From the NCBI GenBank assembly GCA_050945875.1, contig JBMNTT010000009.1, positions 4,285 through 68,284 on the forward strand: 64,000 bases of DNA. The letters run 5' to 3'. The translations under genes and the position numbers were made by a program. Below are positions 1-64,000 of the stretch, one piece after another (within the stretch, counting starts at the first letter, position 1; each line of letters starts with the position of its first letter). The notes under the pieces are model-generated. The model had not been told where the DNA came from, searched no databases, and was given only the letters and a program-made list of their open reading frames with translations. The DNA comes from Christensenellales bacterium. GTDB taxonomy: Bacteria; Bacillota; Clostridia; Christensenellales; JBMNTT01.

Positions 1-482
1 ACGACATCCAGGTGCTGATCTGCGACCCTTTCCTGAGCGCCCAGCAGGCCCAGCAGTTGGGCGGGCGCAAGGCCGAGCTGGCGGAGGTCTTCGCCAGCTG
101 CCGGGTGATCAGCAACCATGTGGCCAACCTGCCCGCCACGGTGGGCATGATGCGCTATGAGCACTTCTCGGCAATGCGGCCCTACGCGGTGTTTCTCAAC
201 ACCGGTAGGGGCGCGCAGGTCGTGGAAGCCGATCTGGCCCGCGCCCTGCGGGAGGACCCCACCCGCCTGGCGATCCTGGATGTCACCGATCCTGAGCCGC
301 CGGAGGCGGACTCGCCCCTGATGGGACTAAGCAACGCGCTGCTCACCCCCCACATCGCCGGCAGCTCCGGCGACGAGGTGCGCCGCATGGCCGCCTACGC
401 CGTGGAGGAGCTGGACCGCTATCTGGCCGGCCAGCCCCTGCGGTACGCGGTGACCCTGCCGATGCTGAGCACCATGGCGTGA
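1..482 (+). CDS. D-isomer-specific 2-hydroxyacid dehydrogenase family protein, C-terminal part (5' end outside window)
   Basis: ORF 12..482 is open to the window edge. The C-terminal signature ...LLTPHIAGSSGDE... is typical of the NAD-dependent D-2-hydroxyacid dehydrogenase family. Confidence 0.8.
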   Translation, partial: DIQVLICDPFLSAQQAQQLGGRKAELAEVFASCRVISNHVANLPATVGMMRYEHFSAMRPYAVFLNTGRGAQVVEADLARALREDPTRLAILDVTDPEPPEADSPLMGLSNALLTPHIAGSSGDEVRRMAAYAVEELDRYLAGQPLRYAVTLPMLSTMA

Positions 483-505
483 ACAAGAGAATTGGAGGCG
501 GCAAC

Positions 506-1273
506 ATGCTCCCTGGCTTGGTATCCGTGACCTTTCGGCGCAAGACGCCCCGGGAAATCCTTGAGCTGATGATCCGGGCGGAACTGTGCGCCATCGAGTG
601 GGGCGCAGATGTCCATGTGCCCCCGGGCGACGTGGCCACCGCCGGGGTGGTGGGGGAGATGACCCGGCAGAGCGGCGTCATCATCGCCAGCTACGGCTCC
701 TATCACCGCATGGGCGGCGTGGACGACGCCTTTCTCCGGGTGTTGGACAGCGCCAGCGCCCTGGGCGCGCCGGTGGTGCGCGTCTGGGCGGGCGACCGCC
801 CCTCCGCGGCGTACACCCCCGCCCAGCTGGAGGATTTCATCGCCTCGGCCCGGCGCATGGGCGACGCCTGCGAGGAGCGGGGGTTGTCCCTGGCGCTGGA
901 GTACCACGGCGGCACGCTGACCGACACGCCGGACGCCGCCCGCGCCCTTTTCGACCGGCTGCGGCATCCGGCGATTCTGAGCCATTGGCAGCCGCCGGTC
1001 GGATTGGCCGATGCGGACTGCCTAGACGCTTTGCACCGCATGGCGCCGGACCTGGCCCACTTGCACGTCTTCTCCTGGGACGCGGCGGGTCAGCGCTTAC
1101 CCCTTTCGGCCCGGGAAACGCTCTGGCGACAGGCCCTGAGCGCCGCCGACATCGCGCCGGATTACATGTCGATCCCCCGCTGCGCGCTGCTGGAGTTCGT
1201 GCGCGGGGATGATCCCGATCAGCTCATCGCCGATGCGCACGCGCTGCGCTCCTGGCTGCGCGCCCTGCGCTGA
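506..1273 (+). CDS. sugar phosphate isomerase/epimerase (xylose-isomerase-like TIM barrel) family protein
   Basis: ORF 479..1273. ATG at 506 is preceded by GGAGG with 7-nt spacing. AIEWGADVHV and LALEYHGGT motifs resemble AP-endonuclease-2/xylose-isomerase-like TIM barrels. Confidence 0.7.
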   Translation: MLPGLVSVTFRRKTPREILELMIRAELCAIEWGADVHVPPGDVATAGVVGEMTRQSGVIIASYGSYHRMGGVDDAFLRVLDSASALGAPVVRVWAGDRPSAAYTPAQLEDFIASARRMGDACEERGLSLALEYHGGTLTDTPDAARALFDRLRHPAILSHWQPPVGLADADCLDALHRMAPDLAHLHVFSWDAAGQRLPLSARETLWRQALSAADIAPDYMSIPRCALLEFVRGDDPDQLIADAHALRSWLRALR

Positions 1274-1284
1274 TCCCAAATCAA

Positions 1285-1315
1285 AACGCCCCCTGCTCAA
1301 CAAGCGGGGGGCGTT
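1285..1315. terminator. GC-rich hairpin, bidirectional intrinsic terminator
   Basis: AACGCCCCCTGC / GCGGGGGGCGTT arms with a 6-nt loop, A-run upstream and T-rich tract downstream, lying between convergent genes. Confidence 0.6.
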
Positions 1316-1475
1316 ATTTCTTGCGGCGGTCTGACGACGAGGCTTTTTTCGAGGTCGGCCGCTCGCAGGCCACGGCCCAGCGTCCGGCGCGCAGATGGTA
1401 GGCCCGGCAGGCGGCGCAGTCGCCGCGCCTTGGGCATTTGCGCCCGCAGGGGCACGCGGTCTCCTTCCTCGCCAC
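1314..1475 (-). CDS. small Cys-rich protein (53 aa), below the ORF-track length cut-off
   Basis: Hand translation of the minus strand: V-ARKETACPCGRKCPRRGDCAACRAYHLRAGRWAVACERPTSKKASSSDRRKK-stop. GTG start lies 24 nt after the XRE gene stop. Seven Cys in CxC...C...C..C spacing, basic tail, stop inside the terminator hairpin. Confidence 0.35.
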   Translation of the reverse strand: MARKETACPCGRKCPRRGDCAACRAYHLRAGRWAVACERPTSKKASSSDRRKK

Positions 1476-1499
1476 CGGTTCAGCCGCCCTTCTTCAAAT

Positions 1500-1745
1500 T
1501 CACGCCCGCGAGCGCGGATAGGGCTGCCGTTGGTCGGTCAGGCCCAGGATGTAATCCACGCTGGTGTGGTAGTAGTCCGCCAGGCGAATCAGGACGTCCG
1601 TCGGGATGTCCCGGGTGCCCAGCTCATAATGGGAATAGCAGACCTGGGTACAGCGCAGCAGCTCCGCCAGGTCCCGCTGCCGCAGATCGTGGTCTTCCCG
1701 CAGGTCACGAATGCGACGATATGCCAATAAGATCCCCCACCTCAT
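1500..1745 (-). CDS. XRE-family helix-turn-helix transcriptional regulator
   Basis: ORF 1500..1901. The internal ATG at 1745 gives an 81-aa protein, MRWGILLAYRRIRDLREDHDLRQRDLAELL...ELGTRDIPTDVLIRLADYY, a classic HTH_3/XRE fold sequence. Confidence 0.8.
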   Translation of the reverse strand: MRWGILLAYRRIRDLREDHDLRQRDLAELLRCTQVCYSHYELGTRDIPTDVLIRLADYYHTSVDYILGLTDQRQPYPRSRA

Positions 1746-1870
1746 CTGGAATAACCACAATCCAGTATAGAAATAACATTTTGTTATATTGCGATTTATA
1801 ACAAAATGTTCTATACTGATCCCAGATAGTGTGTCCGAATTTGGCGAAATCATCCGCAGGAGGTCTGTCG

Positions 1871-2686
1871 ATGCCCAGGAGATACCGCTTGTTGGCGGCA
1901 TTGGCCGCGCTTTTCTGGGGACTGGGCTGCGGTTGCTCAGCGCCCGCAGCCCAGCCGAATCCGCAGCCTACGACGAGCCCATCGGCGGTCCACCCGCTGG
2001 CCACCGCCCAGCCCTATCGCGTGGCGGGCTACGGCCGTTTCACCCTGTCCCGGATCGAAACCGCCACCCGCATCCGCACCGGCCAGAGCGGGCTCATGCT
2101 CCAGGCTGGCGATGGGCAGGTTTTCGTGGACATCGTGCTGGTCTACACCAACCAGAGCGCCCAGACGCTGTTGTGCGGACAACTGCTCACCGTCCAAGCG
2201 GTGGTTCCCGACGGCACGGTCCACGCCGAGGCGCTCTACTGCGTGGAGAACGACGCTCACACCCGGCTGATATCGGGTGCCAAAGTGCCGCACCTGGCCA
2301 CCGTTCAGCTGCACTGCATCCTGACCATGCCCAAGACCGAGCAGCCGCTGACGCTGCTGCTCTGCGTGCAGGATCAGGTGTTCAGCCGCGCCTACCAACT
2401 GGGTGAAACCGTGGGCATCCCGACGGCAGAGAGAAAACAGGAGGCCGGCGCGCAAGCGCCGGCCTCCCCTTCTCAGAGCACAACCTGGAGGATCAGCAGC
2501 AGCGCCACCCCCGGAACCCCGAAGAAACCTGTCACCAGCGCGGTGATCGGGTTGATGGCGATGCCCAGCCCCCAAAAACCACCTACCAGGTTGAACAGCC
2601 AGAGCAGCACCCCGCCCAGGATGCCGTTGCCGATCAACCGAATCAGCCACTTGAGCGGCACCAGCAGCAGCCAGCCCACCACATAG
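1871..2686 (+). CDS. putative lipoprotein (DUF4352-like beta-sandwich); 3' end doubtful
   Basis: ATG at 1871 gives MPRRYRLLAALAALFWGLGCGCS with a lipobox-like signal peptide. The frame has no stop until 2686, so it reads through the bofA terminator hairpin and antisense across bofA. Confidence 0.5.
   Translation: MPRRYRLLAALAALFWGLGCGCSAPAAQPNPQPTTSPSAVHPLATAQPYRVAGYGRFTLSRIETATRIRTGQSGLMLQAGDGQVFVDIVLVYTNQSAQTLLCGQLLTVQAVVPDGTVHAEALYCVENDAHTRLISGAKVPHLATVQLHCILTMPKTEQPLTLLLCVQDQVFSRAYQLGETVGIPTAERKQEAGAQAPASPSQSTTWRISSSATPGTPKKPVTSAVIGLMAMPSPQKPPTRLNSQSSTPPRMPLPINRISHLSGTSSSQPTT
2440..2467 (-). terminator. intrinsic terminator downstream of bofA
   Basis: GGAGGCCGGCGC-GCAA-GCGCCGGCCTCC perfect hairpin, 5 nt after the bofA stop, followed on the minus strand by TGTTTTCTCTCT. 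Confidence 0.65.
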
Positions 2687-2733
2687 AGCAGCACCAGCCC
2701 TAACATGTAGGCCAACACCACTTCCCATTGCAT
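2473..2733 (-). CDS. bofA: pro-sigmaK processing inhibitor BofA
   Basis: 86-aa two-TM protein. PLKWLIRL...NLVGGFWGLGIAINPITALVTGFFGVPGVALL matches the B. subtilis BofA pattern (PLKWI...N.FGG..G..IPIN..T....G.LGIPG.A.L). RBS AAAGGAGG. Position after recR matches the B. subtilis order. Confidence 0.8.
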   Translation of the reverse strand: MQWEVVLAYMLGLVLLYVVGWLLLVPLKWLIRLIGNGILGGVLLWLFNLVGGFWGLGIAINPITALVTGFFGVPGVALLLILQVVL

Positions 2734-2798
2734 CCGCCCCGCCTCCTTTGTCGTCCGCTAGGCGATTGTATGCAGCGGGACGGGCCGGTATGTCCGCC

Positions 2799-3392
2799 CT
2801 ACATCTCGCGCCGGCCGTTCATGGCCATGGACAGGGTGACCTCGTCGGTGTACTCGAGGTCCCCGCCCATGGGCACGCCGTGGGCGATGCGGGTCACTTT
2901 GACGCCCAGGGGTTTGAGCAATTTGGCGATGTAGGCCGCAGTGGCCTCCCCCTCGATGTCCGGATTGGTGGCCAGGATGACCTCGCCGATCTGTTCCTCC
3001 TGCACCCGGGTGAGCAGCTCGCCAATGCGGATATCCTCAGGGCCGCGGCCCTCCATGGGCGATATCGTGCCGCCCAGCACATGATAGGTGCCCAAAAAGT
3101 CGCGGATGCGCTCCATGGCCACCACGTCCTTGGCCTCCTTGACCACGCAGATCACCCCGTTGTGGCGCTGGGGATTGTCGCAGATTTCGCAGGTATCTCG
3201 GTCGGTCAGCGCGCCGCACACGCGGCAGGGACGAATGTGCTTGCGCCCTTGCCAGATGGCCTCCGCCAGGGCGCGCACCTGATCCTCGGGCTGGTTGACA
3301 ATAAAATAGGCCAAGCGCTGCGCGCTCTTCGGTCCGATACCCGGCAGCCGGGAGAGATGGGTCACCATCCGCTCCATCCATTCGATCGCCAA
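2799..3392 (-). CDS. recR: recombination protein RecR
   Basis: [15 protein letters not shown] helix-hairpin-helix, C4 zinc finger [16 protein letters not shown], Toprim region. TTG start with GAGGAGGGG RBS. Confidence 0.95.
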
Positions 3393-3452
3393 GGTTTCCC
3401 CTCCTCATTTTGGAAAAAATCCGGCGCATGGCTCCCATGCGCCGGTTTCGGA

Positions 3453-3788
3453 TTAGAACATGCCGCCCATGCGGCCGCCGGTGACCTTGGCCATGTCCTG
3501 GTTGGCCATCTCGTCGGCCATGCGCAGCGCCTCGTTGACCGCGGCGATGACCAAGTCCTGGAGCATCTCCACATCGTCCGGGTCCACGGCCTCGGGCTTG
3601 ATCTCGATGGTTTTGACCACCTTCTTGCCAGTGACGGTGACGGACACCATCCCGCCGCCCGAGGTCGCGGTGACCTCCTTGTTCTCCAGCTCCGCCTGAA
3701 TGCGCTCCATCTCCTGTTGCATCTTCTGGGCCTGGCGCAGCATCTGCTGCATGTTGCCGCCGCCCATGGGGAATCCGCCTCGTGCCAT
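3453..3788 (-). CDS. ybaB: YbaB/EbfC family nucleoid-associated protein
   Basis: [35 protein letters not shown]...[29 protein letters not shown] is the YbaB/EbfC signature. Lies between dnaX and recR. ATG at 3788 with GGAGGAG RBS. Confidence 0.9.
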
Positions 3789-3816
3789 GTGTATCTCCTC
3801 CATTATGCTTGTCAGT

Positions 3817-5859
3817 TTATTCGTCGTCATCCCACGGAGGGCGCTCCTCCAGGGGGATGGGGGTCACTTCCACCGCCTCCTCGCCAAAGAGCTCCTTGGC
3901 TTTGGCGACCAAGGGTTCCTCCGGGGGCAGGTTGTCCGATACTGGGGCGGCCGCGCCGGTCGCAGGCGTGCCGGACGCGGCCCTCGCCGCCGGGGCCACA
4001 GCCGGGCGCGACACCTGGGCTGGCTGCGTCGCGGTCGGCGCGCTGGACGCGGGCCTCGCCGCCGCGGGCCGAGGCGCGCCCTTCCTGGCCGACCGGCCCA
4101 TCACCCGCATGGGTCGCCCGGCGGCCTGGGTCGCCGCCTCGGCCAGGTAAGCGCGGTTGCTCTCGCGCTCCATCTGCCCGATCGAGACCCCGCCGTTGTC
4201 CGGCATCTGCACGGTCAGCAGGTCGCCTTCCACGCCCAGGGCGACGCCGCCGTCGATCATGAAAAACAGACTGGGCCGCTCCCGCTGGGTGCGAGCCAAG
4301 ATGCGCTGCCAGATTTCCTGGGCGTCCGAGGAGGGAGCCTGCGCCGGCTCGGGTTCGGATTCCATCCGAGGCCGCTCCCCCCTGCGGGATCGCGAGGGGA
4401 GCCTGGCGGGCACCGGCGGCATCTGATCGGGCGCATGGGGCCTGACGGGCGCGGCAGCGCGGGGCGTCGCCGCCTCCCACGGTGGCGCGCTCGACTCCGG
4501 GGGCGCGCTCTCCAGCCAGGGCGGCGGCGCATCCTCGAAGGGATCGCTGGGCGCGGCGGGATCGCTGAGCGCCGAGGCGCCGGGCGCGGCCTGGGGGATC
4601 TCCTCTGAGCTTACCGGAGCGCTGGGCGCCGCTGGGGGCGCATCCGCCAAGTCTTCCGCAGTCTCATCCGCGGCCCGCGATGGCTTCTGGACGGCGACCG
4701 CGGGCAAGCCCTGGGCCAGCTGCCGCTCAAGCCGCTCCACCCGGGCGATCAGCCCTTCCAAGGTGCGCTCGCGCTCGGCATGGCAGCCGCGCACCGTCGC
4801 CATCTCCAGCAGGATGCGCGGTTCGGTGGACCACTTTAGGTCGTTCTCCAGCCGGGTGAACAGGTCCAGGGCAAAGAGCAGGGCATCCACGCTCGCCCCC
4901 CGCGCCTGGTCCACATAGCTCTGAGCGGTCTCGGCCGTCATGTCCAAAGCCTGAGGAGCGTCCCGGCTGATCTTGGCCAGCAGCAGGTTGCGCAGGTGCT
5001 CGCTCATCTCCCGGGCGAGCACCGCGTAATCGTGCCCCTGGCGGAGCATCGTATCCACCCGATCCAGGGCGGCGGCTGCGTCCGCGGCCATCATGGCCTC
5101 GGACAGGGCAAAGAGCTGGGTGCCATCCACCACGCCCAGAACGCTCGCCGCGTCCTGGCCGGAGACATGCCCGCCGCAGAAGGCCAGGCACTGATCCGCC
5201 ATGTTCCACGCGTCGCGCACGCTGCCCTGAGCCGCCCGGGCAATCAGGGCGATGGCCTCGGGGGAGATATCGGTCCCCTCCCGGGTGAATACGTCCGTCA
5301 AGCGGGTGGCGATATCCCCAGCGCTGACCCGCTCGAAATCGAACCGTTGGCAGCGCGAGAGGATGGTGGCGGGCAGTCGGTGCGGCTCGGTGGTGGCCAG
5401 GATGAACACGCCGTGGGGCGGCGGCTCCTCCAGGGTCTTGAGCAGAGCGTTGAAGGCTCCGCTGGAGAGCATGTGCACCTCGTCGATGATGTATACCCGG
5501 TAGCGGCCCACCGAAGGGGGATAGTTGATCTTCTCCCGCAGGTCGCGGATCTCCTCCACGCCGTTGTTGCTGGCCGCGTCGATTTCTAGGATATCCAGGG
5601 TTTCGCTCTGAGCCAGGCGCGTGCACGCGTCGCAGACGCCGCAGGGGTTGCCCTGCTGAGGGTCCAGGCAGTTGATCGCCCGGGCCATGATTTTAGCGGT
5701 GGTGGTTTTGCCGGTGCCCCGGGGGCCGCAGAACAGATAGGCATGGGAGATGCGCCCCGAGGCCACCTGGTTCTTCAGGGTGCGCACGATGGCCTGCTGA
5801 CCGACCATCTCGTCGAAGCTTTGGGGGCGCCATTTCCGATAGAGCGCCTGGTATGCCAA
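3817..5859 (-). CDS. dnaX: DNA polymerase III subunit gamma/tau
   Basis: N-terminus [15 protein letters not shown]..., Walker [10 protein letters not shown], zinc module CGVCDAC. Long Pro/Ala-rich linker and C-terminal domain. TTG start with GGAGGTG RBS. Confidence 0.95.
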
Positions 5860-5891
5860 GCAATCACCTCCCCAGAAATCCTGATCGTTTC

Positions 5892-5920
5892 ATTATACCG
5901 AATCGGGCGGGGCTTTTCAA
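5892..5920 (-). promoter_or_regulatory. sigma-A-type promoter for dnaX
   Basis: Minus strand TTGAAA (5915-5920), 17 nt, TATAAT (5892-5897), about 30 nt upstream of the dnaX RBS. Confidence 0.5.
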
Positions 5921-5945
5921 CCGAACAGGGCGCGCCAGCTTCAGC

Positions 5946-6051
5946 GCGCGCGGGGCCTGCATGCGCGACCGCCTGCCGCCAAGGACTGCACGCGCGACCG
6001 CCTGCCGCCAAGGACTGCACGCGCGACCGTCTGCCGCCACAAGGCCTGCAT
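5946..6051. repeat. intergenic tandem repeat, about 3.5 copies of a 29-31 bp unit
   Basis: GCGCGACCGCCTGCCGCCAAGGACTGCAC at 5963-5991 and, identical, at 5992-6020. Diverged third copy at 6021-6051 and a partial copy at 5946-5962. Confidence 0.85.
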
Positions 6052-6082
6052 GCCCGGCGGCGATCCGCGCCCGGCATGGGGC

Positions 6083-6802
6083 TCACGCCATCGCCATCAG
6101 CGCGCGCAGGGCCCGCTCGTACCGGCCGATCAGCCCATCGGCATGGCCGCCCTTGTTCCAGACCATCCGCACCCAGCCCGGCTGGGCCAGTTGGCTGGCC
6201 AGCAGGTCCGCCATGGCCTGGGCGTCCTCCCCCACATGGGCCATAACCGGGTTGCGGGTGCGGGGCTCCTCCCGCCCCAGGGAGAGATATACCCGCGCGT
6301 CCAACCGGCGTGGCTGGTGAGTTCGGGCATAATCCATCCAGCCCTCAAACCACAAGGAGCCGGACAGGCAGCCGACGCCCCCGAAAGCGTCGGTGGCATA
6401 CAGGGTGGATAGCGCTGCCAGCCCTGCCAGGGAGTAGCCCACCAGGGTGCGATCCCCCGCCGCCAGGCCAAAGCGCGCCTCGGCCTCGGGCAGCACCGAT
6501 CCGAGCAACCAGGCCAGGGTCTTCGGATACCCGCCGGTAAAGACGCCGGTGCCCGGCAGGGCCGGGGCGGGCCAGGGCGAGTAATCGTCCCACCAGTCGG
6601 TCCCCGGCACGCTCACCAGCGCGAAAGGCTGCACCGAGACGCCAAAATCCTTCTCCAGCATGCCCATCACCTGGGCCAGCAGCGGTCCCTCCCCGCCAAA
6701 CACATACACCGCCGGGCAAGGCGCCGACCGCAGAGCCCTGGGCGGCAGATACACCCATCCCTCCCGCCCGGCCAGGGTCTGCCGGGTCAGTTGGCCGCGC
6801 AC
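6083..6802 (-). CDS. alpha/beta-hydrolase esterase family protein
   Basis: 239 aa with nucleophile elbow GYSLAG and overall resemblance to the putative-esterase (enterochelin-esterase-like) family. GTG start 4 nt after the upstream stop. Confidence 0.65.
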   Translation of the reverse strand: MRGQLTRQTLAGREGWVYLPPRALRSAPCPAVYVFGGEGPLLAQVMGMLEKDFGVSVQPFALVSVPGTDWWDDYSPWPAPALPGTGVFTGGYPKTLAWLLGSVLPEAEARFGLAAGDRTLVGYSLAGLAALSTLYATDAFGGVGCLSGSLWFEGWMDYARTHQPRRLDARVYLSLGREEPRTRNPVMAHVGEDAQAMADLLASQLAQPGWVRMVWNKGGHADGLIGRYERALRALMAMA

Positions 6803-6806
6803 CCGG

Positions 6807-7796
6807 TCACACCCGGGCGATGCCCAATTGCTTGGAGACCGCCATGAGATGGTCGATGTCCGCCTGCACCAAACGCCCGTGAATATCCGGGGGCATGTTG
6901 ATCACCAACAGGTTATCCGCCGCCACAAGGGTGCGGTAGTTGGCGACGATCTCCGCCACGTCGATGAAGGGCTCATTGTCATAGTGGTTGGAGTAGAACC
7001 AGCTGAAGCCCTGGCGCGAGCAGATGGTCATCTCAAAGGGCATATAGTAGACCTCGCCGCCAAAGGTGTAGAGCTTGGGATCGTCCGCCCGGCACATGTG
7101 GGGGTCCCACAGACGAAAATCCGACGGGAAGACCCGCAGAGGATCCATCTGCTGATAGTTCTTGGGCAGATAGCGCTCCTCGGGCTGGCGGGCCAGATCG
7201 TCATACACGCCGACGGTGTGGTTGACGCCGATCTGGCAGTCAGGCTGCAAGCGCTTGACCAGGTCGTACACCCGATCCAGGCCCCACTGGCTGGGCTTCT
7301 TGTCCCATACGCCGTCGAGCCACAGCTCCACCACCTCGCCGTAACGGCCGTCCATCAGCTCGGTGAGCTGGCCCAGCATGTACTGCACATAGGCCTCATG
7401 GTCGGCATAGCAGGGCTCGTGCCGGTCCCAAAGGGAATAGTACAGGCCGAGTTTGACGCCGTACTTTTGGCAGGCGCGGCTGACCTCGGCCACCACATCC
7501 ACCGGCATGGACGAGCGCATCACGCCGTAGTCGGTGAACTTGGTGTCGAACATGGAGAATCCGTCGTGGTGCTTGGTGATCACCACCACATAGTTCATGC
7601 CCGCCTCCCAGGCCGTGCGCACCCACTGGTCCGCGTCGATGCCCGAGGGGGCGTACAGGCTGACCGGGAAGGTTCCGTCGCTCCACTCGACGTTACCGAA
7701 GGTGTTGATGCCAAAATGCAGAAACATGCCGAACTTGCGCGCGATCTGGGCCTGTTGGGCGGGGGTGGGCGCGCGGCCGGGCTGTTGGGTGATCAT
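6807..7796 (-). CDS. alpha-L-fucosidase (GH29)
   Basis: FGMFLHFGINTF...VVITKHHDGFSMFDT... are GH29 hallmark motifs. ATG at 7796 is preceded by AAAGGATGG; the track start at 7832 is a GTG without an RBS. Confidence 0.85.
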   Translation of the reverse strand: MITQQPGRAPTPAQQAQIARKFGMFLHFGINTFGNVEWSDGTFPVSLYAPSGIDADQWVRTAWEAGMNYVVVITKHHDGFSMFDTKFTDYGVMRSSMPVDVVAEVSRACQKYGVKLGLYYSLWDRHEPCYADHEAYVQYMLGQLTELMDGRYGEVVELWLDGVWDKKPSQWGLDRVYDLVKRLQPDCQIGVNHTVGVYDDLARQPEERYLPKNYQQMDPLRVFPSDFRLWDPHMCRADDPKLYTFGGEVYYMPFEMTICSRQGFSWFYSNHYDNEPFIDVAEIVANYRTLVAADNLLVINMPPDIHGRLVQADIDHLMAVSKQLGIARV

Positions 7797-7887
7797 CACA
7801 AATCCATCCTTTCTCGCAGACAATTTGTCCACTCCATTGTACCTGATCCCGCGGGGTTTGCAAAGCGCCCTCCCTGAAAAAGAATCC

Positions 7888-7916
7888 TTGACAAATCTCC
7901 AAGCCCGGCCTATACT
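7888..7916 (+). promoter_or_regulatory. sigma-A-type promoter of the thrS leader
   Basis: TTGACA (7888-7893), 17 nt, TATACT (7911-7916). Confidence 0.6.
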
Positions 7917-7924
7917 GACCCCAA

Positions 7925-8135
7925 TATTTCATCCCGTGATGGGGAAGAGTAGCCCTGATGCCTCAGGCAGAGAGAGCGGCGCCACCGGCTGAAAGCCCGC
8001 TCATGTAGGTTCAGGCGTGAAGACCACCCCCGGAGGATGTCGGCTGGGCCCGATACCGCCCTCAAGAGACAAGCAATTTGGGTGGAACCGTGGGTTGAGA
8101 GACCCGCCCCTTACTGGGGCGGGTCTTTTTGCTTT
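7925..8135 (+). promoter_or_regulatory. T-box leader (threonine specifier) controlling thrS
   Basis: Stem-I elements (AGAGA ... GGCTGAAAG), candidate specifier ACC followed by A in GAAGACCACC, conserved T-box sequence AATTTGGGTGGAACCGTGG (8075-8093), and terminator GAGACCCGCCCC-TTAC-TGGGGCGGGTCTTTTT (8098-8130) directly before thrS. Confidence 0.85.
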
Positions 8136-8166
8136 CACGAGATGGAAGGAAAAGGAGGAAAAGACC

Positions 8167-10068
8167 ATGATCGTAACCCTGAACAACGGAAAACAGCATC
8201 CCTTTGAGGAAAAGGCCCTGACTTGCGGGGACATGGTGCGCACCCTCTATCCCCGCCTCGCGGGCAAAACCGTGGCTGCCAAGGTCGACGGCCAGGCAAC
8301 CGACCTGCGTCAGAGCATCGACCGGGATTGCGCCCTGGAGCCAATCATCCTGGCCGACCCCGAGGGGCTCGCCTGCCTGCGTCACAGCGCCAGCCATGTG
8401 CTGGCCCAGGCGGTTAAGCGGCTCCATCCCCAGGCGCGGCTGGCCATCGGCCCGGCGATCGACAGCGGATTCTACTACGACTTCGACGCGGTGCGCTTCA
8501 CCGAGGCGGATTTTCCCGCCTTAGAGGCCGAGATGGCCAAGATCATTGCCGAGGATCTGCCCATCGAGCGCTTCGAGTTGCCCCGGCGGGAGGCGTTGGC
8601 CTTGATGGCCGGGGAGCCCTATAAGCAGCAGCTGATCGCGGACCTGCCCGAGGACGCGCCGCTGTCCTTCTATCGGCAGGGCGAGTTCGTGGACCTGTGC
8701 GCCGGGCCGCACCTGATGCGCACCGGGCAGATCAAGGCCTTCAAGCTGCTCAGCCTGGCCGGGGCCTACTGGCGGGGCGACGAGCGCCAGCCGATGCTCC
8801 AGCGCCTCTATGCCACGGCCTACCCCTCCCGCCGGGAGCTGGACGCCCATCTGAGGCTGGTCGAGCAGGCCAAGGCCCGGGACCACCGCAAGCTGGGCCT
8901 GCAGCTGGACCTGTTCTCGGTGCTGCCCGAGGGGCCGGGCTTTCCCTTCTTCCACCCCAAGGGCATGATCCTGCGCAACGAGCTGGAGGCCTACTGGCGC
9001 CAGCTGCACATGGCCCATGGCTATCAGGAGGTCAAGACCCCGGTGATCCTGGACAGAACGCTCTGGGAGCGCTCGGGCCATTGGGACCACTATCGGGAAA
9101 ACATGTACGCCCTGAAGATCGACGAAAAGGATTACTGCATCAAGCCCATGAGCTGCCCGGGCGGCATGCTGCTCTACGGGCGGCAGATCGTCTCCTACCG
9201 GGACCTGCCGATGCGCATGGCGGAGCTGGGACTGGTGCACCGCAACGAGCGCAGCGGCACGCTGCACGGGCTGATGCGGGTGCGCTGCTTCACCCAGGAC
9301 GACGCGCACATCTTCATGACCCCCGAACAGATCGAGCAGGAGATTCTCGGCGTTATCGACCTGACCTGCGCCCTCTACGATTCCCTGGGCTTCCCCTACC
9401 AGGTGGAGCTGTCCACCCGGCCGGAGGACTCCATGGGCAGCGACGAGGACTGGGAGCGGGCCACCGCCGCCCTGGTCGCGGCCCTTGACAAGCGCGGCCT
9501 GCCCTACGCCGTCAACGAGGGGGATGGCGCTTTCTACGGGCCCAAGATCGACTTTCACATCCGCGACTGCCTGGACCGTACCTGGCAGTGCGGCACCATC
9601 CAGCTGGACTTCCAGCTGCCCGAGCGGTTCGACCTGACCTATATCGGGCCGGACGGGGCCAAGCACCGCCCGGTCATGCTGCACCGGGTGCTCTTCGGCT
9701 CCATCGAGCGGTTTATCGCCATCCTGACCGAGCATTTCGCCGGGGCTTTCCCGCCCTGGCTGGCCCCGGTGCAGGCCCGGGTGATGACCATCACCGACGC
9801 GGGGGATGAGTTCGCCCAGCAGGTGACAGGCCAGCTTAAGCAGGCCGGCATCCGGGCGGAGAGCGACCTGAGCGCCGAGAAGATCGGCTTTAAAATCCGC
9901 CAGGCCCAGCAGCAGAAGATTCCCTATATGCTGGTGATCGGGGCTAAGGAGGCGGCCAGCGGTCAGGTAGCCCTGCGCGTCCGGGGCCAGGGCATGGCCG
10001 GGGACTACACACCCGAGCAGATCATCGCCATGATCCGCCGGGCCGTCGAGGAGAAAATCATCTTATAG
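8167..10068 (+). CDS. thrS: threonine--tRNA ligase
   Basis: TGS domain N-terminus (MIVTLNNGK...), class II motifs, HIGH-less ThrRS body (RDHRKLG, FYGPKIDF). ATG at 8167 after AAAGGAGG; the upstream part of ORF 8017 is the T-box leader. Confidence 0.95.
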   Translation: MIVTLNNGKQHPFEEKALTCGDMVRTLYPRLAGKTVAAKVDGQATDLRQSIDRDCALEPIILADPEGLACLRHSASHVLAQAVKRLHPQARLAIGPAIDSGFYYDFDAVRFTEADFPALEAEMAKIIAEDLPIERFELPRREALALMAGEPYKQQLIADLPEDAPLSFYRQGEFVDLCAGPHLMRTGQIKAFKLLSLAGAYWRGDERQPMLQRLYATAYPSRRELDAHLRLVEQAKARDHRKLGLQLDLFSVLPEGPGFPFFHPKGMILRNELEAYWRQLHMAHGYQEVKTPVILDRTLWERSGHWDHYRENMYALKIDEKDYCIKPMSCPGGMLLYGRQIVSYRDLPMRMAELGLVHRNERSGTLHGLMRVRCFTQDDAHIFMTPEQIEQEILGVIDLTCALYDSLGFPYQVELSTRPEDSMGSDEDWERATAALVAALDKRGLPYAVNEGDGAFYGPKIDFHIRDCLDRTWQCGTIQLDFQLPERFDLTYIGPDGAKHRPVMLHRVLFGSIERFIAILTEHFAGAFPPWLAPVQARVMTITDAGDEFAQQVTGQLKQAGIRAESDLSAEKIGFKIRQAQQQKIPYMLVIGAKEAASGQVALRVRGQGMAGDYTPEQIIAMIRRAVEEKIIL

Positions 10069-10080
10069 GGAGGATCGGCC

Positions 10081-10998
10081 ATGGACTTTGAGCAATGCCT
10101 GCGCGGCAGCCGCCGCATTCTGATGGAGGGCGCTCTGGGCGAGCGGCTCAAAGGGGCGTTCGGCCTGACGCCCGACCCGGACATCGCCCTGGCGGCGACC
10201 ATCGACGCCCCCGCCGGTCGGGAGGCCCTGGCCGCGCTGTGGGGCGAGTATATCGCCATCGCCAAAGCCCACGGCCTGCCGCTGCTGACCGCCACCCCCA
10301 CCCGTCGGGCCAACCGCGAGCGCGTCGCCCGGGCCGGGCGGGACGCCTCGGTACTGCGGGACAACGCGACCTTCCTGCGGGCGATCCAGGCGGCCAGCGG
10401 CATCGAGATGTACGCAGGGGGACTGATGGGCTGCAAGGGCGACGCCTACACCGGCCAGGGCGCGCTGTCGGCCGCGCAGGCGCGCGCCTTCCACCGCTGG
10501 CAGGCCGAGGCCCTGGCGGGCGCGGGGCTGGACTATCTCTATGCGGGGATCATGCCCACCCTGCCCGAGGCCCTGGGCATGGCCCAGGCCATGGGCGACA
10601 CCGGCCTGCCCTACATCATCAGCTTCACCATTCAGAAAGACGGGCGGCTGATCGATGGCACGGCGGTGGATGCCGCCATCGGCGCCATCGACGAGGGGAC
10701 CGCCCGGCCGCCGGTTTGCTACATGACCAACTGCGTCCACCCGGACATCGCCCTGCAGGCGCTGGAGCAGCCCTTCAACCGGACGGAGCGGGTGCGGGCG
10801 CGCTTCTGGGGCATCCAGGCCAATGCCTCCCCCCTGCCCTACGACCAGCTCGACGGCGCGGCGAACCCGCGAAACGCCCCGCCCGGGCAGCTGGCCGAGG
10901 CCATGATCCGCCTGCGGGACGCGGCGGGGCTGCGCATCCTGGGCGGCTGCTGCGGCACCGACGGAACGTATATGGAAGCCATCGCCCGGAGGATGTAA
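10081..10998 (+). CDS. homocysteine S-methyltransferase family protein
   Basis: 305 aa, MEGALGERL N-terminus and C-terminal zinc-ligand GGCCGT motif typical of the Pfam S-methyl_trans domain. Confidence 0.8.
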   Translation: MDFEQCLRGSRRILMEGALGERLKGAFGLTPDPDIALAATIDAPAGREALAALWGEYIAIAKAHGLPLLTATPTRRANRERVARAGRDASVLRDNATFLRAIQAASGIEMYAGGLMGCKGDAYTGQGALSAAQARAFHRWQAEALAGAGLDYLYAGIMPTLPEALGMAQAMGDTGLPYIISFTIQKDGRLIDGTAVDAAIGAIDEGTARPPVCYMTNCVHPDIALQALEQPFNRTERVRARFWGIQANASPLPYDQLDGAANPRNAPPGQLAEAMIRLRDAAGLRILGGCCGTDGTYMEAIARRM

Positions 10999-11004
10999 GA
11001 AAGC

Positions 11005-11033
11005 AAGAGGCAGCCGCACGGCTGCCTCTTTTG
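11005..11033 (+). terminator. intrinsic terminator
   Basis: AAGAGGCAGCC-GCAC-GGCTGCCTCTTTTG just after the stop at 10998. Confidence 0.7.
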
Positions 11034-11072
11034 CTGTGCGCGGCACCGACCATCTAAATTGGGCCGCCGCCC

Positions 11073-11133
11073 TTGACAGATGGGTTGTTTGAACCTATAA
11101 TTGTTTGAGTTTCAAACTATTAGAACTTCAAAC
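11073..11133 (+). promoter_or_regulatory. consensus sigma-A promoter overlapped by a nested palindrome (likely MarR operator)
   Basis: TTGACA (11073-11078), 17 nt, TATAAT (11096-11101). GTTTGA/TCAAAC half-sites at 11087-92, 11103-08, 11112-17 and 11128-33 are symmetric about position 11110. Confidence 0.6.
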
Positions 11134-11147
11134 GAGGAGGATGCGCC

Positions 11148-11612
11148 ATGCAGCGGGATCCCCGGCAACTCAATGAGTTCTTTGTGCATGTCTTCAACAA
11201 AATTCTGATCTTTGAGGAACAAGCGCTCAGCCGCACAGGATGCCCCGATCTATCGGTGCGGGAACTGCACGTCATCGAGGCGGTATCCGATCTGGCCCGG
11301 CTGGGGCGAAACACCATGTCCGCCATCGCCGAGATGCTGGCGATCTCGGTCAGCTCCCTGACCACGGCGGTCAACGTGCTGGTACGCAAGGCCTATCTGC
11401 GCCGGGAAGGCAGCCAGCAGGATCGGCGCATGGTTTACGTCTGCCTGACCGAGAAGGGCGCCCAGGCCGAGGCGCAGCACCGCGCCTTCCACGAGCGCAT
11501 GATCGCCAGCGTCAGCGAACAGCTCACCGATGCGCAGTGGCAGACCCTGCTCAAATCCTTGGATGTGCTGGGCCGATTCTTTGCGGGGGGTGACGCCGAT
11601 GCGGCGCATTGA
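11148..11612 (+). CDS. MarR family transcriptional regulator
   Basis: 154 aa, winged-helix core (LSVRELHVIEAV...MSAIAEMLAISVSSLTTAVNVLVRKAYLRREGSQQDRRMVYVCLTEKG). GAGGAGG RBS. Confidence 0.85.
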   Translation: MQRDPRQLNEFFVHVFNKILIFEEQALSRTGCPDLSVRELHVIEAVSDLARLGRNTMSAIAEMLAISVSSLTTAVNVLVRKAYLRREGSQQDRRMVYVCLTEKGAQAEAQHRAFHERMIASVSEQLTDAQWQTLLKSLDVLGRFFAGGDADAAH

Positions 11613-12084
11613 GCGGGCGGTGAACACCGTAGTGCTGGCGGCGCTGCTGCGGGCGCTGCGGGCCCTCATGCGGCGGGATAGCCGGGTGCGCTGGGCGATG
11701 TTGGCCTATCCCGAGGGCTACAGCTTTCGCCTGGCCGCGGGCATGGACGCGCAGGACCCGGTGCTGGCCTTCTCGCGTCGGGGGCAAACCCTGGCGCGCC
11801 GCGCACCCGAGCAGGCGGCGGAGCTGAGCATCTGCTTTAAGAGCGCCGAGGACGCCTTTCGGGTGCTGACTGGTCAGCTGGGCATCGGCGCGGCCTACGC
11901 ACAGCATCGCTTTTTCCTGCGGGGCAACCCCAACGAGGCCATGGGCTTGGTGGGCGCGCTGGAGTTGACGGAGGCGTATCTGTTTCCCGGGTTTTGGGCG
12001 CGTCGTCTGATGCGCCGCCTGCCCGAAAAGCAGTGCTCCGCGCTGATAATTTACGGGGGCTTGTTCAGCCCCGGAAAGGAGTAA
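11599..12084 (+). CDS. hypothetical protein (possibly SCP2-like fold)
   Basis: ATG at 11599 overlaps the end of marR by 14 nt. 161 aa. The family assignment is only a weak impression from ...FKSAEDAFRVLTGQLGIGAAYAQHRFFLRGNPNEAM... Confidence 0.5.
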   Translation: MRRIERAVNTVVLAALLRALRALMRRDSRVRWAMLAYPEGYSFRLAAGMDAQDPVLAFSRRGQTLARRAPEQAAELSICFKSAEDAFRVLTGQLGIGAAYAQHRFFLRGNPNEAMGLVGALELTEAYLFPGFWARRLMRRLPEKQCSALIIYGGLFSPGKE

Positions 12085-12089
12085 ACCCC

Positions 12090-13259
12090 ATGGCGGCGTA
12101 TTATGAATTCCAGAACCCGGTGAAAATCTGTTCCGGCGACCAGGCCTTGGAGCACATCCCCTACGAGCTGCGCAGCCTGGGCGTGTCCCGCCCGCTGCTG
12201 CTGTCGGACGCCACCCTCAGCCGGTTGGGCCTGTGCGACCTGGTGGAGCGGGCGTCGGGGCTCCGCCCGCCCCGGTTTGACGACATCGCCCCGGACAGCA
12301 GCCTGGACACCGTGCGCCGCGCGGCGGCGCGCTACCGCCAGGAGGGCTGCGACTGCATCATCGCCCTGGGCGGCGGCAGCGTGCTGGACACCGGAAAAGG
12401 CGTGGCCATGGTCGAGGCCCACGGCGGGATCGACCCGATGGAGCTGATCGGCTGCGAGGAGCTGACCGCCGGGGCCGCGGTTCCGCTGCTGGCCATCCCC
12501 ACCACCGCGGGTACCGGCAGCGAAGCCACCTCCGTGGCGGTCATCGCCCACCCGGAGAAGGATGTCAAATTGGAGTTCATCTCCGCCCACATTCAGCCCC
12601 AGGTGGCCTTTCTCGACCCTCGGCTGACGGTTAAGCTGCCCCCGGCCATCACCGCCGCCACGGCCATGGACGCCCTGTGCCATGCCGTCGAGGCCTTCAC
12701 CTGCCTGCAGAAGAACCCGGTCAGCGATGGCTACGCCATCGCCGCCCTGCGGCTGATTGTTCGTCGGCTGCCCGAGGTGGTCGCCCACCCTGGCAGCGCG
12801 CAGGTCCGGCTGGACCTGGCCAACGCCAGCCTGATCGCCGGAGCGGCCTTTAGCAACAGCATGGTCGGCGGGGTGCACGCTATCGGCCACGCCCTGGGCG
12901 GGGTGTGCCACGTGCCCCACGGCCAGGCCATGGCCATCCTGCTGCCCCATGTGATGCGCTACAACCTGGACGCCTGCGCCCAGACCTATGCCGAGCTGCT
13001 GCTCCATCTGGCCGGGCCGGACCGCTACGCCGCCACCCCGGCGGATCAGCGCGCCGCCCAGGCCGTCGAAGCTGTCGAAGCGCTGCGCGACTTTCTGCAC
13101 GCCACCTGCCAGCTGCCTTTGCGGCTGAGCCAAGTCGGCGTGGCGCAGGCCGATCTGCCCAGGGTGGCGGAAAAGGCCCTATCCGACGGGGCGATGCTCT
13201 TCAACCCCGTGGCCATGGACCAAAACGACGTCGTCGCCCTGCTGAACCGGGCGATGTAG
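12090..13259 (+). CDS. iron-containing alcohol dehydrogenase
   Basis: GGGSVLDTGK glycine motif, PTTAGTGSE, and His-rich metal site (HAIGHALGGVCHVPHG). AAAGGAG RBS 8 nt before the ATG at 12090. Confidence 0.85.
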   Translation: MAAYYEFQNPVKICSGDQALEHIPYELRSLGVSRPLLLSDATLSRLGLCDLVERASGLRPPRFDDIAPDSSLDTVRRAAARYRQEGCDCIIALGGGSVLDTGKGVAMVEAHGGIDPMELIGCEELTAGAAVPLLAIPTTAGTGSEATSVAVIAHPEKDVKLEFISAHIQPQVAFLDPRLTVKLPPAITAATAMDALCHAVEAFTCLQKNPVSDGYAIAALRLIVRRLPEVVAHPGSAQVRLDLANASLIAGAAFSNSMVGGVHAIGHALGGVCHVPHGQAMAILLPHVMRYNLDACAQTYAELLLHLAGPDRYAATPADQRAAQAVEAVEALRDFLHATCQLPLRLSQVGVAQADLPRVAEKALSDGAMLFNPVAMDQNDVVALLNRAM

Positions 13260-13270
13260 GAGGCATGAAG

Positions 13271-14638
13271 ATGGACACACAGACCCTGCTGACGCGCCAG
13301 CGCGACTATTTCCAGACCGATGTCACCCTACCGCTTTCCTGGCGGCTGCAAATGTTGGCCCGGCTCAAGGAGGCGGTGCTCGCCTATGAGGAGCGCATCT
13401 ACGAGGCCCTGGCCCAGGACCTGGGCAAGAGCCGCACCGAGAGCTACATGGCTGAGGTGGGCATGGTGCTCTCGGAGATCAGCTACATGCAGCGCCATGT
13501 GCGCCGCTTCATGCGGGCCCGCCGGGCGCCCACGCCCCTGGCCCAGTTTCCCGCGCACAGCTTTACTGTACCGGTGCCCTACGGCTGCGTGCTGGTGATG
13601 AGCCCATGGAACTATCCCTTCATGCTCTCGGTGGACCCAGTGGCGGACGCCCTGGCTGCGGGCAACACGGTGCTGCTCAAGCCCAGCGCCTACTCCCCGG
13701 CCACCAGCGAGGTGCTCCGGGCGATGTTCGCGGAGTTTTTCCCGCCCGAGGTGGTCGCCGTGGTCACCGGCGGGCGCGCCGTCAACGCCGATCTGCTGGA
13801 GCAGCGCTTTGACAACATTTTCTTCACCGGCGGCAAGACCGTCGGCCGCTTGGTCATGGAGAAAGCCGCGCGTCACCTGACCCCGGTCACCCTGGAGCTG
13901 GGCGGCAAGAGCCCCTGCATCGTCGACAGCTCCGCCGATATCCCCATGGCCGCCCGGCGCATTGTCTTTGGCAAGTTCTTGAACGCCGGGCAGACCTGCG
14001 TCGCGCCGGATTATATCCTGGTGGAGCGCTCGGTGCGGCAGGCCCTCACCGACGCCCTGACCCGGGAGATCGCCGCCCAGTTCGGCCCCGATTCCTTGAG
14101 CAATCCCGACTACGGCCGCATCGTCAACCGCAAGCATTTCGACCGGTTGATGGGCCTGATGGCGGATCAGCCCCTGATCTGCGGCGGCCAGGCCGATCCT
14201 GAGCGCTTGATGATCGCCCCGACGGTGCTGCTGGCCGACGGCGACAGCCCCGCCATGCAGGAGGAGATCTTCGGGCCCATCCTGCCGGTGCTGAGCTTCG
14301 AGCGCTTCGAGCAGGTGCGCCCGATCATCGCCCGCAACCCCACCCCCCTGGCCCTGTACCTCTTCTCCAAGGACAAGGGGCATCAGCGCGAAGCCCTGCG
14401 GGCCATCCGGTTCGGAGGCGGCTGCATCAACGACACCATCATCCACCTGGCCACCAGCGCCATGCCCTTCGGCGGCACCGGCGAGAGCGGCATGGGCGGC
14501 TACCACGGCCGGGCGGGCTTCGACGCATTCTCCCACCGCAAGAGCATCGTGCACAAGGGCGTCTGGCTGGACCTGCCCATGCGCTACCAGCCCTACACCC
14601 CCGGCAAGGAGAAGACCATCCGGGCCTTTCTGAAATAG
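13271..14638 (+). CDS. aldehyde dehydrogenase family protein (class-3-like)
   Basis: ELGGKSP, catalytic Cys context GQTCVAPDY, EEIFGPILP. The ATG at 13271 has GGAGG at 7-nt spacing; an in-frame ATG at 13265 is too close to the RBS. Confidence 0.9.
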   Translation: MDTQTLLTRQRDYFQTDVTLPLSWRLQMLARLKEAVLAYEERIYEALAQDLGKSRTESYMAEVGMVLSEISYMQRHVRRFMRARRAPTPLAQFPAHSFTVPVPYGCVLVMSPWNYPFMLSVDPVADALAAGNTVLLKPSAYSPATSEVLRAMFAEFFPPEVVAVVTGGRAVNADLLEQRFDNIFFTGGKTVGRLVMEKAARHLTPVTLELGGKSPCIVDSSADIPMAARRIVFGKFLNAGQTCVAPDYILVERSVRQALTDALTREIAAQFGPDSLSNPDYGRIVNRKHFDRLMGLMADQPLICGGQADPERLMIAPTVLLADGDSPAMQEEIFGPILPVLSFERFEQVRPIIARNPTPLALYLFSKDKGHQREALRAIRFGGGCINDTIIHLATSAMPFGGTGESGMGGYHGRAGFDAFSHRKSIVHKGVWLDLPMRYQPYTPGKEKTIRAFLK

Positions 14639-14657
14639 GCGCGCCCGCACATCGAAA

Positions 14658-14686
14658 CGAGACCGGCAGCAATGCTGCCGGTCTCG
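14658..14686. terminator. bidirectional intrinsic terminator between convergent genes
   Basis: CGAGACCGGCAGC-AAT-GCTGCCGGTCTCG perfect 13-bp stem. Confidence 0.7.
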
Positions 14687-14700
14687 CGCTGGTTTTGGGG

Positions 14701-15477
14701 CTACTCCGCCCGGGCCGCCGCGTCCAGGGCGCCCAGGAACTGCCGGGTGCGCTCGCTGGCCGTCTCGCCAAAGACCTGCCCGGGCGCGCCCTCCTCGATG
14801 ATGACCCCGTCGGCCATGAAGATGACATGGTCGGCCACCTCCTGGGCGAACTTCATCTCGTGGGTGACCACCACCATGGTCATGTGCTCCTCGGCCAGCT
14901 CCCGGATGACCTTGAGGATTTCGCCGGTCAGCTGGGGATCCAAGGCGCTGGTGGGCTCGTCGAAGAACAGCATCTCGGGGTTGAGGGCCAGGGCCCGGGC
15001 GATGCTGACCCGCTGGGCCTGCCCGCCTGAGAGCTGGTAGGGGTATGCGTCCGCCTTGTCCGCCAGGTTCATCTTTTCCAGCAGGCGCAGGGCGTTCTGC
15101 CGGGCGGCCGCCTTCCCCTGCCGCATCACCCGCACCGGGGCCTGGGTGATGTTGTCCAGCACCGACAGATGGGGAAACAGGTTGAAGGACTGGAACACCA
15201 GACCGATCTTTAGCCGAATCTGGCGCAGGACCTCCTTGGGCGCGTAGGCGCTCCTGCCGCCGATATCCTCCACCATGGCCTGCCCGCATACACGGATAGT
15301 CCCGCTGTCCACCTGCTCGAGCTGGGTAACGCAGCGCAGCAGGGTGCTCTTGCCCGAGCCCGAGGGCCCAATGACGGCCACCACCTGCCCCTTACCCACG
15401 GAGAAGGAGATATCCTTGAGCACCTGGGTGCCGCCAAAGCCCTTGGTCAGGTGTTCCACCCGAATCATCTCGTCCAT
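14701..15477 (-). CDS. amino acid ABC transporter ATP-binding protein
   Basis: Walker A GPSGSGKST, signature LSGGQAQRV, Walker B LFFDEPTSALD (GlnQ/polar amino-acid type). ATG at 15477 with AGGGGGTG RBS. Confidence 0.9.
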   Translation of the reverse strand: MDEMIRVEHLTKGFGGTQVLKDISFSVGKGQVVAVIGPSGSGKSTLLRCVTQLEQVDSGTIRVCGQAMVEDIGGRSAYAPKEVLRQIRLKIGLVFQSFNLFPHLSVLDNITQAPVRVMRQGKAAARQNALRLLEKMNLADKADAYPYQLSGGQAQRVSIARALALNPEMLFFDEPTSALDPQLTGEILKVIRELAEEHMTMVVVTHEMKFAQEVADHVIFMADGVIIEEGAPGQVFGETASERTRQFLGALDAAARAE

Positions 15478-15489
15478 ACCGCGCACCCC

Positions 15490-16176
15490 CTATCGGTAGT
15501 AGTCCAGCCTGCGCTCCATATAGGTGAAAAAGCGCGAGACCAGCCAGTTGAGCACAAAGTAGAACACGCCGGCCACGAAGATGGGCATGGTGGAGAACTC
15601 CCGAGCCGAGGCGGTCTGGGCGATGCGAAACAGCTCCGAAACGCCCAGGGTCATGGCCAGGGCGGTATCCTTGACCAGGGTCATGAACTCGTTGCCCATG
15701 GTGGGCAGAATACGCTTGACCACCTGGGGCAGGATGATCTGGAAAAAGGTCTGCCCCTTGGAGAAACCCAACACGTGGGCGGCCTCATACTGCCCCTGAG
15801 GGATGGACTCGATGCCGCCGCGGTAGATTTCCGCAAAATAGGCCGCGTAGTTGAGCGTGAAGGTCAGAATCGCCGCGGCGAACCGATCGTAGCTGAGCTT
15901 GAACAGGTAGTAGGGCGCGAAGTAAAAGAAGATCAGCTGCAGGATCAGCGGCGTTCCCCGCATGACCAACAAATACGCCGACACCGGCCGACGGATCCAC
16001 TTGTGGCGGCTCATGCGGCCCTTGGCCAGCAGCAGCCCCAGGGGCAGGGAGAAGATCAGGGTGAGCGCGAAGATTTGGATGGAGACCCAGGTTCCCTCGC
16101 ACATTTGGGGGATGAGCTTGGCCAGCTTGGCCCACAGCTCCGCCAGGTCCGCCAGGAGCATGGAGAGGAAGGACAA
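15490..16176 (-). CDS. amino acid ABC transporter permease
   Basis: 228 aa, HisM/GlnP-type permease with EAA-like loop (YEAAHVLGFSKGQTFFQIILPQ). Confidence 0.9.
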   Translation of the reverse strand: MSFLSMLLADLAELWAKLAKLIPQMCEGTWVSIQIFALTLIFSLPLGLLLAKGRMSRHKWIRRPVSAYLLVMRGTPLILQLIFFYFAPYYLFKLSYDRFAAAILTFTLNYAAYFAEIYRGGIESIPQGQYEAAHVLGFSKGQTFFQIILPQVVKRILPTMGNEFMTLVKDTALAMTLGVSELFRIAQTASAREFSTMPIFVAGVFYFVLNWLVSRFFTYMERRLDYYR

Positions 16177-16247
16177 ATCCGTTCACATCCCTTCGATGTC
16201 AAAGGGGCGGACCCCGAGGGATCCGCCCGCGAGAAACCCGACGGGGG

Positions 16248-17072
16248 TCACTTGCCGATCTTGCTGATGTCGCTGCCGAACCACTTGGTGGAGATTTCGG
16301 CCAATTTGCCGTTCTTCGCCAGGGTGTTGAGCGCCTCGTTGACCTTATCGGTCAGGGCGATATCGGTCTTGCGAAATCCGATGGCGTACTGCTCGGTGAG
16401 CATCGCGTCAAGGATGGTGAAATCCCGGTCGTTCTGGGCGATATAGTACTTGGCGACCACGTCGTCCACCAACACCGCGTCCACGCCCTTGGCCTCCAGG
16501 TCCATCAGGGCGGTCAGATTGTCCTTGAACTCCACGACCTCGGCCAGGGAATCGTTGAAGTCCGTATTCTGCTCCAGCACGTCCGCCGCGCTGGAGCCGC
16601 CCTGGATGCCCAGCTTCTTGCCGGCCATGTCCGCCGGGGAGGCGATACCCTCGCCGGTGCGCACCACCAGGGCCATGTGGTTATCCAGGTAGGGCTGGGA
16701 CAGGTTCATCTGCGCCTTGCGCTCCTCGTTGATGCTCATGCCGTTCCAGATACAATCGATCTTGCCGGTGTTGAGCTCTTGCTCCTTGCTGTTCCAGTCG
16801 ATGGGCTGGCACTCCAGCTCCACGCCCAGCTCATCGCACACCGCCTGCGCCAGGTCGATGTCGAAGCCGACAATGCTGTTGTCCTCATCGCGGAAGCCCA
16901 TCGGGGGGAACGCGTCGTCCAGGCCCAGCACCAGCTTGCCCGCCTGCTGGACCTTGACAAAGGAATCGTCCGCGCCGCCGTTCTGGGCGGTGGCGGACGC
17001 GGGCTGATCGGCGCAGCCAGCCAATCCGGCGCACAATAGCAGCGCCGCCAACAAAATCGCAATTTTTCTCAT
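16248..17072 (-). CDS. amino acid ABC transporter substrate-binding lipoprotein
   Basis: Signal peptide with lipobox LLLCAGLAGCAD. Family-3 SBP body (GFDIDLAQAVCDELG...). Confidence 0.9.
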   Translation of the reverse strand: MRKIAILLAALLLCAGLAGCADQPASATAQNGGADDSFVKVQQAGKLVLGLDDAFPPMGFRDEDNSIVGFDIDLAQAVCDELGVELECQPIDWNSKEQELNTGKIDCIWNGMSINEERKAQMNLSQPYLDNHMALVVRTGEGIASPADMAGKKLGIQGGSSAADVLEQNTDFNDSLAEVVEFKDNLTALMDLEAKGVDAVLVDDVVAKYYIAQNDRDFTILDAMLTEQYAIGFRKTDIALTDKVNEALNTLAKNGKLAEISTKWFGSDISKIGK

Positions 17073-17302
17073 GAAACACTCTCTCCTGTTCTTCCGCCCA
17101 GGGCGGGCGGTTGCATAAGTCGAGTAGTATTGTACCGCACTATTGCGCTAAAGTAAAGTGGTTTTTGCGCTTCCCCGGATACTTGTCGAGATTGACCAGT
17201 TTTGGGCGGCGTTTTTGGGTGGCCAGGGGTGGACGGTTTGCTATCTTTTGGCCAAAAAATTTGCTATACTGAGGGTAATCTGCGATGAGGAGGCAACGAG
17301 CG

Positions 17303-19330
17303 ATGCAGGTACCCCAAGTGGACGGCTACGCGCCCTTGAGCCTGAATACCTATACCAACCCCTTGCCCATTGAGATCGACGGAAAGGCGTCTAAAACCCC
17401 GCCTCCGGGGGCTGATCCCTTTGTGCTGCGCTACCGGGGCCGGTACTACTGCTACCCCACCGGCGGGGATGGCGTGCTGGCGCTTCAGAGCCGCGATTTG
17501 GTGCACTGGCGTCTATGCGGCATGGCCATGACCGCCGCGGACCAGTACAGCTATTGGGCGCCCTCGGTGATCTACCACAACGGCAAGTTCTACATGTACT
17601 ACTCCAGCGCCGAGGCCGGCAAGATCGACGACCATAGCCAGTACATGAAGGTCGCCGTGGCCGACTGCCCCACCGGCCCTTTCACGCACGTGAAGACCTT
17701 TTTCCAGAACTTCTCCATCGACACCCACGCCGTGCAGGACGCCGACGGCAAGCTCTATCTGTTCTATTCGCCCAACAACTACGCCGGCACCCATCCCACC
17801 CGCCCGGGCACGGTGATCGTGGTGGACGAGCTACTCGACCCCTTCACCCTCAAAGGGGAGCCGCGGCCGGTCATCCTGCCCACCCTGGACCAGGAAATTT
17901 TCGCGCGCAACCGCTTCGGCGACGGGCGGCACTGGCACACCATCGAGGGCGCGCTGCATTTTACCCGGGGCAACCGGCAGTATGTGACCTACTCGGGCAA
18001 CGCCTTCACCCATGAGCATTATTTCGTGGGCTACGCCACGGCCCCCAAAGGGCCCATCGGCCAGGCTCAGTGGCGCAAGTGGCCCGACGAGAGCACCTGG
18101 GGCCCGATCATGCGCAAAAACGAGCGGGTGGAGGGCACGGGGCATAACTCCGTCACCAAGGCGCCCAACGGTGTGGATGACTTTTTGGTCTATCACGGGC
18201 GGGAGGTCGATCCTGACGCGGGCGAAGGCGAGCGCCGCTTGATGCGCATCGATCCCATCCGCTACATGGGCGACGCGCTGTGGGTCTCGGGCCCCAGCTA
18301 TGCCCCCCAGGACGCGCCGGCCAAGGCCTCCTTCGCTGACGACTTTGAGGACGGCCCCTGCGCGTGGACCTTTGACCAGGGCGAGTGGACCCGGGGCGAG
18401 GGCGCGCTGCGTCAAGGCCAGCCCGTTGGCGTGGCCACGGCGGTCATCCCTCAGGGCGGCCGCGCCCATTTTGTCAGCGCCTACGCCCGCTGGCTGCATC
18501 ACCACATGGGCGGGCGCTATGGCCTGGCCGTGGTGTACAGCGACAAGGATAATCAGGTCACCCTGACCCTGGACGAGGGGCTGCGCCTGGCGGTGGTCAC
18601 CGCCACGGTGGGCGGTATCCGTCGCCAGGTCTCGACCCATCCCCTGCCCAAGGATTTTGACTGCGCCGCGTGGCACCTGCTGCGCGCCCAAGTGCTGCCG
18701 GGCAGCCTAACCGCCCACGTGGACGGCATCCGGGTCTACGAGGGACCCATCCCCTCCCTGTCGGGCCGCGCAGGCCTGGTGACGGCCTACACCAAGGCGG
18801 AGTTCTCCGCCTTCGTCTACACCGACCACTTCGAGACCTTCTTCGACGGCAAGGGCGACCTGGGCTGTTTCGAGGTCATCGAGGGCGGCTATGACCTGAC
18901 CGGCGAGGGGCTGCGGCCCCTGGAGGAGGGGGTCAATATGCTGCGCTACACCCAGATGCTGCCCCAGGACGTGCGCATCCAGGCATCCTACCGCCTGGAC
19001 CCCACCTGCGGGGACGGGCCGGTGGGCCTGGTGCTGGGCAAGAGCGACCATGGCGCGACCATCTGGATGAACGCCGCGCGCAACCGCTGCGGGGTGCTCA
19101 ACGCTGTGGACGGGGTGGACACCCAGATCACCGCCTGCGACCACGCGCCCATCTTCGGCGGGCAGGACATCACCTTCGAGGCCACCCGGGTGGGCGATAC
19201 CTGGCGCATCCTGGTGGACCATGAGGAGATCTACCGTGGTCCCCTGTCGGTGTCCAGCTTTGCCGGGCTGGTCAGCGAGAATGTGCGCGCCACGGTCACC
19301 CATTTCGCCGTCACCGAGTACAAGCTGTAA
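17303..19330 (+). CDS. glycoside hydrolase family 43 protein with C-terminal lectin/beta-sandwich-like extension
   Basis: GADPFVLRYRGRYYCY, YWAPSVIYHNGKFYMYYS and HNSV motifs of the GH43 five-bladed propeller. GAGGAGG RBS 9 nt before the ATG at 17303. Confidence 0.8.
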   Translation: MQVPQVDGYAPLSLNTYTNPLPIEIDGKASKTPPPGADPFVLRYRGRYYCYPTGGDGVLALQSRDLVHWRLCGMAMTAADQYSYWAPSVIYHNGKFYMYYSSAEAGKIDDHSQYMKVAVADCPTGPFTHVKTFFQNFSIDTHAVQDADGKLYLFYSPNNYAGTHPTRPGTVIVVDELLDPFTLKGEPRPVILPTLDQEIFARNRFGDGRHWHTIEGALHFTRGNRQYVTYSGNAFTHEHYFVGYATAPKGPIGQAQWRKWPDESTWGPIMRKNERVEGTGHNSVTKAPNGVDDFLVYHGREVDPDAGEGERRLMRIDPIRYMGDALWVSGPSYAPQDAPAKASFADDFEDGPCAWTFDQGEWTRGEGALRQGQPVGVATAVIPQGGRAHFVSAYARWLHHHMGGRYGLAVVYSDKDNQVTLTLDEGLRLAVVTATVGGIRRQVSTHPLPKDFDCAAWHLLRAQVLPGSLTAHVDGIRVYEGPIPSLSGRAGLVTAYTKAEFSAFVYTDHFETFFDGKGDLGCFEVIEGGYDLTGEGLRPLEEGVNMLRYTQMLPQDVRIQASYRLDPTCGDGPVGLVLGKSDHGATIWMNAARNRCGVLNAVDGVDTQITACDHAPIFGGQDITFEATRVGDTWRILVDHEEIYRGPLSVSSFAGLVSENVRATVTHFAVTEYKL

Positions 19331-19343
19331 TCCACATACGCAC

Positions 19344-19376
19344 AAGGCCCGGGAAGCGCTGCTTCCCGGGCCTTTG
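19344..19376. terminator. intrinsic terminator hairpin
   Basis: AAGGCCCGGGAAGC-GCT-GCTTCCCGGGCCTT followed by TGGTTT. Confidence 0.65.
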
Positions 19377-19378
19377 GT

Positions 19379-19907
19379 TTACCGCGCCTTCTCCGCCGCC
19401 AGGGCCACGCACTGGGGCAGGGCCGCGTAGGGATATTGCCGCCAGTCGTACAGCCTGCCGCCGTCCGCCCTTCTCTGCTGGGTGTCGCTGTACAGATAAT
19501 CATAGCTCAGGTGATCCTCCGGGCCGCTGTAAAACTCTTCCATGCGCGTCAGGCGCAGGCCCGAGCCCACCAGGGCGTTGATCAGGTCCTGCATGCGCCA
19601 GGCATAGGTGGGCACCTGGCCAAAGGGACCGATATCGTCATAGCGCTTGACGATGCGCACGGTGTCGCCGCTGTCGTCGAAGGGGCGGATCATCGGGTGG
19701 GTATCAGGCAAAGGCCGCATAGTTGTCCCCGCTGGAGGGGATGCACACCGTCCGCCCGGCCAGCTCCGGCAGCAGCGGCCGCACGGCCGCTGGGAAAGCC
19801 ACATAGGGGTCGGCGATCACCTGCTCCAACAGCGCGCGTCGGCACTGGAGGCGCACGCCGTCCTCCTGCTGGGATCGATTCCAATGGTCCACGATGCGCT
19901 GATCCAC
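19379..19907 (-). pseudogene. class I SAM-dependent methyltransferase remnant (frameshifted, apparently internally deleted)
   Basis: Two overlapping minus-strand ORFs in different frames. 19704..19907 is an N-terminal piece ending ...VCIPSSGDNYAAFA. 19379..19804 makes sense only from ...PMIRPFDDSGDTVRIVKRY... onward. The nucleotide-binding middle of the fold is missing. Confidence 0.5.
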
Positions 19908-19910
19908 GGG

Positions 19911-21599
19911 TTACCCTCCTATCACATCGAAGCCGAACACCCGCGTCGGGCCCCCGCCCCAGCTGCCCAGCGGCACCAGGTCGACCGCCAGCGCCTCCCC
20001 GCCAATGTCCAGGTTGACCAGCCGCCGCTCATTGTCCCGAACGGGCAGACGGGTTTGCGCGCCGTCCGGGCGGGTGACCACCAGGTCGAAATCCCGCAGC
20101 AGGGTGGCGGGCACGCCGTAACCGGGCTGCTTGAGGGGATAGTTGCAGGGCATGTTGTGCTCGGGCCGGTTCAGGTCGCTGTCGAACACCAAGCGCGCGG
20201 CGCGCACCCGCTCAGGCTCGTTGAAGGCGTAGCCGACGGGCTGGCCAGCCGGCCCTTGGTAACAGTTCTCCTCCCCCCGCTCCAGGCCATTGCGCAACAC
20301 CGGGTGGGAGCAGTGCGCCCGCATCGTCAGCTCCGGCAGGCGGCGCGCCACCCCGGGCAGAAAGCAGTCGTCCGCCAGCAAGGTCTGCTGCAGCGCGCCG
20401 ATGTCCAGCGTCTGAAGGCCCGCACCCCGCACCTGGGCCGCGGCGGTGCCCACCGCCTGACCCAGCAGGGCGCAGGTAGCCATCACCCGGGAGGAGCTCA
20501 GGGCGGTGTGGGTGACGCTGATATTCCGCCCGGCGAAGAGCAGATTGGGCACGTTGACCGAGTGCAGGCTGGAGAAGGGAATTCCCCAGGGCGAGGGCGC
20601 GGCGTGGTAGATGGTTGGGTGGCTGGCGGTATGGCGGAAACCCGCCGGGAAGTGATCATCCATGGTCCATCCGCCGTAGGCCACCACGTCCGGGAAAGGG
20701 CCGCCGGCGCGCACATGGTGTTGGGTGACCACCGTGGGGCCGATATAGCGGCGGCTCTCGCGCTTACCCGGCAGCATGCCGATCCACTCCAGCTCCCAGT
20801 TGGCCGCGCCGTGGTCCCCCTGGTTCTTCATGTGGTCCCACACGCCCAGGGCGATCTTGAGCAGCTCGTGGCGCAGGCGCTCGGTGTCGGCGATGCAGTC
20901 GTCCTCCCCGCCCAGCTCGATCCACCAAAAATTGTTGTCCCGATCGTGGTCCTTGAAGGGCAGATCGTCGTCGGTCCGATAGGTGTTGGCCCAGTCGGGC
21001 TTGACAAAGGTCTGGGGCTCGGGCGTCTCCCGAATCTGGAACAGGCAACTCATGCCCATGGTCTTGCGGTCGGGCTGCTCGGGGGCGATGGACTCTCCAT
21101 ATTGTGCCCGGCCCTCCCGGCCATAGGTGTGCTCGGCCCCGGTCAGGGGGGCCAGCACCGAGTCGCCGCTGCAGTCGGCAAACAGCGCGGCGCGCACCCG
21201 ATGCATCCGCTGGGTGGTGGTCTGCCAGCCCGTGACGCTGGCGATGCGCCCATCCTCCATGGCCGCGTCCAGGCAGGAGCAGTTGAGCAGCAGGGTGATG
21301 TTGGGCTCCTGAGTCACCTTCTCGTAGAGGATCAGGTCCCACAGGGGAAACTTCAGCCCGGGGTTTCGGCGGTAGTTGGCCAGCTCGATCTCCTCGAGGA
21401 TGCCGGTCTCCCGGTTATCCCGGCCATGCGCGCCGCACACCCACATGCGAATCTCGCTGGAGGCGTTGCCGCCCAGCACCGGCCGGTCCTGCATCAGGGC
21501 CACCTTGGCCCCGTGGCGCGCCGCGGCGATGGCGGCGCACACGCCCGACAGGCCGCCGCCCACCACGCAAAAATCCACCTGATGGTTCACCGTCTCCAT
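19911..21599 (-). CDS. FAD-dependent oxidoreductase family protein
   Basis: N-terminal dinucleotide-binding motif VDFCVVGGGLSGVCAAIAAARHGAKVALMQDRPVLGGNASSE. 562 aa. Confidence 0.8.
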   Translation of the reverse strand: METVNHQVDFCVVGGGLSGVCAAIAAARHGAKVALMQDRPVLGGNASSEIRMWVCGAHGRDNRETGILEEIELANYRRNPGLKFPLWDLILYEKVTQEPNITLLLNCSCLDAAMEDGRIASVTGWQTTTQRMHRVRAALFADCSGDSVLAPLTGAEHTYGREGRAQYGESIAPEQPDRKTMGMSCLFQIRETPEPQTFVKPDWANTYRTDDDLPFKDHDRDNNFWWIELGGEDDCIADTERLRHELLKIALGVWDHMKNQGDHGAANWELEWIGMLPGKRESRRYIGPTVVTQHHVRAGGPFPDVVAYGGWTMDDHFPAGFRHTASHPTIYHAAPSPWGIPFSSLHSVNVPNLLFAGRNISVTHTALSSSRVMATCALLGQAVGTAAAQVRGAGLQTLDIGALQQTLLADDCFLPGVARRLPELTMRAHCSHPVLRNGLERGEENCYQGPAGQPVGYAFNEPERVRAARLVFDSDLNRPEHNMPCNYPLKQPGYGVPATLLRDFDLVVTRPDGAQTRLPVRDNERRLVNLDIGGEALAVDLVPLGSWGGGPTRVFGFDVIGG

Positions 21600-21602
21600 C
21601 GC

Positions 21603-22904
21603 TCATCCCTCCGGTCGCAGGCATTCCAGGATCAGCACCCAGTCCTGCCCCTTGCCCTGGCTGGGCGGAACGAAGGTGCAGCCGCCCCAGCTGGGGTAGA
21701 TGCCCAGCGTCTGGCGCGTCCCCTCCCGGGGATCATACCAGCTGGCGCGCACCTCCCCCGGGGCCAACAGGCGCATGCGCACCGTGATGGGCAGGCCCAG
21801 GGGCGAGTAGCAGAAGGCGTAGTCGTCGCCCCGGCAGGCCGCCTGATGGGCGTTGACGTCGTTGACCACGGCGATGAGCTCCTGGGCGGGCCGCCGCTGA
21901 AAGTATGGATAGGCCTCGATCAGCGCGCGCAGGTGGCGCATATCCTCGGCGCCGTCGTGGCGCGCGGCCTGCTCATAGACATAGGGGAAGTAGTCCGTCG
22001 CCTCGCGGTTGAAGCCCCAGACGCAGTGGTTGCCATAGGTGTGGCCGCAGGCCCCGCTGAGCACATCCCACCAGGCGCTCTGGCGCACATCCGCCGCGTC
22101 GTAATAGTAGCCGAACCCGGGGTTGAAGCAGGCGGGATGATCCTCATAGCGCGGCTCGCCATCCAGCACCGGGCGCACCGGGGTCAGGGCGTAATCCGCC
22201 GCCACCTGCTCGTGGCAGTGCCAGCCGTGGGTGCCGTGGCCGGTCTGGAGCATGTGAAAGTCGATGTAGGGCGCGTCGTGCACGTACTCGCTGGAGGAGT
22301 GGTCCCCGTTGGGGTGCAGGGTCATCAGGTGCCGTCCGCCGTCGCCCTGGCGCAGCCCATCGGCCATGGCGTCGATAACGGCGCGGTGCTCGGGGGTGGT
22401 CAGGGGCCGATCGCCGCCCAGGACCCAGATCAGGCCGTCCCGCGCGCGCAGGCGCTCCCCCAGCCACAATCCGTACTGCCGAGCGTTCTCGGGCGTGAAG
22501 ATCACCGGGCCTTGACCCCAGAGCAAATTGAACTTGTCCCCCCAGGTAGGCAGCAGCGCCATGACCAGCCCATGGCGCTCGGCCATGTCCAGCACCCGGT
22601 CCACAAAGTCCCAGTAGCCCCCCGCCTCGTCGGGCAAGGCGGGATCGATCTCCCCCCGGCTGTTCTTGCGCAGCGGCAGCTGCCCCAGGCGGTTGGGCAC
22701 GGTCAGCCCTTCAAACTCCGCCAGCAGCACCGCCTGGATGACCGTGAACCCCTGCCGCGCCCGCAGGGCGAAATGGGCGTCGATCTCGGGCTCGTCCAGC
22801 CGGTGGAACAGCTCCCAGCAGGTGTCGGCCAGGTAGAAGAACGGGGTACCATCGGCACGCTGCAAAAAGCGCCGGTTGTCGCTCACGCGGATGGGTTGGT
22901 CCAT
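21603..22904 (-). CDS. DUF4038 / GH140-like glycoside hydrolase
   Basis: DGTPFFYLADTCWELFHRL...GFTVIQAVLLAE...LLPTWGDK...WVLGGDR follows the conserved pattern I recall for DUF4038 (GH140 apiosidase-like) proteins. Confidence 0.7.
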   Translation of the reverse strand: MDQPIRVSDNRRFLQRADGTPFFYLADTCWELFHRLDEPEIDAHFALRARQGFTVIQAVLLAEFEGLTVPNRLGQLPLRKNSRGEIDPALPDEAGGYWDFVDRVLDMAERHGLVMALLPTWGDKFNLLWGQGPVIFTPENARQYGLWLGERLRARDGLIWVLGGDRPLTTPEHRAVIDAMADGLRQGDGGRHLMTLHPNGDHSSSEYVHDAPYIDFHMLQTGHGTHGWHCHEQVAADYALTPVRPVLDGEPRYEDHPACFNPGFGYYYDAADVRQSAWWDVLSGACGHTYGNHCVWGFNREATDYFPYVYEQAARHDGAEDMRHLRALIEAYPYFQRRPAQELIAVVNDVNAHQAACRGDDYAFCYSPLGLPITVRMRLLAPGEVRASWYDPREGTRQTLGIYPSWGGCTFVPPSQGKGQDWVLILECLRPEG

Positions 22905-22934
22905 GATGCGTTCCTCCTCACAATCTGCGGCGGC

Positions 22935-23915
22935 TCAGTCCATCTCCCGCACCGCCACCGGGCTGGTCCAGGCTTTGCGGCCCTGGGCGTCGATGATCTC
23001 GCAGCGGACGAAATGGTCCATCGGCGAGAGGGTGTAGGTGAATTCCGTGCCCGCCTGGGCGACCTGGGCCCGGGCGGCGTTGTAGAAAGCGTCGGTGTAG
23101 AACACCGCCATGGACGCGGGCGAGCAGGTCACGGTCACCACCCCATCCTCGATCTGAACCTGCTCGATGGCCGGGCCCTGACTGGCGTAGAATCGCCCGG
23201 CGAACAGCGCCTCCAGGATGCCCTCCCGGGACAGGGAACGGGCGTTAACCATCGTATAGCCGCGGCACTCCTCGCCGCTGTAGAAATGCGCGTCGTCCGC
23301 GGCGATGAAGGGCAGCAGCACCCCCGAGGAGGAGGCCAGCACGTCGAGAAAACCGCTGCTGTCCCCGCGGTCGCCGTTCCAGGGCGTGCGGGAGACCGAG
23401 TTGAACACCTCCGCCGCGCCGATGCCCGACAGGCACTCCACCACGTCCACCCGCAGCAGGCTCCAGGCCGGGTGCGCCAGGATGACAAAAGCCCCCGCCT
23501 CGCGCAGGATGTCGATCAGGTCCTGGGGATGGCGGGAGGGCTCATAGACATAGTTGGGTTGCCGATCCATACCGATACCCACCAGATGATAGGCCTGGCT
23601 GCGGCAGACGCAATCGATCTCCACCCCGCAGAGCAGCAGGAAATCCTCGCCTTCCACGGTCTGGCTGACCCGGCCATGGTCGGTCAGGGCGAGAAAATCA
23701 TAGCCGCGGCTGCGGTAGAGCGCCGTCGCCTGCTCGGGCGTGAGCTGGCCATCGGATACGGTGGTGTGGGTGTGGGTATTTCCCTTGTACCAGTTGAGCT
23801 GGCTGTCAAAGAACTTCAAATCGATCAGTCCCCCCTTCAGGCAAATCATACCACAGTTGTCCCGTGGATGAAAGCGCTTTGGCAAGGACAACAAAAGCGG
23901 CAGCGGAATTCTCAT
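22935..23915 (-). CDS. PHP-domain (CehA/McbA-like) metal-dependent hydrolase
   Basis: GNTHTHTTVSDG...FLALTDH is a PHP metal-binding motif. Start uncertain (alternative ATG at 23849). Confidence 0.7.
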   Translation of the reverse strand: MRIPLPLLLSLPKRFHPRDNCGMICLKGGLIDLKFFDSQLNWYKGNTHTHTTVSDGQLTPEQATALYRSRGYDFLALTDHGRVSQTVEGEDFLLLCGVEIDCVCRSQAYHLVGIGMDRQPNYVYEPSRHPQDLIDILREAGAFVILAHPAWSLLRVDVVECLSGIGAAEVFNSVSRTPWNGDRGDSSGFLDVLASSSGVLLPFIAADDAHFYSGEECRGYTMVNARSLSREGILEALFAGRFYASQGPAIEQVQIEDGVVTVTCSPASMAVFYTDAFYNAARAQVAQAGTEFTYTLSPMDHFVRCEIIDAQGRKAWTSPVAVREMD

Positions 23916-23936
23916 CCGCTGCCGCTGGGGATCCGG

Positions 23937-25541
23937 TCAAACGTCGCCGTCCTCATAGTTGTCGTCGGTGGTCTCAGGGGGCGCCTGGGTGGGTTCGGCG
24001 GTTTGGCTGGGCTTAGGCGTCTTGGTGGGCTCGCTGGTGTGCGTCGGCTCCGCGCTCTGGGAAGGCTGGGGCGTCTGGCTGGGCTTGGAGGGGCCCACCC
24101 GGTACACGCCCTGGATGGCGGGGTAGACGTCCTTGTGCAGATATTCCCGCTCGATCTCGTTGCCGTCCTTGTCGTAAGTCACCTTGTAGGTGGAGTTGGT
24201 CTTGCCCACACGAGCCTGGATCTCGGTCTCCCGAGCGCCGGGGGCCAGGGAATTGTCCACGACCTCCTTGGGGGCCGGCGGGTCGGTGGACACCGCGTCG
24301 GTGGACTCCATCTTGATGTACTGGCCGTCCGGCAGGGGCGTGCCGTAGATTTCCACGGTGTACTTGCTCTTGCCGTCGCTGATATAGTAGGCCAGATAGA
24401 TGGGGTACTCGGTATTGTTGGTAAATTTAAAGTCCGCGTAGGGATAACTCACCGCCGCATCCTGGCCCAGGGGCACGTAGGAGGCCGGGATGGAATGGCG
24501 ATGGCGCTCATCCACCTGCAGGCCGGCGCGCACCGCCGCGTTGTACAAATTGGTGGACACCTGGCAGACGCCGCCGGCGGTATCGGGCTCATAGTGGGTG
24601 CCGTTCTTGATGACCATGGCATCCTGGTATCCCTTGGCCTTGGTGCGCTCGCCGGTGGCCTCGTTGAGGGAGAACTGCTCGCCGGGCTTCAGGCACAGGC
24701 CGTGGAAGGTATCCGAGGCCAGGGTGACGTTGGTGGTGCGGCCGCTCAGCAGCGTCAGCGTCGAGGTGAAGCTGACCACCAGCTTGGTGTGCTCCTCCAG
24801 CTCGGCCCGGGTGATCTTGGGCTCGAGCACCTCGGGCTCCAGGACAATGCTGGAGAAGGCGCGGGACTCGACCATCTGGGTCAACTGTTCCATCAAAGCG
24901 TCGCCGTTTAAGCCCTGGCCCTGTTTCTCATCCTTGTAGATGAACTTCTCACCGGAGGCGGCGTCGGGGTCGAACTTGACGACCTCGGCGTCCTCCGGCT
25001 CGAAGGAGACCTCGCTGACCATCTCGTCCACCTTGGCGCGCATGGGCGCGGCGTCCAGGGTCATGGAGGTCGTGAAGGCCTGTCCGTTCTCCTTGAGGTG
25101 GTTGATCTGGGCCAGGCGCTCCATAAACTCGCCCTCTCGGGCCACCGCCATGGCCTGGGCGACGATCTGCTCGGTATCGGTGGTGATGGTCAGGTCCTCC
25201 TTGGTGAAGGTCCAGGTTTTCTGACCGTCCTCGCCGTTATAGACCACCGGGATGCTAATGGCGTCCAGCTCGGACTGACGCTTTTGGTTGACCGCCTCGA
25301 TGGCCTGCTGCTCGCTCATGCCCGCCACATCGATGCCATCAATGGTGACGCCGGGATAGAAGCCCGTCTGCGCCAGGGTCTGATAGGCGCCGTAGCCCCA
25401 ATAGATGCCGAAACCGGCCAGGCCCAGCACGACCACCAGAACCACCGCGACGATCACAATCGCCTTGGTGTTGCGCTTCTTTTTTTTCGTGCTCTTCTTT
25501 TTGCCGCCGGGCGCGGGTTTGCGCGTTGCCGATTGTGTCAT
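23937..25541 (-). CDS. VanW family protein with N-terminal membrane anchor, G5-like domain and Pro/Thr/Ser-rich tail
   Basis: Lys-rich N-terminus plus TM helix. VanW core (GGVCQVSTNLYNAAVRAGLQVDERHRHS). G5-like segment (GARETEIQARVGKTNSTYKVTYDKDGNEI). PSQTPQPSQSAEPTHTSEPTKTPKPSQTAEPTQAPP tail. Confidence 0.85.
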   Translation of the reverse strand: MTQSATRKPAPGGKKKSTKKKKRNTKAIVIVAVVLVVVLGLAGFGIYWGYGAYQTLAQTGFYPGVTIDGIDVAGMSEQQAIEAVNQKRQSELDAISIPVVYNGEDGQKTWTFTKEDLTITTDTEQIVAQAMAVAREGEFMERLAQINHLKENGQAFTTSMTLDAAPMRAKVDEMVSEVSFEPEDAEVVKFDPDAASGEKFIYKDEKQGQGLNGDALMEQLTQMVESRAFSSIVLEPEVLEPKITRAELEEHTKLVVSFTSTLTLLSGRTTNVTLASDTFHGLCLKPGEQFSLNEATGERTKAKGYQDAMVIKNGTHYEPDTAGGVCQVSTNLYNAAVRAGLQVDERHRHSIPASYVPLGQDAAVSYPYADFKFTNNTEYPIYLAYYISDGKSKYTVEIYGTPLPDGQYIKMESTDAVSTDPPAPKEVVDNSLAPGARETEIQARVGKTNSTYKVTYDKDGNEIEREYLHKDVYPAIQGVYRVGPSKPSQTPQPSQSAEPTHTSEPTKTPKPSQTAEPTQAPPETTDDNYEDGDV

Positions 25542-25668
25542 ATGTTTCTATCGCTCCTTCCGCGTATCGCGTTTACAGAACTCATGATTTATGGTACATG
25601 TTCCCAGCGCCGATGTAAAGAAGCCCTGGGACAAAGTTAGGAAAGTTTAAGAATCCTGTAATATCTGG

Positions 25669-26118
25669 TTATCCAGCGATCATCACTGCAAAGCGCGTCC
25701 CCTGGCGGTTGACCGCCTCGCCCACGGCATGAAAGCCCAGCTTTTCATAGACATGGCGGGCGCGGCTGTTCCACAGGGCGACGGTCAGCCGGGGCGTGCA
25801 GCCGGGATGGCGCGCCTGGCCGAACTGCAGCACCGCCCGGACGAAGGCCGCGCCCCGACCGCCGCCGGTCAGCGCCGGAGCCATGCCCAGGCCCATGTCA
25901 AAATAGTCGCCCGAGGCATAGTCTCCCCCGGGGATGCGGGCGCTCTGGCCATAGCAGCAGTAGCCGATCAGCCGATCCTGATCGAACACCGCGAAATAGT
26001 TCCCCGCCATCAGTTCCGCCAGGTCGCCCTCGGCGAGGTTATACAGGTCGTAGGGCGGATCGTACCGCCAGCGCAGGACCTGCTGGGCGCAAGCCAAAGT
26101 CATCGGTTGAAAATCCAT
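25669..26118 (-). CDS. GNAT family N-acetyltransferase
   Basis: 149 aa, acetyl-CoA-binding-like segment (GGGRGAAFVRAVLQFG) and C-terminal YEKLGF motif. Confidence 0.8.
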   Translation of the reverse strand: MDFQPMTLACAQQVLRWRYDPPYDLYNLAEGDLAELMAGNYFAVFDQDRLIGYCCYGQSARIPGGDYASGDYFDMGLGMAPALTGGGRGAAFVRAVLQFGQARHPGCTPRLTVALWNSRARHVYEKLGFHAVGEAVNRQGTRFAVMIAG

Positions 26119-26259
26119 TCTGTCGCCGCCTTTGGGTCATTCTCAACCATTATACTCACCCGCCGCCGCCGGGTCAATGCATCCATTAAAAAGTTCTTGC
26201 ATGGATTGCGCTTTGGGCGTATAATGTTTCTCCATCATTTTACAAGGAGGTGATCGACC

Positions 26260-28536
26260 GTGCCCTTGGAGGTGCTCTCCCATCCGGATTATCCCCAAGA
26301 AAACGCCTTCCTGGAGGAGATTTTGCGCTTCGTCGCCGAGGAGAAGGACCGGGCGACCGTGCAGGAGAAGGAGCTGCGGGATTGGATCGAGGATTTTCTG
26401 CGGCACAACGGCGGTATCTTTAACAACGACCTGTTCATCAATCAGACCCGCCACCGCCACACCCAGCAGGAGCTGATCAACCTGCGCCTGGCCCAGAACA
26501 CGCCCTACTTCACCCGGGTGGATTTTCAGGAGCGCGGCGCGGATCACCCCTCCCGCTACTATATCGGCAAGTGGGGTATTTACGACCCGACCACCCAAAC
26601 CCCCAAGGTGGTGGACTGGCGCTCGCCCATCGCAAACCTCTACTACTCCGGCCAGGTTGGTCCCCTCTCCTATCAGGCGCCGGACGGCGCGGTGGAGGGC
26701 GAACTGCTGCTCAAGCGGCATCTGGGGATCGAGCGCGGGGTGCTGACCTCGATCTTTGACACCGAGGTGGTCGCCCGGGACGCGTATCTGCAGAGCGTGC
26801 TGGGCAGCCATGCGGGCAGCCGCCTAAAGGATATCGTCTCCACCATTCAGCGCGAGCAGAACGATATCATACGCGCCAAGGTGCGCAACCCCGTCGTTGT
26901 GCAGGGCGTGGCCGGCTCGGGCAAAACCACCATCGCCCTGCACCGCATCGCCTACCTGCTCTACACCTACCAGGATACCATGCACCCGGAGAATATGATG
27001 ATCCTGGCGCCCAACCCGCTGTTTCTACATTATATTTCGGCAGTGCTGCCCGAGTTGGGCGTGGAGAACGCCCTGCAGACCACCTTCTACGGCCTGTGCG
27101 CCCGGCTGGCGGGCAAGCTGCCCGCCTTAGAGGATCAATCCCTGGCCCAACTGATCGCCCTGGACGAGCCCGGCCGCGCCCAAGTCACCGCCATCGGCCG
27201 GTTTAAGGGGTCCCTCGCCTTTGGCCAGTGCGTGCGAAGCTATCTGGACCGAATGGAACGACAGCTGGTGCCCCGCAGACACCTGGCCGTCGGCCCGGTG
27301 AAGATCTGCACCTACGAGGAGATGCGCCGCATCTTCCTGGAGGAGCTCAAGCCCTTCCCCTTGGCCCGTCGGCAGAAGGAGCTCAAAAAATACATGAAAA
27401 CCCGGGTCAAGCGAGCCCAGGCGCAGGTCGCCCAGGTGCTCACCCGGGAGTTTGACAAGCGCCTGGCCATCCTCAAGGCCCGCATGGAGGACAGCCCTGA
27501 GCGCCAGAGCAAAATCCGCGCCATGTACCAGTCCCGGGATGAGCGCATCGCCCAGGCCCAGGCCGCGGTGCAGCCCCAGGTGGACGCCTACCTGAAGGCC
27601 TGGACTCTGCCTGATCTGATCGCGCTCTATCAGGGCCTGTTCACCTCCCCTCCGCCCTTCGACACGCCCGAGGACTGGAACGAGGGGCTGTGGGAGCAGG
27701 TCTGCGCCCACAGCCTGGAGGTGCTCGCGCGTAAGCGCATCGAGCAGGAGGACGTCGCCCCGCTCTTGATGCTCTGCCAACTGCTGACCGGCTACCAGGA
27801 GAAGCTCGACATCCACCATGTGGTGGTGGACGAGGCCCAGGACCTCAGTCCGCTGCAGTTCCAGCTGCTCCATCAGCTCACCGGCACCGCCTCCTTCACC
27901 ATCGTGGGCGACCTGTCCCAGGGCATCCACGCAAACCGGGGCCTGGCCTCCTGGCGGGAGCTCGACGGGGTCTTCCCCCGCAACCCGCCCGAGTACCTGC
28001 AGCTGGTCACCAGCTACCGCAACACCGTGGAGATCATGTCCTGCGCCCGCCAGGTGGACGCGGTCTTCCCCACGGGCAACGCCCTGGCCCGGCCGGTGCT
28101 GCGCCACGGTCCCCGCCCCAGCTTCCATCAGGTAGCGCCCCGGCAGCTGACCGAGCGCATCGCCGCCGTCACCCGCGGCTGGCTGGCCGACGGGCTTAAA
28201 ACCGTCGCGGTCATCGCCAAGACCCGCGAGCCCCTCAAGGGACTGCAGGGCAAACTGACCAAGCTGGGCATCCCCTGCCGCATCCTGAGCGACACCGACG
28301 CCGACTACACCGACGGGGTGATGCTGGTGCCCGCCACACTGGCCAAGGGTCTGGAGTTTGACGGGGTCATCCTGGCGGATGTAGACGCGGAAACCTTCGG
28401 CCTCAGCGCCCTGGACGCCCGCCTGCTCTATGTCTGCATGACCCGTCCGCTGCACCGGTTGGAGGGCTATTACGCCCAGCAGCTCTCCCCGCTGATCAAT
28501 CCGAACTTTCCCCTCTTCGACGAGAACGCCGACTGA
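26260..28536 (+). CDS. UvrD-like helicase, HelD / helicase IV family
   Basis: GTG start after AAGGAGGTG. HelD-like N-terminal region (YFTRVDFQE...YYIGKWG). Walker A VQGVAGSGKTTIALHRIAYLLY, VVVDEAQD, SYRNT. Confidence 0.85.
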   Translation: MPLEVLSHPDYPQENAFLEEILRFVAEEKDRATVQEKELRDWIEDFLRHNGGIFNNDLFINQTRHRHTQQELINLRLAQNTPYFTRVDFQERGADHPSRYYIGKWGIYDPTTQTPKVVDWRSPIANLYYSGQVGPLSYQAPDGAVEGELLLKRHLGIERGVLTSIFDTEVVARDAYLQSVLGSHAGSRLKDIVSTIQREQNDIIRAKVRNPVVVQGVAGSGKTTIALHRIAYLLYTYQDTMHPENMMILAPNPLFLHYISAVLPELGVENALQTTFYGLCARLAGKLPALEDQSLAQLIALDEPGRAQVTAIGRFKGSLAFGQCVRSYLDRMERQLVPRRHLAVGPVKICTYEEMRRIFLEELKPFPLARRQKELKKYMKTRVKRAQAQVAQVLTREFDKRLAILKARMEDSPERQSKIRAMYQSRDERIAQAQAAVQPQVDAYLKAWTLPDLIALYQGLFTSPPPFDTPEDWNEGLWEQVCAHSLEVLARKRIEQEDVAPLLMLCQLLTGYQEKLDIHHVVVDEAQDLSPLQFQLLHQLTGTASFTIVGDLSQGIHANRGLASWRELDGVFPRNPPEYLQLVTSYRNTVEIMSCARQVDAVFPTGNALARPVLRHGPRPSFHQVAPRQLTERIAAVTRGWLADGLKTVAVIAKTREPLKGLQGKLTKLGIPCRILSDTDADYTDGVMLVPATLAKGLEFDGVILADVDAETFGLSALDARLLYVCMTRPLHRLEGYYAQQLSPLINPNFPLFDENAD

Positions 28537-28643
28537 GCGGCGCGCCTTCAGAAATTTGGCCCGCGCAGGTTATATTCAATTGCAATTTGGCCCGCGGCTG
28601 CTATAATGAGATCAAACAAGGCATCCGAAGGGAGAAAACACCC

Positions 28644-29699
28644 ATGACGGATCAGATGACGCCGCTGGAGCGCGTGAGCGCAGCGATTGCCCGCCAACCC
28701 CTGGACCGTGTTCCCGTTTATCCGCTGCTCAACGGGATCAGCCGCCACGAGGTCGGCGCGAGCTACCCCGATTGGACCCGCGACAGCCGGGTCACCGCCG
28801 CGGCCTATGAGGCCATCACCCGCAAGATGGGCGTGGACTGCGTGGTCACCCTGACCGATCTTTCGGTGGAGGCCGGCGACTTTGGTCAGCCCATTGTCTA
28901 TCCCGAGCGAGAGGCCGCCCACCCTGATTTTCATCACCACCGGATCACCGACGCGGCGGGCTACCGCGCGTTGGAGCCCCTGAATCTGGCCCGGGCGGCT
29001 CGCATGAGCAACCATATCGACCTGTGCGCCCGGCTGGTGGAGCGCATGGGACAGGAGTACCCCATCGTCGCCTTCGTGTTCGGACCGTTGGGGATCGTCA
29101 GCATGCTGCGAGGGCAGAGCGACCTTTACATGGACCTGATCGACGATCCCGAGGCGGTGACGTCCGCCCTGGAGGCCGTCACCCTCACCCTGCTGGACTA
29201 TGTGGACCGGCTGATGGACGCCGGGGTGCACGCGGTGATGGTCGATACCCTGTTCTCCAGCCAGTCGATCATGAGCAAGCGCATGTGGGACGCCGTGGAG
29301 GGCCCCTATGTCCAACGCCTGGCCGAGCATATCCACGAGAAGGGCTGTATGGTCATGATCCACAACTGCGGCAAGGGCATCTACATGGACGCGCAGATCG
29401 CCCGCATGCACCCTGAGGCCATCAGCTACCTGCACCTACCACCGGATTGCGCCGACATGGCCGCCCTGAAAGCCAGCTATGGCCAGCGCACCACCCTGAT
29501 CGGCCAGGTGGACCCCATCTGGGTTGCCCGGGCCTCCCGGGAGGAGGTCCTCGCCGAGTGCCACCGGGAGCTGGAGGCGCTCAGCCCGGGCGGCGGCTTC
29601 ATTTTGGCCACAGGCTGCGAGTATCCCTCGGAGGCCAGCTTGGATGGCGCGGCGGCCATGGTCGAGGCGGCGCATGCCTGGGGCCGCCCGCAGGCCTAG
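28644..29699 (+). CDS. uroporphyrinogen decarboxylase (URO-D) family protein (methyltransferase MtaA/CmuA-like)
   Basis: N-terminus MTPLERVSAAIARQPLDRVPVYPL, 351 aa TIM-barrel family. GAAGGGAG RBS before the ATG at 28644. Confidence 0.75.
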   Translation: MTDQMTPLERVSAAIARQPLDRVPVYPLLNGISRHEVGASYPDWTRDSRVTAAAYEAITRKMGVDCVVTLTDLSVEAGDFGQPIVYPEREAAHPDFHHHRITDAAGYRALEPLNLARAARMSNHIDLCARLVERMGQEYPIVAFVFGPLGIVSMLRGQSDLYMDLIDDPEAVTSALEAVTLTLLDYVDRLMDAGVHAVMVDTLFSSQSIMSKRMWDAVEGPYVQRLAEHIHEKGCMVMIHNCGKGIYMDAQIARMHPEAISYLHLPPDCADMAALKASYGQRTTLIGQVDPIWVARASREEVLAECHRELEALSPGGGFILATGCEYPSEASLDGAAAMVEAAHAWGRPQA

Positions 29700-29787
29700 A
29701 CCGCGGCTCAGTCGAAAAGGGACTTGCATTGGCGGCACAAATCCTGTATAATAATGACTGCTATGGACGGAAGGAGGATGGCCGCTT

Positions 29788-30036
29788 ATGAACGTGCTAA
29801 GCATTGTGGCCACCGTGGTGCTGCTGTTGGTCGATCTGTTTCTGATCGTGGTGGTGCTGCTGCAAACCAGCAAAGGGGATGGTCTGACACCCCTGACCGG
29901 CTCTCAGGATACGTTCTTCGGGAAGAACAAGTCCAAAACCTTTGAGGGCAAGCTCAAGTTGATGACCCGTATCGCCGCCGTTGCCGTTGCCGTACTTTCT
30001 TTGGCACTGGTTCTGGTACAGCGCTTTGCTGCGTAA
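29788..30036 (+). CDS. secG: preprotein translocase subunit SecG
   Basis: 82 aa, two TM helices, LLQTSKGDGL motif. Followed by rnr as in many Firmicutes. Confidence 0.85.
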   Translation: MNVLSIVATVVLLLVDLFLIVVVLLQTSKGDGLTPLTGSQDTFFGKNKSKTFEGKLKLMTRIAAVAVAVLSLALVLVQRFAA

Positions 30037-30078
30037 GGTGATCGTGGCTCATCGATCAAAACCGGAAGCATCTCATTG

Positions 30079-30102
30079 AAAGCGGGCATACGCCCGCTTT
30101 TT
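30079..30102 (+). terminator. intrinsic terminator after secG
   Basis: AAAGCGGGC-ATAC-GCCCGCTTTTT. Confidence 0.7.
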
Positions 30103-30241
30103 GGCGTGCGTCCGCGAAATCGGCCCCAAAGACGAAGGGCCGTCGGGCGACCAGGGAATGGCCGCCGCCGCGGGTATTGAGCGGCGGCCCCCTAGGGACA
30201 CTAAAAAAAGCCCGCTGAAGCGACACGAGAGAGGGAATGAA

Positions 30242-32908
30242 ATGACAACACAACAAGAAACCCCCAACAAGAGTGAATCCCTGGGCAATCTGCAAGATGC
30301 CGTGCTCGGGTTTTTCGAGCGCAACCCGCAGCCGGTGCTGTTCTCCACCCTGGCCAAGGAGCTGGATGTGCCCCGCGGCCAGTGGAAACTGCTGGGCAAG
30401 ACCCTCGAGCAGATGGAGAAACCCGCGCTGATCTACTGCGACAAGCAGAAGCGCTATGGCCCCCCCGCCGCCTTTGGTCTGCACACCGGCCACATCATGG
30501 GAAATCCCCGGGGCTTCGGCTTTTTTGTGCCCGAGGACGGCACGGCGGACGCCTTCGTCGGCCCGCGCAACCTGATGGGCGCGATGCACATGGATCGGGT
30601 GCTCTGCGAGGTTTTCCCCTCCCAGAAGCCGGATCAGGGGCCCGAGGGCAAGGTGCTGCGCATCCTGGAGCGGGCCAACGTCACCGTGGTGGGCACCTAC
30701 CTGGCCGGCTCCCTGGTGACCGCCGACAACCCCAAGATCGCCGACGGCATCCTGGTCTCCCCTGACGACGCCCTGGGCGCCACCGCCGGGGATAAGGTGG
30801 TCACCGAGATCATCAAATATCCCACCAGCGATGAGGCCGCCCGGGGCCGGGTCATCGAGGTGCTGGGCGCCAAGGGCGACGTGGGTGTGGATGTGCTGAG
30901 CATCATCCGCAGCTACTCCCTGCCCGAGGCCTTTCCTCCGCCGGTTAAGAACGCCGCCAGCCGGGTCAAGAAGCAACTGGAGGAGGGCGACGCCGAGGGC
31001 CGCGAGGACCTGCGCGACTTGATGCTCTTCACCATCGACGGGGCCGACGCCAAGGATCTGGACGACGCCGTATCCCTGGAGACCACCGAGGACGGTCTAT
31101 ATCGCCTGGGCGTGCACATCGCCGATGTCAGCCATTACGTGCGCACCGGCTCGGTGCTGGACCAGGAGGCCTACAAGCGCGGCACCAGCGTCTACCTGGC
31201 GGACCGGGTCATCCCTATGCTGCCCGAGCAGCTGAGCAACGGCATCTGCTCGCTCAACCCCGACGTGGACCGGCTGGCCTTCAGCGCCTTCATGGAGATC
31301 AACGATCAGGGCGAGGTGCTCTCCTGTCGCCTGACAGAGAGCGTCATCCACTCCAAGACGCGGCTGACCTACTCGGAGGTCAGCCAGATGCTCAAGGGCG
31401 GCGATCCCGAGCTGATCCAGAGACGCCAGGCGGTCTACCCCACCCTGAAAGCCATGGAGCAGCTCTGCCATATCCTGCGCGAGAAGCGCACCCGGCGCGG
31501 CAGCGTGGATTTCGAGTTTGACGAGGCCAAGATCATCCTGGACGATCAGGGGCACCCGGTGGACATCCAGCTGCGTGAGAACGACATCGCCAACCAGCTG
31601 ATCGAGGAGTTCATGCTCTGCGCCAACGAGTCGGTGGCCAAGATGGCGGTGGAGAAGAAAATTCCCATCATGTACCGGGTGCACGAGCTGCCCGATCCGG
31701 ACAAACTTTCGGCCTTCGGCGCGTTTCTGGCGGGCATCGGCCTGAAACTGCCCGGCGCCAACCTGGGCAAGGTTGATCCCAAGCAGCTGCAGCAGCTGCT
31801 CGGCCGCATCTCCGGCACCGACCAGGAGGCCATGATCAGCCGCCTGATGCTGCGCTCGCTGCAGAAGGCGCGCTATTGCGAGGAGAACCTGGGACACTAC
31901 GCCCTGGCGGCGGACAACTACTGCCACTTTACCTCCCCCATCCGCCGCTATCCCGATCTGGTCACCCACCGGGCCCTGAAGCGGTATCTGCACGGCGGCC
32001 TCAAGGGTAAGGGGCGCACTAATTTGGTGCGCATGATGCCTGAGATGGCCCAGCAGTGCTCCCTGCGGGAGAAGCAGGCCATGGAGGCTGAGCGCGCTGT
32101 GGACGACCTGAAAAAAGCCGAGTACATGGCGGACCATGTCGGCGAGAGTTTTGACGGCGTGGTGTCCGGGGTGACGGCCTACGGGTACTATGTGGCCCTG
32201 CCCAACACGGTCGAGGGCATGGTGCGTCTGCAGTCTTTGGAGCAGCCCTTCCAGTATGACGAGGACCATTACTGTCTGATCGGCGCGAGCACCGGTCGCC
32301 GCATTACCCTGGGCGACAAGGTGCGCATCCGGGTGCTGGCGGCGGACCTGATCAACCGGCGGGTGGATTTTGAGCCCGACAACGAACAGGAGCGCGGCAC
32401 CCCGATGCTGCGGGCCACGGGCGCCCGTCAGCGCCCGCCGATGCGTCGGCCCCAACCCCGGCCGGTTGCGCCGACGCCCGTCACGCAGGCCCCGGTGGCG
32501 CAGCCGCAGGCTGAAACGCCCGCCCAGGCGCCCGCCAGCACGCCCCTGTCCCGCACGGCCAAGCGCCGCAACGCGCGCAAGCGGGCGGCGGCGCGCAAGC
32601 GCGAGCAGGAAGCCCTGCAGCCCCAGAGCGCGCCGGTCAAGCCCGTCAAAGATCCCATCACCGGCAAGCGCCGCAAGGATGCGCCCGTGGCCAAGACGCC
32701 CTCGACCAAAGCGCCCAGCAAATCCGTCGCGAAGGGCAAGACAAAGCCTCAGCCTCGGTCCGCGGCCATGCCGCCGCCCTTCATCCCCACGGCGGGTGGT
32801 CTAAAGCTGCCCACCGGTCGGCGGCTCCCCATGCGCCAGGCCCGCTATGAGGAGCAGATGGTCAGCAAATCCCCCACCCGTCCCAACGGCCCCAAGATCC
32901 ATATCTGA
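30242..32908 (+). CDS. rnr: ribonuclease R
   Basis: RNB catalytic domain (FTIDGADAKDLDDAVS, YLADRVIPMLP), S1 domain, Lys/Arg/Pro/Ala-rich C-terminal tail. ATG at 30242. Confidence 0.9.
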   Translation: MTTQQETPNKSESLGNLQDAVLGFFERNPQPVLFSTLAKELDVPRGQWKLLGKTLEQMEKPALIYCDKQKRYGPPAAFGLHTGHIMGNPRGFGFFVPEDGTADAFVGPRNLMGAMHMDRVLCEVFPSQKPDQGPEGKVLRILERANVTVVGTYLAGSLVTADNPKIADGILVSPDDALGATAGDKVVTEIIKYPTSDEAARGRVIEVLGAKGDVGVDVLSIIRSYSLPEAFPPPVKNAASRVKKQLEEGDAEGREDLRDLMLFTIDGADAKDLDDAVSLETTEDGLYRLGVHIADVSHYVRTGSVLDQEAYKRGTSVYLADRVIPMLPEQLSNGICSLNPDVDRLAFSAFMEINDQGEVLSCRLTESVIHSKTRLTYSEVSQMLKGGDPELIQRRQAVYPTLKAMEQLCHILREKRTRRGSVDFEFDEAKIILDDQGHPVDIQLRENDIANQLIEEFMLCANESVAKMAVEKKIPIMYRVHELPDPDKLSAFGAFLAGIGLKLPGANLGKVDPKQLQQLLGRISGTDQEAMISRLMLRSLQKARYCEENLGHYALAADNYCHFTSPIRRYPDLVTHRALKRYLHGGLKGKGRTNLVRMMPEMAQQCSLREKQAMEAERAVDDLKKAEYMADHVGESFDGVVSGVTAYGYYVALPNTVEGMVRLQSLEQPFQYDEDHYCLIGASTGRRITLGDKVRIRVLAADLINRRVDFEPDNEQERGTPMLRATGARQRPPMRRPQPRPVAPTPVTQAPVAQPQAETPAQAPASTPLSRTAKRRNARKRAAARKREQEALQPQSAPVKPVKDPITGKRRKDAPVAKTPSTKAPSKSVAKGKTKPQPRSAAMPPPFIPTAGGLKLPTGRRLPMRQARYEEQMVSKSPTRPNGPKIHI

Positions 32909-32917
32909 CCGCAAGCC

Positions 32918-32951
32918 AAAGCCCCCTGCCGCACAGGCAGGGGGCTTTTTT
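32918..32951. terminator. bidirectional intrinsic terminator
   Basis: AAAGCCCCCTGCC-GCACA-GGCAGGGGGCTTTTTT between convergent rnr and a lipoprotein gene. Confidence 0.75.
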
Positions 32952-32963
32952 GACGGGTAGAGG

Positions 32964-33374
32964 TTACTTCGCGCTGAACTCCTGGGAACAGATCTCCGAT
33001 CCATCCTTGTTCAGGTAGCGCACCACGACAACCGGGTTCTCCACATCCACGACCTTTCCAACCGACGCGGCAACACCCTCGAAGGTGGCCGCCTCGCCAT
33101 TGAGCGCTTCCTTGAGCGAATCGCCCAGGCCTTCGGTATCCACCTGCTGCTGCAGGGTGTAGACGTAGACCAGTTTGTTGCCCTCGGCGACAATGGCGAT
33201 GTCAAACCCGGAATTTCCCATGGACGCCTTGGCCTTGTCCAGCTCCGCCTTCAGTTCGTCCGATGCGACGAACGCATCCATGGACTTATAGGGTTTGGCG
33301 TTACAGGCGGTGGCCATGAGGGCCACCATACAGACCAGCACCAGGGCAAGCGCGCGAGAAACGATCTTTTTCAT
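32964..33374 (-). CDS. lipoprotein (DUF4854-like)
   Basis: Signal peptide plus lipobox LMATACNAK, 136 aa. Own promoter TTGCTT-17-TATAAT upstream. Confidence 0.65.
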   Translation of the reverse strand: MKKIVSRALALVLVCMVALMATACNAKPYKSMDAFVASDELKAELDKAKASMGNSGFDIAIVAEGNKLVYVYTLQQQVDTEGLGDSLKEALNGEAATFEGVAASVGKVVDVENPVVVVRYLNKDGSEICSQEFSAK

Positions 33375-33569
33375 CTAGATAACCCCTCTTCCTTTTTGAT
33401 CCGGCGCAATACCGCACCGTTCTTGATTATAAAGAAACGCGCGAAAAAAAGCAATCACCTCTACCGATAGCCGTCCAGTTCGCTCGGGTCTTGTCAGCAG
33501 TCCCGCCGGAGGTCGTCGCGCACCGACCCTTTGCGCGGGAACCCGCCCCGCGCGGGCAGCGATCGGGCT

Positions 33570-34895
33570 TCATCGCTGAGCAGCCTGCCGATCCCGCTCA
33601 TAGGCCTGGAGTTGTTCCAGCTGGATGCGGTTATACGCCTGAGCAGCCTCCTCGGCGCTCATGCCGTCAATCATCTCCAGGCACAGAATCCGCACCGTAT
33701 CCCAGTAGGTGAAGTGCAGATTCATGTCCTCGATGGGAATCTGACCGTCCTGCTCCACCAGGTCGATCAAATTCTCAATGTGTTCAGCGTTCGGAGGCAT
33801 GCCCTTTTGCCCTCTTCGGGAAGGCAAAAAGCAGCTTCCCTCGGTGAGCAGCATGGCGTCCATGTCGTCCGTGAGATACCGAGCCGCGTCCAGGGCCTGC
33901 TCCAGATGTTCGCTGTTCGCGTTCACACAGAGACGGTCGGCGATGGAGGGCAGCGTCACCACGCCGTCCGGCATCACCGGGACACCTTGCCCAACATAGT
34001 TGAAGGGCGTCGCGTCGTCGAAGCGTTTTTGCACGCTACAATTGAAGAAACCGAAGGCCACCTTCTGATTTTGAAAATCCGTCAGGTCCGTGGTGGCCCC
34101 GGGAATGCTATCCACATACGCCCCCGTGAGCCCCTCGCCGTAATACCCCTTGTCCAAAAACTCCTCAAACAACTGAAAGCCTTCGATCATATAGTCCCCG
34201 ATTTGGATCGTTCCGGCGTTGAGACCCTCCACCAGCTCATCGTAATTTTCCGCCCGGTAGAGCTTGTAGAGCCCGCGCGCCATGACCGGCACCGTCATGC
34301 CGTACCACCGGCTGATCGCGCAGGGGGTGATCCCGTTCTCCTTGAGCACCTGGCAGCAGTGTATCCACTCCTGGTAATTCGTCGGGGCGGACAAGCCGTA
34401 TCGGGCCAGCAAGTCGGTGTTGACATACATGCCGTACACCGCCATGGTCAACGGGATGGTATAGGTTACGCCGTCCATCACGGCCTGCTCCCTGGCGGAG
34501 ACGAACAGTTTGTCGAAGGTCGGCAGTTCGGACAGATCATACAGGTAGCCGCGGCTGACAAAGCCTTTGACGCTGTCGGCGTTGACGACAAAGATATCGT
34601 CGCCCTTCCCGGAGGACAGGCGCTTCTCCAGCACCTCATTGTAGCCGTCTTTGATGGGCAACCCTTCCACCTGAATCTGAACATCGTCGTGGGCAAGGTT
34701 ATACGCGTCGATCAGTTCCAGGAATACGTTGTCCCCCTCATTGCGCTGCAAACTCATGGGCAGGAAAAAGTTCAGGACCACCGGGTCCGGTTTCCGCTCC
34801 ACGACCATCTCCTCCCTCGGTCCGCAGCCTTGGATGCCCCCCGCCAGCAGCGCCACACACAGCGCAAGCGCGACAAGCCGTTTTGTCCCCCTCAT
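33570..34895 (-). CDS. ABC-type extracellular solute-binding lipoprotein (family 1, sugar-type)
   Basis: Lipobox LLAGGIQGCGP, 441 aa SBP_bac_1-like sequence. Starts 13 nt after the stop of the upstream hybrid kinase gene. No cognate permease or ATPase genes adjacent. Confidence 0.8.
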   Translation of the reverse strand: MRGTKRLVALALCVALLAGGIQGCGPREEMVVERKPDPVVLNFFLPMSLQRNEGDNVFLELIDAYNLAHDDVQIQVEGLPIKDGYNEVLEKRLSSGKGDDIFVVNADSVKGFVSRGYLYDLSELPTFDKLFVSAREQAVMDGVTYTIPLTMAVYGMYVNTDLLARYGLSAPTNYQEWIHCCQVLKENGITPCAISRWYGMTVPVMARGLYKLYRAENYDELVEGLNAGTIQIGDYMIEGFQLFEEFLDKGYYGEGLTGAYVDSIPGATTDLTDFQNQKVAFGFFNCSVQKRFDDATPFNYVGQGVPVMPDGVVTLPSIADRLCVNANSEHLEQALDAARYLTDDMDAMLLTEGSCFLPSRRGQKGMPPNAEHIENLIDLVEQDGQIPIEDMNLHFTYWDTVRILCLEMIDGMSAEEAAQAYNRIQLEQLQAYERDRQAAQR

Positions 34896-34908
34896 GTTCC
34901 ATCTCCCC

Positions 34909-37455
34909 CTATCGCTCGTCGATCATCTTTTGAAGCAGCGCACAGAGCTGCCTGAAATCCACTGGTTTGGATACATGCGCATCCATCCCGGCGTCGATCG
35001 CCTTTTGAATATCCTCGGCGAACGCATCGGCCGTCATGGCGATGATGGGTATTTCCTGTGCGTCCTTCCTCGGCAGCGCGCGGATGGCGCGCGCCGCGTC
35101 GTACCCGTTCAGGATCGGCATCTGAATATCCATGAGGATGGCCTGGTAATGGTTGGGCTCCTGGCCGGAGAACAGCGCCACCGCCCGCGCGCCGTTCTCC
35201 GCCGTCTCCACCCGGATGCCAAACACGGAGAGCATCTCGACGGCAATCTCCCGATTGAGGCTATTGTCATCCACCAGCAAGAGGGTCCACCCCTCGGCCG
35301 ACGATCGCCCCTGCGCAGGCAGAGCGCCCGGCGCGCGCTCCCGGGCCCCCGCCGCCTCCGGATTGATCCGCAGGCGGAGCTCCACCACGAAGGTGCTTCC
35401 CTGACCCAGGGCGCTGTCCACCGAAATGGTGCCGCCCATGAGGTCCACGAGTTTCTTGGTGATGGCCATACCCAGGCCGCTACCGCCCTGAGTATGGCCC
35501 GCGCGACGCTCCTGCTCGAAGGCGTCAAAGAGATGGGGAAGAAACTGCGGCGACATGCCCGCGCCGTTGTCCTGGATTTCGTGGCGCAGGCGCACCCAGC
35601 CCGGCTCCTCCGCCAGCTCCGTGATCTGCCAGCGGATCGTTCCGCCCTCCTGGGTAAACTTCACGCTGTTAGCCAGGATGTTGATGAGCACCTGGTTGAT
35701 CCGCAGCGCGTCTCCATAGAGCGCGTCATGCTCAAGCCTGTTGATCTGGACCGTGAAGGTCTGCCCGCGCTCCTCCGCCTGCCCACGAATGATATCAGAG
35801 ATTCTCTGAATTTCCTGCGTGACCCACATTGGCTGGGGATTGATGCTCAGCTTGCCGCTCTCGATACGGCTCATGTCCAGGATGTCATTGATGAGGCTGA
35901 GCAGATGACCACCGGAGCTGCTGATCTTCAGCAACAGCTCCCGGACCCGCTCGGAGCAATCCGGCTGCAGCAGGGCCAACTCCGTCATGCCCATGATGGC
36001 GTTCATGGGGGTGCGGATGTCGTGGCTCATGGCCGAGAGGAACTCGCTCTTGGCCTGGCTGGCCTTTTCCGCCGCCATCAGGGCGTCGTCCAGGTTTTTG
36101 CGGGCCTCGCGCTCCGCGGTCTGGTCCTCAACAGCCACGATGTATTGGTTATCGTCCGAGCGTTTGTCCACGCGGAGGATTTTGACCTTGAGCCACAACA
36201 AGCGCTGCTCGGTCCCGTGCTGATATCGGCACGGCTCCCCCACGTTCTCCGTCAGGGTTCCGCGAAGCATCTGCGCCGCCGCCCGCTTCAAGGGTTCGCT
36301 CTCGCAGCGCTCAAAAAACAGCATTGGGTTATCCCGGCAGCGCTCAGCGTCCACGCCCAGCACCTGTAGGGCGTTGTCGAACACCATCTCCATCTGGCGG
36401 CGTCGACCATTGTAGATCATGAAGACCTGCTCCACGTTCTCCGAGATCAGGCCGAAGAGCATGTCGCGGTACTCCCGCTCCTTGGAGATCATCATCGTCC
36501 GGCGGCGACTGTTGAGCATCAGCATGAGGCTGATGACACACAGGACAATGAAACAGCAGACGAAAACCACCAGGATCAGGATCGAGTTTCTGGCTTGCTG
36601 AATCACCCCCAGGGGTACGATGGCGGTCATATACCAGCCGGGGGTGTTCTCCACGGGCGTGAAGTAAAGGTAATCCCGGCTGTTTTCAGTTTTGAGCACG
36701 ATGCTGCCGGCCTGCCCGTTTTCGACCAGGTCCCGGACGGTCTGCAGAGACTTCGGGGTGTTCCCGCTCTTGTCCAACATCTCATAGAGCGAGGTGTAAG
36801 TCCGCTGGGCAACCGTATTTTTCGTGTACGCCAGGTAATCGCCGCTCTTTCCGTCGATCATATAGGCAAAACTGCGACCGCCGAAAAACTCCATCGCCGC
36901 AGGGACATAGTATTTTTCCAGATCGATGTAGGCGTACAGCGTGGCCGAGGGACTCGCGTCCAGGGCAACGGGATACCGCATGACCACCTGCTTGCGGCCG
37001 TCCCATCCGAAGAAGGCCTGGCTGATGTCGCTGTCCTCGGGAAACTCCGCCCACTCCATGTCCGTCTCGGGGGTGATCGGAACGCCATCGCTGAAGTAGC
37101 CGACGCCGTCGGCATCCACCAGGGCCATGCGGCTGAAGATACCCTCCTGCACATACTCCTGCATCTTCCCCAGCCGCTTTTCCTCCGGCAGCAGCGCAAC
37201 CGTGCCGGAGATTTCCCGCAGGCAGAGCCGGTCCTGCCCCACCGACTCCTCTATACAATCCGCGCCGATCTTGGTCATGCTCTTGATGCTGTCCTCGGTA
37301 TCCTCCCGCAGGCTGTTGTTGATCCGGTTGACGAAGCCTAGCACGCCGATGATCAGCAAGAGCATCAGGATCAGCGCGCCCGCTATCCGAAGCAGGCTCC
37401 CGACATCCCGATCGAGCGTTTTCTCTCCGCCCTGATTTTTGGGGCCCTTTCGCAT
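34909..37455 (-). CDS. hybrid sensor histidine kinase/response regulator with large extracytoplasmic sensor domain
   Basis: TM, about 270-aa extracellular (Cache-like) region, TM, PAS, H-box [16 protein letters not shown], HATPase (GSGLGMAI), C-terminal REC ([12 protein letters not shown]). Confidence 0.9.
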
Positions 37456-37663
37456 CGATCAAATCACCTCGTATCCATGATGTGGCGACGGGAAGAACTG
37501 GAGACGCCCGATGCCCTGTCATCCCCATATCCGAAACCCAACCCAAGTCCAGCGCGATGGGATCGCCATACCCTCTGTCAGCGCGGCGCAGCGCTTGTCC
37601 ACCTCGACGATGGCGGCGGAAACGGTTGGGCGGGCGGCGGCGTTCAGCACGGCAATCCGATCT

Positions 37664-40600
37664 TTAGGGGTGCTGACCGCCCCTGCTGGTGGCTTTATAC
37701 AGCTCGTCGAAGAGGTTCTCCACATCGATGGGTTTTGAGATGAAGCCGTTCATCCCGGCCTGTATGGCGGCGTCGACATCCTCCTTGAAGGTGTTGGCGG
37801 TCATGGCGATGATCGGAATGGTCCGGGCGTCCGGTCGCTTTAGGGCCCGAATGGCGATGGTCGCATCCAGGCCGTTCATCACGGGCATCTGGATGTCCAT
37901 GAGGATGACCTGGAAATCATTCGGGGCGCTATTGGCAAACAGCTCCGCCGCCAGCTTGCCGTTTTCCGCCCGCCGGACTGCCGCGCCTTGCATCCGCAGC
38001 AGCTCCATGGTGATCTCAGCGTTCAGGTCGTTGTCCTCCGCCAGCAGGATGGACACCCCGGCCAGTGTCCGTCGGCCAAGGGGCATCTCCACCGTCGGCT
38101 CGGACAAACGCCCCTTGGGCAGGGTGACGGTGAAATAGAAGACGCTCCCCTTGCCCCGCTCACTCCTGAGCAGCAGCTCGCCACCCATGAGTCGGACGAT
38201 GCTCCGGCTGATGGCCAGGCCCAGCCCGGTGCCTTGGCTCTTGGCGCTGTTGGAACCCACCTGCTCGAAGCTCATGAAAATGCGCTCCCGGTCCTCCGGG
38301 GAGATGCCAATGCCGCTGTCCTCCACCCGCACGGTAAAGGTCCCCTTTGACTCCGTCTGTTCACCGCCCATGAGGGACAGGCGCACCGTGCCGCCCTCCG
38401 GGGTGAACTTGAAGGCGTTGGAGAGCAGGTTCAGGATCACCTGACGCAGGCGGATGTTATCCCCCACATAAACCTGATCGCGCTGATCGCTCTCCACCAG
38501 GAACTGGAGCCCGCGCCGCTGCGCGTCGGTGGCCAGCATGCTCTCGATGTCGCACAGCAGCACGTCGAGGGAGAACGCGGCCTGCTCCAGCTCCATCCGA
38601 CCGCTCTCGATGCGGCTCATATCCAGGATGTCGTTGATCAGGCTGAGCAGATAGTGGGAGGAGGATTTGAGTTTGGCCAGATTGCTCAGCGCCTTCTGGG
38701 GCAGATCGGGCATCTGCTCTGTCAGGTCCGCCAGGCCCACAATGGCGTTCATGGGGGTACGGATCTCATGGCTCATGCGGGAGAGGAAGGTGCTCTTGGC
38801 ACGGTTGGCCTGTTCGGCCAGGGCCAGGGCGTTCTCGAGCTCCTGCTTGTTTTTCCGCTCCTCCCGAAGCATCTCGGTCACATCCGCCTGCAGAACGCAT
38901 ACGGTCCGGCGACTCCGATCGCCCCACATGACGTTGACCTTTTTGTACCGCAGGCCGTCCTGCGTGTGGTATGCGCAGACAAAGTCGTAGCCGCCGGGAT
39001 GCCGCTCGAGCTCATCGAGCAGGGTTTCCAATTTGAGCCGCTCCCGCAGCGCAAGGCACTCCTCCGGGGTACTGCCGTGGGCTCTTGCCACCGACTCGAT
39101 CCGGGTTTCATACGCCTCCACGACAAAGGCGGGCAGGTCCTCCAGCACCGTCCGCCGGGTGTGTACAACCATCCGGTCGGCGCCCACCCCGATAAAGCCG
39201 ATGAGCTCGAAGGTATAGGCCAGCATGTTGAGCAAACGCTGCTGCTCTCGGATGGAGTCCGTCACGTCGATCCGGGTCAAACACACCCGACCCAGGCGCA
39301 TGTCAATGGGGAAAACCGTCATCCGCTTGACCCGAACGCCGCCATCCGCAACGACAGAAAAATCGAAACTGTAAGTTCCGCTGTCCGCCAGCCGCTTTTG
39401 GATGTAGTCCGGCGCTAGATACTGCCGATAGCGCTCCCGATCCTTGGGCACAACCCAATGATCCAGCATGTGGGTCATCCAGTCGCGGTGGCTCCCGCTC
39501 CCCGGAGGCACGCAGCACGCGCTGGCATTTTGCGTGAACACCACAAGGTGGTCATGGATCAGGTCCAGGATCACGATATGATCATACCCGGTGTCAGAGA
39601 GCTGGCGCAACACCTGGTCTGAGATGATCTTCTCCGTGATGTCCGTCACAGTCAGGATGCCGGTGACGTCTCCAGTATCCGGCTCGGCCACCAAATTGAT
39701 CTTGCACTGGGCGTATCGAGGGACGTCCTCGCCGGGAATCTGGATCATAGCGGTGCAAACCCGCTCGGTTTGCTCGTGCGCATACGCCTCCAGCAGCGGC
39801 GCTTTGAGGAGCGTCTGCAAAAACGCTTTCCGATCCTCCGGGTCCACGATCAGCTCGGAGAAGGCGACGAAGAACGCGTCCCGCACCATGCTGAATCCCT
39901 GCGTGCATTTGCTGGCGGTGTAGTCGTTGATCTCCAGGACGATGTTTTTGTTCAGGTTGCAGTGGCCGACGATCAGGGTGTTGGGGTCGGGCGTACGGTA
40001 GTGCTGCAGGAGCATCTGCCGGTACTGCTCACGGATGCGCTCCTGCTCCTCCCGCTCCCGGGTGACATCGCGGAAAAAGATGTACAGCCGCATTTTGTTG
40101 TCCACACTGGGCAGCATGGACAGCGTGTTTTTGACCCAGATGTACCCATCCTGGCCATACCGCAGCCGATAGATGGCCTCAATGTGGCGATCCCCGCGGG
40201 CCATCGCCTCATACATCCGCCGCTGCAGCTGCGGAAGGTCTTCCGGGTGGACGCCGGCCATGGAGTCCTCCCTGTAGAGCGCCCAGGCCTCCTCCAGCGT
40301 CATCCCGGTCATGGCCGCAAAGCCGCTGGAGAGAAATTCTGGCACGAGACGGCCATTTGACCAGCATCCCACCGCCACGCCGCCGGGCAGGCTCTCCACC
40401 AGCGTGTGGAAGTACTGCTCCAGCTGCTCCTTCTCCTTGCGGGTATCCTCCTCCTGCGTCACATCCCGCAGGTATTGGATGTAGGCGGGGATGCCGTTCC
40501 AAACCGTTTCTCGGTAGCGGACGCGGTAGGTCCCGCCATTCCACGCGCAGATCAGCTCGCTATCCTCGCCGGGCGCCTTTTGGGAAAAGTTGCAGCCCGG

Positions 40601-41944
40601 ACAGGGCGCCGCATTCCCATGCAGGGCGGCATAGCACTTGTCTCCGATGCGATAGGTCCCGCCGGGAAAGAGCTGCTTCGTCTCGTGAAAATAGAGCAGC
40701 TCGTAGTTGCTCCGGTCGATGACATAGATGGCGTCGGCCGCCTCGTTGGCCAGCTCCAGATACATACGACTCTCCTCAGACATACCGGTGTAGGAGGCGT
40801 AGAACTTCGCCGATTCGGTGAGCGGGCCGATGCGTCGGCCACTCATATGCACCCAGATCAGGCCGTCGGTCCGGTGATGGGCCCGGAAGGATAGGTTCAG
40901 CAGCGCTCCCGTGCAAAACGCCTGATTGACGGCGCTGCGCACCCGGTCCCAGTCCTCCCGATAGATGATGCGGAAGGGGTCCTGCCGGATGATCTGGGAG
41001 AACGCCTCCCGGGTGTACCCCACCAGGGCGGGCACGCCGTCCGAGATGAAGCCGGGGATGAACGCGCCGTTTTTGACCCGGTAGCTGGCCACACCGCCGG
41101 AAATGGTGTTGACCAGATGGTTCATCTCCTCCTGGGTCTCTTTCAGGTCGGTGATGTTGTGGAACACACAGCGGAACAGCGGCGCGCCATCCTCCTCGCC
41201 GATCTGCTTGGCCTGGATGCGAACCCAGACGACGTGCCCATCCCGGTGCAGCTTGCGAAATTCGCCGGCCACCACCGTGTGCTCCTGGATCGCCCGGTGG
41301 GCCAGTTCTATCAGCATCTCCCGGTCCTGTGGGTAGACAAACAGGGCGGCATCGTTCTGGATCAGCTCCCTGTACTCCGCCACCGTGTAGCCGGTCAACT
41401 CCGGCACGCCATTGGAAAAGAAGACCGTCTCAAACTTGTCCGTCAACTTGTAGATGGCCACGCCGCCGGGGATGGCGTTGACAATGTCCTGCATCTTCTC
41501 GTTGGCGTCGATCAGTTCGCTCTCCAGCAGCCGCTCCCCGGAGACGTCGGTATAAACGCCGTAGAAAACCAGCGACCCATCCGGCTGACGCTGCCAGTTT
41601 CCCTCCAGGCGGATCCAGCGGTATGCGCCAGCCTGGTCATGGAACATGCGAAAGGTGTAGGTCATCTCTCCGCCGTCGCGCATCGCGGCCTTCGCCCGGG
41701 CCATGAACCCGGGCAGGTCGTCCCCGTGCATGCCGATAAAGGTGTCCTGATGCTGGAGCTGCGCGATATGCGCCTGCGAATAACCCAGCACCCGATAAAA
41801 TGCTGGGTTTAAGTAGACCGGGCAAAAGTGCCCATCCATCAGGCGATAAATGGCCAGGCCGCTGGGCAGGCGATCTAGAATTAGCCGCGTCTCGGGGGCG
41901 ATCGCGTCGGCGATAGCGCCGCTTTTTCCGTCCATCCCTGTCAT
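37664..41944 (-). CDS. cytoplasmic multi-PAS hybrid sensor histidine kinase/response regulator (1426 aa)
   Basis: No obvious TM segment. Many tandem PAS/PAC-like modules, H-box [16 protein letters not shown], HATPase (GTGLGLAI), REC ([12 protein letters not shown]). The start overlaps the Hpt stop (ATGA). Confidence 0.9.
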   Translation of the reverse strand: MTGMDGKSGAIADAIAPETRLILDRLPSGLAIYRLMDGHFCPVYLNPAFYRVLGYSQAHIAQLQHQDTFIGMHGDDLPGFMARAKAAMRDGGEMTYTFRMFHDQAGAYRWIRLEGNWQRQPDGSLVFYGVYTDVSGERLLESELIDANEKMQDIVNAIPGGVAIYKLTDKFETVFFSNGVPELTGYTVAEYRELIQNDAALFVYPQDREMLIELAHRAIQEHTVVAGEFRKLHRDGHVVWVRIQAKQIGEEDGAPLFRCVFHNITDLKETQEEMNHLVNTISGGVASYRVKNGAFIPGFISDGVPALVGYTREAFSQIIRQDPFRIIYREDWDRVRSAVNQAFCTGALLNLSFRAHHRTDGLIWVHMSGRRIGPLTESAKFYASYTGMSEESRMYLELANEAADAIYVIDRSNYELLYFHETKQLFPGGTYRIGDKCYAALHGNAAPCPGCNFSQKAPGEDSELICAWNGGTYRVRYRETVWNGIPAYIQYLRDVTQEEDTRKEKEQLEQYFHTLVESLPGGVAVGCWSNGRLVPEFLSSGFAAMTGMTLEEAWALYREDSMAGVHPEDLPQLQRRMYEAMARGDRHIEAIYRLRYGQDGYIWVKNTLSMLPSVDNKMRLYIFFRDVTREREEQERIREQYRQMLLQHYRTPDPNTLIVGHCNLNKNIVLEINDYTASKCTQGFSMVRDAFFVAFSELIVDPEDRKAFLQTLLKAPLLEAYAHEQTERVCTAMIQIPGEDVPRYAQCKINLVAEPDTGDVTGILTVTDITEKIISDQVLRQLSDTGYDHIVILDLIHDHLVVFTQNASACCVPPGSGSHRDWMTHMLDHWVVPKDRERYRQYLAPDYIQKRLADSGTYSFDFSVVADGGVRVKRMTVFPIDMRLGRVCLTRIDVTDSIREQQRLLNMLAYTFELIGFIGVGADRMVVHTRRTVLEDLPAFVVEAYETRIESVARAHGSTPEECLALRERLKLETLLDELERHPGGYDFVCAYHTQDGLRYKKVNVMWGDRSRRTVCVLQADVTEMLREERKNKQELENALALAEQANRAKSTFLSRMSHEIRTPMNAIVGLADLTEQMPDLPQKALSNLAKLKSSSHYLLSLINDILDMSRIESGRMELEQAAFSLDVLLCDIESMLATDAQRRGLQFLVESDQRDQVYVGDNIRLRQVILNLLSNAFKFTPEGGTVRLSLMGGEQTESKGTFTVRVEDSGIGISPEDRERIFMSFEQVGSNSAKSQGTGLGLAISRSIVRLMGGELLLRSERGKGSVFYFTVTLPKGRLSEPTVEMPLGRRTLAGVSILLAEDNDLNAEITMELLRMQGAAVRRAENGKLAAELFANSAPNDFQVILMDIQMPVMNGLDATIAIRALKRPDARTIPIIAMTANTFKEDVDAAIQAGMNGFISKPIDVENLFDELYKATSRGGQHP

Positions 41945-42303
41945 CCCTCCTCAAGCTGCCGCCGCAGCCGCGCAACTTTGTCAAACTCGTCCGCAATGGC
42001 CTGGCTCATGGCGGGATAATCCGCATCGGGGTCCCGTCTGCGCAGCGGCTCCACAATCTGGCAAATTGCAGCATAAAGGGGCGTCAGGCCCAGATTGCCT
42101 GTCACCCCTTTGAGCGTGTGCGCCGCCTGAAAGGCGCCCTCCAAATCCCCAGCGATCAGCGCCGCCTTGAGCTTGCTAAAGCTGTCGTCCTCAAACAGCA
42201 TGGGCAATAATCTGCGATACAGCGCCTCGTTGCCCATAAAGCGACCCATGGTCGCCTCGTAGTCCCCGCCATAAGCCTCAAATCGTTCTCTAAAGTCAGC
42301 CAT
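41941..42303 (-). CDS. Hpt domain phosphotransfer protein
   Basis: 120 aa from the ATG at 42303 (RBS GAGGGGGAG). Phospho-His motif FQAAHTLKGVTGNLGL. Confidence 0.8.
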   Translation of the reverse strand: MADFRERFEAYGGDYEATMGRFMGNEALYRRLLPMLFEDDSFSKLKAALIAGDLEGAFQAAHTLKGVTGNLGLTPLYAAICQIVEPLRRRDPDADYPAMSQAIADEFDKVARLRRQLEEG

Positions 42304-42356
42304 GCCCTCTCCCCCTCTTTCCCATCCGTGAAGGCCTCCCCCGGCCATCAGGGATG

Positions 42357-44945
42357 CTACCCCCGCCAAAGTCTGCAGCCCCGCTTCCGCTCGCGTTTTG
42401 CCTCGTAGAGGGCCTCGTCCGCCCGGCGGAGAATCTCATCGATCTCGTCGCCCTCGTGCCAGAGAGCGACCCCTGCCGAGCAGTATACGGGAATCCGCTC
42501 GCCGCAGCACTCCTGCTCAATGGCGCGGCAGATTTCGTCGCCCTTGTGAACCGCGCTCTGCGCGCAGCCCACGTGCTTGAGGATCACCACGAATTCGTCC
42601 CCGCCAAATCGGGCCAGGATATCGGTATCCCGGGTGCGTTCCCGCAGTCGTCGTGCAAAACCCCTTAACAGCTCATCCCCGGCGGTGTGGCCCATGGCGT
42701 CGTTGATCTTCTTCATGTCGTCCAGGTCGAACATGCAGACCGCCGCGGGCGCGTCCTTATCCCGGAGCATCGCCACGGACGCGTACATCCCCCGGCGGTT
42801 GAGCAGACCGGTGAGATAGTCCTGGTAAGCCGCGTCCTCCAGTCTGCATCCCCGCTCCCACACATCCACATAGCCGACGGCGCGGCGGAACCGATGCCGC
42901 AGGTTTTTGGCGGAGTAGGGTTTGTTGATAAAATCGTCCGCCCCGACCTCCAGCGCTTGCTCCTCCAGCCTCAACCCCCAGGGTGCAGTGGCAATCACCG
43001 GGACGTTCCAGACCGTTCGCTCCCGCTGTAGGTCCTTCAGGGTGTGAAAGCCGTCGGACCCTGGCAGCGTCAGGCTCAGCAGCACGCCGGCGAGCCGGCG
43101 ACCGTACGAGGCGACACATTCGCGCACAGCGGCGGCATGCTCTACCTCCACCACTTCATACGCGTCGCCGAACATTTCCCGCGCCATGGCCCGGTACGCC
43201 GCGTCCTCGTCGGCCACCAGAAGGGCCCTTTTCGGCTGATGCGTCTGCGGATGGTCGCCGTCCTCCTCCACCTCGCCGGTGCGGAACAGCTCCTCAAACT
43301 GGGACATGGGCATGGGCTTAGCAAAGTAAAAGCCTTGCACGTAGGTGCATCCGATTTCCCGCAGGTATTCCAGCTGCTCCCGGGTCTCCACCCCCTCGGC
43401 CACCACGCTCAGCCCCATGGTCATGGCCATATCCATGATAAAGCGGAGGATGCCCCGATCCAGGGGCTTAGCCGTCTCGCTCTGGACGAAGCGCATATCC
43501 AGCTTCAAGATGTCCACCGGCATGCTGTTGAGCATATTCAGGGAGGAGTACCCGCTGCCAAAGTCGTCCATCTCCACCACAAAGCCCAGATCCCGCAGCC
43601 GGCGCACCGTCTCCACGATCTGATGGGGATTCTCCGTGTAGGCGCTCTCGGTGATCTCCAGATGCAGGCGGGACGGGGACAGACCGTACTTGGCAACCAC
43701 GCCGACCAGAATATCGGCGATATCCGCATTATAGATATCCGCCCGGGATACGTTGACCGAAATCGGGATATGAGGATAGCCCTTCTCATCCCAGCGCTTG
43801 AGCATAGCGCAGGATTTCTCCCACACATACTGATCCAGCCGGGTAATAAAACCGTTTTTCTCAAAGAGCGGAATAAAAAGCCCCGGCGACAGGAAGCCAC
43901 GATTGGGGTGATCCCAGCGGACCAGGGCCTCAGCGCCGGAGAGCTTGGAATTTTTGACGGTATATTTCGGCTGGAGATAGACGGCGAACTGATCTTGCTC
44001 CAGCGCGGTCTCCATGCTGTTGGTGATGGCCTGCTCCATCAGCATCTTGCCGCGCAGGGCGTCGTCGTAAAAAGCAACATGCTTGTCAAAATGACCCTTG
44101 ATGCTGTTGACGGCGAAGAACAACCGGTCGCACATCTGCTCGACGTGCACCGATCGGTCCTCGATGGCGTAAACGCCCCATTTCATCAGAATACTCTTGG
44201 AGCCGGAGATTTCGTTGATCCGCGCTTCCAGCGCGGCAAAATATTCCTCCCGGTACTCCTGGCGGCGCTCGATCAGGCAGACAAACTGATCCGCGTTGAA
44301 TCGCCCGCAGATGCCTTGGCTGCCGATCAGCTTGGCGTACAGCTCGCCGATTGCGATCAGCAGGCTGTCCCCGGCGGCCAGGCCGAACACAGCGTTGATC
44401 AGTTTGAAGTTTTCGATATCTGAACAGATCAGGTCATACGCCTTGTCGGGGTTCTGCCGCAGGACCTCCCCGACCCGCTGATAAAAATAGTCCTTGCTGT
44501 AGAACCCCGTCAGCCGATCGTACTTAAACTGGTTAATCATCGCGGCGGTCTCCCGCAGGTTGATGATGCTGGCGACCCGATGCAGAATCACCTGAGGCTT
44601 ATAGGGCTTGGCCACAAAATCGGTGGCGCCCTGAGACAGGGCCGTCACCTCATCCGCTTCGCTGTCGCTCTGGGTGGTGACAATGACGGGGATGGACGCG
44701 TAGGCGGGATTGCCCTTCATGACGGACAAAAAAGTATACCCGTCCATCACGGGCATGATCAGGTCCAGCAGAATCAGGGAGATATCGTCCCGCTCTTTTT
44801 CGAGAACCGCCAACGCCTCCTGGCCGTTTTCCGCCTCCAGAACCTTGTAGCGCGGCGAGAGAATCGCTGTCAGGGTCGCGCGGTTGATGAAATTGTCCTC
44901 CACCACCAGGATCGTCTTTTGACCCACCAATCCTACTTCCCCCAT
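42357..44945 (-). CDS. response regulator with REC - degenerate GGDEF - EAL - pseudo-REC - GGDEF architecture
   Basis: REC1 (ILVVEDN...LILLDLIMPVMDG). GGDEF-like domain with RFNADQF in place of GGDEF. EAL domain (EALVRW, DDFGSGYSS, EGVET). REC2 with Ser at the phospho-Asp position (VLLSLTLPGSDG). Intact RFGGDEFVVIL domain. Confidence 0.9.
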   Translation of the reverse strand: MGEVGLVGQKTILVVEDNFINRATLTAILSPRYKVLEAENGQEALAVLEKERDDISLILLDLIMPVMDGYTFLSVMKGNPAYASIPVIVTTQSDSEADEVTALSQGATDFVAKPYKPQVILHRVASIINLRETAAMINQFKYDRLTGFYSKDYFYQRVGEVLRQNPDKAYDLICSDIENFKLINAVFGLAAGDSLLIAIGELYAKLIGSQGICGRFNADQFVCLIERRQEYREEYFAALEARINEISGSKSILMKWGVYAIEDRSVHVEQMCDRLFFAVNSIKGHFDKHVAFYDDALRGKMLMEQAITNSMETALEQDQFAVYLQPKYTVKNSKLSGAEALVRWDHPNRGFLSPGLFIPLFEKNGFITRLDQYVWEKSCAMLKRWDEKGYPHIPISVNVSRADIYNADIADILVGVVAKYGLSPSRLHLEITESAYTENPHQIVETVRRLRDLGFVVEMDDFGSGYSSLNMLNSMPVDILKLDMRFVQSETAKPLDRGILRFIMDMAMTMGLSVVAEGVETREQLEYLREIGCTYVQGFYFAKPMPMSQFEELFRTGEVEEDGDHPQTHQPKRALLVADEDAAYRAMAREMFGDAYEVVEVEHAAAVRECVASYGRRLAGVLLSLTLPGSDGFHTLKDLQRERTVWNVPVIATAPWGLRLEEQALEVGADDFINKPYSAKNLRHRFRRAVGYVDVWERGCRLEDAAYQDYLTGLLNRRGMYASVAMLRDKDAPAAVCMFDLDDMKKINDAMGHTAGDELLRGFARRLRERTRDTDILARFGGDEFVVILKHVGCAQSAVHKGDEICRAIEQECCGERIPVYCSAGVALWHEGDEIDEILRRADEALYEAKRERKRGCRLWRG

Positions 44946-45020
44946 TCTACATCGCCATATCCAAGGTCGATCGTTGGTTGTCGCTCGGAGTCGATGTCGC
45001 CCATATATACACGTATTTCT

Positions 45021-45049
45021 ATCATAGCATCCTCGCCTATTTCAGGCAA
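45021..45049 (-). promoter_or_regulatory. candidate sigma-A promoter of the signalling operon
   Basis: Minus strand TTGCCT (45044-45049), 17 nt, TATGAT (45021-45026), about 70 nt upstream of the regulator start. Confidence 0.45.
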
Positions 45050-45152
45050 CCTAATTGGTGACTTTTTCTGAAATTTGTCGTTACCGGCAGGCCGCTGCGC
45101 GAGATTTTTCGGCCTTCCGGGAATGTCGCCATGCCAGTTCGCTAAGGCAAAC

Positions 45153-45190
45153 GCGGAGCCAGGCGCGCATACGCCTGGCTCCGCTCTTTT
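45153..45190 (+). terminator. orphan intrinsic-terminator-like hairpin (plus-strand polarity)
   Basis: Perfect 13-bp stem GCGGAGCCAGGCG / CGCCTGGCTCCGC, 6-nt loop, followed by TCTTTT. No plus-strand gene upstream. Confidence 0.5.
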
Positions 45191-45545
45191 GGGCTCCATG
45201 TCGGACCAACCGCCGTCGATTGGAAATTCCCTGTCCGGCTAAGAAGCCTCGCCGCCAAGCTGGGATTCGTGCCAAAAGGAGCGCTTCTGAGCAGAGAAAC
45301 GTTGACAAAAGTAGATACCCGTTCCGGCGCAAGCGCTAAATGAAATCGACAGTGCCGAGCACACTTTTTGGCGGGGACTAATACGGCGCATTTTGCGATA
45401 TAAAAGGGGTTCGGAAATCAAAGCAAAAGGCTGCCATGCACCACCACTCGGAGTCTGGGCGGGAAATCCGGCCCGCCATGGAAAAGCGCCGGAAACAGAA
45501 AAAGCCCGGAAAGCCCACAGATAGCGGGTTTCCCGGACACAAACG

Positions 45546-45579
45546 AAAAATAGCCTCCCGAAATGGGAAGCTATTTTTC
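45546..45579 (-). terminator. intrinsic terminator downstream of tRNA-Leu
   Basis: TAGCCTCCC-GAAA-TGGGAAGCTA hairpin flanked by an A-run and a T-run. On the minus strand it follows the tRNA by about 25 nt and ends in TTTTT. Confidence 0.6.
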
Positions 45580-45603
45580 TATCATAAAGTTTATCCTTTG
45601 ATT

Positions 45604-45690
45604 TGGTGCGGGTGGAGGGACTCGAACCCTCACGCCTTTGCAGGCTCGGGATTTTAAGTCCCGTGCGTCTGCCGATTCCGCCACACCCGC
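45604..45690 (-). tRNA. tRNA-Leu (anticodon UAA), CCA encoded
   Basis: Reverse complement GCGGGTGTGGCGGAATCGGCAGACGCACGGGACTTAAAATCCCGAGCCTGCAAAGGCGTGAGGGTTCGAGTCCCTCCACCCGCACCA. 7-bp acceptor stem, anticodon stem CGGGA/TCCCG with loop CT-TAA-AA, long variable arm, T-arm GAGGG-TTCGAGT-CCCTC. Confidence 0.95.
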
Positions 45691-45707
45691 ATGAAAGGAA
45701 CATCAAC

Positions 45708-45736
45708 ATCATAACACTCAACGATGTTTCTGACAA
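45708..45736 (-). promoter_or_regulatory. candidate promoter for tRNA-Leu
   Basis: Minus strand TTGTCA (45731-45736), 17 nt, TATGAT (45708-45713), about 18 nt before the mature tRNA 5' end. Confidence 0.4.
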
Positions 45737-45813
45737 GACTTTCGTCGCGAGCGCTTCACACGCAACAACAAGGCCGACACGCGCTTGGCATGCCGGCCTT
45801 TGTATAGATAGGA

Positions 45814-48800
45814 TCAAGAGGTTTGCTTGTTGCGCTTTTTCCGGGTCAAAAGCAGCACCAGCAGCGCGATTGCGGCAGCCAGGCAAATACCGCCGGCCAG
45901 CCAGGAAAGGAACGCATCTCCCGTGTGCGGCTGTGGCGTAGTGTCCACCGGCGCGATGCCCTTGATGGGATCGTCGGGGCCAAAGCCTGCCGGATACACT
46001 GGATCGGGCAGCTCGATGACAATCGCGCCCTCCCCATCAGGCATGGGATCATCCGGCGCAGACGGATCGGTCGGTTTGCCATCGGGGGTATATCCCCCGG
46101 CAACCGCCCGGTTGCCGATCCCGCTCTCCAGCGCCTGGGCGTTGATGACCGCCTCAAAGCGGATATGATAGACCTCGCCGCCATAGATATCGCCGATGCA
46201 CACCGTCAGCATGCCGGCGGTCAAGGCGTAGGCATCGCGTTGGGGCTGGATGCTCCTCCCCTGGGGATCGATCACCACCAGGGTGTCCAGGTCCGGGGTC
46301 AGGCCGGCGGGCAGCAGGTCGCGCACCCGCACATCCGCCCACATGGAGCCGTCCAAGCGGTTGCCCACGGCGATGTCGTAGACGATGCGCTGCCCCACCT
46401 CGAGGCGCTCCGCATCCTCGGCAAGCACCGCGCTCTTGTCAACATAGCCATCGGGGCCAAGGGGCTGCACCCCGGGATCGGGATCGCCCGGATCAACGCC
46501 GGGGATCACCGCGTCGCTCCACACATCGGGCAAAGGCACGCCGTCAGCGTCCGTGCCTGAGGCCACCGCGAGGTTTTGGATGCTCACACCCCCTGTGGGC
46601 GAGACCGCCTTCGAGTTGATCACCGCGTCGAACACCAGGGTGTAAGTCTCGCCGCCCCGGATGGTCCCCACCGGTACGGTGAGTTTCCCGGTCTTTTCAT
46701 CGAAGGTATATTCGCCCTCGTCCAAGGGTCTGCCGACCGGTTCCGGCCCATAAAGCGTCAAGCTGTCCGGCAGAAGCGTCAGACTGAGGGGAAGTTGGTC
46801 GCAGAGGACAACCTGATCCCACTGGGAGTCAGGGGTATGGTTCTGCACCGACAAGCTATAGCGCACCGCATCGCCCACAACGTTAGGCCCGTCGCGATGG
46901 GTCAGGTTGAAGGCGGACTTGACCAGCTGGGTATCAATCGGGCGCAGCGGAATCAGGATGATCTGCACATCATGATCGCGGTCCAGGGAGATGAAGCCAG
47001 TCTTGGCATCATCGATCAGCTCATTATGGAGCTCACCATCCACATAAATCCGCGCCACATCGTACCGCGGATCAATCTGCCAGCTCACCAGGGCGTCCGC
47101 CCCGGCGGGATAATGCCGCGTTGGCGTAATACTACCCAGGCCGCCAGAGATCATGGTACTGACCGTAAAGGGCTCAACAGCGTCCGGATCATCGGGGGGA
47201 TTCGGGTTGTCCGGATCGTCGGGGGGATTCGGGTTGTCCGGGTCATCATCGGCGGCGAAGAACACTTCCACATGATGGTTGCGCACGATGTCGACGAAGT
47301 TCATCTGGCCGCTCTGGGCCACGGCATCGCTCTGGAGCAGGCCATCCACATAGACCTTCTCGATATGCCAGCCATCAGCCGGCACCCAGGTGACCACATG
47401 GTCGCTACCCCGAGAGACCGTGGTGCTGGGGGTGATACTGCCCTGACCATGCTGTTCGGTACTGATGAGCAGGATGGTTTGCGGCTTCTGCGGCTCCTCG
47501 GGCGCATCCTTCAGGATGACCACCACATGCTGATTCTTCTGGATATCGGTGAAGGCCACTGAGCCGGTGGCGATCAGATCGTCGCGCATCTGCCCGTTGA
47601 CGATGACCGCCTGCACCTCATAGCCCGCCTGGGTGGACCAGTTGACCAGCTGATCCTCGCCGGGGTAGACGGTGCAGGATGCGGTGATGGTGCCGGGGCC
47701 ACCGTACAGGTCCGTATCCACCCGCAGCAGCTCATCAGGCTCGGGCGGCGGGTTGTGCGTCGTATCCGAGAAGGTTACCGAGACCTGATGGTGATCCTGG
47801 ATGTCCGTGAAATCCACGCCGCCGGCGGTCAACAGGTCCGGACGCTCCACGCCATCCACCTCGACGCGCAGGACGGACTCGCCCGGAGCGGGCTCCCAGG
47901 TGACGCGATGATGATCGCCGCGATGCACGCGCACCGAGTCGCTGATCGTGCCGTTGCCGATTGCCTCGGTATTCACCCGGACGAACTCCTCATCGGTAGC
48001 CGGGGACTGATCGGAGGTGACCACCACAAAGAGCGAGTGATCCTGCTGGATATCTGAGAAGGTATAGCTGCCCGCGGCGAGCAGGTCGTCTCGGGTGACG
48101 CCGTCTATCACAACGCTCTGGACGCGATATCCAGGGTCCACCGACCAGGCGACGGTGCGCTCCTGGCCGCGCAGGATATCCCGCTCCGTCGGGGTGATCG
48201 CACCGGGGCCGCCGGTCAGGGAGGTGACGATATCGAACAGGTCCTCGGCCTTGGGCGCATCGCTGCTCTCAAGGTAGACCTGTATCAGGCAATCCTCGTC
48301 CACGTTGTTGAGCGGCAGCTGGTTCTCCGAAACGGCGACCTCCTGGCGCACACCGCCTTTGGTAAAGACCACCTTGCTAACCCGATAACCCGAGGATGGA
48401 GCCCACTGGATGGTCACGTTGCTGTTGGGCGCAATGACCTGGGAGGGCGTGATGGTACCCGGTCCGTTGACGATCTGGGTGTTGACCAGCAGCTGGTCGA
48501 GGGCGGGCGCTTTATCGTCGCGGAAGAGGACCTCTACCAGGTGGTTCTCCTGGATATTCATGAAAGACTGGATGGTCGGGGCGCTGGTCGTGTCCGTCCG
48601 CACAGAGACAAAGGTTTCTTTTCCGTTGAGCTTAATTCCGCCGGTGTTCTTGCTGTCATTGATAGCCATGATCTCCAGGTCATGGTTGGCATAGTTGAAG
48701 GACTTTCCCCCATTGACGTTCGGCAGAGTTCCCTGGCCACCATTGCCGTGATCATAATAGGGGCGGGTGTTGCCCGGATTGAGCCCCAGGCCACTGGTAC

Positions 48801-50307
48801 TGCCATCCTTGAGGATTTGTCCTGTAAAGAAATGGACGGTGGAGCGCAGAGAGGAATAGATAGACTTATAGGTCGTGACCTTGCTCGTATTGTACTGCAG
48901 CGACTGCTGAGTACCGCCCGCCGCCGAATCAGGATCCTGCCCATCCAGGGAGAAGATCAATTCGCCGGTGGGATTGTCCTTGATGACCAGGCCATCTCCC
49001 TCGATCTTCACGTTCGCCGGCGTCGCCGGCGACACCGAGATACCGCCAAGCTGGAGCTTAACCATGCGCAGGGGCAGGTTGGTATCCTCCTCGACGATGA
49101 TCAGTTTCCAAGAGGCGAAACAGTCGACGAAATTGTTCCAATCCGCAGCAGTATTTCCATTCATCGCGGTGTAGGGAAGGTTGACGGCCGTATAGGTGCC
49201 GTACCCTTGGCCGCGAACCCAAGCCGTCACATCGAAGTAAGCCGAGACACGCGTATTGACATTATCCTGATAGATGGTGCTCGGGTAGAAATGCCGATAC
49301 TCACCCTTGGGGCCGACCATATAAAACCCATACTGGCCCAAGGGCGCGGTCTTGCTCGTAACACTCCCGCCATACTGCGTGAGCGCCACGACCAGATACG
49401 CCTTGGCGATCCCCGATGTGCCGGTGGTCGCGGTCAGGGTTGAGCTGCTGGAGTTGGTATTGGTGGCGTTCTGACCGCCAATGTTGGCCGGCAAGGTGCC
49501 GCAGTTCTTCTCATAAGTCGTGTTGGAATGGTTCGGCACGCCCACCACGTTTGTGTTATTGTACTTACCGCTACAGTTGGTGTTGCCGGCAAAATTGAAG
49601 CGGTAGGGCCCCGTCATCGAGGACTCTATGAGTTTATCTTTGATATAGTTTTGGGTATTTGGCGAGCCGACCGTGGTGATTGTGGCCAGCGTCATCGCCT
49701 GATTAAAGTACTCCGCCAGGGCCACGAGCTTCTCCTGGGCGGCGGGGTCGATGCTCTCGCCCTCGGCCAGCAGGTCCAGGGCGTCGAACACGGCCTGCAT
49801 CTGGTCGTACACCGCCTGCTTATCGCCCCCGAAGTCGGCGCAGGCGATCTGCTCGGCGGTGGGCAGCTCAGCGATCATGGCTTCGATCTGCTCGGCGGTC
49901 ATCGCGCCAATGGGCAGCGCGTCGGCGCTGGGCGTGGGGCTCTGGCTGGCCGTCGCGTCGGCGCTGGGCATGGGGCTCTGGCTGGCCGTCGCGTCCTGCG
50001 AGGAGACGGGCGCGCTCGGCGAGGAGCTGGGCGCGGGCTTATCCGACGGATCCGCGCTGGCGCTGGGCAACGGCGACGCGCTGTTCAGCTCCGACGCCGT
50101 GGGCTGCGCGCTGGCAGAGGCCGAGGGCGGCGATTGCTGGGTGTCTTCGGGCTCGGTGGAGGACGCCGTCTGCGTGGGCAGCGGCGGATCATCTCCATCG
50201 GGCAGCGCTACAACCGGCAGGGTCCAACCGGACACCGCCAGCAGAACGCTCATGAACAACGCTCCGATGCGCAGGCGTGCTCTGGGTCGACGTAACCGTT
50301 TGTCCAT
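45814..50307 (-). CDS. large cell-wall-anchored surface protein: signal peptide, Ser/Pro/Ala-rich linker, unassigned ~450-aa head, six InlB-B-repeat-like modules, two DUF11-like domains, LPXTG-like sorting signal
   Basis: 1497 aa. Signal peptide N-terminus RLRIGALFMSVLLAVSGW. C-terminus TPQPHTGD plus hydrophobic helix plus RKKRNKQTS. See the repeat features for the internal modules. Confidence 0.9.
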   Translation of the reverse strand: MDKRLRRPRARLRIGALFMSVLLAVSGWTLPVVALPDGDDPPLPTQTASSTEPEDTQQSPPSASASAQPTASELNSASPLPSASADPSDKPAPSSSPSAPVSSQDATASQSPMPSADATASQSPTPSADALPIGAMTAEQIEAMIAELPTAEQIACADFGGDKQAVYDQMQAVFDALDLLAEGESIDPAAQEKLVALAEYFNQAMTLATITTVGSPNTQNYIKDKLIESSMTGPYRFNFAGNTNCSGKYNNTNVVGVPNHSNTTYEKNCGTLPANIGGQNATNTNSSSSTLTATTGTSGIAKAYLVVALTQYGGSVTSKTAPLGQYGFYMVGPKGEYRHFYPSTIYQDNVNTRVSAYFDVTAWVRGQGYGTYTAVNLPYTAMNGNTAADWNNFVDCFASWKLIIVEEDTNLPLRMVKLQLGGISVSPATPANVKIEGDGLVIKDNPTGELIFSLDGQDPDSAAGGTQQSLQYNTSKVTTYKSIYSSLRSTVHFFTGQILKDGSTSGLGLNPGNTRPYYDHGNGGQGTLPNVNGGKSFNYANHDLEIMAINDSKNTGGIKLNGKETFVSVRTDTTSAPTIQSFMNIQENHLVEVLFRDDKAPALDQLLVNTQIVNGPGTITPSQVIAPNSNVTIQWAPSSGYRVSKVVFTKGGVRQEVAVSENQLPLNNVDEDCLIQVYLESSDAPKAEDLFDIVTSLTGGPGAITPTERDILRGQERTVAWSVDPGYRVQSVVIDGVTRDDLLAAGSYTFSDIQQDHSLFVVVTSDQSPATDEEFVRVNTEAIGNGTISDSVRVHRGDHHRVTWEPAPGESVLRVEVDGVERPDLLTAGGVDFTDIQDHHQVSVTFSDTTHNPPPEPDELLRVDTDLYGGPGTITASCTVYPGEDQLVNWSTQAGYEVQAVIVNGQMRDDLIATGSVAFTDIQKNQHVVVILKDAPEEPQKPQTILLISTEQHGQGSITPSTTVSRGSDHVVTWVPADGWHIEKVYVDGLLQSDAVAQSGQMNFVDIVRNHHVEVFFAADDDPDNPNPPDDPDNPNPPDDPDAVEPFTVSTMISGGLGSITPTRHYPAGADALVSWQIDPRYDVARIYVDGELHNELIDDAKTGFISLDRDHDVQIILIPLRPIDTQLVKSAFNLTHRDGPNVVGDAVRYSLSVQNHTPDSQWDQVVLCDQLPLSLTLLPDSLTLYGPEPVGRPLDEGEYTFDEKTGKLTVPVGTIRGGETYTLVFDAVINSKAVSPTGGVSIQNLAVASGTDADGVPLPDVWSDAVIPGVDPGDPDPGVQPLGPDGYVDKSAVLAEDAERLEVGQRIVYDIAVGNRLDGSMWADVRVRDLLPAGLTPDLDTLVVIDPQGRSIQPQRDAYALTAGMLTVCIGDIYGGEVYHIRFEAVINAQALESGIGNRAVAGGYTPDGKPTDPSAPDDPMPDGEGAIVIELPDPVYPAGFGPDDPIKGIAPVDTTPQPHTGDAFLSWLAGGICLAAAIALLVLLLTRKKRNKQTS
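46948..48495 (-). repeat. six tandem ~85-90-aa protein modules (divergent InlB B-repeat-like) inside the surface protein gene
   Basis: Each module has G(G)PG(T/A/S)ITP..., then W..(P/D).GY.V..V.VDG, then F.DIQ..H.V.V.F (aa ~605-1120). Confidence 0.7.
47186..47239. repeat. 27-bp tandem duplication in the coding sequence (DDPDNPNPP x2)
   Basis: GGATCATCGGGGGGATTCGGGTTGTCC / GGATCGTCGGGGGGATTCGGGTTGTCC. Confidence 0.85.
49919..49990. repeat. 36-bp tandem duplication in the coding sequence (DATASQSP(M/T)PSA x2)
   Basis: GCGTCGGCGCTGGGC(G/A)TGGGGCTCTGGCTGGCCGTC repeated head to tail. Confidence 0.85.
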
Positions 50308-50416
50308 GATCTCTTCCCCCTACATGATGATGTCTTATCCCCGACAACGCGCCTGCATGCCCCGTTCGTCATGGCGTAGCGGCGCGCTTGCCGGGTAATC
50401 CATGATAATCCCCGTT

Positions 50417-50477
50417 ACACAAAAGCGGTTTGGACCCCTTGAAGCCCTTTTATAGACATTCAAGTGTCCAAACGTGC
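50417..50477 (-). terminator. long imperfect palindrome plus T-tract (terminator of the recombinase gene and/or attenuator in the adhesin leader)
   Basis: Minus strand GCACGTTTGGACACTTGAA-(14 nt)-TTCAAGGGGTCCAAACCGC followed by TTTTGTGT. A second small hairpin AAATTTGTGCC-AAGATTA-GGCACAATTT lies at 50478-50506. Confidence 0.55.
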
Positions 50478-50506
50478 AAATTGTGCCTAATCTTGGCACA
50501 AATTTA

Positions 50507-50535
50507 ATTGTAGCAGATATGGAGAAAATTGTCTA
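50507..50535 (-). promoter_or_regulatory. strong sigma-A-like promoter pointing toward the surface-protein gene
   Basis: Minus strand TAGACA (50530-50535), 17 nt, TACAAT (50507-50512). It begins 6 nt after the recombinase stop codon. Confidence 0.5.
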
Positions 50536-50540
50536 CATAT

Positions 50541-51158
50541 TTACAGATTTTCCCTGTTCTGCGTATTTCCCTCCCGCTCTCGCACCCAGCGAAAGAAAGT
50601 GTTGTGCGTCACCATCAGGCATCTGCCCGCCTCGCGGCCGCTGATTCGGCCGGATTTCCAGGTATCATAGATCTCCGGAAAGTTCTCCGGCGGCTGTTTC
50701 TCGGGCCGGCCAAAGCGTACCCCCCGCAGCTTGGCCGCGGCGATGCCCTCGGCCTGGCGCTTGCGGATGTTCTCCCGCTCAGTCTGGGCCACATAGCTGA
50801 GCAGCTGCAGCACAATGTCGGCAATCAGCGTGCCCGTCAAATCCCGCCCGTTGCGGGTGTCCAGCAGGGGCATATCCAGCACGACGATATCCGCCTGTTT
50901 CTCCTTCGTGATGATGCGCCACTGCTCCAAAATCTCCTCATAGTTGCGGCCCAACCGGTCGATGCTGGCCACGACGAGGATATCCTCCTTGCGCAGCCTG
51001 CGCACCAGGCGGCGGTACTGGGGCCGATTGAAATCCTTTCCGCTGATTTTGTCCACATAGATATTTCGCTCGGGAATCTCCAGCGACGAGAGCGCAATCA
51101 GCTGCCGATCCTCATTTTGATCCCGGGTGCTCACCCGGACATAGCCATAAATCTGCAT
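50541..51158 (-). CDS. serine recombinase (resolvase/invertase family)
   Basis: ATG at 51158 with GGAGGTG RBS. MQIYGYVRVSTRDQNEDRQ catalytic-Ser motif, SIDRLGRN, LDMPLLDT, ERENIRKRQAEGI, C-terminal HTH (GRISGREAGRCLMVTHNTFFRWVRE). 205 aa. Confidence 0.9.
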   Translation of the reverse strand: MQIYGYVRVSTRDQNEDRQLIALSSLEIPERNIYVDKISGKDFNRPQYRRLVRRLRKEDILVVASIDRLGRNYEEILEQWRIITKEKQADIVVLDMPLLDTRNGRDLTGTLIADIVLQLLSYVAQTERENIRKRQAEGIAAAKLRGVRFGRPEKQPPENFPEIYDTWKSGRISGREAGRCLMVTHNTFFRWVREREGNTQNRENL

Positions 51159-51253
51159 ATTTCGACACCTCCATATGCAATATTTTAGCGGTTTGGAGGG
51201 TAAAATTGTGTGGTAATATCTACCAATATTCTGACAATAGATTGGTAGGCGCA

Positions 51254-51292
51254 GCAAAAAAACCGGCTCAGCCCAATCGGGCCGAACCGGTT
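51254..51292 (-). terminator. intrinsic terminator of the ABC exporter gene
   Basis: Minus strand AACCGGTTCGGCCC-GATT-GGGCTGAGCCGGTT followed by TTTTTTT. Confidence 0.7.
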
Positions 51293-51305
51293 TCGAACAC
51301 GCGCG

Positions 51306-53072
51306 TCAGTTTTCCTCGGAGACGAAGAGAAGCTCGCTCTGGCGCTTGGCGGAGCTGGCCTGCACCTGGCTGAGCTTGGCGTAGAGGCCGCCCTGAGCCA
51401 GCAACGCTTCATGTTTGCCCCGCTCGACGATCTCCCCCTCCTTGAGCACCAGAATCTGGTCCGCCCGCATGACCGTGGAGAGGCGATGGGCGATGACGAT
51501 GATGGTGCGCCCGCCGGAGAGCTGCTCGATGGCGTCCTGAATCTCGGCCTCGGTCTCGGTGTCCACGGCGGAGGTCGCCTCGTCCAGGATCAGGATGGGC
51601 GCATCGCGCAGCACCGCCCGTGCGATGGCGATGCGCTGCTTCTGCCCGCCGGACAGGCGCACGCCCCGCTCCCCCACCAGGGTATCGTAGCCCTGGGGCA
51701 TCTGACAGATAAAATCGTGGGCATGGGCAATGCGCGCCGCCTGCTCAATCTGCTCCGCGCTGGCGTGGGCCACGCCGTAACCAATGTTCTCGGCGATGCT
51801 GCCGTTGAACAGAAAGGTATCCTGCAGCACCATGGAAATCTGCCGCCGCAGGGAGGCTACCTTCAGGGTGCGGATATCCTGTCCGTCCAGCAGGACCCGA
51901 CCCTTCTGGGGATCATAGAAACGCTCGATCAGCGAGACGATGGTGCTTTTGCCCACACCGGTGGGTCCGACCAGAGCCAGCATCTGCCCCGGGGCCACCG
52001 AGAAGGAGATGTCCTTGAGCACCGGTTCGGCCTCGTTGTAGTGGAAAGATACGTGTTCGAAGGCCACCGCGCCCCTGGCCCGCTCCAGCGGCTGGGCGTT
52101 CGGCGCATCCTGAATGTCGCTGGTCGCGTCGAGCACCTCGAACACCCGCACCGCGCCGGCGTAGCTCATCTGCACATCCTCCACCAGCCGGGCCAGCACC
52201 GCCAATGGCTGGTAGAACAGGCTCAGGTACATCAAAAAGCCCACGATGTCCGAGATGGGCATCGCGCCCTGCATGGCGAAAAGGCCGCCCACGCCGATGA
52301 CGATCACGGTGCCCAGGCTGGTCAGGAACTCCACGCTGGGATGGAACAGGGCGTTGGCGAAGTTGGCGCGGATGTTGACCCGGGCATACTTCTCGCGGTA
52401 GCCGTCCATCTTGGCGTGCTCCCGCTCCTCCTGGCCGAAGGCCTGGATCTCCTTCATGCCCGAGAGATTATCCTGCATGACGCCGTTGAGGTCGCCGAGC
52501 ACCTCCTGGTTGATGCGAAAGAGTGGAGCCACCTTCTTGGAGAAGAAGCCGCTCACCCACACCACCAGCGGCACGGGCACCAGGGTCAGGATCGCCAGGG
52601 TTGGGTTGATGACAAAGAGCATCACCGCCACGCCCAGGATGATGAGCACATTGCTGATCAGGTCGGGCAGGGCGTGGGCCACCAAAACCTCGATCTGCCG
52701 GGTGTCGTTGATCATCCGGCTCATCAGCTGGCCGGTCTGTTTGTCCTGATAGTACTTCAGCGACAGGCTCTGCAGCTTGTCATAGATGGTCAGGGTCAGC
52801 TCCGGCACAAAACGCCAGGCCGCCAGGTGGCTGATGGACATGCTGATAAACCGGCACACCGCCCGCAGCAGGTACGCCACCACCAGGATCACCACATACC
52901 CGATGAGGATCCCGCTGGAAACCCCGTCGCTCTCCAGCGCGCCAGTGAGCCGACGCACCATCTCCGGCGTCACCAGGTTGAGCAGCGCCGCGCCCACCAG
53001 ACCGACGACGGCGATAGCCAGCGTCCCCCAGTGCTTCCTGGCCATGAGGATCAAACGCTTCGACAGTCCCAT
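51306..53072 (-). CDS. ABC transporter ATP-binding protein/permease (MsbA-like exporter half-transporter)
   Basis: Six-TM ABC_membrane domain followed by Walker A GPTGVGKST, LSGGQKQRIAIARA, ILILDEATSAVD. Confidence 0.9.
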   Translation of the reverse strand: MGLSKRLILMARKHWGTLAIAVVGLVGAALLNLVTPEMVRRLTGALESDGVSSGILIGYVVILVVAYLLRAVCRFISMSISHLAAWRFVPELTLTIYDKLQSLSLKYYQDKQTGQLMSRMINDTRQIEVLVAHALPDLISNVLIILGVAVMLFVINPTLAILTLVPVPLVVWVSGFFSKKVAPLFRINQEVLGDLNGVMQDNLSGMKEIQAFGQEEREHAKMDGYREKYARVNIRANFANALFHPSVEFLTSLGTVIVIGVGGLFAMQGAMPISDIVGFLMYLSLFYQPLAVLARLVEDVQMSYAGAVRVFEVLDATSDIQDAPNAQPLERARGAVAFEHVSFHYNEAEPVLKDISFSVAPGQMLALVGPTGVGKSTIVSLIERFYDPQKGRVLLDGQDIRTLKVASLRRQISMVLQDTFLFNGSIAENIGYGVAHASAEQIEQAARIAHAHDFICQMPQGYDTLVGERGVRLSGGQKQRIAIARAVLRDAPILILDEATSAVDTETEAEIQDAIEQLSGGRTIIVIAHRLSTVMRADQILVLKEGEIVERGKHEALLAQGGLYAKLSQVQASSAKRQSELLFVSEEN

Positions 53073-53217
53073 TTCCGCACCCCTTCATTTTAACGAAAAA
53101 TAAACCGTCTCTATTCTGACACCGGCCCGAGCGGTTGTCAATGTTTCCCGGGCAATTTTACCGTATCAAAATTTCTCACCCGGCCATACTAGCGAAAAGT
53201 ACGTATCGGAGGCGGCC

Positions 53218-53577
53218 ATGGCAAAGAAGAACCTTAAGAGCAGTATCCTCGGCGGCGCCGCCGGGCTGGTCAACGGCCTGCTGGGTTCGGGCGGCGGCAC
53301 GCTGCTGGTTCCCTTTATGGAGCGCGCGCTGAAGGTGGAGGAGCACAAGGCCCACGCCACCGCCATCGCGGTCATCCTGCCGCTGTGCGCGGTGAGCGCC
53401 TTCTTTTACATCCAGAAAGGCGCGGTGGACTGGTCGATTTTCTGGTGGGTCGCGCTGGGCGGCGTCGCGGGCGGATTCATCGGAGCCAAATGGCTCAAAA
53501 AAATATCCGGCAAATGGCTGCACCTGATCTTTGGCGGCTTCATGATCGCGGCCGCAGTTAGGATGATTCTCAAATGA
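53218..53577 (+). CDS. TSUP (TauE/SafE) family half-size membrane protein
   Basis: 119 aa, GLLGSGGGTLLVPF motif, about 4 TM helices. Confidence 0.75.
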   Translation: MAKKNLKSSILGGAAGLVNGLLGSGGGTLLVPFMERALKVEEHKAHATAIAVILPLCAVSAFFYIQKGAVDWSIFWWVALGGVAGGFIGAKWLKKISGKWLHLIFGGFMIAAAVRMILK

Positions 53578-53969
53578 TTTTTCTCTACATCTTAATTGGT
53601 CTGGCGGCGGGCGTTATCTCGGGCATGGGCATTGGCGGCGGGGTCATCCTGATCCCGGCGCTGGTCTTCTTCACCGGCACCGCTCAGCACGCGGCCCAGG
53701 GCATTAACCTGCTCTACTTTCTGCCCACGGCGGTCATCGCCCTGTGGGTGCACATCAAAAACCACAACATTCAAAAGGATGTGCTGCCCGCGCTGATCAT
53801 CAGCGGCCTGGTGGGCGCTATCGGCGGAAGCCTGCTGGCCAACTGGATCAGCGGGGAAACCCTGGGCCATATCTTCGGCTACTTCCTGCTGCTCATGGGC
53901 GGGCTGGAGATTTTCAAGGGCATCAAGATGAAGGGCAAGTCAAGTCCGTCAGCGGAAAAATCCGCCTGA
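53574..53969 (+). CDS. TSUP (TauE/SafE) family half-size membrane protein
   Basis: 131 aa, GMGIGGGVILIPAL motif. The start overlaps the upstream stop (ATGA), implying translational coupling. Confidence 0.75.
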   Translation: MIFLYILIGLAAGVISGMGIGGGVILIPALVFFTGTAQHAAQGINLLYFLPTAVIALWVHIKNHNIQKDVLPALIISGLVGAIGGSLLANWISGETLGHIFGYFLLLMGGLEIFKGIKMKGKSSPSAEKSA

Positions 53970-54044
53970 TCCACCGAGAATTGCCGCACATTCCGGGCGC
54001 GTCGGGCGCGCATACTATCCCTGGACACCCTTGGGTGTACCCGC

Positions 54045-54770
54045 ATGAAAGAAGGGATTGCTTTGTTCAAGCATGAAAAGCAGTTGTTCCACCCGGTAGC
54101 CGTGGAGAAACCCAACGGCCAGTACGCCGTGTTGCTGCAGGAGCAGCTCGGCGGCGGTAATGGCGAGCTCAAGGCCGCGATGCAGTACATCAGCCAGAGC
54201 TTCCGCATCAAAGATCCCACCATCAAAGATCTGTTTTTGGACATCGGCGCGGAGGAGCTGGGCCACATGGAGATGGTGGCCCAGACCATCAACCTGCTCA
54301 ACGGCCACGACGTGGACTATACCCAGGTCGACGCCGGCAATGTGCAGGCCCATGTCATCACCGGTCTGAACCCCGGCCTCATCAACGCCTCGGGCTATTC
54401 CTGGACCGCGGACTATGTCACCGTAACCGGCGACCTGTGCGCCGATCTGATGAGCAACATCGCCTCCGAGCAGCGCGCCAAGGTGGTCTACGAGTACCTC
54501 TACCGCCAGATCGAGGACAAGAAGGTCCGGGAGACCATCGACTTCCTGCTCAACCGCGAGGAAGCGCACAACGCCCTGTTCCAGGAGGCCTTCCGCAAGG
54601 TGCAGGACACCGGCTCCAACCGCGATTTCGGCGTGACGGGCGACTCGCTCTTTTACGCCAACATGTCCACCCCCTCGCCGGAGGAGCATTTCGATCGCTC
54701 CCCGGGCAACGCCCCCCGATTCGAGACCCCCAAGGAGAAGGATCGCGAGTTCTCCCTCCCCCGCCGGTAA
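54045..54770 (+). CDS. manganese catalase family protein (CotJC-like)
   Basis: LQEQLGGGNGELKAAMQYISQSF...GAEELGHMEMV is di-Mn catalase ligand spacing. An in-frame TTG at 54063 would give the canonical MFKHEK N-terminus. Confidence 0.85.
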   Translation: MKEGIALFKHEKQLFHPVAVEKPNGQYAVLLQEQLGGGNGELKAAMQYISQSFRIKDPTIKDLFLDIGAEELGHMEMVAQTINLLNGHDVDYTQVDAGNVQAHVITGLNPGLINASGYSWTADYVTVTGDLCADLMSNIASEQRAKVVYEYLYRQIEDKKVRETIDFLLNREEAHNALFQEAFRKVQDTGSNRDFGVTGDSLFYANMSTPSPEEHFDRSPGNAPRFETPKEKDREFSLPRR

Positions 54771-54788
54771 CCCTTTCATGCCATTGCC

Positions 54789-54822
54789 AAAAGGCGACGG
54801 AACAAAGTTCCGTCGCCTTTTG
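54789..54822. terminator. bidirectional intrinsic terminator
   Basis: AAGGCGACGGAAC-AAA-GTTCCGTCGCCTTTT between the convergent catalase and collagen-like genes. Confidence 0.7.
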
Positions 54823-54830
54823 CGTTTGCA

Positions 54831-56195
<1,365 letters not shown>

Positions 56196-57308
56196 TTATG
56201 CGTCAGGGGTTGGGTTGGTTCGTTCCCGCGCGCAGGGGGACTTTCTGCATTGCTCGAAATAGGCGCGGTTATAGGCCACGCTGGTGGATTCGGGCCGAAT
56301 GGCCGCGGCCAGCTCATTGTAGCGCTCGGCCTCCTGTCGGTGCCCCAACCGGTCATGGCAGACACACAATTGTAGGTAGGGGATATAGTCGTGGCAATCA
56401 GGCGTGTCAAACCCACCGCCGCTGACCCGGGGGCAGGCGATCGCCAGCTCATACCAAAACACCGCCATCTCCAACTGTCCCTGGTCGAGCCAGTTTTTCC
56501 CGAGCTGGCAGCAAACCTCCGCCCGGGGCGGGGCGTAGAGAAAGGTGCGCAGCAGCATCCGCTGCGCCAGGTCGGTCTTGCCATAGTGCTCATAGCAGCC
56601 GGCCAGCAGCCGACAGGCCCCGATCTCATCCTCCACATACCCGGCCCCGCCTTCCAGGTATGCCTTCAGCTGCTCCATGGCCTCGGCATAGCGCTGATGG
56701 TCCATCAACTCGCGCCCATAGTAATATTGCTCTCGCGGGTTGAGCTGACCGCCCCGCTTGCGGATTCCCTCGAAGATGCGCAGGTTGCGGTCCGGATCGG
56801 TCACTCGCTCCTTGCGGTGGGTGATGGCGATATCCCGATAGACCACACGCCCCGACGGGGTGATCGCCTCATGGATCGCCCCCTGCCAGCGGAACCCCCG
56901 ATGATTCTTGATCAATCGCTCCCGCCAATAGCGCATGCCCGGGCGGCCGTTTTCGTCCACCGCGATGTGGTAGTTCATCATCACCACATCCTCCTGCCCG
57001 GTCAGTTCACGTTTCAGGCGGGCCAGGGCCTCCCGGTCCGGCGGCAGCACCACGTCGTCCGCGTCCAGCCACAGGATGTAATCGCACCGCGCCTTGTCAA
57101 AGGCCGCGTTGCGCGCGGCGGCGAAGTCGTCGATCCAAGTGAAGTCGTACACCCGCTCGGTGTACTGCCGGGCGATTTGTTTGGTGGCGTCGGTGGAGCC
57201 GGTGTCCACGATGACGATCTCATCGACCACGTCCTTGACGCTGTCCAGGCATCGGCCCAGCACCTCGGCCTCATTTTTGACGATCATACACAGACTGATT
57301 GACTGCAT
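56196..57308 (-). CDS. family 2 glycosyltransferase with C-terminal TPR-like region
   Basis: ATG at 57308. LCMIVKNEAEVLGRCLDSV...IVIVDTGSTDATKQIA...DDFAAARNAAF...LWLDADDVV is a GT2 signature. The C-terminal half is helical-repeat-like. Confidence 0.85.
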   Translation of the reverse strand: MQSISLCMIVKNEAEVLGRCLDSVKDVVDEIVIVDTGSTDATKQIARQYTERVYDFTWIDDFAAARNAAFDKARCDYILWLDADDVVLPPDREALARLKRELTGQEDVVMMNYHIAVDENGRPGMRYWRERLIKNHRGFRWQGAIHEAITPSGRVVYRDIAITHRKERVTDPDRNLRIFEGIRKRGGQLNPREQYYYGRELMDHQRYAEAMEQLKAYLEGGAGYVEDEIGACRLLAGCYEHYGKTDLAQRMLLRTFLYAPPRAEVCCQLGKNWLDQGQLEMAVFWYELAIACPRVSGGGFDTPDCHDYIPYLQLCVCHDRLGHRQEAERYNELAAAIRPESTSVAYNRAYFEQCRKSPCARERTNPTPDA

Positions 57309-57411
57309 CTTCCTGCCTCCCCTCCCGACCAGGATATGCAGGCGCGGGCTTGCCCGCAGACAAAAAAGGACGGCGAGATGCGCTCGCCGTCCTTTTCGCG
57401 GGGAAATGGGG

Positions 57412-58002
57412 TCAGGGTGCAAAGGGAGCCATGTCCAACCGGATGAAATATCCCTGGTCGTGCTGGCAGACCGGGCACTTCTGGGGCGCCTGGGGACCCG
57501 TATGGATGTGCCCGCAGTTCAGGCACATCCAGGCGCAGCCGCTCTTCTCGGTAAAAAGCGCGCCGGTCTCCACCAAGTCCGCGAAGCGCCCGAAGCGGTC
57601 GCCGTGGGTCTTCTCGATGGCCGCGATCTGCGTGAAGGTGTTGGCGATCTGGGTGAAGCCCTCCTGCTGAGCGACCTGAGCAAAGGATGCGTACACATCC
57701 TCATACTCCTCGTACTCGTTGTGGCGGGCCATCTTCAACAGGTCCAGCAGGTTTTGGGAGATGTCCACCGGGTACTTGCCGTCCACCAGGATGTTCTCCC
57801 CGGCGCACTCGGTGAGCAGGTTGTAGAAGATCTCGGCATGCTCCTTCTCCTGGTTGGCGGTGAAGGTGAAGATGCCCTCGATGACATGGAGTTTCTCCTT
57901 CTTGGCCTGGGAGGCGGCGAAGGTGTAGCGGTTGCGCGCCTGGCTCTCGCCGGCAAAAGCGCGCATCAGGTTTTCCCGGGTTTTACTCTGAGCAAAATCC
58001 AT
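57412..58002 (-). CDS. rubrerythrin
   Basis: Di-iron four-helix-bundle motifs (ENLMRAFAGESQARNRY, EKEHAEIF) plus C-terminal rubredoxin CxxC...CxxC (CLNCGH...CPVCQH). Confidence 0.9.
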   Translation of the reverse strand: MDFAQSKTRENLMRAFAGESQARNRYTFAASQAKKEKLHVIEGIFTFTANQEKEHAEIFYNLLTECAGENILVDGKYPVDISQNLLDLLKMARHNEYEEYEDVYASFAQVAQQEGFTQIANTFTQIAAIEKTHGDRFGRFADLVETGALFTEKSGCAWMCLNCGHIHTGPQAPQKCPVCQHDQGYFIRLDMAPFAP

Positions 58003-58046
58003 CGTTGGTCAAGCCTCCTTGCTTATTTCAGTGTTAGTCTTGCCCA

Positions 58047-58934
58047 TTAGGCGCGCACCCATTCATAGCTGCCCATGGCGCCGGGTCGGCTGATCAGGGT
58101 ATTGCCCCGCTTCTCCACGCACACATCCACGGGGCTGAGCAGGGATTCCTGAATGGGCCGCATCATGCTGCCCCGATAGGGCGCCATCAGCTGCTGACCT
58201 TGCCCCTGGGGCAGCCGGACGCGCACCTGATAGCGCCCTTTTTTGACTACGCAACCCTCTGGACCCCACGAGAGTACCCGCGCGCCGTTGTAGGTCGCCA
58301 AGCGCCGCAGCTTGCCGCCGATTTTGACCACGCAGATACACCCGGTGAATCGCCTGCCCATGTAGGGAATCTCGGCCACCGACAGGGTGACCATCTCCCC
58401 CTCGCCATCCAGCTCGTTGGCCGATAGCCACAGGTACCGCGCCGGGAAGGACTTTCCCCAGTCCTTTTCGATGTAGCCGCAGCCCCCGTCGAAATCGTAG
58501 ACCTTGCCGTTGAGGGTGATGCTGCCGCTCAGACTGTGTTCCAGGCTGATCAGCCCATGTCGGCACTCCATGCCCGGCAGGAAGCGGAAAGGACCCATGA
58601 TATCCCCGCCGGCCTTGGTGAAGGGGCCGTAAAACAGCGCGCCCGTGCAGGTCAGCGCGGGGGTGTGGATGTTGAGCTCCAAACCCTGGGCAGAAAATCG
58701 ATTTTCGCCGATAGTCGCGCCCAAGCTGTGCTCCGGGGCCGAGAACTGATCCGCCGGGTAGGGAATATGGTAGGACGCCTCCGGGGTGACGATCTGCACG
58801 AAAGCGCCCTGCTGGCCCAGGGCGTCCACATGATAGCCAAAGATGCACGCAAACGCCTGCCCTGCCCGCTGATGCTTCAGATACCAGCCCTCGAAATAAC
58901 CCGCGCCCTTGTGTCGTCCGTGAAAGTTTTTCAT
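58047..58934 (-). CDS. tocopherol-cyclase-like family protein (function unknown in bacteria)
   Basis: ATG at 58934 after GAGGAGG. N-terminus HGRHKGAGYFEGWYLKH and YIEKDWGKSFP resemble the Tocopherol_cycl domain pattern as I recall it. Confidence 0.55.
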   Translation of the reverse strand: MKNFHGRHKGAGYFEGWYLKHQRAGQAFACIFGYHVDALGQQGAFVQIVTPEASYHIPYPADQFSAPEHSLGATIGENRFSAQGLELNIHTPALTCTGALFYGPFTKAGGDIMGPFRFLPGMECRHGLISLEHSLSGSITLNGKVYDFDGGCGYIEKDWGKSFPARYLWLSANELDGEGEMVTLSVAEIPYMGRRFTGCICVVKIGGKLRRLATYNGARVLSWGPEGCVVKKGRYQVRVRLPQGQGQQLMAPYRGSMMRPIQESLLSPVDVCVEKRGNTLISRPGAMGSYEWVRA

Positions 58935-59090
58935 CTGCCTGCCTCCTCGCCGCGCTGCGGGCGCGCCGTAGAACGCGCCCTTCATGGGTGCTAGGATGGC
59001 GGGTTTAGACCGATTTCATACATGTTCAACGGGCGGATACATGATTTTTCCCGGTGCGCGCACACTATCGCCCAGAAGGGAGGGATTGCC

Positions 59091-60521
59091 ATGTCCAAAT
59101 CCAACCGGCCGGAGCTGACCGGCGTGTTTAGCCAGGACGCGGCGATGTTGGACCGGGCGCTGCGGGTGGAGGACAGCTTCGACGTCATTGGGCGAAACCT
59201 GCTCATCGGCGGGCGCCAAGGTCGGCTGTATTTCATCGATGGGTTCGCCAAGGACGAAGTAATGGAGAAAATCCTGGAGTTCCTGCTCAGCGCCGATCCG
59301 GCGGTGGTGGCTGATCAGAAGAGCGCCACGGCCTTCATCAACCGCTTCATCCCCTATGTGGAGTGCGACTCGGTCGGCGAGCCGGAGCAGATTGTCTCGT
59401 CGGTTCTCTCGGGCACCTTGGCCCTGGTGGTGGAGGGCTACACCCACGCGATCATGATCGACGCGCGGACCTACCCCGCCCGCTCGGTCCAGGAACCCGA
59501 GGACGACCGGGTGCTGCGCGGCGCGCACCATGGCTTCGTCGAGACCCTGATCTTCAACACCGCCCTGATCCGGCGCTACATCCGCTCCCCCCAGCTGACC
59601 ATGGATATCACCCAGGTGGGTAAGGATTCCAAGACCGACGTGGTGCTCTGCTACCTGGCCGATCAGGTGGATCGCAAGCTGCTGCGCAGCGTCAAGGAGA
59701 AGCTGGCGGCCATTGACGTGTCCGCCCTGACCATGAGCCAGGAGAGCCTGGCGGAGTGTTTGCTCAAGCCCCAGTGGTACAATCCCTTTCCCCGGGTGCG
59801 CTACACTGAGCGGCCCGACGCCGCCGCGGCGACGGTGCTGGAGGGCAATCTGCTGATCATCACCGACAATTCCCCCTCGGTCATCATCCTGCCCGCCAGC
59901 CTGCTGGATTTCGTACAGGACACCAACGATTTCTACTTTCCGCCTCTGGTGGGCAGCTATCTGCGCCTGGTGCGCATCCTCATTTTCGCCGCCACGCTGC
60001 TGATTACCCCCGTTTGGCTGCTGTTGGTCACCCATCCGGATTGGCTGCCGCCCTGGTTGGCCTTTCTCCAAGTCGAGGAGCCGGGCAGCCTGCCCATCGT
60101 CACACAGCTGATTCTCATCGAGCTGATCATCGACGCGCTCAAGCTAGCCTCCCTGAATACCCCCAGTGTGCTGAGCAACTCCTTCAGCGTGGTTGGCGCG
60201 CTGATTCTGGGAGATTTCGCCGTCAAGGCGGGCTGGTTCATCCCCGAGGTGGTGCTATACATGGCCTTTGTGGCCATCGCCAACTTCACCCAGTCCAGCT
60301 TCGAGCTGGGGTACGCCCTGAAACTTTGTCGGATGCTGCTGATCATCCTGACAGCCTGCCTGGGCGTGTGGGGACTGATCGGTGGGTTGGTGCTGATCCT
60401 GCTATGTCTGGCCACCACCCGAACCCTGTCGGGCCGCAGCTATCTCTACCCCCTGATCCCTTTCAACGCCAACGCCCTCAAGTATCTGCTGTTGCGCCCC
60501 CGGCTGCATCAACGGCCCTGA
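59091..60521 (+). CDS. GerA-family spore germination protein (GerAA/SpoVAF-like)
   Basis: ATG at 59091 after GAAGGGAGGG. DARTYPARSVQEPEDDRVLRGAHHGFVETL and RVRYTERPD motifs plus a C-terminal multi-TM region are typical of the GerA family. Confidence 0.85.
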   Translation: MSKSNRPELTGVFSQDAAMLDRALRVEDSFDVIGRNLLIGGRQGRLYFIDGFAKDEVMEKILEFLLSADPAVVADQKSATAFINRFIPYVECDSVGEPEQIVSSVLSGTLALVVEGYTHAIMIDARTYPARSVQEPEDDRVLRGAHHGFVETLIFNTALIRRYIRSPQLTMDITQVGKDSKTDVVLCYLADQVDRKLLRSVKEKLAAIDVSALTMSQESLAECLLKPQWYNPFPRVRYTERPDAAAATVLEGNLLIITDNSPSVIILPASLLDFVQDTNDFYFPPLVGSYLRLVRILIFAATLLITPVWLLLVTHPDWLPPWLAFLQVEEPGSLPIVTQLILIELIIDALKLASLNTPSVLSNSFSVVGALILGDFAVKAGWFIPEVVLYMAFVAIANFTQSSFELGYALKLCRMLLIILTACLGVWGLIGGLVLILLCLATTRTLSGRSYLYPLIPFNANALKYLLLRPRLHQRP

Positions 60522-60561
60522 TGAGAAGAGCCCCCCGTCTTTGACGGAGGGCTCTGGGTTT

Positions 60562-61389
60562 TCAGAGGATCACCAGCTGAGGGCTTCCCTTCTCCCGGGA
60601 GGCTTTCATCGCCCTCTCCAGCTGCTGGAGCATCTGCTGGTCGTCAAGCTGTCCAGTGTGCATGGGCAGCGCGCCGACCCACATGGCCACGGGGATGGAC
60701 TGGCCCTCGTGGTTGACGCACTGACCGTTTTGCGCCAGGATGGTCTCCCCCAGCGCTCGGACCGCTTCGGGATCGGTCAACCCGGTGGCCAAGGCGAACT
60801 CATCCCCGCCGATGCGAAAGAGGGTCATCTCCTCGCTGGCGGCGCTGTCGATGCGGTGCAGGCATTCGCGGATGACGAGATCCCCCGCCTCGCGGCCGAG
60901 GTTCAGGTTGACGGCGTGCAGGCCGTGGATGTCAAAGCAGATAACATAGGTCCCATCCATCTGCCGGATGGTATCATAGAGCTTATCAAGTTCGGCTGTT
61001 TTGCGCATGATCGGTACACCCTCCTGTGATGGAATTTGTCGGATACGGGGAAAGAGCCCCGCAAACTTCCAGTGATCCTTGAAGACCGAGGGCTTAACGC
61101 CCCACAGTTTGACGAACGCCCGGGTGAAGACCTCCGGCGCGCTGTACTGGTAGCGCAGGGCGATCTGGGTCACCGTCAGGTCCGTGTTGAGCAGGTCATG
61201 GGCGGCCATGGTCAGCCGCCGCTTGGACAGGTACTCCTTCACGGACACATGGACCGCATAGCGCAGCAGCTTCTGCAGGCTTGAGAGCGAGCAGTAGCAC
61301 GCCGCGGCGATGTCCTCCTGGGTGATGGGATCGGTCAGGTGGTCTTCCATGAAGTCCAGCGCCTGCACCAGCACATAGAAGTTTTTCAT
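60562..61389 (-). CDS. AraC-family HTH domain fused to a short GGDEF domain
   Basis: N-terminal HTH_18/AraC (ITQEDIAAACYCSLSSLQKLLRY...VTQIALRYQYSAPEVFTRAFVKLWG). C-terminal ~140 aa carry FDIHGLHAVNLNLGREAGD...LFRIGGDEFAL. Confidence 0.8.
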   Translation of the reverse strand: MKNFYVLVQALDFMEDHLTDPITQEDIAAACYCSLSSLQKLLRYAVHVSVKEYLSKRRLTMAAHDLLNTDLTVTQIALRYQYSAPEVFTRAFVKLWGVKPSVFKDHWKFAGLFPRIRQIPSQEGVPIMRKTAELDKLYDTIRQMDGTYVICFDIHGLHAVNLNLGREAGDLVIRECLHRIDSAASEEMTLFRIGGDEFALATGLTDPEAVRALGETILAQNGQCVNHEGQSIPVAMWVGALPMHTGQLDDQQMLQQLERAMKASREKGSPQLVIL

Positions 61390-61480
61390 CTCGGGCGTTC
61401 ACCCCCTCTGTCAGGTCGTAATCGCGAGTACAGCTCCATTCTACAGGATTGCGTCGACGCCCGCTTGATCTTTTGAGCAC

Positions 61481-61517
61481 AAAAAGAGCCGTTCCGCACG
61501 GCGAAACGGCTCTTTTG
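61481..61517 (-). terminator. intrinsic terminator of the lipoprotein gene
   Basis: AAGAGCCGTT ... AACGGCTCTT arms. On the minus strand they are followed by TTTTTGTG. Confidence 0.65.
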
Positions 61518-61528
61518 CGCTGATACGC

Positions 61529-61897
61529 TTACTGCTTGGTGAAGATCAGGGTAGCGCCGCCGGCGTCGATTTTGATCTCGTTGCCGGAGATGGTGCCGGT
61601 CATCTCCTGACCGTTCTCGGACATGGTGATGGTGTCGCCATCGATCTTGTAAGAGCCGCTGCCCTGCTCGCCGTTGAAGTTGGCGGTGAACTTGCCGCCC
61701 TTGAACTCCATGGTCATGTCGGCGTTAACGCCAAGCTGAGACAGCTGATCCAAGCTCACGGTGATGCCCTGGGCCTCGCCGCTGGTCAGCTTCCAGGTGC
61801 CGGTCGCCGCATCGGTGCCACCACCGGCGCAGGCGGTCATCATCATCGCCACGATCAGCAGCACGCTGATCAGCAGGGTCGTCTGGGTCTTCTTCAT
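61529..61897 (-). CDS. small lipoprotein (lipocalin-like)
   Basis: Signal peptide with lipobox MMMTACAGG. 122 aa beta-rich sequence (GTWKLTSGE...). Confidence 0.7.
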   Translation of the reverse strand: MKKTQTTLLISVLLIVAMMMTACAGGGTDAATGTWKLTSGEAQGITVSLDQLSQLGVNADMTMEFKGGKFTANFNGEQGSGSYKIDGDTITMSENGQEMTGTISGNEIKIDAGGATLIFTKQ

Positions 61898-62010
61898 GAT
61901 CTTCTCTCCTCTTTCACATGATGTCTGTAGGGACCTTCCCTATCATAACACAAAAAAAGAATTTGGGAAGGGGCAAAATTGCTTTTCCTGGTTCATTTTG
62001 AGAAACCCGC

Positions 62011-62038
62011 AAAAATGCCGCGCTTTTGTGAGCGCGGC
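62011..62038 (-). terminator. intrinsic terminator
   Basis: GCCGCGCT-TTTGTG-AGCGCGGC hairpin, followed on the minus strand by ATTTTTG, 7 nt after the stop at 62045. Confidence 0.55.
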
Positions 62039-62044
62039 GCAGGA

Positions 62045-62938
62045 TCATTTCGTTGCGTAAGCCGGATCCAGTTTCTTCAGTTCGCGGTACGTGTCGATCT
62101 CGATGATGTCCTCAAAGGTGCACGGCCGCACCGCCACCTTGTAGGCTTTGACGAAGTACTCCAGGGCAACCTGATCCCAGTAGCGCTCGTGTCCCCCGGG
62201 CATGTTGTAGACCTGCTCGATGTGCTGGCCCAGGCGCGCGCCATCCTCCTCGGTCCAGTAGGAGATGCCGAACATATGATAGCAGTTCGTGCCCCCCACG
62301 TGCAGCCGGGTGATATAGCCCCCGCTGGTGTCGAAGCACCAGTCGTCGGTCGTTTCCACCGGCACGCCCAGGTAGTTGGAGCTGTACTGATACTTGGTCA
62401 CCAGCGCGGGGTTGTAGAGCATCAGATCCGCCTCGAACACATAGGCTCCGGGCAGCCGATAGCGGGCGCAGAGCATCGAGGAGATGTTGTTGGACTCGTT
62501 GTAGGCGGGGTTCTCGATGAACTTGATCATCGGATACTTGTAGAGCAGCTGATCAAACTGCTCGGCCAGATAGCCGCGAACCAGATAGATCTCATCGATG
62601 CCCGCGGCGATCACCGCATCGAGCAAGGTGTCGATGATGCGCACGCCGTTGACCCGCACCAAGGGTTTGGGGGTGTTCAGGGTGATGGGAACCAAGCGGG
62701 AGCCAAACCCCGCGGCGATAAAGATCGCCCGCTTGACCCGATAGGGCTCCAGGGCCTTCAGGCCCGCGTCGGTGATGCGGCTCTGGTGCACATAGCCCAG
62801 CTGGCCAAGCTCATTGAGGGTTTTGTTGACCGTACCCAAGCTGCGGCCCAGGGAGTCGGCCAGCTCGCGCTGGGTCATGGGATCGCGCTGCCGCTCCAGG
62901 CAGCAGAGCAGATCGAATTGATTTCGGGTTATCTGCAT
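62045..62938 (-). CDS. winged-helix domain fused to sugar-phosphate/phosphocholine nucleotidyltransferase (LicC-like)
   Basis: N-terminal wHTH (MTQRELADSLGRSLGTVNKTLNELGQLGYV), then NTP_transferase motif AIFIAAGFGSRLVPITLNTPKPLV. Confidence 0.75.
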   Translation of the reverse strand: MQITRNQFDLLCCLERQRDPMTQRELADSLGRSLGTVNKTLNELGQLGYVHQSRITDAGLKALEPYRVKRAIFIAAGFGSRLVPITLNTPKPLVRVNGVRIIDTLLDAVIAAGIDEIYLVRGYLAEQFDQLLYKYPMIKFIENPAYNESNNISSMLCARYRLPGAYVFEADLMLYNPALVTKYQYSSNYLGVPVETTDDWCFDTSGGYITRLHVGGTNCYHMFGISYWTEEDGARLGQHIEQVYNMPGGHERYWDQVALEYFVKAYKVAVRPCTFEDIIEIDTYRELKKLDPAYATK

Positions 62939-62941
62939 GGC

Positions 62942-64000
62942 TCATCCTTCTCTTTTCACGTAATGTCGTTTGTACAGATACACGCCGCCCTTGATCAACA
63001 GGTTGACCGCCAAGATGATCAGCGATACGAACGCCGCGCACTCGAGCATCATCTGGGCCTCAAAGGAGGTGATCATCAGGGCGATGGGCTGAATCGCCGC
63101 CGTGGACAGGAAGCTGACCGCCGAGATGGTCATCATCGAGTTGACGAAGAAGTAGGAAAACATCTCCGCCATGGTCATGCGCGACTGGGGCAACAACACG
63201 TCCAGCACGATGCGCAGCCGGCTGATGCCCATGGCCGATCCAACCGCCTCGAGGTTGCCGTTGAGCTTGCCCAAGGTATTGTACATCATCAGATAAGGAG
63301 ATGCAAAAAAATGCATTAGGTTGACCAGAATCAGGATCGCCATCGTCCCGTAGATCCAGGAGCCCTTAAAAAACAGCACATAGGATAGGCCCAGAACCAG
63401 GCCCGGGATCGCCAGGGAGGTGATGCTCATCAGGTGCAGCGCCTTGGCGGCCTTGGTGCGGGTGCGGGCGGTCAGGTACGCGGTGACGAAGGCCACGATC
63501 ACGCCGACCACCGCCACCCCCAGGGAGATCAGCAGGGAGTTGACCAGATAGTCGCCCGCGTGCATCGAGAAAGCGCGGGTGATATTGTCCAGGGTGGGCG
63601 TCATGTTCAAAGGATACTTCTTCACGAAGGTCAGCAGCGCAAACGCCGCGATGGGCAGCAGTACAAACAGGCTGACCAGGATACAGATGACATAGCACAC
63701 TGCATCCCGCCACCCGTTCTTGGCGATTTCAAAGGGCTTGATGACGAAGGAGGCGTTGCCCCGGTCCCGATTCAGGGTATCGACCAGGAACGCCACGAAC
63801 GCCGGCAGCAACAGCACCAGGCCGATAACGCTGCCCTTGCCAAAGTCCAGCAGGCCGATGACGTCCTGATACATGACCACGGGCAGGGTGGTATACTGCC
63901 CACCCACCAGCAGCGGCACGCCATAATCGGTGACGATCATCGTGAAGGTCGCGAAGATCACCGAAATCATGGGCTTGCGCAGATAGGGCAGGGTGATAGC
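62942..64000 (-). CDS. ABC transporter permease (iron(III)/phosphonate-type, two-domain), 5' end outside window
   Basis: Multi-TM sequence with EAA-like loop (LEAVGSAMGISRLRIVLDVLLPQS). The frame is open to the window end. The stop lies 3 nt before the next start. Confidence 0.8.
   Translation of the reverse strand, partial: AITLPYLRKPMISVIFATFTMIVTDYGVPLLVGGQYTTLPVVMYQDVIGLLDFGKGSVIGLVLLLPAFVAFLVDTLNRDRGNASFVIKPFEIAKNGWRDAVCYVICILVSLFVLLPIAAFALLTFVKKYPLNMTPTLDNITRAFSMHAGDYLVNSLLISLGVAVVGVIVAFVTAYLTARTRTKAAKALHLMSITSLAIPGLVLGLSYVLFFKGSWIYGTMAILILVNLMHFFASPYLMMYNTLGKLNGNLEAVGSAMGISRLRIVLDVLLPQSRMTMAEMFSYFFVNSMMTISAVSFLSTAAIQPIALMITSFEAQMMLECAAFVSLIILAVNLLIKGGVYLYKRHYVKREG

Follow-up and report, generated by a model that had tools for sequence, protein, structure and literature searches.

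We analysed a 64-kb stretch of DNA (the window), in which a small serine recombinase gene lies directly upstream of a gene for a 1497-aa surface protein. The features of the locus are summarized in Table 1. The surface protein has a signal peptide, DUF11 and isopeptide fimbrial domains (Pfam DUF11, 7.5e-09; NCBIfam RrgB_K2N_iso_D2, 1.7e-10) and a C-terminal tail resembling a sorting signal, in which QPHTG is followed by a hydrophobic stretch and then basic residues; the NCBIfam match to Rumino_NPXTG was weak. A homologue search at E<1e-20 retrieved only the protein itself. The recombinase gene is surrounded by an ABC transporter gene, a tRNA gene and signalling genes, an arrangement that is syntenic in the relative L001, and no transposase or plasmid genes were found near it. 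On the upstream side, the inverted repeat of the predicted ABC-transporter terminator (15-nt arms, 87% complementary) would insulate the recombinase gene, making it a transcription unit of its own.

Table 1 Features of the recombinase–surface protein locus (positions in the window).
Feature	Position	Strand	Remarks
tRNA-Leu (TAA)	45604..45690	minus	ARAGORN and Rfam
1497-aa surface protein gene, presumed former switch cargo	45814..50307	minus	translation
Predicted 5′ leader, about 190 nt	50308..50503	minus	two strong hairpins
Predicted promoter, ON configuration, toward adhesin	50507..50535	minus	TAGACA-17 nt-TACAAT
Proximal crossover site	50521..50546	minus	CTGTAAATATGT-AG-ACAATTTTCTCC (12+2+12), predicted from site model
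Small serine recombinase gene	50541..51158	minus	205 aa; Sin-like, clostridial invertase family
Region upstream of recombinase	51159..51258	minus	upstream 11-bp repeat copy and L001-conserved block ATTGTCAGAATATTGGTAnATATTACCACACAATT
Predicted intrinsic terminator of upstream ABC-transporter gene	51260..51293	minus	inverted repeat I7, then T run

The preliminary description of this DNA had called the 205-aa product a recombinase of the resolvase/invertase family, and the open reading frame indeed matched Pfam Resolvase (PF00239) at 4.9e-29 over profile positions 1–144 of 145. The catalytic motif YVRVSTRDQ (YVRVS(10)TRDQ) is present, and residues 1–194 align to gamma-delta resolvase. By these sequence criteria the protein is a small serine recombinase. 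The nearest solved structure was Sin/Bin3 (2r0q; 9.5e-26, residues 3–157), followed by the Tn3 and gamma-delta resolvases (about 2e-17) and, more weakly, by Gin chains (1e-15 to 2e-15). By sequence similarity, the protein does not group with the Hin/Gin/Cin/Pin subfamily, as Sin and the resolvases scored better than Gin. Assignment to the Mpi master invertase family (NF009949) was also rejected, the score being 56.4 bits against an NCBIfam equivalog cut-off of 272.

More than 8000 homologues of the recombinase were found, the best of them about 70–77% identical. It is 63–77% identical to the products of more than 150 loci and, at the family threshold of about 63% identity or more, its sequence places it in a large clostridial family of Sin-like small serine recombinases. 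Scans of metagenomes and GTDB gave no relative above 75% identity except L001, which carries a 92%-identical, syntenic orthologue. The dN/dS between these two genes was 0.065 at a dS of 0.59; the gene is intact and evolves under purifying selection. Selection of this strength indicates that the recombinase does something, which could include action at its own locus, and because the gene is also intact, the enzyme probably continues to act at other genomic sites.

These data bear on an alternative raised in the preliminary description, namely that the gene is a resolvase left over from a decayed transposon or plasmid. On this view it would be functionally unrelated to the adhesin, and an ordinary promoter would adjoin it by chance. 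The closest solved structures by sequence are indeed resolvases (Sin, Tn3 and gamma-delta), and the adhesin gene is an insertion/deletion relative to L001. However, the synteny with L001 and the low dN/dS speak against decay, members of the family are single genes in housekeeping contexts, mobile-element genes are lacking nearby, and the −35 region of the promoter is the conserved recombination site of the family described below rather than a generic promoter element. We consider a relic very unlikely. A resolution system of the Tn3/Sin type was likewise rejected, since there is neither an adjoining transposase or plasmid backbone nor an upstream multi-subsite res; no res-like subsite array was identified near the recombinase.

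Several repeats bracket the recombinase gene. The 11-bp direct repeat AGCGGTTTGGA reported in the preliminary description is exact at 50424–50434 and 51187–51197, and the flanking motif AAATTGTG is found at 50478–50485 and 51203–51210, where the only two CACAATTT words of the window are located. The sequence TCCAAAC is also present at 50467–50473, and the region is AT-richer than its surroundings, as had been noticed (GC 0.43 at 50400–50599, compared with 0.6–0.7 in the flanks). Measured against dinucleotide-shuffled versions of the two intergenic regions, an exact direct match of at least 11 bp had a nominal P of 0.008, and an inverted match of at least 7 bp occurred at chance level (P = 0.87). 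Across 74 homologous loci, flanking direct repeats were not enriched (6.8% at p ≤ 0.05), and the window gave the single lowest p, as expected for one draw in 74. Neither the 11-bp repeat nor the upstream motif is conserved in an alignment with L001, the closest relative. The downstream copy of the repeat varies between metagenomes, three of which carry G>A at 50428.

It had been proposed from these motifs that TCCAAAC and GGTTTGGA bound an inverting segment of about 0.7 kb (50467–51197), in which the recombinase gene would lie together with the promoter, in the manner of Hin/fljB. The motifs exist, and the recombinase and outward promoter do lie between them, but an inverted match of 7–8 bp is what chance provides. 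TCCAAAC forms the 3′ arm of a local hairpin, and the motif at the other boundary is not conserved even in the 92%-identical L001. A generic repeat finder applied to 49800–51800 returned no meaningful inverted repeat around the recombinase, and inverted repeats between the site region and the upstream region were at z = 0.6. In addition, the crossover sites of the family lie elsewhere and its recombinase genes are outside the inverting segment, in conflict with the proposed Hin-like geometry. The Hin/fljB-like model is largely refuted, and we regard it as extremely improbable.

Members of the recombinase family were found in hundreds of gut and environmental Clostridia, including Gemmiger, Faecalibacterium, Christensenella and Lachnospiraceae. 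A conserved motif is located 3–60 nt past the recombinase stop codon in 56 of 89 loci, and second, inverted copies occur 100–190 bp farther downstream. When scored with a half-site weight matrix, the distal site exceeded the 99th percentile of random sequence in 34 of 41 loci. The family gene lies directly upstream of, and outside, an invertible promoter segment of 92–157 bp, the ends of which are two inverted 26-bp sites (12 + 2 + 12 bp, central AG) with GAAAAAGT-like half-sites. Centre-to-centre spacings cluster at 94, 104, 114, 125, 136, 148 and 156 bp, which gives a periodicity of about 10.5–10.7 bp. The −35 hexamer T-AG-ACx spans the crossover point and the −10 is 17 bp inside the segment; xAGACx-17-TATAAT was found at one site of most AG-type switches. 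An inverted repeat at 6612/7089 of the locus L002 was considered as a 500-bp inverton, but a canonical distal site at a distance of about 94 bp was preferred.

Inversion occurs in these relatives. For L051 and L039, the 123-bp interiors show 84.6% identity once one of them is reverse-complemented, against 58.5% in the forward comparison, and 112 of 120 positions agree in the downstream flanks. Five of 36 pairs of similar loci were flipped relative to each other. Both orientations of L051 were present in a single metagenome (run X36), where a contig at depth 4.1 joins positions 5772 and 5899 on opposite strands alongside forward-orientation contigs at depths of 8–13, and the unitigs break at the predicted AG/CT centres.

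We propose the following mechanism for an intact switch. Strand exchange at the AG, by the Sin-like recombinase encoded immediately upstream, would split the −35 T-AG-ACx, with the TATAAT −10 located 17 bp inside. In the ON orientation, the promoter would read from the proximal site across the segment into the downstream gene. In the OFF orientation, the promoter would be at the distal site and read back toward the recombinase gene, leaving the cargo gene off. The cargo in relatives includes giant surface proteins with VWA, BspA-LRR, SLH, Cna_B or SpaA domains, which the family frequently adjoins, as well as flagellin, DNA methylases, MCP/CheW chemotaxis proteins, a glycosyltransferase and TnpB-like genes. 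In some relatives, a c-di-GMP riboswitch accompanies the inverton. A small conserved ORF that follows many switches is absent from the window.

The proximal half of this architecture is present in the window. The predicted site overlaps the recombinase stop codon (50541–50543), and its central AG is at 50534–50533. Its half-site score of 13.9 bits is the highest in the whole 64 kb, and it was the only match below E = 1 when the window was searched with the family motif using nhmmer. The site centre lies at +7 nt from the stop codon, compared with −27 to +119 nt in 42 relatives, with which strand and position agree. The −35 TAGACA (50535–50530) spans the crossover AG, and the −10 TACAAT (50512–50507), 17 bp inside, is part of an extended element, TGcTACAAT (50515–50507). 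The preliminary description had found no other good promoter for the adhesin gene; consistent with this, our scan of 49800–51800 returned the promoter as the sole match, with 10 of 12 positions plus the TG. The TAGACA-17-TATAAT architecture is common to relatives in the ON state (L051, L116 and L130). The recombinase, the site and the promoter are homologous to those of the family.

The distal site was expected in the leader. This region folds strongly (−71.5 kcal/mol, z = −3.76), with hairpins at 50478–50505 and 50428–50473 (plus-strand coordinates), and an Rfam search of the leader and its surroundings detected the tRNA only, with no riboswitch and no family for the leader. The best CT-centred candidate in the leader scored −17.3 bits, a value reached or exceeded by 53% of random 260-nt windows, and no inverted site was found 92–157 bp from the proximal site in helical phase. 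Alignment searches for a partner remained at chance level downstream (0–700 nt), upstream (400 nt) and over the whole window. Nhmmer and weight-matrix scans of the 64 kb revealed no credible second site, although the site model was drawn mostly from lower-GC relatives and might miss a diverged one. True site pairs in relatives agree at only about half of their positions, which makes such a miss possible. No recognisable partner site is present in the window.

We then considered whether the switch is still active, through a cryptic, diverged distal site in the leader or a partner outside the 64 kb, in which case adhesin expression would still be phase-variable. The intact, selected recombinase is compatible with this, as is the limited similarity of true site pairs. 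An inverted TAGACA with an AG centre is found at 50453–50458. However, its outer half (ATAAAAGG) is unlike a half-site, and its centre-to-centre distance of 79 bp from the proximal site is below the family range and outside the 10.5-bp phase series. No CT-centred leader candidate rose above the random median, and the rest of the window offered nothing credible.

In contigs from five metagenomes (X1, X3, X7, X17 and X19), only the orientation of the window was found, with no strand-change or deletion joint; as orientation was read from assembled contigs at depths of 2–14x, a minor inverted subpopulation could go undetected. In X1, the locus is contained in one unbranched 6-kb contig at 13.6x. 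Rare variants could escape data of this kind, but the same kind of data did reveal the minor orientation at the control locus L051 in X36. Overall, a still-active switch appears unlikely.

The adhesin gene is absent from L001, in which tRNA-Leu directly follows the recombinase gene (BLAST pairs L001 8718–8926 with window 45721–45510). The tRNA therefore marks the far edge of the insertion/deletion, and the other boundary is at the recombinase 3′ end, adjoining the proximal site. This boundary raises the possibility that the adhesin is a cassette inserted or excised by the recombinase between directly repeated sites, which would explain both its absence from L001 and the direct repeats flanking the recombinase. 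The nominal significance of the 11-bp repeat and a weak site-like sequence at the adhesin stop codon (45811–45836; 4.8 bits, TT centre) are in line with this idea. However, the 11-bp repeat brackets the recombinase and not the adhesin, and the family as a whole shows no enrichment of direct repeats in these flanks. The candidate at 45811 has no AG/CT centre and a score within the chance range for 64 kb, and the contigs of the five metagenomes showed no deletion joint. We give a cassette very little credence.

Taken together, the locus is probably a degenerate copy of a clostridial serine-invertase promoter switch that is locked ON. The proximal site and promoter would stand in the ON arrangement before the surface protein gene and, the distal site being missing, the pair could no longer invert. 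The adhesin would then be transcribed constitutively, with a predicted start at about 50500, so that a fossilised switch promoter probably drives the giant wall-anchored protein, which is probably not phase-variable. We infer promoter activity, the locked state and action of the recombinase in trans from this arrangement. Of the phase switch suggested in the preliminary description, the conserved unit of recombinase and outward promoter stands, since it belongs to a real switch family that often controls giant surface proteins. The geometry does not stand, and without a distal site or inverted contigs the locus is most likely no longer a switch.

Known inversion systems share parts of this organization. 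Hin/hix of Salmonella (fljBA) and Gin/Cin/Pin have in common with the clostridial family a small serine recombinase, 26-bp sites with two 12-bp half-sites and a 2-bp core, and an inversion that moves a promoter relative to a surface-structure gene. In contrast, the clostridial recombinase is closer to the Sin/Tn3 resolvases and is encoded outside the invertible segment, which measures 92–157 bp rather than about 1–4 kb, and the clostridial −35 is split by the crossover. Inversion by Hin, Gin, Cin and Pin requires a recombinational enhancer bound by Fis. To our knowledge, Firmicutes lack Fis, and we would expect no Fis/enhancer system there. Mpi of Bacteroides fragilis is similarly a serine invertase that flips short promoter segments upstream of surface-structure loci, and its example of a solitary chromosomal recombinase could apply to action in trans here; its site sequence differs, and the clostridial family has one inverton attached to the recombinase 3′ end.

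The fimS/FimB-FimE switch of E. coli and the RecV switches of Clostridioides difficile (cwpV, flgB and cmrRST) are also short promoter invertons (about 150–300 bp) adjoining or near surface or motility genes. The combination with a c-di-GMP riboswitch in some relatives is shared with C. difficile flgB, and the clostridial OFF orientation, reading back toward the recombinase gene, recalls the orientational control of fimE. These switches use tyrosine recombinases and other repeat structures, whereas the clostridial family uses a serine recombinase. Sin (Tn552 Bin3 and staphylococcal plasmids) is the nearest in sequence among solved structures. It carries out resolution between res sites in direct repeat and uses an accessory site II and HU; the clostridial sites are inverted, lie 3′ of the gene and flip a promoter.

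A literature search, including inverton catalogues and work on small serine recombinases, found no description of this clostridial invertase family. The class may be characterised by a recombinase gene with a 3′ recombination site, a split −35, helical-turn spacing (about 10.5 bp), antisense OFF transcription into the recombinase gene and a wide range of cargo, with a c-di-GMP riboswitch placed in series in some cases. Tentatively, and with a little under even confidence, we view the window as a member of a widespread, apparently undescribed class of clostridial switches, its single-site copy being a locked-ON derivative and its recombinase serving other switches. The analysis defines for this family a recombination site, a crossover point and a promoter logic, in terms specific enough that the ON or OFF state of a locus can be predicted from nothing but its sequence. 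Metagenomes could be searched with these rules for adhesins, flagellins and methylases subject to phase variation. Two mechanistic features, the split −35 box and the spacing in helical phase, lend themselves to direct tests, and natural one-site copies allow locked alleles to be contrasted with switchable ones.

The recombinase gene may also have regulatory sequences of its own. A promoter scan of 51159–51258 returned no promoter-like match; the region is possibly the promoter or operator of the recombinase gene. Near the recombinase, the minus strand has three copies of the half-site-like word ACAATTT (50478, 50526 and 51203), which could be non-canonical binding sites.

The 205-aa recombinase matched the Pfam Resolvase profile over its full length (4.9e-29) and carried the catalytic motif YVRVSTRDQ. 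All features given in the preliminary description were found in the sequence, among them the AT-rich patch, in which the GC content falls to 0.43. The upstream ABC-transporter gene has its own terminator, so the recombinase gene is a separate transcription unit. We compared the window with L001, the closest relative found, whose recombinase is 92% identical. The two sequences are collinear from 59335 down to 50577, 36 nt short of the recombinase stop codon, and again from 45721; thus, the last recombinase codons, the AT-rich intergenic patch, and the entire adhesin gene constitute an insertion or deletion relative to L001. The dS between the two recombinase genes was 0.59 and the dN/dS was 0.065. 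By this measure the recombinase is a conserved chromosomal gene and not a decaying relic, and the derivation from a decayed transposon that was offered as an alternative in the preliminary description is poorly supported.

Features of the recombinase-adhesin locus and its surroundings in the window
Feature	Position	Strand	Remark
12-kb block	33423-45510		absent from L001; adjoins tRNA-Leu
tRNA-Leu(TAA) gene	45604-45690		L001 collinearity restarts (45721) just upstream of it
Adhesin gene	45814-50307	minus	1497 aa
Adhesin leader	50305-50503	minus	two long hairpins
Leader hairpin 1	50478-50505		half-site-like arms AAATTTGT and ACAATTT, 13 nt apart
Promoter −10	50512-50507	minus	TACAAT, TG extension
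Promoter −35	50535-50530	minus	TAGACA, 17 nt from −10
Proximal site	50521-50546	minus	CTGTAAATATGT-AG-ACAATTTTCTCC; top score in the 64-kb window, 13.9 bits
Recombinase gene	50541-51158	minus	205 aa
Conserved block	51204-51237		ATTGTCAGAATATTGGTAnATATTACCACACAAT; common to window and L001 (7917-7955)
Terminator of ABC-transporter gene	51260-51293		
ABC-transporter gene	51306-53072		upstream of recombinase
Collagen-like protein gene	54831-56126		431 aa; triple-helix repeats and CBM_5_12 module

The 12-kb block is a second insertion or deletion relative to L001; it encodes two hybrid histidine kinases, of 848 and 1426 aa, along with a solute-binding protein and a response-regulator-EAL-GGDEF protein. 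The repeats of the collagen-like protein gave many off-diagonal BLAST matches to L001. The conserved block upstream of the recombinase gene has ATTGT and ACAAT at its ends in inverted orientation, and could be an autoregulatory operator. In L001, the recombinase gene (8001-8639) is intact but has a different C-terminal tail, and neither a recombination site nor a promoter follows it. Such orphan genes make up about a quarter of the family loci, which hints that the family enzymes also act in trans.

More than 8000 homologues were found across Clostridia, the best being approximately 70-77% identical, and occur singly in housekeeping contexts that are unrelated to one another. In 80 GTDB loci, the recombinase stop codon is directly followed by a conserved motif, some 25 nt long, that reads GGAAAAnGTAG(A/G)(C/A)..TwTC..TCAG and has the "−35" TAGACA of the window as its core. 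Many loci contain a second, inverted copy 100-190 bp downstream. Each copy, taken as a recombination site, comprises 12 + 2 + 12 bp, with two GAAAAAGT-like half-sites flanking a central AG (GT/AC in one subfamily). When a half-site weight matrix constructed from 42 proximal outer half-sites was applied, the distal site exceeded the 99th percentile of random 260-nt windows in 34 of 41 loci. Centre-to-centre spacings (L010 to L169) clustered at about 94, 104, 114, 125, 136, 148, and 156 bp, as in L051 (5772/5897) and L013 (1195/1299), with a period of 10.5-10.7 bp and a Rayleigh R of 0.76-0.78 for loci that share phylogeny and are not independent draws. This quantised spacing suggests that both sites must face the same side of the DNA helix.

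The hexamer xAGACx straddles the crossover dinucleotide, and at one of the two sites TATAAT is located exactly 17 nt inside the segment. TATAAT lies at the proximal site in L051, L116, and L130; from there, transcription would cross the segment into the downstream gene (ON). In most assemblies the promoter is at the distal site and aimed back at the recombinase gene, which would represent the OFF state and presumably yield RNA antisense to that gene.

Inversion was evident among the relatives. The flanks of L051 (Gemmiger formicilis) and L039 match at 112 of 120 positions, and their 123-bp interiors are 84.6% identical when one is reverse-complemented versus 58.5% in the forward comparison, with flip boundaries exactly at the AG/CT centres. 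Of the 36 locus pairs with similar interiors, five had them in opposite orientations. One contig of metagenome run X36 (depth 4.1) links L051 positions 5772 and 5899 on opposite strands alongside forward-orientation contigs (depth 8-13), with unitig ends at 5771/5772 and 5898/5899. These contigs are direct evidence for the two orientations of the L051 switch coexisting in one sample. Separately, a natural population contains a deletion variant of the switch: one contig of run X49 lacks 153 bp (L051 5742-5896) covering the proximal site and the entire invertible segment.

The proximal site of the window lies 7 nt past the stop codon, oriented as in the family and in the ON configuration. The promoter reported previously was confirmed; it faces the 1497-aa ORF and was the single promoter-like site in a consensus scan of 49800-51800. 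No distal site was recognised. In the 40-300 bp range, the best CT-centred candidate scored −17.3 bits, which 53% of random windows equalled or bettered. Alignment searches for a partner site downstream, upstream, and window-wide remained at chance level, and nhmmer detected nothing in the window besides the proximal site. An inverted TAGACA at 50453-50458 was rejected as a distal site; it has no plausible outer half-site, and its 79-bp spacing is out of phase and shorter than any in the family. We consider the locus to be a one-site, ON-configured switch remnant preceding a giant surface-protein gene, most likely locked ON. A cryptic or distant partner site is improbable. The contigs of five metagenomes all showed the arrangement of the window without strand-change joints: one unbranched 6-kb contig in X1 (13.6x) and fragments spanning the proximal site or leader in X3, X7, X17, and X19. 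At the low depth of these contigs, rare variants may have been missed, although the same kind of contig data did show the minor orientation at a control locus.

The preliminary description had instead proposed a Hin-like 0.7-kb segment (50467-51197) enclosing the recombinase gene and promoter. AAATTGTG and TCCAAAC are located where reported, but an inverted match of 7-8 bp is expected by chance (P = 0.87), leaving this model poorly supported. Perfect copies of the direct repeat AGCGGTTTGGA occur at 50424-50434 and 51187-51197 (nominal P = 0.008), but the repeat is neither conserved nor a family feature: the upstream copy has two differences in L001, the downstream copy shows a G>A change at 50428 in three of the metagenomes, and flanking direct repeats were not enriched in 74 family loci, of which the window simply gave the lowest value. 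One of the leader hairpins has TCCAAAC as its 3' arm. The adhesin leader folds at −71.5 kcal/mol (z = −3.76 versus shuffled sequence) and matched no Rfam family. Read on the minus strand, the AAATTGTG words resemble half-sites (ACAATTT), which recur at 50478, 50526, and 51203 and may be weak recombinase-binding sequences; in an AT-rich patch, their recurrence proves nothing.

Functionally, the family works like the Hin/hix, Mpi, and fimS-type promoter switches. The recombinase is outside the Hin/Gin subfamily, because Sin and Tn3 resolvases are closer, and outside the Mpi family (56 bits versus a cut-off of 272); the family does not belong to a transposon resolution system. No description of it was found in the literature examined, which included inverton catalogues and work on small serine recombinases. 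Individual members are very likely already inside large inverton catalogues, so the claim of novelty covers the architecture alone: a Sin-like enzyme whose gene carries a site at its 3' end, together with a −35 box that is split and sites in helical phase.

The cargo genes of the relatives encode typical phase-variable functions: giant signal-peptide proteins with VWA, BspA-LRR, SLH, Cna_B, SpaA, or DUF7601 domains, pilin-like giant proteins, a flagellin, C5 and Eco57I-type methylases, MCP and CheW chemotaxis proteins, a glycosyltransferase, and TnpB/Cas12f-like proteins. The adhesin of the window, with DUF11 and RrgB-type isopeptide domains and a sorting-signal-like tail, fits this repertoire. 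A c-di-GMP-I riboswitch (Rfam RF01051) begins a few bases past the distal site in L051 (5903-5989, 54 bits) and L039 (1243-1329, 45 bits), placing inversion and c-di-GMP sensing in series on one leader, as in C. difficile flgB. Behind the switch, 13 loci, including L004 (6778-7032) and L002 (6822-7094), carry a conserved ORF of only 80-98 aa (LLE.LA...GC.YLSDLH...EW.DAV.YITG); it is absent from the window and matched nothing in Pfam or NCBIfam. TnpB/Cas12f-like TNB-domain genes, which would be surprising as the cargo of a phase-variation switch, lie directly behind the invertible promoter in L013 (1328-2509) and L023 (6843-8153), and an ORF in L017 is a candidate third case by its N-terminal similarity.
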